From contig NC_085846.1 in NCBI RefSeq assembly GCF_035594765.1, positions 20,695,190-20,759,189 of the forward strand: DNA of 64,000 bases, given 5' to 3'. The DNA is from Anolis carolinensis. Lineage: Eukaryota. A program made the translations under genes and the position numbers. Under the pieces are notes generated by a model. The model had not been told where the DNA came from and made no database searches. It worked only from the letters and a program-made list of their open reading frames with translations. Shown here one piece after another: positions 1-64,000 of this stretch (position 1 is its first letter; each line of letters begins with the position of its first letter).

Positions 1-867
1 TACACAGCAATGCAGGTTTTCCTATTCTTGGTATTTTTCTCTGTGTATGGCATAACCTTGCTGGGGAATTTTACAATTATTATAGTAATAAAGTGTAACA
101 ATCACCTCAGTACTCCAATGTATTTTTTCCTTAGTTATCTGGCGTTTCTAGATATCTGTTTTTCTTCAGTCACTGTGCCAAAGCTGCTAGAGATTTTGTT
201 TGTGAGCCAGAAAATTTCATATAATGGCTGTCTCATTCAGATGTTTTGTCTTTGCCTCACAGCAGGCACTGAAACATTCCTTCTGTCAGCAATGGCTTAT
301 GACCGATTTGTTGCCATTTGCAAGCCTCTGTATTATGTACAAATCATGAATAGAGCATTTTGTAGACAGTTAGTAGGTGGTGCATGGACAATAGGGACTG
401 GATATGCTATGACAAATACGTTGTCTGTATTGAAACTAGTCTTCTGTGAATCAAATATTATCAGTAACTTCAGCTGTGAGTTTCCATCTCTCCTGGCCCT
501 ATCCTGCACAGACACTTCCCTGAATGCAATGATACTTTTTATAACTGGTGGTACAGTTGGGGTTTCTTCATTCTTTATTATTATCTTGTCCTACAGTTAT
601 ATTATCTCTACTATCCTGAAAATACATTCAGCAGAAGCCAAAAGAAAAACTTTCTCCACATGTAGTTCTCATTTAATTGTTGTAATTTTATACTATAGCA
701 TGGGGTCATTTAGGTACCTGAGGCCTGAAACAGCTTCTTCAATAGTTATAGATACACTCTTTTCTATCCAATATAACATTGCAACATCCATGTTAAACCC
801 CATTATCTACAGCTTGAAGACCAGAGAAGTGAAGGAGGGCATCAAGAAGCTAATGGGATATAAATAA
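1..867 (+). CDS. Olfactory receptor, class II, OR8S1-like; 5' end lies outside the window
   Basis: Frame is open from base 1. OR motifs: LLGN, LSTPMYFFL, MAYDRFVAICKP, FSCEFPSLLALSC, KTFSTCSSHL, SIQY, MLNPIIYSLK. Stop TAA ends at 867. Confidence 0.95.
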   Translation, partial: YTAMQVFLFLVFFSVYGITLLGNFTIIIVIKCNNHLSTPMYFFLSYLAFLDICFSSVTVPKLLEILFVSQKISYNGCLIQMFCLCLTAGTETFLLSAMAYDRFVAICKPLYYVQIMNRAFCRQLVGGAWTIGTGYAMTNTLSVLKLVFCESNIISNFSCEFPSLLALSCTDTSLNAMILFITGGTVGVSSFFIIILSYSYIISTILKIHSAEAKRKTFSTCSSHLIVVILYYSMGSFRYLRPETASSIVIDTLFSIQYNIATSMLNPIIYSLKTREVKEGIKKLMGYK

Positions 868-887
868 TTGATTTTATCTAGAGCATA

Positions 888-1190
888 AAATGTTCCCCCG
901 CTACTTTGCGGTTCGGTTTTCATGGACCCGCTGATTCACGGATTTTCTAGAGGCTTCTGGAACGTGGCCATACAGCCCACACAAAAGGGCCTCAGCTGAG
1001 GCGCCTGGCCTGGCCTGGCTCCAAGGGCTCACAATGGCCCGCCACGGCTTTGAGCAGTACATTAAAAGTGGTATGGAGAGAGGGAGGGATGCTATATTTA
1101 TTAAAATAAATATAGCATCCCTACTTCACGGATTTTCACTTTCACGGGTGGTCCTGAAACATAACCCCCACGATAAGTGAGGGAACACTG
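888..1190. mobile_element. Tc1/Mariner-type MITE about 20 bp downstream of the OR stop
   Basis: Imperfect terminal inverted repeats (TIRs): TA-aaatgttccc... and ...gggaacactg-TA, flanked by TA dinucleotides. Confidence 0.65.
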
Positions 1191-1362
1191 TAATGTAATT
1201 TGATCATCGGTCAATGAATTGGCTCACTATCTAGTTAACAAGCCAATATAGTAGGTTTTCCATGCACACAGTTAATAAAACTATTTTGCCACAGTGAATA
1301 TATTGAAATAAATTGATAATATGGCTAATTTCACTGATTCATGGACCTCACTTTGTCTAGAG

Positions 1363-1485
1363 CAGTGGTTCTCAACCTGTGGGTCCCCAGGTGTGGTGTC
1401 CTACAGCTCCCAGAAATCTTAGCCCGTTCACCAGCTGTTAGGGTTTCTGGAAGTTGAAGGCCAAAACACAAGTTGAGAACCACTG
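1363..1485. mobile_element. hAT-type MITE
   Basis: TIRs CAGTGGTTCTCAAC / GTTGAGAACCACTG. Perfect 8-bp TSD GTCTAGAG at 1355-1362 and 1486-1493. Confidence 0.9.
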
Positions 1486-2943
1486 GTCTAGAGTCACCTC
1501 ATGAGAAATAAAAAGTAATATTGGTTTTAATTATAATGAAATGAGCTTGATTTATTTTGCTTAGATAATGGTCTTCAACTTTTAGCAGTCTTATTGCTTT
1601 GTGAGCTCTGCATCATGAAATGTTTTCTGTACTAACTGAACCCTCATTTCAGTAATTTGACCTTCAGATATTCTAGTTTATGTGGATTTACTATAGTGTA
1701 ATATAGTGTTTCAATGAGGAGAATCCAACATGGACTTTGTATTGTTAGAGTGTTTATTGTTGTTTTACTTTTTATTGTAGGAAACAATCTACAACAAAAT
1801 ACAATAAAGTGCTCTAACATGAAATCAAATTCTTAAAGAGCAAAAACAGAATACTAGCAATGTATAATTTTATAAGTATAATAAATTCCTATGTGGATTT
1901 GTATTCGTAATAATGTTTATAGTCAAGAATGAGTAAATGATAACAAAATGGGAATCTGAGCCACCTTCAATGGCAAGTTGGCAACTGCATGTGGAATGCA
2001 TTACAATAGTTCAATAATGAAGTTACCAGAACACAGATTACTTTAGCTACATTATCCCTATTCAGGAAATGTCATAGATGACAGATCTATTGAGGGTGGT
2101 CCCAACTACTACAAGGCATGGAGTCCATCTGGCCTCCAGTGACAAAAATTATTGCTGACAAACCAGAGTAATAAAGAGACCATGCAACATATGTGGAATG
2201 AAATAAGGGGAACTTTATTAATTGTTACCAATTCGAATGTTTTTTGATGAAAGTTAGTCAAATTTGGAGGAGCAAATATGTGAGCAGCTGAAGCAGTCAT
2301 TCACTTCTGATTTGAGTGCCCAGTCTCCCCGTGGTGAAACACCAATGCCCCTGAGAGAAATCACTGATCGACATGGTTGCTCAAAGGTCCAGCTAAGATA
2401 CTGGAAGGCTAGTTAGGAGGTGTTATCCCTTGAGCCACTTTGGCTCCTGGTGACAGCAAAGACTCAGAAACCAGCCCCAAGGACAGGAGATTCTTCCCAA
2501 CCTTTAGGACCGCATCACACACACTATTGGGATCAGGCTGTCTCGCTGTGACCTGGCGGCACCCATGCAGGGGTGTGTGGGAATGTTGCTTCTTACCCCG
2601 CTCTGTCACAGCTTCCCCTCATCACATGGGGGAAGGAAGGGGAGTCAGGGAGATGCCTTGCCTCCTGCCTTGTGTCCCACCACGTGGATGGATGGCCTGA
2701 CTCTGGTGGTCCCTCACCTCTGGTGAGAGAGAGCCCCCACCACCACCACACACGCACACACACACTGGTCTACACATATATCCAAGGCAAACTGAATATT
2801 CCCCAGGAAGGAGGCTGAAGCTGAAGAAGATGTTCCAATAGGTCAGTATAGGTTGCAAGTGCTGCTGGAAGAGCATCTCAAGCCATGCGTCCCACCACCA
2901 CATCCTCACCCTGCCAGACCCACAGGACAAGGCAACTGTGACG

Positions 2944-2994
2944 GAGGAGGAGGAGGAGGAGGAGGAGGAGGAGGAGGAGGAGGAGGAGGAGGAG
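2944..2994 (+). repeat. (GAG)17 microsatellite
   Basis: Read directly from the sequence. Confidence 0.97.
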
Positions 2995-3593
2995 CTAGCT
3001 TTCAATGCCTTTGATCTGCAAGTGGCGGGTTTTTGTAAAGCAAGGTGCAGAATCATGGAGACTGCCCTTTTGCATTCAGAGCAACCTCCAGGACCATAAG
3101 CCTGCCCAGGGGTCATGGTAACCTGTCACTTCATGCTCCACATTGTTCTGGTTTCCGCCAGTCCCATCAGACAGGAAAAAGCCTCCATAAGCCACCTCAA
3201 CCTGTCTTTCCTTATGGATAGACGGGAAGCCTCCCATTATGTGCTACCAGCTTCTCTTCTTTTTTCTAGTTCATTCACAGAGCTGCTCCAAAAGTACTTG
3301 TAATGGGTGTGATAGGAGCCTTCAGTCTCCGGTGCTGAACTTGAAAAACACTGTTACTCCTGCTGAAAAGAAGCTTATGTGAAAAAGTCCTTAGATCACT
3401 CAACACTCAGGAAAATAAGATAGAAGCTCTGTGATTGGCTCCATCCCCATATGCCAGCAAATTAATTTCCCACACCTCCACTGCTTTACAATGTGGTAAA
3501 TGGTCATGCGAGGGAACTGGTAAGATACACACCTGCTTCTTCAGAAGGAGTGCCACTTCATTTAGATTACGTAGCTTGTGTTTTTTTTCTGGA

Positions 3594-3657
<64 letters not shown>

Positions 3658-3793
3658 TCCTGCCACTATCTCCCAAAAGAGACTCAGGTAGGCGTACAAG
3701 GCACGTACCAGTGCAGCAAAATACTAAAACAGTAAAAATATCGACATAAATCAAATATACATAAAAAACATATAAAAACACCAGCATTTAAAA
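3594..3793 (-). mobile_element. L2-like LINE 3' end with (AAT)21 tail (3594-3656)
   Basis: Microsatellite tail followed by atcctgccactatctccc...gagactcag and an A-rich tract, like the 3' end of the L2 at 59.8 kb. Confidence 0.6.
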
Positions 3794-4765
3794 TCTATAT
3801 CTATATCCATAATAAAAGTGAAAACTCATATGTGTGTATGTGGCACGGGTGTCCGCTCACACAGACAGCCTCAGGCCTCCACAAACAGGCTCCAGTTCCC
3901 AGTGCTGAGAAGCCATCAAGTCACTCTTTTGCACTGACATTGCGGTTACAGCGAGCTCCATGAACATGTATCCCAAACCCTGCCAATGTCCTTCCCAAAC
4001 ACTACCACCACCAAAGGAATGCTTTCGTTTGGGGACCATTTCATCCTAGATTGTGCATTTTCCTCCATCACAGGCGGGCATCCCAGGGTTCTCCATTGGT
4101 GTGAAATTTGCATGACCTCGCCCACTGCCCTTCCCTTTCAAATCTGTTTGCAGAACAAACAGCACAACTACACTTCCTGGAGGAGTTTGGAGGACTGACT
4201 TTGCATGGTGGAAGTTGTAGTTCACCCTGTATCAAGGTACTGGGATTTATAGTTCCCTTGCAATGAATGAGCACTCCGAACCCCTCCAATGATGGACCAT
4301 GACCAAATTTGGCACAAAGAGCCCCCTTAACCAAAAGAGCATATTGGACAAGTTTGGGGGAAAGGGAGTTATAGTTCACCTGCATCCAGAGAAACACTGA
4401 TCCCCCACTGACAATGGACCTGGACCAAACCTTGCACAGAGAAGCCTCATGACCAACTGAACATACTGCAGGGATTTGTGGGAATGGGCCTTTTTTTGGG
4501 AGTTGTAGTACACCTGCATCCAAAGAGCACTGAACCCAGCCAATGACGGATCTGAATCAAACTTGGCACACAGATTCAACATAGCCTGCTGTGGATACTG
4601 ACAGATGTTTTGGGACAATTGCCCCTGGAATCTGGGAGTTGTAGCAGTTCACACCCATCTAGAGAGCACTGCAGCCAGGCGATGACCAGCCAATGTCAGA
4701 TCTGGACCACACTTGGTACACAGACCCAAAATGGCCAACTTTGAATACTGGCAGGGTTTGGGGAG

Positions 4766-6698
4766 TAGGCTTGAGTGATCCATAAAAATATATTCTACAC
4801 TTGCTTTAAAAGTAGGGGCGCTAGCGTTTCGTTTCTGATGTCACTTCTGAATTTCGTCTTCAAAATTTTCATGCTCAGCGGCAAAAAAAACAGCACGGGG
4901 GGGAACTTTACAGGACTCTCCCACCCTCATTTTTTGAGCTATCTTCTTCAATCTTGGTACAGTGGTAGAACACATTTAACACTGTTAGCTCGTTTCCCTT
5001 ATCCTCTGATTTTTGGCAAATTTTCATAGCTTTTATAATAAACCCTTTCTTAATAATTGCAGAAATCTGTTCCTGGTTTGAAAATCTTATTTCCTGTAGT
5101 CATTGTTCTACTTCAGAAACTTTGTTAAATGTGAAATTTAACTTTGTTAAATTAGTGGACTCAGGAAACCATAATGTGTTCCATGTCTCTTGCACAAAGA
5201 CAAAGTTCAGGCAGTGTCATAGATTTTGCCATGTTTCTATGACAGAACCAATTAGGAAATGACATTTATCACCCAGGAACAGAAATCATAGTACACCATC
5301 AAATCACTCCTGACAGATGGCCATCAGCCTCTAAATAAGGAAATCAGTTCCTGGTTTGAAAGTGCTATTTCCTGTTTCATTGGCTTTTCTGGGGCTGAGA
5401 GTGTGTGACTTGCCCAAGTGGGTGGCTGAGTGGGGAATCAAGCCACAATCGGAGTCCAACACTCAAACCTCTCCCTCCCTCCCTCCCTCCCTCCCTCTCT
5501 CTCTCTAAACTTCTCATACCTTCCAAGAATTCGCATACTGTATGAAAGTTTGGTCAAGATGGTCAGAGGAGGGCAACTAAAATGATCTAGGGTCTGGAGA
5601 ACAAGCCCTATGAGCGGCTTAAAGAACTGGGCATGTTTAGCCTGAAGAAGAGAAGGCTGAGAGGAGACATGATGTATAAATATGTGAGGGAAAGTCATAG
5701 GGAGAAGGGAGCAAGCTTGTTTTCTGCTGCCCTGCAGACTAGGACGCAATGGAACAATGGCTTCAAACTACAGAAAAGAAGATTTCACCTGAACATTAGG
5801 AAGAACTTCTTCACTGTGAGAGCTGTTCAGCTGTGGAACTCTCTGCCCCAGACTGTGGTGGAGGCTCCTTCTTTGGAGGCTTTTAAGCAGAGGCTGGATG
5901 GCCATCTGTTGGGGGTGCTTTGAATGCGATTTCCTGCTTCTTGGCAGAATGGGGTTGGACTGGATGGCCCATGAGGTCTCTTTTGAAACAACATTTTTCT
6001 AAGCTAACAGAACGATGGCCACGCCTCTGCCTCCCTCCCTCTCCCGCTCTGATTGGCTTAGTGCAAGGCTTCTGGGAAATGGAGTTTTATCCAGGCTGCT
6101 GCTTGCTTCGTTTCCACTTAAATAAATGGAGAAAGTTCAGAGGCTTTGTTCTCCTGCTTTTTGAAAGCTTTTGGGATATAATTTGCCTCAATCAAAGCAA
6201 AAATTCACCACTCTTTGCCTATCAAGTTTCATAATGTTTGACCCATCCACTGATTTTTGGGGCATTTTGAAACAACATTTTTTTAAAACGCTAGCAGAAT
6301 GATGGCCACGCCTCTCCCTCCCTCTTCCGCTCTGATTGGTTGAGAGGCATGCCAACATGGCTTCTCCTCTCAGAGGGGCTACAGCTACATCCGAAGACAT
6401 CAGAAACAGACGAAAAAAGGTACTTTTTGATTCAAATTCTTAATATTAGGAAGGCAGTGAGCAGATGTTTCAAAAATCACTTCAAAAGTGCCTTCGAACC
6501 GAATTTTAAACAAATTTAATGGACTAACGAAAAATTTGCTCAACCCTATGTTCTGTTCTGCATGTTCTGTTTTATCCTGTTTGCATCCTACTTTTGAGTG
6601 TTGGATTTTATAGTGTTTTGTATAGATGTTTGTTTGATGTTGTTTCTGTATATGCATATGACCATTGGTCGGAGCATTAATAAATTGATTTAACCCTA
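4766..6698 (+). mobile_element. Non-autonomous hAT element nested in the Helitron
   Basis: Ends TAGGCTTGAG...TTTAACCCTA. Perfect 8-bp TSD TTGGGGAG at 4758-4765 and 6699-6706. A related copy lies at 48.2-48.9 kb. Confidence 0.8.
5560..5981 (+). mobile_element. CR1 LINE 3' fragment (ORF2 C-terminus and 3' UTR)
   Basis: Peptide FSLKKRRLRGDM...FFTVRAVQLWNSLP...SLEAFKQRLD, then the ggggttggactggatgg 3' UTR motif. Confidence 0.9.
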
Positions 6699-7175
6699 TT
6701 GGGGAGGATTGACTCGCGATTCTGGGAATTGTAGTTCACCCACTCCAAACTGAGAAAACCTACCAATCAAAGACAAATAATGCCTTTTTCAAATAACCCG
6801 GGCAATGCTGGTCCCCCAAGCTAGTAATCAATAAAACACAGTGATGTATGCAGATTGAAATTGGACATATCAAATTCAGTCACTTAAAGAACATCAATCA
6901 TAGAGCCTCTATCTTATTGGGATTAAGTTTCTATTAACGCATTCTCATCCATCCCTTTGTCCACACACTGTTGGGTGCTTACAGAGCCAAAGATATCCAG
7001 TATATTCTGCATTTCTATAGCATTTCAACTCCATTTCAAAATAAATCCAATGTATTTCATCAGAGATTTTAAAAACTCATAAATTCATAAGATAACATCA
7101 TCAATATATGTAGATATGAAGACAAAACAAGGAAACATACTTCAGCATCACATCACATTGTCTATAAAGCTTTTG

Positions 7176-8129
7176 CTACAGGACTCTGTGCAGCGTTATT
7201 TGAGAAAATGACACTTTTGAAAGATTTTTTGCCAAAGCAGTTTTGATATTTTTGTTTTTCAGGCTATATATAATAGGATTTAACATGGGAGTCAGGATGC
7301 TGTATTGGATCGATACCAATTTGTCAAGATATGTAAATGATTCTGAACTAGGTTTCATATATCGAAAAAAAGCTGCAATGTAAAACAAGCCCACCACAAT
7401 GAGGTGAGAGCTGCATGTGGAGAATGCTTTATGTCTCCCTTCTGCTGAGCGAATCCTGAGGATGGTGGAAATGATGTAAATGTAAGATATTAGGGTGAGG
7501 AGGAATGAACTTAAACCAAATACCATTACAGAGATAAAAAGAACTACATAATTGCTGAAGGGATATGTGCAAGACAGAAGCAAGAGTGAGGGAAGTTCAC
7601 AGGTGTAGTGGCTAATTTTATTGCTTCTGCAAAAATATAAATTCACCAAGGGCACTGCATTTACCACAGCATATAAGGACCCCATTGACCAGGCTCCACA
7701 CACTAGTTTCCTGCAAAATTCTTTTTTCATGACGATGGTATAATGCAGTGGGTCACATATAGCAACATATCGGTCAAAAGCCATTGCTGAGAGGATGAAG
7801 ACTTCAGCACAAGCAGTTTCGAAAAAGAAAAAGATTTGAACAATGCATCCTTCCCGGGAGATGGTTTTCTGATTTGTTGTGAAGTTTTCCAGCATTTTGG
7901 GAACAGTGACAGATGAATAACAGATGTCAACAAAGGCTAGATGACCAAGAAAGAGGAACATGGGGGTCTTGAGGCTAGATTCAGTCCTGATCACCAGTAT
8001 AATTGCTATATTTCCTAGTATAGTCACTAAAAATATTAGTAGAAATATACAAAAGAGAAAAACCTGTAGATTTGGATCATTGGAAAGTCCCAAGAGTATA
8101 AAACCAGTTGTTACAGTTTGATTTTCCAT
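7176..8129 (-). CDS. Olfactory receptor, OR8S1-like, 317 aa
   Basis: MENQT start with N-glycosylation sequon; LKTPMFLFL, MAFDRYVAICDP, HYTCELPSLLLLSC, KAFSTCSSHL, SIQY, PMLNPIIYSLKN. Splice acceptor ttattgtgcag ends at 8136, so the ORF-track extension is intronic. Confidence 0.96.
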   Translation of the reverse strand: MENQTVTTGFILLGLSNDPNLQVFLFCIFLLIFLVTILGNIAIILVIRTESSLKTPMFLFLGHLAFVDICYSSVTVPKMLENFTTNQKTISREGCIVQIFFFFETACAEVFILSAMAFDRYVAICDPLHYTIVMKKEFCRKLVCGAWSMGSLYAVVNAVPLVNLYFCRSNKISHYTCELPSLLLLSCTYPFSNYVVLFISVMVFGLSSFLLTLISYIYIISTILRIRSAEGRHKAFSTCSSHLIVVGLFYIAAFFRYMKPSSESFTYLDKLVSIQYSILTPMLNPIIYSLKNKNIKTALAKNLSKVSFSQITLHRVL

Positions 8130-8360
8130 CACAAGCTGCACAATAAAGTCGAAATTTCTGTGAATTGAAAACAAATAGAAATTATTTTATGTGGAATAAA
8201 TATGAACAGTTGTCATTGTTATGTTGTTTTACTTATGGCTACTGTAAGGAAAATCTATCATGGAGTTTTTCTGAAGCTAAGGGGGTGCGATTTTTCCAAG
8301 GTAATCCAGTGGGTTTTCATGATTAATAGCAATTTTGAGACCAGTTCTTCCAGAATCATA

Positions 8361-8583
8361 GAGTGCACATATATTGTAGAATTAATGCATCTTGACACCA
8401 CTTTAACTTCCATGGCTCAATACTATGGAATTGTTAGGGTTGAAGTTTTACAAAGCCATAGGTCTTATCTGCAAAATAGTGCTGGTGGTGCCTCATCAAG
8501 CTACGGTCCCCATGATCCCATAGCATTGAGCCATGGCAGGTAAACTGGTGTCAAATAGCATTAACTCTAGTGTAAATGTGCCC
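8361..8583. mobile_element. Decayed PIF/Harbinger-like MITE nested in an old SINE-like repeat (about 8260-8618)
   Basis: Inverted arms agaattaatgca.cttgacacca / tggtgtcaaatagcattaactct. Same family at about 33799-34005, 39438-39630, 41770-41872 and 61201-61375. Confidence 0.6.
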
Positions 8584-11500
8584 AAAGTTCAGTGCTGAAA
8601 CCACTACACCACACTGGTTATTTAGCAATTTTCATACAATGAGTCTAATATGTTTCGTTGATATCCTCTTTGCTCAAAACAAACAATTCCAGGCAGTTTC
8701 AAACATAATTTAAACCAGTGTAGTTATGAATGAAAAACATTCTAAATGTTAGTGCATTAATTTGAAAACTATAATATTAAAACAAAGTTGGATACTGAAC
8801 GTCCTCCTGAAAGAAAATAAAAAGATTGGTTCCAGATACTGAAGTAGAATAGCAAAAGAACCAGCCTAGCCTCGATCAAAAGGAATTTCTATAGAATGGA
8901 GCCATCACTGAGAATTCCTTGTTTGTGTCCTCACCAAAAATTTCTGTTTGGATGTAAGAACAGAGAACAAATGCTCTTCCAAAGATCACAGAATGTGTGA
9001 AAAATCATACAGAACACAGCCTCTTAGGTAGCCTCAAACTATACATGACTATAGCTCTTTTATGCTTACAGTACATTGTTTTCAGTTTACATCGATACTC
9101 TACCCTACATAAATATTTGTTTCAATGAATGTTGTTTTCATCAGCTGTACAGTCACATCTATATTTTAAAATAGTGTCTTATGAATGCACATATCAGCAG
9201 CAGAGAAAACCAAATGCACAATGCTAGAAAAGCAGCAAGAAGTACATATACTGGTAGTATAGAAAACAGAAATATCAATAAATCAATTCCACTTCAAACG
9301 TAAGAATAACTAATTCAGAACTCCACATTCTATGAAGAAACATTACTATTAAAAAGGTTAAAAGCTTCATAACTTTAAATGGACACAATTCTGTGAAAGA
9401 CAGAAATAGAACAGTGGGAGTTGTTTGCATCATAGAAGAGCTTCTTTTTGTTATTGTGTCATGTAATTTCTGTTGTTTTAACATTGTACTAAAGCTCCTC
9501 TTTAGTATAAGAGCAAAAGATCCATGCATATACAGAAGTTCTGAAGCAATGTTCAATGGACAGATGTGGGGAAATTTCAAAATTTAAAAATTTCCCTACG
9601 TCTGTACATCTTTTGACACCAAACAACCTGAAAGCCAAATGTATGACACTAAGCTCAAGAAGAAAATAATAATTGCTGGAAAAATCTGCCCATCTGTTCA
9701 CCTTGAAAGGACATTTTGGGGCGTAACTGGCAATATGGTCAACCTGCAAAATCCAATCGCTGAAGCCACAAAAGAAGACCAGAAATATCCTACTAAACAT
9801 CTGTCAGAAATAAATTTGATGTTCCACTTAACAACAACAGTCTTTATTAGCAAAATCACAACACAGGCATATATAACAAAAGGAAGTAACAGATAAAAAG
9901 GGAGAAGTATAAGTAAAAAATTACTAATTTCAAAAATAAAATTTGCAACAGTCTTACAAAAGAATTCATGAGAGCTGCTCAGGAGGTATGGAATTTTATA
10001 GCACTCTTGCCATTGAAAACACTGTAAAAATATAATTCCTGCATTTCATCTGTATATTATCATATTTATAGCATATAAAACAAATAATGGTCAAGTGTTT
10101 CAACAGAAACCAAGTCACAAGAACAAATCCTTTTAAGATGTTCCACATGTTTATATTTCCCATCCAAAAGAGCTGATGGCAACACATTATATCTTGCAGT
10201 AGCCAAAACCCTCCTATGGATGGGATTAATCAAAATGTGAAGATAAAATGACAAAATTTCACGCTCACATGGAATTAATAAGGTGGTAGAGGAACAAGCT
10301 GTCTTTACTGCAAGAGTCAGATTGTGAAAGTCAAAATTCAATAGTCTGCTCTTTATGTTCCACTTATGACAGGAAAAAGACATTGAGGGAGAATTTTGCA
10401 TCAATTATTTAATAATTTGGGAGATTCTGCAAGTAGTTCCATTCCAAAATGTAGATATGGTAGGAGAAAAAAATAGAATGAAAACCCTATGTATAATAAT
10501 CTTTAGGTTGAATTTAAATTTTCCCTTCATTGAAATATAATTAATCAGTTACCTTACTGTAGGAGAGGTACATAAATTATTTGCATGCTGTTCTCAGTTG
10601 TTCGATAACTGCACTGAGCACGGGAAAGACTTATCTTGAACATAATGTTTAAAAGGGGGATTGGTATGATGCTGTCATCTTTTATTCTCACCAGAGAATC
10701 CAGACTTAGCCTTTTGCTTACTCTGCACCCTTTGGGGATCCTTCAGGGATCAATTTATAATCAAAGAACACCACCACCAAACCAAGAGACTCATAAATAG
10801 GAAGGAAGACCCCTGAGTATAAGGTACAAGGCCATCTCATTGCTGCAGCCAACAGTAGTACAAGGGTGGAAGGGAATGGGCATCCTGTGCCCCTGGGCCC
10901 CAGACCGTTGGACGCATGTGATAGCTATTGAGACAGCAGGTGTCTTTTCTGTCAAGAAACTGGCTGCAACTTCTAGACTGTATCTAACTTGAGGAAGAAC
11001 CTGACTCCTGAAGCAGGAGTTAGATTTCCCCCCAAGTTAGTTTAACCCAGCATAAAACCACATTAAGCAGCTTCACCTGGGTAGATTCAGTTCAATCCCA
11101 TTGGGCTGGTAACTTTCTACACCAACTGAAGTAGTCAGTATAGATGGAGCCCTTCTAAAAATTATCCATTAGATGTTAATGACTTCCCTCAACTATAGTA
11201 GATAGGTAATCTCAAAGTACCATTACTATGGATCCATGGAATGAAGCTGCTATAACAATGACGTGCAATGTTATGTGAAATACTAATTCTTGAAGAGGCA
11301 GGAGTTGCATAGATGTTGCCTGTGAAACATAGTCTAAAATATAACTACAGGCAAATGGGAAGGAATCTTCCTGCTGTGCAGTATATAATGTGGTTGGAAA
11401 GGGTACAAAGTTGATTTTGGTAAAACATAAAAACTTCTCAATCAATATTCACCGATCCCTATGAAGATCTGGTCATGATGGTCAATTATTTTGTTAGTGG

Positions 11501-12068
11501 TATAATTGTCATGCTGTTCCTAGCTTTTCAGGAGTTATTATTACAGAATTATGAATCACCATAGATTTACGGTGGAATTAAAATCAAATGAAAAGAAAGC
11601 TAGATTAAGAGCTGTTCTAGAAGAGCCAACTGACTTAAAACAAATAGGCTGAATTTAAAATTCAAAGTATTAAAAAAGCTTTTTTTGTGTGTGAGTCTGA
11701 TAGATGTGTAAAAATAAACGTTGCCCTAAGATAAAAATAGTCAGCTCATTTCAGAAAGCATTTTTAAAATTAAATAATGCCAACTGTATCATCTATAGAT
11801 CACCTGTTAGTTATCTGTTAATCATGCATTTTTGTATGCAACTATGTGATGTCTTATTTGTTTAGGATATGTCAATAATCCTACAGTGACCTAAAGTGAC
11901 ATAATGTGACCTAAAATCATATTATTGATCCGGGCAGCTTCACTCTCTATGCATAAATGACAGCTTCAGAAAGACTATTGTGTACTCAGTCTTGGAAATG
12001 GAACAAAGCCTGAAAAACGGAAGAATGGATTGTTATGATTGCTGAATTGGCCCAAGTCACCAAACTGA

Positions 12069-12218
12069 GGCCCCTTCCACACAGCTGAATAAAATCCCAC
12101 ATTATCTGCTTTGGACGGGAATATATGGCAGTGTGGACTCAAATAACACAGTTCAAAGCAGATATTGTGGGATTTTCTGCATTGATATTCTAGGATATAG
12201 GGTTGTATGGAAGGGCCC
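12069..12218. mobile_element. PIF/Harbinger MITE
   Basis: TIRs GGCCCCTTCCACAC / GTATGGAAGGGCCC and 3-bp TSD TGA. Confidence 0.85.
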
Positions 12219-12963
12219 TGACATGGGTTCTATTTTAAAGAAGAAGTCATTTGAAACCATTTGAAAATGCTTATAGATTTTTTGAACAATAAAAAAATAT
12301 AATGATACAATAATCTGTAGCTATGTTTATTATTAGTGATTTTAGCAGGATTATTTAGTTGGACCTGTAATTGTGGAAATTTATTTTTACTTTTCAATAC
12401 AATCAAGATTATGGGGTCAGAGTCTTATGATGCATTACTGGTAGTTATATTTTTATCTGTATTTTTTTTCTTTCTCCCTTCTTATTTTTTCTCTTTTTCT
12501 TCTGTCTCTATTTTTTTTGAATATATAGTATTTTGTAAATTTGTATGTGTTAGAATTTTTTTTAAAAAAACATTTACTCATCCTTAGATTTAATTGAATT
12601 ATATTACATTGCAATTTAGAATAAATTTAGAATTCCTTTTGTAGTCAATCATGCAAAAACTTAGAAAAAAGAATGTTAACATAAAATTTAATAAATAATT
12701 GAGTTCAGTTGTATACATCTCACTTCAAAATTGTTGCATACTAGAAGAATTGGGAAGGATCTGCAGCTTTGGCAGGGACTCCATACTTTTTCAAGGGATT
12801 TGCACTTTACAATGCACTAAAGGTGTCCTTTGATACAGCTGGGTCCATAGGTTTTAGGACAGACACCTAGCTTCAGATGACCCTACTTCACATTCCTTAC
12901 CCCCTCTTGCTCCATTCAGTTCTAATTAACCTAAATAAGATACAGGCAAAATAAAGTATTTAA

Positions 12964-13030
12964 GGGTTTTTGTTTGTTTCCCGGGCAGTATGGCCATGTT
13001 CCAGAAGTATTCTCTCCTGACGTTTTGCCC
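12964..13030 (-). mobile_element. Short retroelement fragment, Penelope-like
   Basis: 15-bp direct repeat AAATAAAGTATTTAA (12949-12963 and 13031-13045) flanks gtatggccatgttccagaagtattctctcctgacgttt. Confidence 0.65.
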
Positions 13031-13104
13031 AAATAAAGTATTTAACCCGATTTAACCCAATGTTCTGTGTCTGGTCTCATTATTGCATGATAGGTCACCA
13101 ATGT

Positions 13105-13470
13105 AAGAAAATCCCCTTTGGAATGTAGAACAGAAGGGTAAATTCCATGGGGAGGTTTTTAGAAGGAAATGTCTATGTGGAATACATTACAGATACTTCT
13201 TTTTGATTATGTCCCCTCCCCAACAACTCTGTGATTCTAAACATGGATGTTAATGCCTTTGATTATATATAAACCTTTGAGAATTTTGTTTGCCCAGAAA
13301 AATATCATGGAAGGTAACTATTTATACACATGATCTAAACTGGAGGAAACTATTATCGAACAGATTTCATCGTAGCCACTTCATTTTACGAAGACAAGAG
13401 ATCATCTGAAATGGACTGAAGAATGTGAAAGAGTGAGTTTACTGGAGACAATGTAAGGAGTTTGGGTAAT
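13105..13470 (+). promoter_or_regulatory. Putative promoter and non-coding first exon of the OR at 15669
   Basis: O/E (Ebf)-like site TTCCATGGGGA at 13143-13153. Alignable with 18320-18715. Donor-like sites AAG|GTAACT (about 13314) and GG|GTAATT (13466). Confidence 0.55.
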
Positions 13471-14932
13471 TTCAAATTTTTAATCAAACATAGGTCACAT
13501 TATTTGGCAAGGTTAACTTTGAAGCCACAGAGAAATTATATTTCTCCTCTTCTTACTCCCATTTTACTTCATCTTCCTCTCTTTTACTTTATGAAATTAA
13601 TATTTAAAATGTGTTGTTTTTCAAATGGTTGGGGATGACAGTTGAATCCAACTGATATCCATTTGTAAAGAGAGTTATAAAAGCTTGTACATTGCTGATG
13701 TTGAGAACAACATGGTGGTTTTCATATACATCTGTACATACTTGTAGCCAGAAGGTAAATAGTATGCACACATTTCATAACTCACCAGTTTTTTCTAACA
13801 TCTAGATTTGCAAAAGTGCAAATTCATTTTTCAATTTTTAAACAAATATTGTCATTGGTTTATTGATCAGTTCTTGGAGTAAGAAGCAGGGTTGGTTCCA
13901 GCAGTTCAGCTTTTTGCAGCTTGGCAAATATTTAAATGAAAGAATTCCTACTCCTTTTATTTATTATGCCTTGCTTTCTATGACCAACATTCAAGTTTGA
14001 AAGATATATGTTTCAAAATTATAAAGTCATCTAACAGGAATTTAAAGCCCAATTCCATACCGTCTTACAAGACAGAAAAGCTCATTCTCAATAAAAGAAA
14101 CTTCTGATTAGACATGTATATAAAACCACAATTGAAATACTGAAATAGAGCCATGATGAAATCTGAAGTTAAAAGTATTTATCTGCTCCACAAATACTGG
14201 AGTGTAGATAAAATAGAAACTGAAATTGAGATATATTAATATAAACACATGCCTCTTCTTTCAGTATATCCTGCCATAGAAAATTGAAACTAGTTAAGAC
14301 AGACCAAATAAATGGATGTTATACTTACATTGGCAAAATATGAATAATCTATGGCATTATATTTTATTAACATTTAATCAACATGAATGTTTGAAAAATT
14401 AATTTTCCATATCCACAAAAACTCTTCCTCCTCTTTTTCCTACCTTTGATATTAATCACATTAATATATAAATAACATATGTTTAAATGCTATGCCTATC
14501 AATAACTAGTAAATCATATCTACTATTTTCAATATTGCAGATATACAGTTTAAAACCTATTTAAAAAATATCAACCCTTCAGATATTTATTTTCAAGTGA
14601 ATAATTATATGGTTTTTGCATGTTTCTAGCCAGAGAATGAAAAATGTCTCTATGTTCTTTGACCCACAAGCTCTGTTAAGTAGCCAATCCTGCTAGAGTA
14701 TCAATGATTTCAAATTTCCCCCCAGTATTTTAAATAATTGTTAAGGAGTTAAAGTTTGTCCAGCTCTAATTTCTGTACATATCAGCCACCCAAGACTAGA
14801 TACTATCTCTACATATCAGATCCTGAAACAGGAACTTAGATTTCAATCTGTTACATTATAATAATTTAGACTTACACACACACACACGAGGAAAACATTG
14901 AAATGCAGATAGAGAAGAAACTAAAATGTATG

Positions 14933-15375
14933 CAGGCAGTCCCCAAGTTATGAACAAGTGAGGTTCTGTAGGTTTCTTCTTAAGTTGAAGTTGCATATAA
15001 GTTGGAACAGGTACATTTTAAGTGTAACCCCAGCCAAACACTACACAGACACACACAGACACAGACACACACAGGCATACTTTGGATAGCATAGGGAAAG
15101 GTAACACTCCTGTGTGTTTTGCTGCCTGTGCTCCTTTTCCAAAGATTTTACCTCACTTTCTGTCCCTGTGATAACTGGATTTTGAAAAATTTGAGTTGTT
15201 GTGAAAACAAAGATTGGTGATAAAGCTTCAGTTGAGACACCTTTTCCCATGATAACTCTTCCAGGAGTGAATTTCCCTTCCTAGGAATAGATTTCTCTCA
15301 CTTCCTGTTGTCTCACCCTTGTTCTAAACTATGAGTCATTTGTAAGTCAGATGTTTGTAACTTGGGAAATGCCTG
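14933..15375. mobile_element. Tc1/Mariner (Tigger-like) non-autonomous element
   Basis: TIRs CAGGCAGTCCCCAAGTTA / TAACTTGGGAAATGCCTG, followed by TA. Confidence 0.8.
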
Positions 15376-15668
15376 TATATCTGTTTACCCCATTACGGTC
15401 TGATGATAATTTGATTTTTTTACATGTCTCATTAATGACATTTCTACGTATGTGTTCTTGCCAGGCACTACATGAAAAGTAGCAACAATGACAACATTGC
15501 AAACTCTGCACATGAAGAAACTGATGGTTGGGCCAGTAGATGCATAGATATGAAATGTCATACTTGGACAAAGATTTCAAATAACTTGGTTTCAGTTATG
15601 TGTTAGATACCACTGTGATTTCTTTTATCATTACCTCATACACCGCCTTGCTCACACAGATTGAAGAA

Positions 15669-16610
15669 ATGTTAAATCACTCTTCCATGGAAAATCAAAT
15701 GGTGATGACTGAATTTATTCTTTTTGGACTTTCCAGTGATCCACAAGTGCTATTGTTTTTCTTTTTTCTGTTTCTAGTAATATATGCTGCCACATTGTTG
15801 GCAAATGCTGTAATTATAATGGTAATAAATGGAGAGCCTACCCTTCAAACCCCCATGTTTTTCTTTCTCAAAATATTAGCCTTGATTGACATTTGCTACT
15901 CATCCGTCACTGTTCCAAAGATGCTGGAAAATTTTGTATCGAAGGAGAAATCAATTTCTGTGGTGGGATGTTATGCACAGATCTTCTTCTTTATCCATTT
16001 TGCTTGTGATGAAATTTTTCTCCTCACTGCCATGTCATATGATCGCTATGTTGCTATCTGTGACCCACTTCATTATTCAACAATTATGAACAAACAGATG
16101 TGTCAACTGCTAGTGGTTGGAACCTTTGTAATGGGATTATTGGATGGTGCAGTCAACACAGTGCCTTTAATGAATGTGACCTTCTGTGGAGTAAATACAA
16201 TTTGCCATTACACATGTGACCTTCCTGCAGTTTTGAGTTTGTCTTGCAGTGGAACCTTCATCAATTTTACAGTGATTTCTGTCTCTGTTTTTCCTTTTGG
16301 TTTTATGCCTTTCCTCTTAACTCTTGTCTTTTACATTAGAATAATTTCAACCATCTTAAAAATACCTTCCACAAAAGGAAAGAGCAAAGCCTTCTCCACT
16401 TGCAGCTCCCACTTCATTGTGATAGGTCTGTTTTATTTTTCTGCTTTTGTTCGATACTTGAAGCCAAGTTCGAAGTCTCTGTCAGACCTGGAAAAAGTGG
16501 CCTCTATCCAATACCTTATTTTAACTCCTCTGTTAAATCCTCTAATATACAGTCTTAAAAACAGTAAAATGAAAAATTGTATTTGGAAAAAGTTTGTAAA
16601 ATGTATGTAA
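15669..16610 (+). CDS. Olfactory receptor, OR8S1-like, 313 aa
   Basis: Acceptor ctcacacag ends at 15659; first ATG at 15669 (MLNHSSMENQ). Motifs LQTPMFFFL, MSYDRYVAICDP, KAFSTCSSH, SIQY, PLLNPLIYSLKN. Confidence 0.96.
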   Translation: MLNHSSMENQMVMTEFILFGLSSDPQVLLFFFFLFLVIYAATLLANAVIIMVINGEPTLQTPMFFFLKILALIDICYSSVTVPKMLENFVSKEKSISVVGCYAQIFFFIHFACDEIFLLTAMSYDRYVAICDPLHYSTIMNKQMCQLLVVGTFVMGLLDGAVNTVPLMNVTFCGVNTICHYTCDLPAVLSLSCSGTFINFTVISVSVFPFGFMPFLLTLVFYIRIISTILKIPSTKGKSKAFSTCSSHFIVIGLFYFSAFVRYLKPSSKSLSDLEKVASIQYLILTPLLNPLIYSLKNSKMKNCIWKKFVKCM

Positions 16611-17453
16611 AACTACACTACCTATATTCATGTATTGAAATAAATGATAGTCCCCTGAGAAATATATTAATAAATTGTAGTATGTTATTGTTAAAGGAGG
16701 AATAATATACCGTGTCTTAAATTTAAAAGGATTTATGCAGAACTGAAAAGAACTGACTAATGCAGAACTGAGCAGCCCATGTGTCTAGGGGAGCCTAAGG
16801 AAGAGCTTCTCACATCCATCTTAAGAACCACAACGATAGGGATAATTCAAAAGTCCCACCTTCACCAAATGGTGCCAGTGGGTGATTAACAGGCTGGATT
16901 CTATACCTCTCCCCACTACCTGGTTACTGATCTCCTATTCAAGGGGACTAACCTATACCAGCCTCTGAGTTCCCATTAGGTACAGTGTAAGGTATGTCAA
17001 AAGTGGAAAATGTGGAAAAAAATAAAACTGAAACTATACAAAGTCATTTCCTCCATCCTCTTTTATCCTGTTCACAAAGTGCTTGGCCTGGCATTTTGGA
17101 CTCTGCATATGTGTGAAATGAGGAATTGCAGAGAAAGAAAAAGAAAAAAAATCCCTCAAAATATGTATGTATGTTGTATGTAAGTTTGCTTGTTCCACAA
17201 AGGTTTCTACATGGCTTGATGCATCCAGCCCAATCTTGGTACACATATCCTTCATTGTCCAATCCAAAATACTGGTTAGATTTGAAGTACAGAAATCCAT
17301 CACTTTTGTTAGTTGTCTTACTTTTAAAACAATGTAATGTACTTTGCTAGCCAATGAGCCTCATGTTGTAGTGTTCAGATCAACCACATGAAGGCAGTAG
17401 AATGTTTCCATAGATTCATTCTAAGGGAGGAAAGAAATATCAACAGGATGGAG

Positions 17454-17586
17454 CAGGCATGGCAAACTTTGGCCCTCCAGGTGTTTCAAACTTCAGTTCC
17501 TACAATTCCTAACAGCCTACTGGCTCTTAGGTATTGTGGGAGATGAAGTCCAAAACACCTGGAGGGCTGAAGTTTGCCTATGCCTG
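17454..17586. mobile_element. hAT-type MITE
   Basis: TIRs CAGGCATGGCAAACTT / AAGTTTGCCTATGCCTG. 8-bp TSD GGATGGAG / GGATAGAG with one mismatch. Confidence 0.85.
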
Positions 17587-17748
17587 GGATAGAGTTTAGG
17601 AGTCCACAGAGGTGCTATGGAGACAGTTTCAGATGTTTCATGGGAGACCTTCTTAAATGAAGTCAACAGGAAAGGAGTCCAAAAGATGGCAAGATTGAGT
17701 AATAAGAATGGGTAATAATATGATTAACAGAATCCTATATTCAGAGAT

Positions 17749-18066
17749 GGAGCCCCGGTGGTGAAGTGTGTTAAAGCACTAAGCTGCTGAACTTGCAAAC
17801 TGAAAGGTCCCAGGTTCAAATCCCGGGAACGGAGTGAGCGCCCGCTATTAGCTCCAGCTTCTGCCAACCTAGCAGTTTGAAAACATGCCAATGTGAGTAG
17901 ATCAATAGGTACCACTCCGGTGGAAGGTAACAGCGCTCCATGCAGTCATGCTGGCCACATGACCTTGGAGGTGTCTACGGACAACGCTGGCTCTTTGGCT
18001 TAGAAATGGAGATGAGCACCAACCCCCAGAGTCAGAGATGACTGGACTTAACGTCAGGGGAAACCT
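17749..18066 (+). mobile_element. Sauria SINE
   Basis: tRNA-like head with ggttcaaatcc B box, Sauria core, and 13-bp TSD TATATTCAGAGAT. Confidence 0.92.
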
Positions 18067-18319
18067 TATATTCAGAGATATGTATATTTATGCATGGAGA
18101 AAAGATTTTATCTCAGTTAATTTATGACGAGAAACTGATTATTAAATCAGCAGCAGCAGCAGCAGCAGCTTAAATACTCTTCATTCTCTAGGAATGCATT
18201 TTGTAATGGAACCATTCACAGAATCAAAAAGGAAACAATGGCTATTTGTAATAAATAGCATTACAAGCTGCTCAATCTGGACAATGCCAAATATAAACAC
18301 TAGTATAATATAAAAACTG

Positions 18320-18715
18320 AAACACATGCCTTGGGAATTCAGATTGGAAAGGAAAATTCCATGGGGATATTATTAGAAGGATAGAGAATATAGTAGCTTT
18401 TTATTTATAACCTCCCTCTCTCTACCTCTGGTGATTTGAAATACAGAATGTTAATTCTTTTGATTACAAATGAAAACCCTTGAGAATTTCATTTGCTCAG
18501 AAAAATATCGTGAGGCATTTTACAGAAGGTGACAATTTATATAACTGACCCAAGCCAAATTGTGAAGATACCTATTTTCTATGAGCTCTCAGGAATGCTA
18601 TTCCACTTTATGAAGGCAATGGACAATCTGAAATAGCTTGAAGAGTGGGGAAAAGGACAAGAATTCTTTTTTTAAATTAAATTGACTGTAGACAACATAA
18701 GAAGTCCAGGTAATT
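18320..18715 (+). promoter_or_regulatory. Putative promoter and non-coding first exon of the OR at 21706
   Basis: O/E-like sites TGCCTTGGGA, TTCCATGGGGA (18357-18367) and ACCCTTGAGA. Donor CAG|GTAATT at 18710. Paralogous to 13105-13470. Confidence 0.55.
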
Positions 18716-20793
18716 TTATTACATTTAGTTCCTTTCACATTTCAGAGTACATTATTTGTTAGTTAACTTCAAAATCCAAAGGGAAATTCACAGGACCTTC
18801 TTTTCTCACGACTCTTCCTTTACCTTGCTTTTATTGTATGACATTCATTTTTAGAAACCTGTTATTTTTAATCACTGTAAATGGCAATTCCAACATGTAT
18901 TTGATTTTTTTACCCTGTTATCAGCAAAGGGATAGAGTAATGTTGTGGACATATGCAAAACAGATGGCAAGAATAAGAAGGTGGTGGTCATATATTTCTG
19001 CATGATTGTAACTAGAAGAGAAACCGTATGCACAAATTCCATGACTCAACAGTTTTATCTAACATCCAATTGGATGTACAAATCTGGGTTTTTATGTCAC
19101 TGAAATTAGGCAGAATGGAAATTTGTAGATTTTGATTAAATTGAAACTTAGAACAAATTTAGAATTCCTGTTCCACTTTAATGGAAATCAAAGTTAATAA
19201 AATGTTCTTCTGCTCCATGAATACTGAAATGTAGGTACAATGGAAACTGAAATTAAAAGCAGCACCTGAATCTTTTATCAACATTATCTGCAGGTAATTT
19301 CATTTTCTTGGATATGTGTCACGTGCCATGAATTATATGCTTTCTAAGTGTATATATTTTTCTAAATACCTTATTAAATCAAAACCAGCAAAGACAGGCA
19401 AAACCAGTGGTATGTGGTAATATCGACTTTATGCTACAATAGATGAAAATATGAAGGATATATTTCATTGAAGTTATATCATGGTGGCTAAGTGAATAAA
19501 TTGCATTCCAAACCACCCAAAACCTCAACATTCCTCCTTGTCCTTCTCTCCACATTCCTTTTTCATTACATTAACATTGAAATAATCCACTATTTGAATA
19601 CTGTGTTTCTTAATGATTAGTAAACCATTTGATTATGGCACTGATATGGTTGTATCTTTGTTTAGAAAAATTTTCACCCTTCTGTTATCCTCTTGAAGGT
19701 GATGACCATACATGTTTACATAATTGTAGTCAGACAGTGAAAATGCTCATAAATTACATGGACCACAAGTTTCATTAGGTATCCAATCTTGCTAGAGTAG
19801 GAATGCTGGATTTTTGTTTGTTTGCGTTAAAAACTGTTTCCAGGCTTAAATAATTGTTAAGAAGGTAAAGTTTGTTTCCATTTGGAATATCCCTTTCCAC
19901 TTTACCACGCGGGGGTTATTTGCCCCTTGCAACTCTGTGGCTCCTCTTTGGCCACAGCTCCAGACATATCCCATCAGATGATGCAGGCCATGGTTCCATC
20001 AGTTGGCAAAGCAGTGATGCAAAGAGGCTTCTTCACCACCATAGTAAGCCTCCATCTTTTGGCCTGCTCCAACGAGCTAGCACATGGTTTTGACACAGTT
20101 TTGATGCATTCCCCTGTTTGATGGGGACAGCACCAATGTGGCAACGTGCCTTGCCATGATTCTGCCACCCTTTCCCTGTCTGATGGGGATGTGCCAACGC
20201 AGCAGCGTGCTTTGCCATGATTCTGCAATGTGACAGGGGAAGGAGGGTGGGTGTGCTGCTCACTATGAGTCGCTATGTGTGCTTTTCATTTCACTAGTGA
20301 TTGCCAGCAAAACCCCACAGAGGGGAAGGGGGGGTCATTAGTATGATAAGGTCTTTAATCTGTCATCTGAGACTAGATACCATCTAGATATCAGATTATG
20401 CCACAGGAGTTTAGATGACAATTCAATTTTAAACAAATATTTTTGCTTGTTTATTTATCAGTTACTGTAATGGATGGGAAAACTGATTCAGTTATTGAAA
20501 TACTGAAATAAGATATTTTGGAAAATGAAGTTACTATTTTCAGTAAGGCATCAATGCATCAGGATCTCTGATTAGATTTTTTCCCACCTTCAGCTATAGA
20601 ACATCAAGGAACAACTATACTTATTACATAATTGTAGCTACAGAGTGAAAATGTCCACAAAATATTTGAACCACAACCAGCCTTGATGCTGTTTTTAAAA
20701 GCCTGTCTCCAGTGTCTTTAAAAATGTCAGGGAGGTAAATTGTATGCCCTTCTCTAATTTCGGTGCATATCAATTATCTAGAAGCTATCTAAG

Positions 20794-21127
20794 GGGAACC
20801 CTGGTGGCACAGTGTGTTAAAGCGCTGAGCTGCTGAACTTGCAGACCGAAAGGTGCCAGGTTCAAATCCTGGGAGCGGAATGAACGCCCACTGTTAGCCC
20901 CAGCTCCTGCCAACCTAGCAGTTCGAAAACATGCACATGTGAGTAGATCAATAGGTACCGCTCCGGCGGGAAGATAACGGTGCTCCATGCAGTCATGCCG
21001 ACCACATGACCTTGGAAATGTCTATGGACAATGCTGGCTCTTTGGCTTAGAAATGGAGATGAGCATCAACCCCCAGAGTCGGTCACGACTGGACTTAACA
21101 TCAGGGGAAACCTTTACCTTTACTTTT
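20794..21127 (+). mobile_element. Sauria SINE
   Basis: Full head and core, (ACCTTT)n tail, TSD TATCTAAG. Confidence 0.92.
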
Positions 21128-21705
21128 TATCTAAGTAACAGATCATGATACAGGAGCCAAGATGACAATTTTATAGCTACTTGCCTGGCAGAAAACAGAA
21201 TGACAATAATTTACAATTACATTGCTGCATAATTTATTTATGGGGGAAAATACTGTAATCTGGAGGAAATTGTTATTAACAGAAATACTTGTCCACCACA
21301 TGTGTACTAACTGCTGATTGTTTGATTCTCTTTGACATAAACCACAAATAATATCTCTTCTAAATATATATTCATCCTAGGCATTGCATTAAAAGAAGAA
21401 AACAAGACACAAGCCTCACAGGAAAGAAATGTTGATCAGATCAGTGGGTGAATGACTGAAAATTTCAAACTTGGACAAATATTTCAACTGAATTATAAAA
21501 GAAAAACACTCATAAAAAGAATATTGGTTAGAAAAAGACATATTGAACTCTGTTGCCACAAGTTGCTATAGAAAATATAAATGTATCAAAATACTTTTGA
21601 CACCTTGGCCTGACTGATTTGATGTGTCAGATGTCAAGTGACTTAAATAAAAATTATGCTAATCACGAGGCATCATGTTGTGTTCTATTCTCAAAGATCT
21701 TAGAC

Positions 21706-22647
21706 ATGTTAAATCAATGTTTTGTGGAAAATCAAACTGTGATGACTGAGTTTATTCTTTTGGGACTTTCTGATGATCTACAAGTACAGTTCTTTCTTTT
21801 CTTTGTGTTTCTAGCCATATATGTAGTCACATTATTAGCAAACTTTATGATTATATTAGTAATCAGGGCAGAGCATAGTCTACAGACCCCTATGTTTTTC
21901 TTTCTCAAAATACTTGCTTTCGTTGACATTTGCTATTCATCCATCACCGTTCCAAAGATGTTGGAAAATTTTGTATCAAAGGAGAAATCTATTTCTGTGG
22001 TGGGATGTTATGCACAGATATTCTTCTATATCCCTTTTTCTTGTGAGGAAATTTTTCTGCTCACTGTCATGTCATATGATCGCTATGTTGCTATCTGTGA
22101 TCCACTCCATTATCCAACAATTATGAACACAGAGATGTCTCATCGGCTGGTGGCTGGAACTTTTGTAATGAGTTTCTTGGCTGCTTTAATCAACACTGTG
22201 CCTTTAATAGGAGTGACCTTCTGCGGATGCAACAGAATCAGCCACTACACTTGTGACCTTCCTGCACTTTTGAGTTTGTCTTGCAGTGAAAATTCCCACA
22301 ACCACTTGCTGATATTTCTTTCTTGTTTTCTTTTTGGTATTGTTCCTTTCTTCCTAACACTTGTCTCCTATATTAGAATAATTTCAACTATCCTGGAGAT
22401 TCAGTCTACAAAAGGCAGGAGCAAAGCCTTCTCCACTTGCAGTTCTCACCTCATTGTGACTTGTTTATTTTATTTCTCTGCTTTTGCCTCATACTTAAAG
22501 CCAAGGTCTAGGTTTCAGTCCTATTCAGAGAGAGTAGCCTCTATCCAGTACCTTATTTTATCTCCTCTGTTAAATCCTATAATATACAGTCTTAAAAACA
22601 ATGAAATTAAAACAAATGTTAAGAAAAAAATTGTAAAATGCAGGTAA
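21706..22647 (+). CDS. Olfactory receptor, OR8S1-like, 313 aa; closest paralog of the 15669 gene
   Basis: Acceptor ttctcaaag ends at 21696; ATG at 21706 (MLNQCFVENQT). Full OR motif set, with long identical stretches shared with the 15669 gene. Confidence 0.96.
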   Translation: MLNQCFVENQTVMTEFILLGLSDDLQVQFFLFFVFLAIYVVTLLANFMIILVIRAEHSLQTPMFFFLKILAFVDICYSSITVPKMLENFVSKEKSISVVGCYAQIFFYIPFSCEEIFLLTVMSYDRYVAICDPLHYPTIMNTEMSHRLVAGTFVMSFLAALINTVPLIGVTFCGCNRISHYTCDLPALLSLSCSENSHNHLLIFLSCFLFGIVPFFLTLVSYIRIISTILEIQSTKGRSKAFSTCSSHLIVTCLFYFSAFASYLKPRSRFQSYSERVASIQYLILSPLLNPIIYSLKNNEIKTNVKKKIVKCR

Positions 22648-23459
22648 AACTACAAAACTTTATGCATGTTTTGAAATAAATTATACTGCCATATACTATG
22701 AAAGAGAAAGAGATCAAGAAATTGATTTTTTATTGTGAAAAGGAACAATATTCAATAGGAATTATGTTAGTTTATTAATTTCTGTCTATCGTAAACTTGT
22801 CTAAATCTTGGTCCAACTTACAGTACTTTTTTGTAGTACAGAAAGTATACATAAGTTTGAAATCAATAGTCTGTGCCTCACTGATGAAATTGATATGAAG
22901 TTTTATGTTTTAACATACTATACATTTTATGTGTGTTGCTATGTTCACTTTACCAAGTCCTACACTAGACAAAGAGTACATGTACATAATGAAAAATTAG
23001 AATAATGTGACAATAAAAAATACAAAACAAATGCTAAAACAATTATTAGAATCTCATGGTTTTATAGAGTGTATTTTATAAGTGTGGAAAACATTGTTTT
23101 ACTTTTTGAAGGTCCAAGATCAATAGAAGAAAAGAAGAGAGTTCATGGCACACTAGAGAAGTTGGATACAGTAAACCTTACATATGAGTAAATTTGCAAA
23201 AAAAAACAAAACAACCACCCATATAATATTCATAACTCTAAGCAGAATCACTCCATACAAACTGTGTGCTACATCAAAATATACTATATTATCTCTTTCA
23301 AATGTCAGAATCAGAAAAAGTTAGAGCTAGAACTGACCATACAGTCCATCCAGCAGAAACCCCTGAAGGTGGGGAAAACTACAAATAAAACATCACTTAG
23401 AGGTCTTTCAAACTTGGTTTTAAAAGTCTGAATAAAAAAAAATCCACAACCTTCCAAGG

Positions 23460-23753
23460 CAGGCCCGTAGCCAGGATTTTGGTTTGGGAGAGGCTGGGAT
23501 TTTGGTTTGGGGGGGGGGCTGAGTCTGAGTGAGAGAGGATCTACCCTAGGAAACCTTTTGTATCATTATCCCAATACCTCCATGCATATGGGATATATTG
23601 AGTATGGTGCTCAGATCATGATATGAATAAACATAACAGTTTAAATAATACATGTAAGGCCTTCTCACGGACCAGCCTGAGAATTTCGGGGGGGGGGGGG
23701 GAGGGGGCTGAAACCCTTCAAGCCCCCCCCCCCCCCCCCCGGCTACATGCCTG
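23460..23753. mobile_element. hAT-type MITE with G/C runs
   Basis: TIRs CAGGCCCGTAGCC / GGCTACATGCCTG and perfect 8-bp TSD TTCCAAGG. Confidence 0.88.
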
Positions 23754-24228
23754 TTCCAAGGTAATATATACCAATGTTGAACTCTGGCATTTCTAGACCT
23801 AAATAATAAGGACAGACACATAATTGAAACATACAGGCCACTTTTTGTAAACTATTTAACTGAAATCTCTGAATAGCAACTGGAGGGAGGAACCTAATCT
23901 GGCTCAGAGTGGTGTTTCACCACAGAGCACTTTCTCAGTCATCCTTGGGCAAAGCGCCAAATGCTACAGGAATAACAAAGTTGCTTAGGTTTTTCATAAA
24001 TTAGCTATTCTAGGGAAAGCCCCTTCCTGGGATATCTGTCTCCCATGTCATGTTACTTAGTGCACTTCCGGACAGCACAAAAATGTGGATTTTAAATGGA
24101 GGACAAAAAAGTCCGGGACCTGAAAACATGTCCCTACACAGACCTGTGGGTCCCAGGATTTCTCCCCCTTTTAACCCAGAAACTTTTGTGTTATAGGTGC
24201 TGTGTAGATGGGCCCACTGAGTCAATTA

Positions 24229-25312
24229 GGCCCCATCTAACTGCATTGAACTACATTATATGAGTCTCTACTGCTATATAATGCAGTTCGTAAGCATACG
24301 AGAAGCTCGGCCTCTCACTGAACATCGAGAAAACCAAAGTGCTCTTCCAACAGGCACCAGCTAATCCCTCTGCAAAGCCAGGAATACAGCTTAACGGTGC
24401 AACATTAGAAAATGTTGACCTTTTCCGCTACCTTGGTAGCCACCTCTCCACAAAAGTCAACATCGACACTGAAATACAACACCGCCTGAGCTCTGCGAGT
24501 GCAGCATTTTTCCGTATGAAGCAGAGAGTGTTCGATGACCGGGACATCCGTAGAGAGACCAAGGTGCTTGTTTATAAAGCCATTGTCCTCCCAACCCTGC
24601 TCTATGCCTGCGAAACGTGGACTGTGTACAGACGTCACACCAAACTCCTGGAGCGTTTCCATCAGCGTTGTCTCAGGAAAATCCTGCAAATCTCTTGGGA
24701 AGACAGGCGGACAAATGTCAGCGTGCTTGAGGAAGCAAAGACCACCAGCATTGAAGCGATGCTCTTACGCCATCAACTCCGTTGGACTGGCCACGTTGTC
24801 CGAATGCCCGATCACCGTCTCCCAAAGCAGCTCCTCTACTCTGAACTCAAGAATGGGAAACGGAATGTTGGAGGGCAGGAAAAGAGATTTAAAGATGGGC
24901 TCAAAGCCAACCTTAAAAACTGTGGCATAGACACTGAGAACTGGGAAGCCCTGGCCCTTGAGCGCTCTAATTGGAGGTCAGCTGTGACCAGCAGTGCTGC
25001 GGAGTTTGAAGAGGCACGAACGGAGGGCTTAAGGGAGAAACGTGCCAAGAGGAAGGAGCGTCAAGCTAACCCCGACCGGGACCGCCTTCCACCTGGAAAC
25101 CGATGTCCTCACTGCGGGAGAATATGCGGGTCAAGAATCGGTCTCTTCAGTCACCTAAGAACACACGCCCAAGATACCAAGGTTGGAAGACCATCGTCCT
25201 CGAACGTCGAGGGATCGCCTAAGTAAGTAAGTAAGTAAGTATAATGCAGTTCAATATATACAATGCAGTTCAATGCAGTTGAGCTGCATTACATGGTTGT
25301 GCAGATGGGGCC
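24229..25312. mobile_element. PIF/Harbinger MITE interrupted by an RTE LINE
   Basis: TIRs GGCCCCATCT / AGATGGGGCC lie on either side of the RTE insertion. Confidence 0.7.
24290..25239 (+). mobile_element. 5'-truncated RTE-clade LINE (RT C-terminus and C2H2-like finger) with (TAAG)5 tail
   Basis: Uninterrupted frame GLSLNIEKTKVL...FRYLGS...LLYACETW...LRWTGHVVRM...CPHCGRICGSRIGLFSHLRTH. 13-bp TSD TATAATGCAGTTC at 24277-24289 and 25240-25252. Confidence 0.95.
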
Positions 25313-25614
25313 CTAGATCATTGTCAAAAGAGGCGGAGTGTGATATACACAGGTCTGCCAGAATTAAATAATTACTCAAACTTTCTTTGCGAGGAACAGC
25401 AGTTGGAATTCATGTCCTGTATTAGACTCATACAGTTGGAAGAGACCTCAAGAGCCATTCAGTCCAGCCTCCGGCCATTTGTTACAATTTATGGGGAAAA
25501 TATTAAAGGAGTGGGTTTGATTATCTCCTCTTTCACAATTTCTTAACTATAAGCTAACCAGAAGCTAACTCAAATCTCAAAGATTTAAGGGAGGGGTGTT
25601 TTCTCTTCACCTGC

Positions 25615-25744
25615 GGCCCCTGGTGGCACAGTGGGTTAAACCCTTCTGCTGACAGGACTGCTGACTTGAAGGTTGGGTTGCTGATTTGAAGGTTGCAGGT
25701 TCAAATCCAAACTGGGGAGAGTGTGGATGAGCTCCCTCTATCAG
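25615..25744 (+). mobile_element. Anolis-SINE2-like 5' head fragment
   Basis: tRNA-derived head ggcccctggtggcacagtgggttaaaccc...ggttcaaatcc...gagctccctctatcag. The complementary body is at 39718-39876. Confidence 0.7.
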
Positions 25745-26184
25745 AAATGTATGACTAATGTAGTAATTTTCTCTTCTTTTGTGTTTGTATTTTTGTATTG
25801 TGAAATGTTATTCTATATATCTGTACATAAAAATGTTTTCTGTTTACTGTTTAAATGTTGGTCTTCATTCTTAGGCCAGTACCTTGTTAGGACAACATAC
25901 CAGTATAAACATCATTAGGGAAGTAGATATAATTTCTCAGAAGTTGCATAAGTGTGGTCCCTAGTGTAGGCAACCGTTCTGCAAACATACATCTAGCCCT
26001 TTCACACAGTTTTGACTTCTCCATGGCAACATATTTGAATAGTCAAGAGCGGATCTTGGCCTTACCAATCTTACTTTAAAAATTACTTAAAATATGAAAG
26101 TTAAGGCATTATAATGTTATATCAATATTTTTTAAATTGCAAAAAAATGATTTTAGTAATAGCCTTTTCCTCCTCTGTACATTT

Positions 26185-26565
26185 GCAAAATTCCCTGAGG
26201 GGATTGCTATTGGAGTGATACATAAATATTTCAAATAAATAAATGGATACAATTAAACAAAAAAAAATCTCCAAAAAATCTATATAAGAATCACCATCCT
26301 TCAGATGATACCTCAAAGGTCTTTCTCCCCATGGAACTATAATTATATTTATACAAAGATTCTAAAGCTGCTTATTTCCTATGGTCTGAAAAGTATATCT
26401 CCTCGTTACTATCAGCTGTTTAGATTCTAATGATTAGATTAATGGAAGACAGTTGGCAGTGATGTTTTCCAGATGAGAAAGAGAGAGAAAAATTCGATCT
26501 ATGTCATAAGAAGAAAGAAGAAACACAACCAAGAAGAAGCAAAGACAAATAAGATCAAAGGTACA
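26185..26565 (+). promoter_or_regulatory. Putative promoter and first exon of the OR at 29897
   Basis: O/E-like sites TTCCCTGAGGGGA (26191-26203) and TCCCCATGGAA (26326-26336). Homeodomain sites in ctaatgattagattaatgg. Donor-like AAG|GTACAT at 26561. Confidence 0.45.
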
Positions 26566-27344
26566 TAATCAATTTGGTTTCAAATTATTTTATCTCCTAT
26601 CTTATATTTATAAAACATGATAAATAACTTCAGCTTTTCAGATGCATGCATAGCTATTGTGTATTAAACTTTTATTTGGATGACCATTACAGAATATACC
26701 AGAAGAGTTAAGGAGGGAAAGAATAGTAAAACAGATCTTAATAGGTGCACATCTTTGTATGTTTTCTTTTCAAATAAAAAGGTACATATAAACTGGGGGT
26801 GCACCATGATCAGGTTTAGGATTAAAATTGCAATGGCAGCCCTGTTTGATCCCATGAATAAACATTCCTTTTTCAGATCTCAGTTACAGTTTTGTTTCTT
26901 CATCCTCAGTAAATTTTAGTTCTAGTCATCTTCACTACCATCACTAAACACCTTGGATATAGCTAGCTGGAAGAACACTGAGATCATTAGAAACTATTGC
27001 CTATATAATGAGATTATGCAGAATTTTTAAAAAAAACACAAAGAAGGCTCAGCACAAACAGATGATCTCAGTAAAACATGAAATCTGAATGTGGATATTC
27101 TTGATCTCCAAACAACGCTGGACCCCCCAAACAGTATTGACCATACTGGGTTAGCTGGAAACAAAATAACTGCAGAGCCACCCCACCCCTGCATTAGAAA
27201 AAAATGTCTACTGTTAAAATAACATTGTTGAGCCCATTCAGCTTGATACATGTAGCTTGAAAATGTACAAAGCTGGTAGTACCTCAAGCATATTTTTGAG
27301 GTGTGTTATTTTCCTATTACAGAAGCTATTTTGTTGAACACCCT

Positions 27345-27815
27345 ATACCCTATACCCTTACTCACATGTAAGTCTAGAAATTTTAGTCAATGAATGAACC
27401 CAAAATACCTGGGACTATTTCTCTACAGGTTTGTGTGAATATTCTTTCTTTTTTATATAAAAAAAAACTATGAAAGAATGAGTTTGGTCTGTTCCAGAAG
27501 AACTTAAAAGAAGCTCTGACCCCTTTATTCTCTCTGCCTTGGCACCATTTTTGACTTTTGTAAATATCTGGGTGGGAAAAGGTTGGTGGGGAATGGACCA
27601 TGGTCAGAACTAAGAATAAAATTACTCTCTGACATGCCACCACTTCTGGCCATTTTGAATACCTGGATGGGAAAAGAGTGGCGGTGTTCAGGAGCTTTTC
27701 TTCTCTGACAAATGTCCCTTGATTTATCCATGGCACATACTGAAATCCATGATTTTGTTTCCAAAACCTTCCCTCAATTTATACGTGAGGTCAACTTATA
27801 CATGAGTATATACCG
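27345..27815. mobile_element. Tc1/Mariner-like non-autonomous element, decayed
   Basis: Right end tcaacttatacatgagtatataccgTA, with a partly complementary left end tactcacatgtaagtctag. Confidence 0.55.
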
Positions 27816-28046
27816 TACTAAATGTGTATAAAATAAAGATAATCTTCCTGTTGATTTGCTGTAAGCTGTTGATTTGCTGTAACTGCAATGCCTTGCTATC
27901 TGCACGACTTTCTGTTTATGTTAAAAATGTTTCATGATATAGGGGTTAAAAATGCATACAACATATTTCATCTGGTTTCAGGGCAAAGTGAGGTCATTCC
28001 ATAGGAAATGGAATTTATATTATGTCCCCTGAGATCTCTGAAATGT

Positions 28047-28366
28047 AAAAGGTAAAGGTTTCCCCTTGACATTAAGTCTAGTTGAGTCTGGGGGTTGGTG
28101 CTCATCTCCATTTCTAAGCCAAAGAGTTGGCGTTGTCCGTAGACACCTCCAAGTTCATGTGGCTGGCATGACTGCATGGAATGCCATTACCTTCCCACCG
28201 AAGCGGTACCAATTGATCTACTCATGCACGTTTTTGAACTGCTAGGTTGGTTGAAGCTGGGGCTAGCAATGGGAGCTCACCCCCATCCTGCGGATTCAAA
28301 CTGCTGACCTTCCAGTCAGCAAGTTCTGCAGATTAATGGTTTAACCCACTGCACCATCATGACCCC
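28047..28366 (-). mobile_element. Sauria SINE
   Basis: (AAAGGT)n tail at left and reverse-complement core and head. Confidence 0.9.
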
Positions 28367-29343
28367 CTCTCAAATGGTCTGCAATTGTTTAAAGAATTCA
28401 GTGGTCAGATGTGCATTACTGTCCATAATTAAGGATGTTTCCATCCTTAGTTTAATGTGGATGTGACTAAAAATTGATTTTTCCATCTGGCTTGGGATAT
28501 TTTCCTGGATGTAGGGTTTTTTTGGGTTTTTTTTGTTTTGGTTTTTTTTGGGAGGAGGATAAAAGCAATGCATTTGAAAACAGTTCTAGTCCTGATTAGT
28601 TACCACCTAGAGAAATACCATATTTCTTCAATTGTGAGATGCCATTGATTGTAAAATGCACCCTAGTTTCAGTAACACCTCCACCAACAAAAATACGTAA
28701 GATACACCTGCGATTCTAAGATGCATCCCATTTTTACAGAAGTTTATTTAAGGAACAAAGTGTGTCTTGGAACTGAAAAAAATGCAGTACCTTCACTGAA
28801 GTGCGAGACATAGCTGTGATGATGGAGCTTTATTGTCATAGCTAAGTCATGCAAAAACTTAACTTTCAAGCAGGCCCACTAACATAGGGATTTCCCAGGT
28901 AGGTATCACCTTACTTCAGGGAGTGGAAAGATGTTTTTGACTCACTCTTACAATCCATAGTACCACAGAAATCTCTGTCAATAAGCTGTTTGATTTCTAA
29001 GGTAAGTTTTTATGGACCTTTGGGAAGTTGCATTGGTGAAATAATCATAAACACAGATTCCCAAAATTTACAGTGCCTTGCACCATTGTAAATACTGATT
29101 ATTGAGGTCTTCAAAAACTGGACAAAATATTTTATCAAAGTATTCAGCAGCTGCTCACATGTACCAACACCTGATGAAAATGAAGGCATCAAGGAGTTCT
29201 TCATCAAACATTTTCAAAAGTTCTAGATAAGCAATGATAACCGTCAAGGATGATCTTACCATATCTTGATTATATGATAAAATATTTCATCACATTATCC
29301 TAGCTGGTGTTTACTCAATTAAAATCAAGGGTAGTTTCTGGAA

Positions 29344-29667
29344 GTAAAGGTAAAGTAGTAAAGGTTTCCCCTGACCTTAAGTCCAGTTGTGTCTGACTCT
29401 GGGGGTTCGTGCTCATCTCCAGTTCTAAGTTGAAGAGCCTCCAAGGTCATGTGGCTTGCATGACTGCACGGAATGCCATTACCTTCCCACCAGAGCGGTA
29501 CCTATTGATCTACTCACATTTGCATGTTTTCGAACTGCTAGGTTGGCAGAAGCTCAAGCTAACAGCGGGCACTCACTCCGCTCCCCAGATTCGTACCTGG
29601 GACCTTTTGGCCTGCAAGTTCAGCAGCTCAGCGCTTTAACACACTGCACCATTGGGGGCTCCTCTAC
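29344..29667 (-). mobile_element. Sauria SINE with internal deletion
   Basis: Reverse-complement Sauria SINE with TSD GTTTCTGGAA. Confidence 0.9.
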
Positions 29668-29754
29668 GTTTCTGGAAAGCATTCAAAAATTCTTAGTAAG
29701 ACTAAGCAATATCAGAACTGACCTCATAATGGCATTTATTTTAACATGTGTATC

Positions 29755-29832
29755 CGATTTTCCTGGCTCTGGGCAGGGGGTTGGATTGGATGGCTCATGT
29801 GGTCTCGCTCAACTCTATGATTTTATGATTCT
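29755..29832 (+). mobile_element. CR1 3' tail remnant
   Basis: gggttggattggatggc...caactctatgattttatgattcta, the CR1 octamer-type tail. Confidence 0.75.
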
Positions 29833-29896
29833 AAATATTTTAGTAAAGTAACCCAATCTATCTGTCTTCTAGACTATCAGCAAAAGAAATACCTAC

Positions 29897-30841
29897 ATGA
29901 AGAATCAGTCTACAACAATGGAGTTTATATTGGTTGGTTTAATAAATTCCACTGAACTACAGACACTTCTCTTTTGGATATTTACATTTATCTATGCTAT
30001 AGCCCTGACTTTTAACTGCCTTCTCATCTTTACCATATGCAACTGCAGAAACCTTCACACTCCCATGTATTTCCTGCTCATCAACTTGTCTTTAGTAAAT
30101 ATATTCTCAATTTCAGTCACAACTCCTAAACTGCTCCAGGCTCTTTGGACCCAGAGAAAAATAATCTCATTTTATGGCTGCATTACACAAGTGTATCTTT
30201 TTATATGGACCTTGGGGACAGAACTTTTACTTCTTTCATTCATGGCTTTTGACCGTTATACTGCTATCTGCCATCCTTTGCAATATACACTGATCATGCG
30301 GAAGGAAGCATGTGTTTGCATAGCAGTAGGAGCGTGGCTTGTTGGAATGGTTAACTCTGCAGTCCATGCTGGGCTCATGCTAAAGCTTTCCTTCCGTGAC
30401 TCAAACATAATCAACCATTTCTTTTGTGATGTGCCACCACTTTTAAAGCTTGCATCCTCAGACACCAGTATCAATGAGAGTATGGCTTTTGCGGCAGATG
30501 TCATACTTGGGATCTTTAATTGTGGTTTGACTCTAATGTCATATTTCTTCATCATGAGAACCATCTTCAGAATTCGTTCTACTGAAGGGAAGAAGAAAGC
30601 TTTCTCCACATGTTCTTCACATCTGGTTGTTGTCAGTTTTTACTTCTCCTCAGTCATTTACACATATATTAGGCCCTCATCTGTCTACTCTTTAGATAAA
30701 GACAAATTGGTTTCTCTCCTATATACTGTGGTAACTCCAGTGCTTAATCCAATTATATATTTTATGAGAAACAAAGAAGTTAAAAAAGCCCTTAAAACAT
30801 TTGTTGCAAAAAGCCATCTGATACCAGCGCCTCAAGCTTGA
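29897..30841 (+). CDS. Olfactory receptor, OR13G1-like, 314 aa
   Basis: MKNQS start; LHTPMYFLL, GTELLLLSFMAFDRY, NHFFCDVPPLL, INESMAFAADVIL, KAFSTCSSHL, YTYIRP. Acceptor ends at 29872. The stop abuts an N gap, so the last codons may be unreliable. Confidence 0.93.
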   Translation: MKNQSTTMEFILVGLINSTELQTLLFWIFTFIYAIALTFNCLLIFTICNCRNLHTPMYFLLINLSLVNIFSISVTTPKLLQALWTQRKIISFYGCITQVYLFIWTLGTELLLLSFMAFDRYTAICHPLQYTLIMRKEACVCIAVGAWLVGMVNSAVHAGLMLKLSFRDSNIINHFFCDVPPLLKLASSDTSINESMAFAADVILGIFNCGLTLMSYFFIMRTIFRIRSTEGKKKAFSTCSSHLVVVSFYFSSVIYTYIRPSSVYSLDKDKLVSLLYTVVTPVLNPIIYFMRNKEVKKALKTFVAKSHLIPAPQA

Positions 30842-30844
30842 GTT

Positions 30845-30972
30845 NNNNNNNNNNNNNNNNNNNNNNNNNNNNNNNNNNNNNNNNNNNNNNNNNNNNNNNN
30901 NNNNNNNNNNNNNNNNNNNNNNNNNNNNNNNNNNNNNNNNNNNNNNNNNNNNNNNNNNNNNNNNNNNNNNNN
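30845..30972. other. Assembly gap (N run)
   Basis: Run of n characters. Confidence 1.
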
Positions 30973-32060
30973 TTCTAGAAACCTTTTACTTTGTAATTTG
31001 CTGGTCAGTGCCTTAATAGTTTCTTAATTAGATAGTTAAAATGTTCTCTATACCAGACTGTCCTTGAAAAGTATCTGGAAGTGATAACTGCTGCAAAAAG
31101 TGACAGCCTGGCTCTTGTCAGGTGTATCTAAAGCCAAGGTAGAGGAAATCTTTGAAGAACTTTCAATATGCTTCTCAGCTCAATTCAGAGTGCTATTTTT
31201 AACCCACAAATTTCCAAATGGATTGGGGCAGTATATGTGAAAAACTCTCATCTTCTCTATATTAGGGTTGTTGTTGTTGTTGCTGTTGTTGTATTACAAC
31301 CTTATAATAGGGTTTATTTGGCAAGATATCTTCATTGAAGGTTTGCCATTGCCATCTTCTGAAACTAAGAAAGTTTGACAGGCCCAAGATCACCCCATGG
31401 ATTTCTATGGATAGCCTTGTTACCCTACAGTCACTGTAATGGCTCTTCTATCATTTGTGAATGCCTGAAATTTAGGAGACATACACATCCAGGAATAATG
31501 CTTTTTAAATTAAATCTGCTATTCGACTAAGTAGAAACACATCTTCTCCTTAGATAACACAATGATAATTAAAGGAATTTATAAATAAATGGATTTTGCA
31601 TGGCGTTTATGAAAATGAATATTAAGCTTGAATTTTGAAAATGCGCCAAATGTTATACTTGATAAAAACTTTTTCTTCATCAGTATGATGAAGAATCATT
31701 ATCTTCCTCACAATACCTCAGAGATGCTTTTCCCAACTGAACAGCTTAGAAAGATTTCTAAACTGTCTAGTAAGTTTCCCCCAAAAGAAGGTATATCAAC
31801 AAAAGGATCAGAGAAGTTATCTTATCTGATTGATGAAAAAAGATTATTCTTACAATCTGCCAAGAAGAAAATTATTTGAATCCACAAGAATTAATCTTAT
31901 TAAATCAGTAAGAAGGCACCACATTATAAAGGGAATGAAGGTAAATATTTCACTTTCAGCCTTCCTCTCCCACTCCTGGTAACTGGGTTACATTTGCATC
32001 TTTTATAATACACAGAGTGAACCATAAATTCAATATTGGGTGATTTCTGGTTATGCGGTA

Positions 32061-32061
<1 letters not shown>

Positions 32062-32106
<45 letters not shown>
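32062..32106 (+). repeat. (ATT)15 microsatellite
   Basis: Read directly from the sequence. Confidence 0.95.
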
Positions 32107-32275
32107 GAAAGAAGCATGAAAAGACTTCTAATCTGAGCTAAAGAAGAGAAGTTTTCAAAGGGATTCATATGATAATGATATGAAGCCAAAACCTTATGTC
32201 ATCTCAATTTTTCATTAGACATCAAAATATTAGTTTCCATCAACAGATAATTTCAAACTGTCATGAACCCTTTTT

Positions 32276-32405
32276 NNNNNNNNNNNNNNNNNNNNNNNNN
32301 NNNNNNNNNNNNNNNNNNNNNNNNNNNNNNNNNNNNNNNNNNNNNNNNNNNNNNNNNNNNNNNNNNNNNNNNNNNNNNNNNNNNNNNNNNNNNNNNNNNN
32401 NNNNN
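32276..32405. other. Assembly gap (N run)
   Basis: Run of n characters. Confidence 1.
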
Positions 32406-35400
32406 TATGTTGATAGCTTCCTTGATTTGCTTTCCATATGGGGACATTCTCTGCTACATGTACCATGTTCTTTATTTCCTTTACGTTCTAATGAAGTACC
32501 ATTCTGCTGAGAGTCCCTAACCATTCATCATATGAAAATAACATGTTTTAAGGACCTCAGCTATATTTTTGGAGAGTCATATACTGTAAGAGAAATGCTT
32601 GCACATGAGCATTTATTTTTGTTGTTTGTTCATAGGGGTGTCATGAGGTGAATGACTGAAGTTCATGTAGCATTTTGTGCTAAACTGATTGTGTGAGATA
32701 ACTGTGCATGCTAGATTCTCTGCATCTCTTGCCCCAATACTTAGCTTTCTTCTGTGGTAGTGGCCTATCTTTCCGTGTTATCTATCAATGTGCCTCTCTC
32801 CTTTTATACATCCAACATGACAAGGAAGCAGTGATGTTTGCCCTAGGATAGTGTGTGTTTATGTTGCACAACTCAAGAGTCTTTAAGGTTGCAAGGATAG
32901 CAACAAGTAGGATTATGATAGTTTATTTTTCATGCGCCACTTTTTTTTTTTTTACTTAGCTTGAATTTTCTTATGCAGAGATATTCTGTGCCTTTAAGAT
33001 ATATCTGGGAGATAGGGAAAATTTAATAATCAGTCTCACTTTGAAATCATGATGTTGTCACTTGTCTTGAAAATAAAGGGGCTAAAAATTCATAGTTGGG
33101 AGGTTGTCTAGGGAACTAGACTTCTAGAACTTCCTACAAGCAAGGAATTGCTATCAGGCAGTTAGAAAGGAAAACAACTATACCAGCACTACAGCCAACA
33201 ACAAGAACAACAGCAAGAACTCCAGCCAGGTATGATGTCTAACTTGATTAGCTATATCGGAGAAGAAAGGGCTACAAAATAGTTTCCTTCTTTTGAATAA
33301 ACAGAAATGCTAGAAGACCTTTACTCCAGTGAAGAAACCAAGAATTTAAGATTTTCTAAGTGAAAAGAATGAAGTGGGTTGTATGAAAAGATTGAGACCA
33401 GAGGTCAGCAAGTTGTGGTCCTTCATATATTGTTGGACTGAAATTGCTAATAGATTTTGCCATTAGCTTTACTAGAATTTAATTTTATCTGAAGTGTGTT
33501 TTAGACTTTGTGGCTTATTTTTGTTTATTTAATTGGATCTGTAGGTTCTTTTAAATGCATTTGACTTGGTTACTCTGTTATCTTGCAAGGAAATATGTGG
33601 AATGTCAGTTAAAGTGTTATTTGACCCACTGGCAAACTAAAGTACTATATTTAGAAATGCACTAAAAGAGCTTAGCTTAGTTATACATTACACAAATTGT
33701 ATCTTGGGCAGTGCATTATTTAAAATGACACATAGTGCAATATTTGAAACTAGATAGATATACTGACTAATTGACTCCCAGAGAAGTATTCAGATAATGG
33801 GGCACATCTTCATTTTAGAATTAATGCAATTTGGCACCACTTCGCTCAATGCTATGGATTCATAAGTTGTAGTTGTACAAGTTCTTTTACCTTCTCTGTT
33901 AAAGAGTTCTGGCGCCTTTCCAAAATACAAATACCATGATTCCTTATCATTGATCCATGCAGTTACAGGGGTCTCAAACTGCATTAATTCTACAGTACAG
34001 ATATACAGTGGAGACATTCCAAATATTGAAGGAAACCAGGCTCCCTTAAAAATGTTGACATTTACTAACAAAAGATTAATCAAGGGGAAAATTGGGCTAT
34101 GTATTCAAAGCATTCAGGACTTTATGACCAAAATAAAGGTCAGGGAAGATTGAGATAGGTCCCTTTTGATACCTGCAAACACTCAGTATGAAGGATGGAT
34201 GCATCTTTATTCACTAGTTCAAACAGAATTCTCTCCTTCTCTCTCCTCCCTCTTTTCATTGAATATTTCTGTGGTTGACAATATTGAAAACCTGCTCATG
34301 TTATGGTTTCCCATGGCAGCTATTAACATTATTATTTTACTAACTAAAAGAGATAACAAGATTGGAAGATATAAAAATAATTTCACACTTATTAATAGTT
34401 GCATTGAAGTATGTTTCTAAAAAACCAAAACAATTTTGCCCACTAAAGATGTAATGGCTATTCACTAGATATGATCATTTACACAGTCAACTGACATTTT
34501 AATTTAAATCCAACAAATCAGACAACAAAACTATATTATATAGAAAAAGTATTTTTATTTATACAAGTCTAGATAAGCAAGATTTAGGACAAAACTAATC
34601 CATGTTAATTCTGATATAATATCACCTATTTAGATATCATTATAATTAGTTTCTCTAACTATAATATTATTCATAGTCCTAACCAGAGCAAATTCTTCTA
34701 GCCAGTTGTTGAGTTGTCAACACTTATGAACATTAATTTATTTAATAACATTTATTTAACTGTCTAGTCTAAGTGTTTAGGATTAGTAGTTATGATTTGA
34801 TATTAACATCAAATATCAATTTGTTTAACATTAAATATCAATTAACATCAATTTATTCCATTGAAGGGGAGAGACGACTTTCTGCTTATCACAGTTCTTG
34901 AGAATTTAAGGGTGATAAATAAAACCTTTTAGCAAACATATTATAGGGGTAAACTGTTAACTGAAAAGGTATTGAATTAATATGCATGCAATTATATATA
35001 TTTCATGTTATATGACCCGTCTTGTACTGGGGAAGCAAGAAACATGTAAATTACAACCTTTTCAGTGAAAATACATAAAATTGATTTTTTAACCCTGATA
35101 GATGCTGCAAAGGTAAAAATATGCAGTTTAAGGCACAGGGAGCTGTTTATAAGTGCAACATCAAAGGAGCCTTCAGGTACAATATATCTTAGGCATCAAA
35201 ATGATTAGAGTGGTCAAGTTATATCCTGAGCAGAGAGCTGGTATCTTTAAATGCTCCAAGGTTTCAAATCCAGTTGTGATGCCCATACTCCCTACTTCAT
35301 TCCTGGGCTCCCTGTCCTCTAGCAGCTTAAAAGAAAAAGCATACTATATTGGTTGCATCAGGTGGTGGAGAAGACCCGGTGAGTGAGTTATGGGGATCCC

Positions 35401-36289
35401 AAGGATATCTCATGTAGAGATATCTTCACTTCCAAAATGCAACTACATGAAATTGGGACTGAAAATGTAGTTTCTCCAGATGCTACCATCCATCTTCACA
35501 TTGTACCTACAGTATCATATTGTTTCTCCTGCCACGTATCTCTTCATTATTATTATTTATTTATTTTTGCTGCCCTGGGACTGAAAAATACTTGCTAGAG
35601 AAGAACCACAAGCAACACTTAAGCATGTTGCTCTGTTTTGTTTTGGTATATGAGGTATATATTAATCTAGGAGTTTTTATATAACTTTTGATTACACACA
35701 GTCCTTAACTGAGACCATTTATAAAAGCATGGGCCCATGCTTCTGGATTATCCCTACCAATGGTTTCAAATAGATGTTAAAAAGAATTGCGCATGGAACA
35801 GCATCTTCTGATATACCACATGACAACTCCTTTGGGGGGAGGCACACACGTATCACCATCTGGAGTCTATTCAAGAAATGGGACAAAAATCACTGAAACA
35901 CATTGCCCTCAGATTCCAGAAGGATACTATTGTTAATGGTATTATGCCACTGAGCGGCCCAAAAATTACCAGTTGTCACTATTCAAATGAAAACCATGCA
36001 CCGAAAAAACCATAGTGTTCTCAACTCTATGTCCTGCTCTGAAGTTGGTAAAATCTTTTAGCATTCATGACCCTTCTGAGGGAAAGAGGATTTGAAGGCC
36101 GTTATGGGTATGTGAAGCTTCTAGAAAAAGGAACAAAAATTAATCCTTTTCTTCCAGCTGGATTGGAAACAAAAGGCAAAGTTAACTTCAGTCAGGGTTC
36201 TTGAAAGGCAAATCAAAATAATATATTACAAAGACAAAGTTTGTTGGTCGAATTTAGTTACACTGGTAATAAAATTCTTGACTAAAATT

Positions 36290-36572
36290 GAGGTAAAATA
36301 CTTGACTTTGAAGGTAAAATACTGGACTATACTGCTGGTAAATAATTGCCTATATAGAAAAGTACTTGGTTATTGGTATAACACAGAACTGTGATAGTAA
36401 AGTACAGAACTATGATGAAGTACACTATGCTATAATGAGTATATGGTAAAATACAAGCTATGCTGAAGTTCACTAAGCTATAATAGTAAAGTATGTGCTA
36501 TTGTGGTAAGGTATTATTTTGGTGGTAAATACGTGCTATGCTGAAGTTCACTAAGCTATAATGGTACGTGCT
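36290..36572 (+). repeat. Degenerate minisatellite with period of about 20-22 bp
   Basis: Recurring gtaaa(a/g)tac...ctat units. The 28-mer gctatgctgaagttcactaagctataat occurs twice exactly. Confidence 0.7.
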
Positions 36573-36886
36573 AGGAATGCCTGTCTGGATTGCCACAGGC
36601 CAAGGAACCCAGACAATTTCTGGCCTTCTCCTCTAAACTTTGACACAGAAGAAAAAAGGAGGGAAAAGCCTTTCAGGCAAGCTCTGAGACAGAAGGGCTA
36701 AACCAATTGAGCCATGCTTCTAGGGGGTTTTTAAGCTCCACCCCCAAAACTATGTACAAATGGAAAAATCCACACCAAAGAGAGAAGTAAACAAGGAAGT
36801 GAAGCAGAGGAGGGAAAAAGATAGGCCAAGACATCACACAGGCAAACAACTCTTTGTGTATAAATATCAATTCAAATGGTCTATGC

Positions 36887-37007
36887 CAGTGGTTTTCAAC
36901 CTTTGGATCCCCAGGTGTTTTGGCCTACAACTCCCAGAATTCCCAGGCAGTTTACCAGCTGTTCGGATTTCTGGGAGTTAAAGGCCATAACATGTTGGGA
37001 ACCACAG
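36887..37007. mobile_element. hAT-type MITE, same family as 1363
   Basis: TIRs CAGTGGTTTTCAAC / GTTGGGAACCACAG and perfect 8-bp TSD GTCTATGC. Confidence 0.88.
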
Positions 37008-38328
37008 GTCTATGCATCCATTTTAAGGACCTCTTCACACTGGGAAAAATAGCCGTGTTTTGCAGCTTTTATTCACAGCTTGGATGGGGCCTGCTAAGCA
37101 CCATCAGGCAATGCACAGCAGGCCCCACCCACATTCTTCTCAAAGTGGAGGGGAAGCACCAGACGACGCTTCTTCCACCACCACGGGGGGGGGGGGTGTC
37201 TTTTGGGTAGCTCCGATGGAGGTGTCTGCATTCCCCCCCCCTTTCCCTGTATTATGGCATTGCCACCCTTTCTCCCATCTGATGAGGACAGGGACAGGGT
37301 GCTAACGCACTCTGTCCCATATACCCACTGTATGATGGGGGAAGGAGGGAGGGTGCGTGAGCAAAATGGCATGGCCCAAAAAAGCTGCATGAAAAGATCT
37401 TAAATGTATCTGGGATCAAAAGCAATTAGTTATATCTTGTGGCACCTTCAAGGAATATATCTTGCTGGTGAAATGAATTTTCATAGACTATGGTCTACTT
37501 ATAGTGATGGAATGGGATCTAGTACATAAAAATATGAAGTCTTACAGATATGTTAAATCAAATAAAATAAAACTGTGGCCATCGAGATACATGATTCTAT
37601 ATAAATGATTTTATGGTTAATGGAATCCATTTTTAAGATGTTACAAGATATTTTGTTACTTTTTTTTGAATAGACAAACAAAGCTACCATCCCAACTCAC
37701 AAGTTAGTTGTGTTGATAGATTTGTTGATCCAAACATTATCTTCTCAATATATGAAAAGCTAATCCACTCTTGATTTTATTCTATCCATGATAGTTGTTT
37801 TTCTTCATCATTCCATTATTAATTGATTTAATTTATTTCTAGCATTTCTTCCAATATTGAACTAATTCATTTTGTTTTCCTGTATTACAATTCTATGTAT
37901 CTCTGTCAATGAGAAATTACTCAGTAAAATGTTACTGTTTCAGTTCATAGTGTGGAGTATCTTTCACTGTAGATTTCAAATAGTATAATAGTGATGGTAT
38001 GGGCATGCTTGACCTTAGAATATCCTGGTTCGCACACCCACAATTCCTTGTTCTTATCACGCAGAACAACTGTAATCTAATCCAAAAGAACAGTCATCTG
38101 ATATACAAAAAATAGAGAGCTGTCCCTGAAAGTACATATATTAAGTTGAATCCATAGGTGTCAATTCTATACTGCAAACACAAATTTGTCCTTATTTGTT
38201 ATTGCTTAATCAGTGCTTGTTGCAGTATCCATTTATTATGTGATGAAACTTCTCCCATCAACTGATATCATCTCTACATACATTGTTTTGTTTTGTTTGT
38301 CTAGGTCTACAATCACATAATATTGGAA

Positions 38329-39264
38329 ATGAAGAATCATTCTGCCATTACAGAGTTCATCCTGGTAGGACTTTCCAGTGCACCTGAACATCAGATGATT
38401 CTCTTCTGGTTGTTCTCCTTCATTTATGCTGTGGCTGTCATCAGTAATATCCTTACCATCCTCGCAATCAACACTTGTAGCAAACTCCACACGCCAATGT
38501 ATTTCTTGCTCGTCAATTTATCTGTAATAAACATTTGCTCAGTTTCTGTTATAGTTCCCAAAATGTTACAAACCATTTTAGCTGAAAGAAAAAGCATTAC
38601 TTTTACTGGTTGCATTGCACAGGTGTATCTTTTCAACTTAATGCTAGGGACTGAACTTATGCTGCTCGCATTGATGGCTTTTGACCGCTATGCCGCTATC
38701 TGCCATCCTTTCCAGTACATGGTCATTATGAGGAAGGAGTTTTGCCTTGGAGCTGTAACAGGTCTGTGGCTCATAGGCATGGCTAATTCTGCAATTCAGA
38801 CAGGACTTGTGGCACAGCTTTCCTTCTGTGACTCCAACGTGATCAATCATTTCTTCTGTGAGCTTCCACCCATGTTCAACATCTCCTGTTCAGACACAAG
38901 TTTGAATGAATCAATGGTTTTTGTTGCTTCTGTGACCATTGTAATAGGTAGCTGTGCAGTGACGTTAACTTCATATTGCTTTATTGTGAGAGACATTATT
39001 AAAATCCGTTCCACAGAAAGTAAGAGAAAAGCTTTTTCCACATGCTCTTCCCATCTCTTGGTAGTCAGCTTTTATTATTCTACAATAATCTATACTTTCC
39101 TCCGGCCTGCTTCAGCTTACTCCCTGGAAGAAGACAAAGTTATTGCTATTATTTATTCGGTACTGATTCCAGTCCTCAACCCACTCATTTACTCTTTGAG
39201 GAACACTGATGTTAAAGAGGCACTCATAAAGCTGGTAGTCAAAAGGGTCTCCCAGAAATATTAG
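38329..39264 (+). CDS. Olfactory receptor, OR13G1-like, 311 aa
   Basis: Strong acceptor ttttgtttgtctag ends at 38304; ATG at 38329 (MKNHSAITEF). Motifs LHTPMYFLL, MAFDRYAAICHP, NHFFCELPP, KAFSTCSSHL, PVLNPLIYSLRN. Confidence 0.96.
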   Translation: MKNHSAITEFILVGLSSAPEHQMILFWLFSFIYAVAVISNILTILAINTCSKLHTPMYFLLVNLSVINICSVSVIVPKMLQTILAERKSITFTGCIAQVYLFNLMLGTELMLLALMAFDRYAAICHPFQYMVIMRKEFCLGAVTGLWLIGMANSAIQTGLVAQLSFCDSNVINHFFCELPPMFNISCSDTSLNESMVFVASVTIVIGSCAVTLTSYCFIVRDIIKIRSTESKRKAFSTCSSHLLVVSFYYSTIIYTFLRPASAYSLEEDKVIAIIYSVLIPVLNPLIYSLRNTDVKEALIKLVVKRVSQKY

Positions 39265-39717
39265 TTCTCTTCCTCTGATTGAACAATTCATAGTGATTGA
39301 TTGAATCATGTGCATATTACCATTCAATTTCCAAAAGCAGAGCCATTTTTCTGAAATGTTATATGCTGCCAAAGGAAAACGGAATTATAGTTAGACATAC
39401 ACATTGACATTAATTAAGTAAAGCAATTTATGATTTAGGGCACATCTATACTGTAAAATTAATGGAAGTTGACATCACTTCATTCCTGTGGTTCAATACT
39501 ATTTCATGGAACAGGAGTTATCGATCCTGGGAGGTGTAGCTTTACAAAGCTTTTACATTTCTCTGCTAAAGGGTGCTGACGCCTCTCCAGACTACAACTC
39601 ATGTGATTTCATACATTGAGGTATGGCAGTGAAGTCTTTTAAGGTTTCCTCTTTTTTTGGAAATACTGACAGTACAGCATTGAGAGATATTTTGTTTGAG
39701 TAGCTTTATTTCCATTT

Positions 39718-39876
39718 CAGGAGCAACTTGAGAAATTGCAAGTCACTTCTGGTGTAAAAGAATTGGCCGTCTGGACATTGCCCAGGGGATGCCCGGGTGT
39801 TTTTGATGTTTTTACCATCCTTGTGGGAGGTTTCTTTCATGTCCCTGCATGGAGCTGGAGCTGATAGAGGGAGCTG
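39718..39876 (-). mobile_element. Anolis-SINE2-like 3' fragment
   Basis: ggagcaacttgagaaattgcaagtcacttctgg...ggagctggagctgatagagggagct overlaps the reverse complement of the head at 25.7 kb. Confidence 0.7.
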
Positions 39877-40312
39877 AGTAGTTGACTGGTCTACTTCTAA
39901 TTCAGTAGCACAGATACCATCTTTTTCTAACCATTTTAGTAGGGAATAGGTAGGATACCTCAAGAATGGTATGACTATAACATTTCATGGAAAGCTGCTC
40001 TGAAAGTCTTTAAAAAGACAATCCAGCCAAATCTTTCCTTCAAATCAGAAGTTCTCAGCTTTCAAATTTTTTGAATAATGTGCTCACAGTTATGGAACCA
40101 CTGAATTACTTCTATAGTATTTTGATAATGTGTTATTTGCTTATTTATTAATTGTACTATTTCTTGGCTATATTGAAAGGGTAAGCTGTGCTGTGAAGGT
40201 CTTACATCTAAATAAAGAAATAAACAAAGCATGTTATGAATAAATTAATTGGAGGTTTCTGGATATAGAATATTTAGATTGGATTTTAATTTTAAAAAGA
40301 AGATGTGGTATG

Positions 40313-40632
40313 GGTAAAGGTAAAGGTTTTCCCCTGACATTAAGTCTAGCCATGTCCAACTCTGAAGGTGGTGCTCTTCTCAATCTAAGCTGGAGAGCCA
40401 GTGTTGTCTGTAGAACCTCCAAGATCATGTGGCCAGCATGACTGCATGGAGCACCGTTACCTTCCCGCTGGAGCAGTACCTATTGATCTATTTACATTTT
40501 CATGTTTTTGAACTGCTAGGTTGGCAGAAGCTTGGGCTAATAGCAGGAGCTCCCTCCACTCCCCATATTTGAACCGCTGACCTTTCAGTCAGCAAGTTCA
40601 GTAGCTTAGCGGTTTAACATGCTATGCCACTG
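40313..40632 (-). mobile_element. Sauria SINE
   Basis: (AAAGGT)n tail with reverse-complement core and head. Confidence 0.9.
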
Positions 40633-40698
40633 TAGTATACCAAGATGTAGTATAGCTAGGAATAGAGGAGGACATTTGGAGATTATTAAGCAGTCATC

Positions 40699-41032
40699 GG
40701 GCCCCTGGTGGTGGCGCAGTGTGTTAAAGTGCTGAGCTGCTGAACTTGCAGACTGAAAGGTACCAGGTTCAAATCCCGGGAGCGGAATGAGCGCCCGCTG
40801 TTAGCCCCAGCTCCTGCTAACCTAGCAGTTCGAAAATATGCAAATGTGAGTAGATAAATAGGTACCGCTCCGGTGGGAAAGTAACGGCGCTCTATGCAGT
40901 CATGCCGGCCACATGACCTTGGAGGTGTCTATGGACAACGCCGGCTCTTCGGCTTAGAAATGGAGATGAGCACCAACCCCCAGAGTCGGTCACAACTGGA
41001 CTTAAGGTCAGGGGAAAACCTTTACCTTTACC
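40699..41032 (+). mobile_element. Sauria SINE
   Basis: Full length, (ACCTTT)n tail, 11-bp TSD AAGCAGTCATC. Confidence 0.93.
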
Positions 41033-42299
41033 AAGCAGTCATCATTCATTTCATGTAGTGTGTTAAAAGTCTGGTATAAAATGCATGTATATTTTTTCAA
41101 GAAAATGTGTTTTAAAATATTAACAAATTTTAGTATCAATATCTGTTCATTCTTTTTTTAAAAAAAAAAACCCATAAACCAATGGAATGACTAGATATCA
41201 CTGAAAAAGGTGAGAATTAGAAGGAAATTAAAATAGCCTTAACTACTGGCCCCAGTAAGAACACCACTGTATGCTCTTCAAATTAGTGAATTTGTCAGCC
41301 TTAGTGGAGTCATTGTATTTGCATTTGTTATACCTTTCCTGCCACCCTGTGTCCAGAATAGTGAAATGCATGGATTGAATTATTATTTTTCTTGGAGTCA
41401 TCATTAGCCTCCTTCTCCTTGGTCATGCAGGCCAGGCATCTTTGCTGATGCATCCACCAATTTGTTAATGCTGTGTTAAACTAGTTTAACCTTGTTTACC
41501 CTACACTGAGGGCAAGAAGTTGTTCAGTGTCTGGTCCACTTTAAGGTATAGGGTCAAGAGTAGATAAGCTCTAAAATGTATGTTTGGGTGTTTTATTTTG
41601 AATTTTTCTTGAATAAAAATGTATATATAATTTATATTAAAAATGAATATTTTTGATCATCAAAGTTTCTTGAGTTTTCTTGCACATTTATCCTTGGCTT
41701 ATGGGGTTTATTTGAAATCTGGGCTATGATAGTAGAAGTAGAAAACAGTATTTATCTTCTCTATCAAGAATGCTGGTGACTCAGCAAACTACAGTTCCCA
41801 TGATTTCATAGCATCGAAACATGGCAGTTAAATTGGTGTCAAACTGCATTAATGCTATAGTGTAGATGTACTCTCAGTGTCACTTTCTACTTGACTGATC
41901 TTGATTGTAGTTCCCAAACTAATTTTACATTCTTTATTATAAAATCAACAAATCTTAATTTAAAATGAAACTAAATTCTATTAAAAGTATTACTTCGACA
42001 CATGATTAAATTATATTAAAAACCTTGCAGCAACCTAGAATACTTTTAATCTCAAATATTCTCTAAACATCATTGATTTTTCCAATGGTTTTTGTGATTA
42101 GAAAACAGGATTACATTTATTCCCATCCAATTCTATTTTATTTTTCATTTGTGTGCAATGAACAGATGATATCGTGAATGCAGAATGCAAATATTAGTTT
42201 ATTTTGACTTTTCCCTGTAACATAAAGAGCAGTAAATATCTCTTCCATAGCTATTCATCTATGAATACATCTCATTTTTGATGGCAAATCTATCAAACA

Positions 42300-42700
42300 T
42301 TCCTTTACTGCAAGAGTAACTAATGGCATTTTAATGGAAGCATTTTATACACAGGAGAGAAAATTAAATGAGAGATACACAAGTGACCCAGTGTTAGATG
42401 CACATGTGGCAACACATATTCTTTTTGTCTTGCTCATCTAGGCTCGATTAATGAATCACATTTTTATTTTTAATCATGCTCACTGGGATCACTGTGTACT
42501 TTCCCACTAATGATTCCCATTGGAGCCTATTATTTTGGTGCACATGTGACAGTTTATTAACTTGTCATTAATTTCTTCAGAGAACAGGAGTATTCTGGGC
42601 TTACTGCCAAGTTATAGTTATTAGAAGTGTTATTGTTTGCTTTCACTTAATTAAAAGAGTACATTTGTAGAATCTATTTTATCAGCTAATTGTGGAAAGG
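42300..42700. promoter_or_regulatory. Candidate OR cluster enhancer (homeodomain plus O/E motif cluster)
   Basis: Composite TAATGA-T-TCCCATTGGA at 42508-42524, several further TAAT cores, and TGCACATGTG twice. No OR 5' end is nearby. Confidence 0.45.
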
Positions 42701-43029
42701 AGCAGGAATTTTATCAGTACAGTTTGCATTTGCCTGAACTTTGTCTCCATCTGGCTACAGTCATGATTATTTTTATATCACCTTGGTTAATAGATGGCTG
42801 CTTTATTTTTAATTTTTAAATATGATCTCTGTTTGCAACTGATGCTCACTCAAGCATCATTATGATCTCCAAGGTCTATCTATTTCAAACATTGACAGTT
42901 TCATCTACAGTTTTAAAGCCAAAAATAACCTCTTTGTATTGAATTAATGTCCTGTAATAGTTTGATCATTGGGCTATGATGCTCAAATCATGGAAGACCA
43001 CTGAGTTACCTCTGCCCCCCCCCAAAAAA

Positions 43030-43703
43030 AAACCCTCTGGTTTTCTGAGCAGGGGTGGCTACATACCACCCAGATTAAGATCGGAATGGCATGTAGCCAC
43101 CCTGAAGCCCTCCAATTTTCCCCTATAAGTACTGACCACCATAAGTTCCCTCCTCATGTCCTCCTGGTACGAGGAAATGAAGCCTGAGGAGACGCAAGGG
43201 TCAAGGAGAAAAATCTGAGGAGGGAACTTATGCAAGCCAAGTAGCTTTTACTTAACTTTTAGGGGTAAATGGGGCGGCTTGGGGGAGGGGTGGGTGACAT
43301 CCCACACCTTTGGACTCCAGGAGTCAAAAAGGTTCAGGATGGCAATGGAGACTCAACCCCAGGTTGTCTCGAGACTATCCAGAGTCACTTCTAGGTAGTC
43401 TCGAGTATACCTGGGGGTGAGTCCCCATTGCCATCCTGAACCTTTCGGGCTCCTGGAGTCCAAAGGCGTGGGATGGCACCCAGCCCTACCTGTGATTACT
43501 TGAGACTACCACAGGCCCAATACCCCATTAGACCCGAGCCTTTCAGGAAGGCTTGAACCTAAAGGGTATCATATTAATTCAGAACAAAACAGGGAAACCT
43601 TGGTTAGTTCTGAAAAATGCATTTTTACTGGAGGTGTCGTTTGGACACTGCCAGTAAAAACCGAGACAAGTCCCAATTTTTTGGGCCTGTTTAGAATGGG
43701 CCC
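43030..43703. mobile_element. Harbinger-like non-autonomous element with an internal palindrome of about 205 bp
   Basis: Right end tagaatgggccc; inverted arms span 43283-43490. Confidence 0.55.
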
Positions 43704-46700
43704 TTAGTCTAACCCTATTGTGCCATGCACAAATGCACAAGCAAAGCACATGATACATCCAGATCTGAAAACCCTGTGATATGTTTGCTTGAAGACAAAG
43801 GTGTCAAACTAATTTTCACTGACAGCCACATCAGGCTTATTGTTGCCTTCAAAGAGCTGTTTGTAATTGTAAGACTGAATAAATGTAACTATGTTTTCTG
43901 GCATTGAAAGCCTTATACCAGGCCACATAAAATGACATAGTGGGCTGGATCTGGCCTATGGGCCTTGTGTTTGACATGTGCCTTAGGGTCACTGTAAATC
44001 AGAAATAACTTGAAGGAACACAAGTGCAATAACACTAAAGAATATTGTAGTGTCTCTTGATGTATTTTCCAATGGATATTCACAGACCCATCTGTACTAG
44101 CTCCACCTCCTGGCTGTAATTATCTCTTTAATGAAGAAAACTGATGTTGAGTAAATAATGAACACTTCCTCACCATGTCCTATAGCAAATCTTAAAAGGG
44201 AACTTGATTGATGAAATATAACAATGCAAATTTGGAAACTTTCTTTCAAAAAAGCAAAGTTTCTTTTTACGTGAAATCTTCCCCAAGTTAGCTGTTACTG
44301 TCATTGTTGTAAAAAGAGCTTTTGAATTTTCAAAAGTAATTACAACTAATTCCTTTAGCTCTTTTTTATAAGAAAAAAAATATTGCAGTATTATAAGCTA
44401 CAGTCCCATGATATAAAGAAAGCTGGATGACTCACTGTGCTGAGAATTAGTGGATTGGGACAAAGCAGGTCAGGCCATTTTTAGCCCTTCTTCCCAAGGG
44501 CCTGCATGCCCCTACCTAGCCTTTGGAGGAAACAGAAATACTAGCCAATGAGTTTTAATTTAGGTTTGATATGGGTTAGGAGAACTAACCAGAATGGCCC
44601 AAATGTAGACTTCACTTCAGTTGATCTCTCCTCATGTGGATGTTCAGAAGTTGAGCTATTGATCTGTGCTACAAAACATACTCTTCTTCCACTTATCATA
44701 TTGTTACCTCAATATCCAAAGAAAGTACAATGTAGCAGCACAAGACATAACATGGATGAGCAGATGAACTTCGTCACATTCCAAAGTTTTGGACTTTATC
44801 ATACAGAAGTGGAAGCTGGCACAGTAGTAGGACCATCAATAGCACCTGCTTGTACCACGGTTATGCATAGGAAGAAGCTATTTGAGATGGTTGAAATAGC
44901 CTTCTGTTAACTAAATTGACCTTCTGTCAATATAAGCCTCTTCTACCAGTTGATCCCAGAGACTAGTCAGCAAGCAACAGCAACAGCATAAACCCAAAAT
45001 GGAGGCAGAGTAGGGTTGAAGTCAAGTTCTGCCAGATCTAAGCCTTCGCCAAGCCATGGACACTACTACTAATTTAGACCAAGACAAGTGGTCATAAATA
45101 ATTGTCAGCACCTCTGGAATAAGAAGGGTTTTGGCTAAGCAACTTCAACTGTCCTTGTGCAATTTGACCCTGACACTTTATGTCACGGCACTTCTACACA
45201 GCCCTAAAACCCATGATGAAATGGCTTAAAATAACCCGCTTCGGCACGGGTTCCTGTCTTCATCCACTCACCCAAATCCTGTGCTTTTCCAGGGAGGAGG
45301 GTGTCTACATGCCATCCCAATTGAAATTGTGATGGTATGAAACCACCCTTAAGTCTCATTTTCGCTTATCCGAGGTTCTGCTAGACCGTTTATGTTGGAT
45401 AAGTGAGACTCTACTGTACTATTAAAAATAGGCCTAATAAAATTCCACATACTATACCATATCATAATCTCTGTATTGACTTGACATTAATATTGAAAGA
45501 CAGTAATTAATGTGATACAGTTTTACTATTTTGGCTTTATTATAAAAACAGCTTTTTAAATTTCAAACATTGTTTCTTTGTTTTTGTTGTTGTTTTGCTC
45601 ATTGCATGAGAGTTCTGGTTACTTGAGTTCCAGTTAACTGTGAGTCTGTGATATCTGGGAGAGTGGAAGACACCGTATACTATTCAATCTGAAACCACAA
45701 AGGGTATTTGGTTACTCCTAGTTAATTTTAGCCATTCAGGTAGCTGTGTGTAGAGAACACCATCAGCCATATAAATGTGTAAAAGGATATATTCAATATA
45801 CTGCTTTGTAATTCCTTTTAATTATAAACATGCCTAATAGATTTTTTTAATGGAACTCTTACACAAAATCAAGTAATCAATTTTTTCATAAAGAAATCAT
45901 TTTAATATAATTCCACTGAACTATTTTTAAAACATATGAAATATATCCTTTGCTTGGAGAAGCATTTCGTCATTCAACAAAGTTTGCTAACAAGTCCTCG
46001 TGGGTCCTATCAGAGTTATGAAAACTTTCATACAACAGGGGATTAATCAAAATCTCCAAGTTTCTCAGCCACATGGGTAAATTTGAATTGGTCGCCATGG
46101 GCCTAATCATTGCAGTTCTAATTGCATATTCTCTGAAGGATTATTAGAGAACAAGAACTTTTTTTAAAAAATCCAGTGGGAAGGCGCATCCTCTCAAGTC
46201 CAAAGCAGCTGCCCCCTGTGTCTAATTACAAGGGTTACATTTTTTTTAGAAAGCAATTGCAACTGAAGATTCATTGATAATGAAACAAAATGCAATTATT
46301 TTAATGCTCAATACAGTTTTTATTTTATTTTATCATGATTATATACCACTGGAAGTAAAATCATGTACAAATTTGGAAAGAAAGGAGGAGCTGTTTAATT
46401 TTCAACATACAATCTCACTCTGAGAACACAAATGTTTGTACTTGGAATGATCTAATTAAACTTTAGGTTAATCATTTTGCCCAGTATGATTAAACATAGA
46501 TTCAACAACAGATAGATCAAATACACATTCATCTTCCCTCCCTGTTCCATTATAACATGCTGTATCAGTACCTAGGACTTATTTTTCATGAGTTTTCTGG
46601 GCTTTTAAGGCTTTTAGGGATACCCAGAATTATGTGACCTTTTAGGTAAATCCAATGGAATTTCTCCTTAAACTAAATTCATAGCACTGCTTCAACACTG

Positions 46701-47504
46701 ACATAAATCCCAATTTAGTGGATCTGTTTAATATTACATACTAAGTATATTTAATATTGCATTTAATATATAATGCATATGTGTTGTGTGAACCATCACA
46801 ATAAATAAATAATCATTCTTATTTGTTACCTCATGGCTTGAGGCAGGGTGCAACACAATCAAAACATAGTAAAGGAATTTTTAGGTCAAACCACCACTAT
46901 TCTTCATCATAATATTAATTTTAAAATTTCCCGATCTAATTTTCCTAATTTAGCCTTAAACATCTAGTCATGTAAGAGCATTCAGGAGTATTTGAAAAGA
47001 TCTCTGTTGCTTATTGAAATGGAAAATAAATAGGCTACATCTAAGAGACATATATATATCAAAATGCATTTTATACATTTATCCAAATGTCTTTGGAAAT
47101 TCACTCAAATGTGGCTTGTTTAAACATACTGTATTTATTGTTTATCTTTAAGGAACAGAAAATACTAGCAAACCTTAAAGTAAACTTCATCATGTAGTTT
47201 AAAAGCCATTTATTTTTGCACAAATCCTCAGGCTGTATTTGGAAGTAGAAAAGATAGTTTTCTGAACTAATCTTTACAATATTTTACTTAAATTAGCCTT
47301 TCCATTTCAAAATATCCAAAAAAATAAGGCTCTGCTTAAAGTTTGTCTCAGTTCCCTGTTCCTAAGACTGTAGATAATTGGGTTGAGAACTGGGGTCACC
47401 ATTATGTAGAAAATGGACATGAACATTGTATTAAAAGTTGGTCCTGAGAGAGTTCCCTCCCCTCTTGGTTAAAAGCAGGCTAAGCCCCATCGGAAGAAAT
47501 CCAC

Positions 47505-48030
47505 TCCTAGATTATCTTTTTATCCCAGATTATCTGGCAGTGTGGACATATAATCCAGTTCAAAGCAGATTATCTTGGATCAGATCCTGGGATAGAGTGT
47601 TGAAGATCTACACTGCCTTATATCCCAGGATCTGATTCCAGATTATCTGATTTAAACTGGATTATATGAGCTCCCACTGCATATAATCTGGGATAAGAAG
47701 AAAAGGAGGAAGGAAGGAAGGAGGAGGGGGGGGGAGGAGAAGAAGTTTCCCTTGGCTTCCCTTTCTCTCTCCCTCTTTTGCACAAAAGTTCTCCAAAGCT
47801 TTGCAAACCTTCTCCTCTGAAAGAAGGAGGAGGAGGAAGAAGAGGGGGAGGATGAGGAGGATAATAAATGTCCCCACTGCATATAATCTGGGATAAGATC
47901 TTGGGATATGGGGACAGGGCCTCAGGCGAATCTACACTGCCCTAATTCCCAGGATCTGATCCCAGATTATCTGATTTAAACTGGATTATATGAGTCCCCA
48001 CTGCATATAATCTGGCATAAGAAGAAAAGT
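47505..48030. repeat. Cluster of Harbinger-MITE fragments including a direct repeat of about 100 bp
   Basis: tctacactgcc...cccaggatctgat.ccagattatctgatttaaactggattatatgag...aagaagaaaag occurs at about 47607-47705 and 47931-48029. Confidence 0.7.
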
Positions 48031-48204
48031 GATTGATCTGGATCAAGCTTGGCACACAGACCCAATATGGCCAGCTGTGAATCCTGGGGGAGTTTTGGGA
48101 GGGTTGACCCAAGACTTTTGGGAATTGTAGTTCATCCACATTCTTAATACATTTTCTCATGGGAGCATTGATAAAAAACAAGACTGAGGTTTTAAGCCTC
48201 ACAG

Positions 48205-48940
48205 GAAACCCACTGGCAAGTCACACACTCTCAGCCCCAGAAAACCCAATGAAACAGTTTCAAACCGGGAACAGATTTCCTTATTCAGAGGCTGATGGCC
48301 ATCTGTCAGGAGTGATTTGATGGTGTACTATGATTTCTGTTCCTGGGTGATAAATGTCATTTCCTAGTTGATTCTGCCATAGAAACATGGCAAATTTTTA
48401 TAACACTGCCTGAACTTTGTCTTTGCCCAAGGGACATGGTGCTATAGCACATATGGTTTCCTGGGACACTGTCCACCAATTTAACAAAGTTTCAGCCACA
48501 AAAACAAAGTTACTGTAGTAGAACAATGACTTTCAAAGTAAATACAACCCAATGAAACAGGAAATAAGACTTTCAAACCAGGAACAATTATTAAAAAATT
48601 GTTTATTATAAAAGCTATGAAAATTCACCAAAAATCAGACGATAAGGAAAACACTCTGAATTTTGGTGAGCTAGCAGTGTTAAATGTTTTCTACTACTGT
48701 ACCAAGTTTGAAGAGGATAGCTCAAAAATTGAGGACGGGAGAGTCCTGTAAAGTTCCCCCTGTGCTGATTTTAGCCACTGTGCATGCACGTCCGCCATTA
48801 ACGAATTAATTACGAATATTCGTTAAGTTTCAAAACTTTTTGGGCCAAATTTTGGAAGTAGTTTCAGAAATGAAGCGCCAGTGCCCCCTACTTTAGAAGC
48901 AAGTTTTGTACCATTTTTTTTCATGGATCGCCCATGCCTA
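48205..48940 (-). mobile_element. Non-autonomous hAT element, same family as 4766-6698 (one end visible)
   Basis: Reverse complement starts TAGGCATGGGCGATCCATG and aligns with 4766-5425. Confidence 0.8.
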
Positions 48941-50226
48941 GTGACTACATTTCAATGTATTGAACTTAACTTTCTTCCACTATCTTACAATATCTTCCAA
49001 ACTGCATTATAAATTCAGTCACTGAATGTAGCATAAATTTTTAAAATTATATTCATATCCCAGCAAACTGCTACCAAGGGTATTAGAAAAACATATATGT
49101 AACTCTTTCCTGTACCTCTGATGGTTTATTTGTAAAAATTATTAGAGTTGTGCAATACAGGTAAACATTGATCTGTTTTGTGTCCTGGCATTTGGTGGAG
49201 GCCCTGATCTATTTTTGGGAGACTCTTGAATTTGGGAGGGCAGACATCTGTTTTGGCTCTGGGATGCCGAAAGATCCATTTTCTATCAGCCCATTGCGGG
49301 GGGGGGGGGGCTTCCCAGGCTTCCCAGGCTCCCCTTCCTGTCATTTTAGATATTTAAGCTGAGGAGAGGCACTGTGTGCATACTTTGCTTTCTCTCATGG
49401 GCCTGCACGCCACATACACTAAGGCATTTAAAGGAGGTAAGTTCTTAGAGCTGTTTTTGACTCTAGAGGAGGGTGTGGCCGATAGCTGCATGTGCTTTAA
49501 GGAGCTTCAAGTTCTTTCCTGTTTCTACTCTAGAGGAGTGGTACTTGGTTGCAGGCACTTTAAGGAGGCTTCTTACCTCCTACTCTAGAGGAGATGCACT
49601 GCAAGCTTGCACACCACACACATTCTTTCCAAGACATTTTAAAGAGGATTCCTATTTCCAAGTAAGGAAGAGTGATGACCTCTTGGAGATATCATCCTTA
49701 GGCTTCCTTTTAAAAAACCCTCTTTTTCCTGGCATGCTTCAATCTCCTTTCTGCTTAGGGTTTAGTGCTTCCTTACAGCTATTTCTACTTTCTACTCTAG
49801 AGAAGAGGTAACTTGTAGTAATTTTCAGGGAATGAGGGTTTTTTGTTTTGTTTGCTGGGGGGTTAATAAAAAAAATTAAACTGTGATGCCGAAAAGCAGA
49901 TAAGGAGCTGTGAGCGTTTCCTGCTCGCTTTTGTTGCCGTCGGGTTTAGTAATGGAAGAGCCCTTCCCGTTTCATGCTCCCAAAATACAGAAGGTACCGA
50001 AGAAAATGAAGGAAATGAAAGAAATTAATTCCACACACAATTCTAATAATTGCCATGAGATAACCATGAGTACATCAGATCTACTAGCATTCACTGCACT
50101 TTTATTAGTTTCAGTGCTGGGATTTCAGATACTGAGTAGTTTAACAAAACCTAGTTTAATAAATCATTAAAATAACATGAGCACATAAACCAAGAAATTG
50201 AATACATAAATCAATTCATTTGAAAT

Positions 50227-50545
50227 ATGATACTGGAAAACAGTGCTATAGATAAATGTATTGAAGGGCAAGTCAATCCTGGAATCTTTCTAGAAATGGA
50301 ATTTACTAAATTCATCCTATTGTATTTTGGACACATAATGAGTGAACATTGCTTACTGAAAGAGATGATAATAGCAGATAAAATAAAAAGCAGCGAGAAA
50401 TACAGAAGGTCATATTAACTCAAGAAACTGAAAAGATCATATTTACTCAACAAAGAAAGCCATGGTCCTGAGTATATAGGTCTCCTAATGACTATAGTCT
50501 TCAGAGGTGTCTTATTCACAGTGTCACTTAGTGTCACAACTAAGT
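50227..50545 (+). mobile_element. Decayed RTE/BovB-like LINE 3' fragment
   Basis: Peptide QVNPGIFLEMEFTKFILLYFGHIM...KEMIIADKIKS resembles the RTE C-terminus (L.YFGHIMR...LEK.IMLGK.EG). Confidence 0.6.
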
Positions 50546-51738
50546 TGTCATTGTGATATGAATCCATTGTCTTTTATCATTTTTCCTCCTTTCTCCTTTT
50601 TTTTTTTGCAAGAACACTTGTGATGAAAAGAAAAACCTCTAATAAACTGCATTTCTGTTTTTTCCAAGGCACACAAACAAGAGTGTGATTGAAAATGTAA
50701 AATTATATATTGGAAAATTATGTATTGTTGCAAAAGTATGAGTTAAATCACAAAAATACTGACAACATAGAAATGTTTCTTTTTGTTTTACCCAGAACCC
50801 TCAATTCTACTTCTTCCATAGGATCAATTAGGACCAAAACAGTACTTTTACTTTAGAACAAGAGCTGTGGGGCTAATCTCTTGCAAAGGTTAATTTTTAA
50901 AAAGTCCTTTGGCTTTTACATCTGTACTTTATACAGCAAATGGTTGTCAATTCAAGTAATGAAATACTATTTTGCACTTTAAAAGGTAGACAAGGAATAA
51001 TAAATTCAGACAGGACCCTTACAGAGGCAAAGAAGTAAAATAGTTGTTGTCAACATTTCTGGTCTCCAGATGTTTTGGACTACCCCTCAGAATTGTGTTA
51101 TCTTTTGCATGATTCATCCTCCTTTCTCTGAGCAGGGAAAGCATGATGGCAGCACAGCCTCATGTGGACAACAAACCAATCCAAATCAGACCTAATTCAT
51201 CCACGCACATTGCCCTGAGCCCAAAGCTAATTTAACCTAGGATAACCTGCATACTCACTGGTAATACAGGCATGTTATGAAGTCAGCCAAGAGTCAATTC
51301 AGGCTAAATTTGGAGTTTTATGGCCATGCAGATTTGCTTAAAGACATCTAGATTGGCACTGTGTTCTGAAGTAAACTTCTGTCTTCATTTCACTGATGCC
51401 TCCACACCTGAACCTAAGTTCCTACTTTGCAAGGGCAAGTTTTCCCTACACATCACACCAGGATTCTCATTTAGTTAAAGTCCTATACACTTGTCATAGA
51501 TTAAAACGAAACATAAAATGTAGCTGTGAGCAAAGGGAATGTCTTTTTCAGCCATTAACATCTTGCCTTGACTGTACCATGGAGTTATCATTCTTAATGC
51601 AGTAGCAATGCCCTGACAATTCTGTTCCATTGCTAATTGGCTAATTTGTTCCATTGTGTCCAGTTGAAAAGTAATGATGCTTTTGATTGCACATTGACTT
51701 TAAATATAGCTCATTTCATGTTTAAATCTTTTGAAATA

Positions 51739-52698
51739 CTAAATGTATGTTTTTCTTTGAACACAGTGTAAAATATTTCTAAATGCCTGCTTCACCTCTT
51801 TGTTTCTTAATGTGTAGATAAAAGGATTTAGCAATGGAGTCACAATTGTGTTTAAGATGTTCACTATTTTTGTTATTTCTGATGGCACCTGTTTGGAAGG
51901 CTTGACAAACAAAAAAACAGTGGAGCCATACCAAATGATCACAACAGCAAGGTGGGAGAAGCATGTCGAAAAGGCCTTTTGCTGTCCTTTAGCTGAAGGG
52001 ATGTGCAGGATGATGGAAATGATGGAAATGTAGGAAAGAAGAGTTATCACACAGGAACCCAAGATTACTATAATAGATATGACAAAAACCACCATCTCAA
52101 TGTCATATGTGTCAGTGCAGGAGAGACCAATCCAGGAATCAATGTTACAGTAGAAATGATTGATCACACTGGGGCCACAGAAAGATAGCCTTGTGATCAG
52201 AAAGGCTGGTATAGAAATTATGAAGAATCCACAGAGCCATGAAGCAGCTGCCAACTTTCTTGAGAGACTGATGCTCATCCTAGTGTGGTAGTGCAAAGGA
52301 TAACATATGGCCAAATATCGATCATATGCCATGGCAGATAACAAGAAATATTCTGTGCATCCAAAGGCAAAAACAAAATACATCTGCAAAATGCAGCCCA
52401 TGAATGAAATATTTCCACTTTTTCCTAGTAATACGCTGAGGGTCTTAGGAATAGACGCTGTAGTATACCAAATCTCTAGAAAGGAGAGGTTACAAAGCAA
52501 GAAATACATGGGAGTATGGAGAGGACTATTTGTTGTTACTAGAAGGATGATGGCTGTGTTTCCCAAAAGAGTCAAGATATACATGAAAAGTAAAAGGATA
52601 AAGATAAAACACTTTAAATACTGAGACACAGAGAAGCCAACAAGAATGAATTCCTCAACTCTTGTTTCATTTGGGGTTGCTTCATTTTTCTCTTCCAT
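51739..52698 (-). CDS. OR6F1-like: Olfactory receptor, OR6F1-like, 319 aa
   Basis: ATG at 52698 (MEEKNEATPNET); acceptor ttgttttggcag ends at 52713. LSFLEIWYTT, QMYFVFAFGCTEYFLL, IWYGSTVFL and LNTIVTPLLNPFIYTLRNKEV closely match OR6F1 as recalled. Confidence 0.95.
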   Translation of the reverse strand: MEEKNEATPNETRVEEFILVGFSVSQYLKCFIFILLLFMYILTLLGNTAIILLVTTNSPLHTPMYFLLCNLSFLEIWYTTASIPKTLSVLLGKSGNISFMGCILQMYFVFAFGCTEYFLLSAMAYDRYLAICYPLHYHTRMSISLSRKLAAASWLCGFFIISIPAFLITRLSFCGPSVINHFYCNIDSWIGLSCTDTYDIEMVVFVISIIVILGSCVITLLSYISIISIILHIPSAKGQQKAFSTCFSHLAVVIIWYGSTVFLFVKPSKQVPSEITKIVNILNTIVTPLLNPFIYTLRNKEVKQAFRNILHCVQRKTYI

Positions 52699-52991
52699 TT
52701 GCTCTCTTTTGCCTGCCAAAACAAATCAATGAATTAATGCATAGGGCTGGATTTTTAAAAAAACAGTCATATTTTTATCTCTTGAAATTAGTAATTGGTC
52801 CTGACTTCCATATTAAATTAGTCATGGCTATCATAAGATACCTTTATTGCATTCTTCCTTCTATAAGTATGTTTGTCTCTGGATTCAAGCCATTGCAGCA
52901 TTCTCCACCTTCACTACCACTGCTGTTATACAAAAAGCTCTACACAACTTGGGACCTAAGTACAGATAGATTAACTAGTTACCCTTTAACC

Positions 52992-53118
52992 CAGTGGTTC
53001 TCAACCTGTGTGTCCCCAAATGTTTTGGCCTTCAACTCCCAGAAATCTGGTAATCTGGCTGGGATTTCTGGGGGTTATACGCCAAAACACCTGGAGAACA
53101 ATAGGCTGAGAACCACTG
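52992..53118. mobile_element. hAT-type MITE, same family as 1363
   Basis: TIRs CAGTGGTTCTCA / TGAGAACCACTG and perfect 8-bp TSD CTTTAACC. Confidence 0.9.
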
Positions 53119-56100
53119 CTTTAACCTAACCCTAGATTTCAGTCATTGACAAAGACCTTTTTTCCTGTTGTCCAAAATGTCTGAATCAAGATAGATGATT
53201 CTAGGATGTTTCCCCGCCAGTCTAACAATGGATGGGCACACTGCTCATCCCATAACATCACTGGATAAGATAGCTGCACATGGGGCAACGGATTCACCCT
53301 GCTCCTCCTCTGTTTCTTTAGAAAAGTGGGACACTTTGCCTGGTTCATGTGATAAGGTCGTAAATCATTATGATTTTGTTGTTATGTTCCCATCCTGAGG
53401 AATTCTGGGATTTATTTATTTGGGGAGTAGCATTGGATATTTTGAAACCCAATAAATTACAAAACTATAAAACCTAGGATCCTATAGGATGTAGATGTGC
53501 AATAATATAACTACGTAGTGTGAAAGAGCCCTTGGTCTTGGTGCTTAGTTCGGGCTGGTCTGCCTGACCTATGCCTCCTATTGTCCTTTCAACAGAAAAT
53601 GTATTCTAATGTTTCTCTTAAGCTGTAAGCGATTCTTAAAAAATATTACTGGCACTCTCTTTTGCTGTTTTTTATTCTCATTTTATTATTCATCTTTATG
53701 TGATTGCTCTGTGCTACCATAGTAATATGGTAGGATTAAGACTTTTAAAGTAACAATAATTGTATACAGAAAACCATTTGTCTCGATTAATATTAGTGAT
53801 GTAGGTCAGTATAAATCTGAAGGTTGATATTCTAAGTCTTTTAGAAAAATCACTTATGTTTCCATTTGTGTTAAGTAATTGTTGTCCCCCCAATAAAACC
53901 TCCCTCACTTTTTATTATGAAGCTGTTTTCTACATTAATTGATGTTCCAGAATGCATAAACTACCTTATTATCCCCCAAAAATGTATTTCACATTTTCAG
54001 TCATATTTCTTGTGCTCTGTAATATAAATAATTAGGTATACCACCTATAGTGTTTATAGGTGTACTATAATAATTCCAATAGACATTGTACAATTCAGTA
54101 GTTGGACTTTGATTCTATAGAACACAGAACTAATGCTATCAGCATTTGGAGAGTGTCATACAGTCTGAGATATATTGAAATGAATTTTGATGCTCCAGAC
54201 ATTTTTGCCCAGAAAATAGTTTTTGCATACCCCTCAATACTTCAGAGGTAGTTTTGCTGGTTACTTCCTATGAAATAAAATATAGAAGCAGAATATAAAA
54301 AGAAAAAGAATTAACTGGATGTACAGCTTTGGGATTAAACAATATAAAACCTGTAGTAAGCTGTATTAAATTTTATATTCAGAAATAAATTAGAAAATAG
54401 AATTACTTACCCACTACATCATGCCATATTTTATTTGGATCAATCTTCTAATTGTATCATTTTGTATATACGCTGTTATCCATTCATCCTATCTTTCAAT
54501 CATATACATATTTACTTCCTTACAGTTTTCATCACCAAACACCATTAGACTGAATCTCTTACTGCTCATACTTACCCAGCCTAAAATTATGCTCTCTTGT
54601 ATAGCTTTTTGCAATACGAAAAGCAGGAAAATAAAAAGCCCATATATTTCATCATACCACGGGTAATCTTGATATTTCATTTAACTTTTTTGGAAGAGGT
54701 GGGATCCAAAAATGTACACAATCTAGGAAGACATTTTAACATGTACACTATTCTCTATGGATTTATAGAGTAATGTCTCTCAAGGCAAACTATTTACTAT
54801 AAGAAAAAGAGGGCATCATGGGAATTTAAAAGATAGATAAAGAACATGGAACCAATTATAAGTTCTCTATGGTTTAAGAAGGTATTCTAATTATTGTAGT
54901 AGATTTCGATGATCATACATATACGAAGTTACCATATTGTTAAAGAGAACCTCAATTCTCTATGTGTTCTTTCTCATTTGACTTTGGCATTGCCAACCAG
55001 GCATAAGAGAAAGAATTATAAAGGTTTAATAAGATCTCATGATTTCCAGAAATAAACAAAATAAAGGAAAACATAGAGGGGAAACAAATATTCAGAGATA
55101 CAACCCCCCAAAATAGATTATTGAGAATCCATGTTCCATGAGCACCAAATGTTTAGTAACATTTTTCAGAGAGCATGGGAAACTTGGAAAGAGAATGGAA
55201 AATCTGATTGGCCGTCAGTGCTAGAGCCATGATATTTGGGAGGTGAATGCAAGGAATGGAATCAGGCCCCTGCTGCCTTCTGTTCCATGGAACTACTGTT
55301 TTGCTCCACATGGCTGTGATTTTTCTATCTCCCGCTATCAATGACATAAGCAACTCAGCCCTCTCTTCCAAAGTCTCAAAGTATATACAAGCAGAAGGTG
55401 CCACTGCTGGTGCATGCTAGCATTCTCTTTGTATGTTCAGCCCAAAGGGGTGACTCCAAAGGGAGGGGTCACCCTTTGGGGGTCACTACTTGGAGAGAAT
55501 AAAAGGGCAGGGATACCATCCTTTGTTCCTTTTAATACATATGTACACTTGTATGTGTGATTTAATATTGTGTGTACATTTGGGTGAAGCTCCAGGTTGG
55601 GGGAGGGATGAGATGGTACTCTTGAAGGAGTCTTGGACAGGTGGAAGTAAGCTGCCAGGAGCTGGACATATGAGAGGTGAAAGATAAGATACTTCACATT
55701 TGTTCTATATTTCTGTCATTCTATCATTTCCCCTCAAGATTCAGGTTATCATATCAGATCACCTTCTAATTTGTTGGTGCTGCTCTTGAATGATAGGTTA
55801 GTTTCCAAAAAAAAAAAATCAACCACCACTCATGACATGATGGTAGGTGAAGGGGCCAACCTGCTATATATCACATAGACTGAAGTGGATGAATTGGAGG
55901 AATTAATCTCTCTCAACTTTATTCACCTAGATATTTAGAACTTGGAGGGCCAAATGGGAGCCGAAGAGGAGGTGATGAGCACATTTAGGAGCCCAAAGAA
56001 GTGGGATGGCAATGGGGACTGACCTCCGAGATTGCAGAAGCAGCCTCGGGAGTCAACAAACCCGGACCTTTCAGTAAGGCCTATATTTGTCGAGGTGTTT

Positions 56101-56949
56101 AAATAATGTGGAGTAAACCGTAAAAAAAAAGAAAGAACTGGCAAAAACACCTCTGAGTTTTCCTTATATAAGAAAATCTTTTAAAATGCATGGAGTCACT
56201 ATAAATGAACAAGTGGTTGAATACACATATGCACACACAAGTATGCTGGGCTTATCCCTACTTTATGTGTTCCTGTAGATGTCCTTATGAAGAAAGCAAC
56301 TTTATGAAATACAGTTCTGTCTGTGTTATGAAGACCATAGAACACAATAAGGGAGACATATGCATGTATGATAAGCCCACCTCCTTTATTTAAGCATCAT
56401 CATTAATGAATATACAAAATGAGCAAAAGACTCCCAAATTCCAGTCTATATGAACCACAATTAAACATTGCATGGATGTTTATTTCTTAGATATTAAAAT
56501 ATCAAAATTAATCATACAAATAATACAATAATTACAGAATAAAAAAGCAGTGATATCTACAAAGGATAGTGATATATAGCCACAGTTAAAAGCAACAACA
56601 TAAACATAATGTTCAATACTTAAAAATATTAAAGTAACCATATTTATAATAGTGAAATTGAGCAAAACAACAAATGCTTCACATCCATGGAGATTAAAAA
56701 CCATATAATCAGCTAGTAAACAATAAAATAAATGGCAAATTTGAAATTTTGATGTTATTTAAAACAAAACACTCTTCTAATGTGATTCGTTGCATTCCAT
56801 CAGAAGCCTCAACCTATTTCTAACAATCTCCTATTACAAAGAATTTCCTGATTATTTCATTGAACCTAGTATAGTAGTAGCAATGAACATTTTCGGTTTC
56901 TCCATTTTGAGTTTCAGGTTCAATATTAGAGCTTACTGCTAATGAAGAA

Positions 56950-58273
56950 TTAATTCTTTTGTGACAGAACTTGATCACAAAAAATTCCAGCTGAACAAAT
57001 TTTTGGACAGGATGACAATGAATAATTTGGAATTGCATAGGACCCATGTATCGTAGCTGAAATATTACCGAGTAGTTTACTCAGAGTTTCCTTAACCTCC
57101 TTATTCCTCAAGCTATATACTATTGGATTAAACATGGGAGTCAGGACAGTATATAGTAAGGAAAGTATTTTGTTTAATTCTACTGATTCTGTCCCTGTAG
57201 AGACTGCATATGTAATTCCTAGTGTTCCATAGAAAGTACTTACCACAATCAAATGAGAACTACAAGTGGAAAATGCTTTCTTCTTTCCAGAGGAAGTTGG
57301 AATTTTTAAAATAGACAATATAATACAGATGTATGAGGTGATGGTCAAGATGAAAGGACACAAGGACACTGCAAAACATGCTACAAAGATGGCCACTTCT
57401 GCCAGGTGGGTGTCAGAGCAAGACAATTTCAACAAGGGTGTCAAGTCACAAAAAAAAATGATCAATATGATTAGGACCACAAAGTGTTAAAGATGAGGAT
57501 ACAATCAAATTCAAACCAGCAGCTGAGAAGAAACCCCATAACCATGTACAGACCATTAATTTAAGGCAAGTGTTCAAATTCATCAACTTGGTATAGTGAA
57601 ACGGGTTACAGATGGCAAGATAGCGATCATAGGACATAAGCAACAGAAGAAAACATTCAACAGTTCCAAGAGCACAGAAAATGTAGAGCTGTATAATGCA
57701 ACCTGTCACTGAAATGGATTTCTCCTTTCTCAATAAATCAACCAGCATCCTAGGGGTGATGTTTGAAGTATACCATATGTCCAGGAATGATAAGTTGCTG
57801 AGAAAAAAATACATTGGAGTGTGGAGTCTCCTATCAAAAGAGACAGCTACTAAAAAGAAAGAATTCCCAATTATTGTTAAAGCATATATTCCTAAAAACA
57901 GCAGAAAGATAAGAAATCGAAGTTCTTCTAGATTTCCAAAACCATGGAGTATTAAAAAAGTCATTGTTGTCCCGTTTCTATGTACACCATCTTTTAGAAT
58001 GTCCTAATTAGGGGAGAAAGAGATATTTATGAAATTAATATTTTTATGTAATTATAAATTATGCACAAATTTGTTTTGTTCGAAAGTGTATGATTCAGTT
58101 CATATTTTTTTATACTGAATGTTTAACTATATAGTAGTTTCAGAAAATGTATTGTTACTTATACAGTTATCAGACACCTGAGAGAGATTACACACACACA
58201 TTTGCCAATGTCTACAAATTTAGAATCTCTATTCACTATGATTAAAGATGTTCTCATTGACTCTTACCTTCAT
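56950..58273 (-). pseudogene. OR11L1/OR11A-like olfactory receptor with a +1 frameshift in a T9 run (pseudogene or assembly error); predicted coding exons 58273-58268 and 58003-56950
   Basis: ORF 57964-57446 (TM1-TM4) and ORF 57480-56950 (TM5-TM7) join at DHFF|CDL if one base of A9 (57450-57458) is removed. No other disabling lesion was seen. Confidence 0.88.
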
Positions 58274-59784
58274 TAGTATTTTTTCTTTAATTCTGAAGAC
58301 AATCCAGTGATACAGGTACCTGTTTCATTCACGTTAGACCCAGCTGGCAACTTGATTTAAACTTTTTACTGTGGCTTTTAAGCATATCTTCATATATTTT
58401 GTCTTGTTGGCTGGTTGGTTGACATGAATAAGTATTTTGAATTCATTTCCTTTGTGACAGATAAACTGTACTTTCATTAGATTGCAACGGATTTCACTAA
58501 AGAACTCTTCTCTGAACAAAGGCTGTATTGATAAAGAGAAGCACCAAAAATATAGATTTTGAAGGCTGTGAATGGTTATTGTTTTTAATGGTGATATTTG
58601 ATATCAAATTTGCTATGAAGCAGTCCTACAAAAAGTGCAGGTCTAGGAACTGTCGGCTACTGGTCTCGAAGGAAGGAAGAAAGAATTGTAACCAATCGGT
58701 ACAAATAGAATAACAACCTCTGGACAGATAGGAAAAAATAAGTCTGTTATGTTACATATGTTAAGAATTACTATTATATAGAATGGAGTGCCAGATTCAT
58801 AGAACCTGAGCAGAAATCCCTTCAGACTTCAGAAGTGTGTCTCATTGTATAAGCAAAGGCCAATAACAAAGCTGCACTTAATTTCCATTAAAATTAATTG
58901 AAGTAGGCTAGCTATGAGTATTTTTTGTGACTTTGCCTCCCCCTCATATTCACAGTAAGGTATGAATAAATCAGACCTCAATTCTATGTAGTCTTTTGAC
59001 AGAGCAACCTCAATGAGCACAGTGGGATTTGCTTTGGAATGTGCATAGACTTGTACCGTGTTTATCTCAATCTAACTCAAAGTGACTAGAGTACACACAA
59101 CATGGGGAAAATGTTGGTATCTAAATTTCTCAGGAGGAAAAAAAGAAGAAAATAGGATAAAGTAATGTTAACTGTTTTTAGACTGGAATCCTGTTAGTGA
59201 CATAAACATGGGTAACGGGGCATTTGGGACATTGTGTTAAGGCCCATTTGCTAATTCTTTGCCTAGTGCTCAACTGCCTTCTCAGGCATCTGTTAATCCC
59301 TGGAAGTGATACTTTAGGTCTTACCTGATTAACAGGGAGGGAACCAGGCAGCAACACCTATCCTGCTGCAGTTATATAGCTGGGGAAAATAAAATGAGAT
59401 TACTGTTCTACATCTCCAGTGAGTCACTGAGATCTGGGTCAAGAATTTAAGTTTTGTTCTCTGACCTCTATTGCTTTACCCAGGTGGCAGGCTCCTTGGT
59501 TCTTGGCAGTTACCCTGGCAAGGGGAAAAGAGTTATCTATCATGGTATAGTGAAAGACTTCTCCAGTCCTACCCCCATCCCCATGGTCTATCTGCCACAG
59601 AATTGTTGTAGATGGTGAGCAACAGATCCTATTTGATCTTGAACGATAAGCTGAATCACCTTTAGCTAGTACTGGTAGGAGATAACCGGTGAGTACAAGA
59701 TGCTGTCAGCTATATTTCAGGGGAAGGAAGTGGAATCTCTAGTATTTATTCCATTAAAAGCCCTTTGAAATCCATGGAGTCAAC

Positions 59785-60292
59785 ATTTATTTATTTATTT
59801 ACGGCATTTCTACCCCACCTTTCTCACCCAAGAGGAGTCAAAGCGGCTTACAGATCTGGCAAAAATTCAATGCCAATAAAAACACAATATAATACAATAA
59901 AACATAAAGCAGTTTTAAAAAATTACATTAGGCATTACAACACATGAGACAATATACAAAACCTAAAACATATAAAGTGCATAAATACATTCATCCAAAA
60001 TCTTGTGCATAATCCTTGATCCAGATGGTGTCAAAGCCGTAAAGGTTTATTTGTTAAATGCTTTTATGTATAGCCAGGTCTTTAGCTTCTTTCTAAAACC
60101 CAGAAGGGATGGAGCCTGCCAGATGTCGCTGGGGAGAGAGTTCCACAGCCAGGTAGTCACCCCTGAGAAGACCCTGTTTTTTTGTCCCCACCAGTTGCGT
60201 TTGTGAAGCAGGTGGGACTGAGAGCAGGGCCTCCCCAGACGATCTTAAAGTTCTAGTAGGCTCATAGGAGGAGATACGTTCGGACAGGTAAG
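59785..60292 (-). mobile_element. L2 LINE 3' fragment
   Basis: Peptide YLSERISSYEPTRTLRSSGEALLSVPP (L2 ORF2 C-terminus) and an (ATTT)n tail at 59785-59801. Confidence 0.85.
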
Positions 60293-62624
60293 TGAACATG
60301 AATTGATAGCTGACTTGTAGGCAACACCTGAGATGGGACTGAGATTCAGCTGCTAAATAATGACTCAGGGAGGGCTTTCAAATATAATAGCAACCTCCAC
60401 ACATAACATCCTGAGGATTGTAGCGCTTTATGACAAACAAGACAAATATCTCACTCAGGACCTCTTCACACGTGCTGCAGGAATTGCCAGGAATAATGGC
60501 AAATCCGGCGTTGCCCATCTGGGGACGCTGTTGCCTCATGCTTCACATCAGCCGACTCACCCATGTCCCCATCTCACAAGGGGAAGCATCCACTGCCCAG
60601 CTCCACCACCACCCCGTTGATCCAAACCTCCCACATTGCTGTGGTGGTGGTATCTTTGGGCTCACCCGGCTGAAGTTGTAGTGTGTTGTGTAATGGGAGC
60701 TGGTGGGCTCTGCCATAAAGGAGATGGCGAACTGGCACATGTTGCCAATTTCACCCTCATCTGATGAGATCATCACCTTTAAAAAACCAAACCAGCATTC
60801 AATAGCACTGAGTCATGGTGATTAATGTGGTGCCAAACCACTATGATTCTGCAGCATGGATACAATCTTTGAGGGAGGATGGCAACCTTAACATTTCTAA
60901 CTGTTATCCAAGAAAGGAATGGTTTTAATTGGTTGAAAACACTGGAATCATAATGCAGGGCACAGGGATATCCATGTGATTATCGATCACATATATCCCA
61001 TCATATCCTAGGATCCAGGCGAAAAAGGCTTTCAGACAGAGATTTGGTGGTGCAGGTGTATTATGTAAAGTACTGTGTCTTTTTTTGACTCCCTATATAT
61101 AAGGACACTGATCATTACTTCAAGGCCTGATGCCAAAATCAGTATCAGACCAGGGTCTGGCCCATGCACTGAGCATGAACTTTTATCAATGCAAGACTTG
61201 GGGGGCATCTACATAGTTAAATTAATGCAGTTTGACACCACTAGCTCAATGCTATAGAATCCTGGGATTTGTATATATGAAAAATAGTATTGTGCCTTAC
61301 CAAGCTACAACCCCATGATAACTCTAGAACTGAAGTTGTGCCAAACTGCATTAATTCTACAGTATATACACACTCTCTGTCAAGGAGACTAGAACTATCA
61401 TTTTTCTAAAGGGGCATTGAGTATCTTGAGTCAGGCAACTGATTCTGTTTTTATGTGCCACAAAACACAATAAAGGCAATGTTTGATAAAAGAGGTAGTC
61501 GCCCATGCCCTGTCTCCCAAGCCTGCACCTTAAAAAGGCTACCGGTATGTCTATTTTTTTCATTGCAGAATGTTGAGGGCATCGAACCAAAGATTCCTTT
61601 GGGATTATGTGTGAATTAGATTGCAGAGAAAAAATACGATTTAAAGTACTAACCAATCATGTAACACATGCAGTTCTAAAGGTTCGCCTTGGTGCCACCA
61701 GAAGTCAGTGGGTAACACCCCAGTTATTGGATTGCTCATAAGGTTCCGATGTTTTGCCAGGGGAGGCTGAGAAGGAAATCAAGGGTGGCAGGTGATTTTA
61801 CAACTTCCCTCTTGCTCCTTTTCAATTCAACATGGCTTAAATACATTACAGGTTAAATAAAGTACACTTATTCAACCTATTTCTCTGTGTCAGATCTTGT
61901 TATTCAATTGTCATTCAGTAACATTTTTTCCAGATGAAGGAAAGTAAATCAATCAGGGTCTGACACATGTCTATTGGATGCCATCTTATTCTGAGTCTCT
62001 TAGCCTCTTTTCTTGCATCTGTATTTAATCCAGTTACCAGTGTTTGGGGCTAAGTAGGATTATTTTTGAAGATCCACTGTCAACATGATTGGAAAAAAAT
62101 AGAGGGTGGGTTTTTTTGCATCTGGAAACAAGTTTTAGGTGCTAAGATGCTAGAAAGGTTGGGTACACAAAGTTCACAAGTGATTAAATGTGCTTCATGG
62201 GCAATTACTTGTCTTATAATCCTGTGCATAGCTTCTTTGTTCCTGTCTTACTGGATCCAACATTTTGTTTACGCAAATACTGTATACTCAGACCTTGCTT
62301 TGCTAGGAACTCCATATTAATGCAAGGTACAAAAGCTGGAAGATGAGGGTGATATTTATGACTTCTTCTTGCCTGATAAATATATTCTTGAATGGCTCTG
62401 TTATCTGTTTATTTTGTAGTTGTGAAAATTGTACATGCCCTAGCTGATATTCTATCGTGTAAATAAATGTTATAAACTGGAAGTTGCTGCCAATTGTTAG
62501 AGAAATAAGGTTGAACACTGTGAAAGCCACCCACTGTATGGCTAGCAGCTTCCTCCCAGTAGACATAAATCAATGAAAAGTTTCATGAGAACCACTACTC
62601 TTCTTAATATTCTTTTAGCTACAA

Positions 62625-63015
62625 CCCTGTGGGCAGAAAAATCAGGTAATCCCAACAGGATGGCCCCCTACGAGGGTCTTCCTCAAGGGCAAACCAAGAA
62701 TTGGCAACTTGGAAGTCCCTAAACAGACTCAGAAGTGGAGGTGGCAGATCAAAAGACAACCTGGCAAAATGGCACTACCTGGAAGAATCCTCCACCTTGT
62801 GCGATTGTGGAGCAGAACAAACAACTCAGTGCTGCATGCTTGCCCACCATGCCCTGTCTCATGCACAGAGGAAGAACTGTTTACAACTGTAGACAACATG
62901 GTCACTGTTGCCCATTTTTGGTCTAAAATTATTTAGCTGCTTGTGGTCCCTTTATTTTATCAGTTCTATACTTATCTATTTATGCAATGTGTTTGACACG
63001 AATTAAATAAATAAA
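62625..63015 (+). mobile_element. Vingi/Ingi-like LINE 3' fragment
   Basis: Peptide WKSLNRLRSG.GRSKDNLAKWHY...LCDCGAEQT...ACPPCPVSCTEEELF with a (TAAA)n tail. Confidence 0.8.
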
Positions 63016-64000
63016 TGTAAATAAATAGTTTTAGTTTTAGTGTGTGTATTATTAGCACCTGATGATTTGGTTACTAATAGGGAAGTCTGAATTTTGGTTT
63101 GATTTGGAGATCTTGAGAATAGGAAATATAGCAACTAGTTGTTTAAAAAGAAGTCAAAAGCACCTCAATGGGCTCATCTATATGGGACTAATGTGCTCGG
63201 TGTGTGTTTGATCCTCCACTTTTGGTAGGAATCATAGCTTTATCTGGTTTAACCTTACATTAAGAGAAGTCAGGAGATACTACAGACTTTGCCTGAAGTT
63301 TTAGCAATCCCATGGCTTTGGTGCAGTGTAGATAGAAGGAGCAGATTGAATTTGACCAGTCTCCAGTCCACACTATGAATTGCCATCATGAGCAATCGCT
63401 TTAACTTCCATGTGACTTTCACTATCCCAGATGACTTTAAATATGATATCCCCTCCTCCAGCTTTCCTGGTTGTATGGACACCTCTACTGATGTGAGCAA
63501 GAAGTGTCTGCAGAAACCACGAGTTCACATGGAGCTTTGTGGTCATATTGAAGAGCAAAGGCCACATACATGGCAAAGTCGGCAACTGATGTTGTTTCGG
63601 CCCCACAAGACTGGCTAGATACCAATCTGCAGATTCAAGGCCAGTTTGGGGCATTTCTATTCAACTATTTCAGGATTAACTGGCCAGTGTAGATGAGGAC
63701 ATTAACACCCAGTAAATGCTGAGTTCACTTGGTTCAGAGTGGGTTAGAGAGATGGAAAATCTAAATCACATGCTAACTCTTGATCCTGGTTAATTTATCT
63801 AGAATGGACCTGCATGTAGTTTGAAACCTTATCAAATGGTTTTTAGGAAGCTTGTCTTCCAGATTAAACCTGTTCCGTCTCCCAGAGGTTTGGTTTGCAT
63901 TTTTCCATAGCTGTAGAAAATAGCACCTGTTTGCATTTGCTCCAGGGTTGCTGCAGATTCTGCAGCAGTCTGATAGTTAGGATATTAGCAGAGTTTGTAG

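What the first reader, a model, noticed from the sequence alone, without database searches (positions are those of the whole stretch)
42300..42700. Candidate reptilian Greek-island-like OR enhancer with an Lhx2/Ebf composite motif
Seen: 42508-42524 reads TAATGA-T-TCCCATTGGA, a homeodomain site followed by a 1-bp spacer and an O/E (Ebf)-like site one mismatch from TCCCnnGGGA. Within about 300 bp are TAATGA-A-TCAC (42449), TAATCA, TCATTA followed by TCTTCAGAGA (about 42565), TAATGG twice, TAATTA, TAATTG, and the 10-mer TGCACATGTG (an E-box) twice. No transposon was recognised in the block. It lies in the 12.5-kb gap between two convergently transcribed ORs (stops at 39264 and 51739), so it cannot be the promoter of either. 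Established: mouse OR enhancers (H, P, Greek islands) are marked by adjacent Lhx2 and Ebf sites with fixed short spacing. Inference: this may be the cluster's choice enhancer in a squamate, where such elements are little characterised.
Basis: partly seen in the sequence, partly recalled or inferred. Interest (0 to 1): 0.75.

Follow-up and report, generated by a model that had tools for sequence, protein, structure and literature searches.

The report
Likely lizard smell-gene choice enhancer
A single-copy 400-letter non-coding stretch among a lizard's smell-receptor genes carries a cluster of DNA words resembling those of mouse smell-gene switches, and lies just behind a gene whose mouse namesake has such a switch on the same side, so it is likely, though untested, a reptile version of that switch.

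Summary
All motifs are present as stated. The block is single-copy and lies 3' of every nearby OR gene. Homeodomain (HD) density alone is not above chance (max of 7 or more in 43 of 200 to 181 of 300 shuffles). The HD+1 bp+O/E site alone is borderline (7 of 200 to 10 of 100). The two together are rare (1 of 800; 4 of 1,462), by post-hoc scores.

New lead: the upstream gene is OR13G1-like, and mouse Greek Island Thira lies 10.8 kb 3' of Or13g1, the same side as this block.

Against: the + strand site misses the published composite pattern at the spacer base; two published matrices rank the sites low; one HD site is polymorphic; similar HD/O/E pairs occur at probable promoters; a rival cluster lies at 45.8-46.5 kb. 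No cross-species alignment or chromatin data could be obtained.

Verdict: probable Greek-Island-like enhancer (0.55); descent from a Thira ancestor about 0.2. The scan noted similar composites before at shark receptor promoters, not at this locus.

The parts
42300..42800 (.). Candidate enhancer block: single-copy, 34% GC, 11 HD-type hexamers between 42321 and 42793
   Evidence: motif map; flat single-contig depth in 6 runs that cover it
42508..42524 (+). HD hexamer TAATGA + 1 bp + O/E-like TCCCATTGGA; same geometry as the Sfaktiria composite; 16 of 17 positions of the published degenerate pattern (spacer is T, pattern asks A/G)
42516..42532 (-). Second, opposed HD (TAATAG) reading into the same O/E site; matches the published degenerate pattern 17 of 17; makes an HD-O/E-HD dyad over 42508-42532
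42565..42583 (+). TCATTA plus weaker O/E-like TCTTCAGAGA; the TCATTA is broken by a segregating A>T variant at 42567
42399..42408 (.). E-box 10-mer, copy 1 (role doubtful)
42539..42548 (.). E-box 10-mer, copy 2 (role doubtful)
38329..39264 (+). Intact OR13G1-like gene, in a pan-squamate near 1:1 clade; stop 3,244 bp before the composite; likely target
51739..52698 (-). Intact OR6F1-like gene; possible target
47325..47441 (-). C-terminal OR pseudogene remnant inside the gap
41766..41875 (.). High-copy interspersed repeat, left limit of the single-copy segment
43040..44060 (.). High-copy repeats, right limit of the single-copy segment (limits approximate, 91-bp bins)

Best explanation
This single-copy block 3.2 kb behind an OR13G1-like gene is likely an olfactory-neuron enhancer of the Greek Island type, at which Lhx2 would bind the TAAT sites and an Ebf dimer the adjacent O/E site. 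Shown: motifs, spacing, single-copy status, position 3' of all neighbouring ORs. Inferred from mouse: co-binding would keep the block open within OR heterochromatin, Lhx2 would recruit Ldb1, and the element would join an enhancer hub and raise the chance that a nearby OR (the two OR13G1-like genes, the OR6F1-like gene) is chosen. Inferred more weakly: it may descend from the same ancestral element as mouse Thira.
For: Geometry equals the Sfaktiria EMSA probe: hexamer, 1 bp, 10-bp O/E. It is the only HD+1 bp+O/E site with at most 1 mismatch in 64 kb. Composite plus 7 HD sites in 400 bp: 1 of 800 local shuffles; literature-word score top in the window, reached in 4 of 1,462 shuffles. Single copy, not RNA-family (0 Rfam hits in the gap), no + strand TATA or splice donor by the same patterns that found both at 34309. 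Mouse Thira is Lhx2/Ebf co-bound, more than 500 bp from an OR TSS, 10,757 bp 3' of the Or13g1 stop with no listed OR between; at most 126 of 1,255 mouse ORs can be an island's immediate neighbour. 13G1-like and 6F1-like genes share contig lengths in gecko, rattlesnake and turtles. Weak: run X13 differs at 3 of 1,151 bases here against 7 of 740 in a flank (p 0.049).
Against: HD density alone is at chance level, and a looser joint rule (2 mismatches, 5 HD) is met in 35 of 300, 19 of 300, 18 of 200 shuffles. Scores were set after seeing the block. Spacer T fails the published pattern; none of the 9 canonical-HD strict matches in the window is in the block. Two published matrices rank the sites 170th to 634th (O/E) and 65th (extended HD). 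The 13-bp H/P word is absent (4 mismatches). TCATTA at 42565 is broken in 2 of 6 covering runs. HD/O/E pairs also lie 3.3-4.0 kb upstream of three ORs. Gene order differs from mouse (Or6f1 is 5' and tandem there). 13G1-like is a large squamate family, and orthology to mammalian OR13G1 rests on database names (no mammalian OR13G1 among 120 listed of 521).
Confidence: 0.55

Rival explanations
1. Chance cluster of short AT-rich words in neutral single-copy DNA, picked out because the reader knew what to look for in an OR cluster.
For: HD maximum at chance level and composite alone at 3.5-10% per window. Low matrix ranks. One HD site segregates. The published pattern is loose (267 strict matches in the window). 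Many windows are scanned, so a few p near 0.003 hits are expected (inference).
Against: Joint statistic 1 of 800 and 4 of 1,462. The Thira position is independent of the motif search. Mouse density gives a non-trivial prior of 0.11 islands per 64 kb of OR cluster.
Confidence: 0.25
2. A promoter rather than an enhancer: the orphaned promoter of a deleted third tandem OR13G-like gene, or the promoter of a non-coding or distant transcript.
For: O/E followed by a HD site recurs at 26326, 34309 and 42515, about 8 kb apart, like the tandem genes at 29897 and 38329; 34309 has TAATAG+1 bp+O/E. A minus-strand TATA-like word lies at 42349. Ten mouse co-bound sites lie within 500 bp of an OR TSS.
Against: No + strand OR remnant in the gap at E below 0.3. 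No alignment to the four probable promoters beyond random segments (24 of 144 to 99 of 137 random segments score as high). No + strand TATA or donor. A promoter orphaned long ago would decay unless reused (inference). The nearest intact OR it could face is 34 kb left.
Confidence: 0.13
3. A functional but non-olfactory element (other homeodomain, Ebf or bHLH factors), or an old repeat decayed below 80% identity.
For: Six E-boxes against 2.4 expected (59 of 2,000 block shuffles). The third copy of the 10-mer lies inside a repeat family at 20932. Repeats under 80% identity were not testable.
Against: Only OR genes were found in the window apart from a repeat-type ORF. No similarity to other window DNA. 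No multi-copy signal.
Confidence: 0.07

Closest known systems
Mouse Greek Island enhancers and their Lhx2/Ebf composite motif (PMC5608512; PMC11643329)
   Same: Intergenic in a class II-type OR cluster, about 400 bp, HD hexamer + 1 bp + O/E 10-mer, several further HD sites.
   Different: Spacer base is T where the published pattern and the three mouse composites I could read (Sfaktiria probe, two in the first 400 letters of the hub construct, read by eye) have a purine. Has an opposed second HD. No binding or chromatin data. Reptile.
Greek Island Thira (mm10 chr7:86294968-86295431)
   Same: 3' side of the OR13G1-named gene, in a cluster that also holds OR6F1.
   Different: 10.8 kb against 3.2 kb from the stop. 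Mouse Or6f1 is upstream and tandem, lizard OR6F1-like is downstream and convergent. Sequences not compared. Thira has two permissive composites (best score 9.05).
J element core (PMC5638857, PMC7804114); H and P elements
   Same: Several HD sites plus an O/E-like site in 200-400 bp; J has one functional composite.
   Different: J serves class I ORs and was found from platypus to human, not in zebrafish or Xenopus. The AAACTTTTC word and the 13-bp H/P word are absent from the block.
OR proximal promoters (PMC12547500)
   Same: AT-rich, with HD and O/E sites.
   Different: The block is downstream of all near ORs and lacks the + strand TATA/donor seen at 34309.

Membership tests
Greek Island OR enhancer | Lies within an OR gene cluster, intergenic | tested here: met
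Greek Island OR enhancer | Co-bound by Lhx2 and Ebf in mature olfactory neurons | not testable with these tools
   no ChIP or CUT&RUN data
Greek Island OR enhancer | Accessible, H3K27ac-marked, flanked by H3K9me3 heterochromatin | not testable with these tools
   no chromatin data
Greek Island OR enhancer | Composite motif or very close Lhx2 and Ebf sites (61 of 63 islands) | tested here: met
   HD sites 1 bp and 2 bp from an O/E site with 1 mismatch
Greek Island OR enhancer | Match to the published degenerate composite pattern | tested here: inconclusive
   + strand 16 of 17, - strand 17 of 17; pattern has 267 matches in the window
Greek Island OR enhancer | HOMER composite score above 5 or 10 | not testable with these tools
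   matrix is published as a figure; no matrix turned up in the supplements read
Greek Island OR enhancer | Non-repetitive sequence | tested here: met
   single copy at 80% identity; older repeats not excluded
Greek Island OR enhancer | Cross-species conservation of the motifs | not testable with these tools
   no genome held; no look-alikes; 16 metagenome loci were other OR families
Greek Island OR enhancer | Drives a reporter in olfactory neurons; deletion lowers nearby OR choice | not testable with these tools
   experiment needed
H/P-type element | 13-bp extended homeodomain word | tested here: not met
   best match in block has 4 mismatches
Ortholog of Thira | Same position relative to the OR13G1 gene | tested here: inconclusive
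   same side; order of OR6F1 differs; gene orthology by database names only
Ortholog of Thira | Alignable sequence | not testable with these tools
   Thira sequence not available as a stored locus
OR proximal promoter | Upstream of an OR, with TSS and spliced first exon | tested here: not met
   3' of the ORs at 38329, 47325 and 51739; no + strand TATA or donor by pattern; TSS itself not testable

The most novel reading that the evidence does not exclude
The block is the reptilian ortholog of mouse Greek Island Thira: an OR-choice enhancer kept 3' of OR13G1 since the last common ancestor of mammals and lizards, showing that individual Lhx2/Ebf islands, and so the enhancer-hub mechanism of singular receptor choice, predate mammals.
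Probability: 0.2. Interest if true: 0.72.

Novelty: new member of a known kind. Interest (0 to 1): 0.45.

Why it matters
OR-choice enhancers are defined almost wholly in mouse; the deepest conservation I found in print is the J element, to platypus (PMC5638857). Eight literature searches listed no paper whose title or abstract start describes a reptile or bird OR enhancer; the library lacks most subscription journals. A validated lizard island would make the age of the Greek Island system directly testable with one alignment and one reporter assay, and anoles have a small OR repertoire (recalled) in which a deletion would be easy to read. The mechanism itself would be the known one.

Tried and rejected
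Whole genome: none held. Cross-species DNA: the run search listed one species only (24 runs); the scan's index had no look-alikes; the metagenome scan gave 16 loci at 31-52% identity, none an OR13G ortholog, with 0 composites at 2 mismatches or fewer in 71,287 bp. Mammalian OR13G1 for a tree: not among the listed hits of three searches, so the tree (quick method, 43 of 266 stored proteins plus 6 window ORs) tests squamate orthology only. Expression: no RNA holder on record; two guessed-RNA runs had low-depth contigs beside the core but none over 42367-42621, which is no evidence either way. HD density, E-boxes and the doubled 10-mer as support: rejected. Paralogy of the block to probable promoters: not found. 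3' UTR of the OR13G1-like gene: judged unlikely, AATAAA-type words lie at 40211-40239. Rfam: 0 hits. (bacterial promoter scan over 11 bases) was irrelevant. Supplements of PMC11643329 and PMC10088727 could not be read; they may hold island sequences and the human position of Thira. Zebrafish E15 enhancers are recalled; one search did not confirm them.

Full report
Setting. The window is an olfactory receptor (OR) cluster of an anole-like lizard. Seven long OR reading frames, one frameshifted OR (57061-57994, minus) and one C-terminal OR remnant (47325-47441, minus) were found. The gene at 38329-39264 (+) is 90% identical to an Anolis sagrei protein; 10 of the 14 listed hits at 72% identity or more are named OR13G1-like, 1 OR13A1-like, and 3 carry no family name. 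The gene at 51739-52698 (minus) has 18 of its top 20 non-self hits named OR6F1-like. No whole genome is held.

The observation. One addition: CTATTA at 42527-42532 puts a second homeodomain (HD) word on the other side of the O/E site, so 42508-42532 is an HD-O/E-HD dyad. The block is not a recognisable repeat. Contigs of 8 of the 24 listed runs were laid at 80% identity. Thousands piled on 41766-41875 and on about 43040-44060, while 42300-42700 showed flat single-contig depth in the 6 runs that cover it. Older repeats are not excluded. Rfam gave 0 hits in the gap.

Is it more than chance? In part. The 400-bp window at 42301 is the best 1 of 1,272 for TAATKR sites (7; mean 1.18). Shuffles that keep local 2-, 3- or 4-mers reach 7 somewhere in 181 of 300, 78 of 300 and 43 of 200 runs, so HD density alone is ordinary. 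An HD+1 bp+TCCCNNGGGA site with at most one mismatch occurs in 13 of 300, 18 of 300 and 7 of 200, and 10 of 100 global shuffles. Both together occur in 0 of 300, 1 of 300 and 0 of 200, but a looser rule (2 mismatches, 5 HD) is met in 35 of 300, 19 of 300 and 18 of 200. A second score built from HD hexamers and the O/E consensus given in papers ranks the block first, reached in 4 of 1,462 shuffles; a block at 46212 comes second, reached in 27 of 1,462. Both scores were designed after seeing the block. The doubled E-box 10-mer is rare in block shuffles (17 of 2,000) but common in real DNA (18 of 159 windows).

Fit to the published motif. The Sfaktiria EMSA probe has the same geometry: hexamer, one base, ten-base O/E, and the 1-bp spacing is stated in PMC11643329. 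The degenerate 17-position pattern in that preprint asks for a purine at the spacer. The lizard + strand site has T (16 of 17). The minus-strand reading at 42516-42532 fits 17 of 17, but the pattern has 267 strict matches in the window. Of 9 strict matches with a canonical HD, none is in the block; 33768 and 50814 are. Two of the twelve matrices of PMC6744719, built from 6 and 4 sites, rank the block's O/E-like sites 170th to 634th and its best extended HD 65th. The H/P 13-mer and the J-element 9-mer are absent. The HOMER matrix itself was not available. The site is thus a near match, not a proven strong composite.

Position against mouse. This is the independent lead. Mouse Or13g1 (Olfr309) is at mm10 chr7:86306188-86307111 (minus), Or6f1 (Olfr308) at 86321027-86321950 (minus), and the preceding row is Or14c46. 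Greek Island Thira is at chr7:86294968-86295431, is bound by Lhx2 and Ebf, and is not at an OR TSS. It lies 10,757 bp beyond the Or13g1 stop (9,044 bp from the gene in the eLife table). The lizard composite lies 3,244 bp beyond the stop of the OR13G1-like gene. At most 126 of 1,255 mouse ORs can be an island's immediate neighbour, so the coincidence has a chance of roughly 5-10% (inference). A paper maps Thira into the human chr1 q-terminal OR cluster (PMC10088727). The lizard gene falls in a 14-row clade from geckos to snakes (SH-aLRT 99, quick tree). 13G1-like or 13A1-like and 6F1-like proteins share contig lengths in Gekko (280,277), Crotalus (1,706,062), Pelodiscus and Carettochelys, which suggests an old linkage. 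Caveats: OR6F1 lies on the other side and in the other orientation in mouse; 13G1-like is a large squamate family; no mammalian OR13G1 was retrieved; the two enhancer sequences were not compared.

Variation within the species. Listed variants are at 42287, 42317, 42567 and 42719. None is listed in 42318-42566. Differences are fully located for X12, X13, X16 and X17; X15 and X11 have 5 and 10 unlocated ones because 175 table rows were hidden. X13 differs at 3 of 1,151 bases here and 7 of 740 in a flank (p 0.049, one haplotype). The 42567 variant breaks TCATTA in 2 of 6 covering runs, which speaks against strict need for that site.

Promoter rival. O/E sites with an adjacent HD also occur 3.3-4.0 kb upstream of three ORs (18357, 26326, 34309). 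The pair 13144/18357 is a conserved paralogous block, and 34309 has a TATA word and a splice donor downstream. These look like promoters and show that the HD/O/E grammar is in use in this lizard. The sites at 26326, 34309 and 42515 are about 8 kb apart, so 42515 could be the orphan promoter of a lost tandem copy. No + strand OR remnant was found, the block aligns to none of the four probable promoters, and it has no + strand TATA or donor by the same patterns. It is richer in HD sites than they are (10 within 200 bp, against 3-5).

Mechanism. Shown: anatomy and position. From mouse work (PMC5608512, PMC11643329, PMC7804114): Lhx2 binds HD sites and Ebf binds O/E; co-binding keeps islands open in heterochromatin; Ldb1 recruited by Lhx2 builds the hub; a composite mutation cripples the J element. 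Most mouse OR enhancers work in zebrafish neurons (PMC8213717), so the trans-acting factors are likely conserved in lizards. Inferred: the block works the same way on neighbouring ORs. I put this at 0.55, chance at 0.25, promoter at 0.13, other at 0.07.

Novelty. If real, it is a new member of a known kind, in a clade for which eight searches listed no described element. Earlier notes of this scan report HD/O/E composites at shark receptor promoters (unchecked); none concerns this locus or a reptile.

Papers seen. PMC5608512: passages, section 7, supplementary files 1, 2, 3, 7 whole, file 6 cut, rows of figure data. PMC7804114: parts 1-2 of 5. PMC7160942: supplement rows only. PMC6744719: passages and supplement passages. 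PMC11643329, PMC10088727: passages; supplements unreadable. PMC8213819, PMC8213717, PMC12547500, PMC5638857: passages. Recalled, from no call: zebrafish E15 elements, the small anole OR repertoire, and that database names follow the best curated hit.

Noticed in passing
window 45800-46500: Second HD-dense block (14 hexamers) with an O/E-like site at 46172 and an HD+1 bp+weak O/E site at 46212-46228 (minus); score reached in 27 of 1,462 shuffles. A second island candidate; repeat status not checked with reads.
   Followed up: partly
window 13115-13433 and 18329-18655: Conserved paralogous non-coding block (65% over 342 bp) 2.5-3.3 kb upstream of the ORs at 15669 and 21622, with an O/E-like site; probable promoters and first exons.
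   Followed up: partly
window 34309-34420 and 26326-26345: O/E plus HD pairs 4.0 and 3.6 kb upstream of the two OR13G1-like genes; 34309 has a 1-bp-spaced composite-like site, a TATA word and a splice donor. A composite at a probable promoter would differ from mouse, where composites are depleted from promoters.
   Followed up: partly
window 33768-33784 (+) and 50814-50830 (-): Isolated strict matches to the published composite pattern with a canonical HD.
   Followed up: no
window 47325-47441 (-): C-terminal OR remnant next to repeat-like inverted elements at 47512-48030.
   Followed up: partly
window 57061-57994 (-): Full-length OR gene with a frameshift near 57450; pseudogene or assembly error.
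   Followed up: no
window 40313-41032 and 43283-43490: Head-to-head pair of interspersed repeats forming a 700-bp inverted repeat, and a 101-bp-arm hairpin element.
   Followed up: no
window 24516-25226 (+): 236-aa ORF that reads like the C-terminal end of a LINE reverse transcriptase ORF (label from recall).
   Followed up: no
window 62570-62583: Exact J-element-type AAACTTTTC word (minus, 62575) overlapping a 2-mismatch copy of the H/P 13-mer at 62570; about 4.6 kb upstream of the minus-strand OR at 57994.
   Followed up: no
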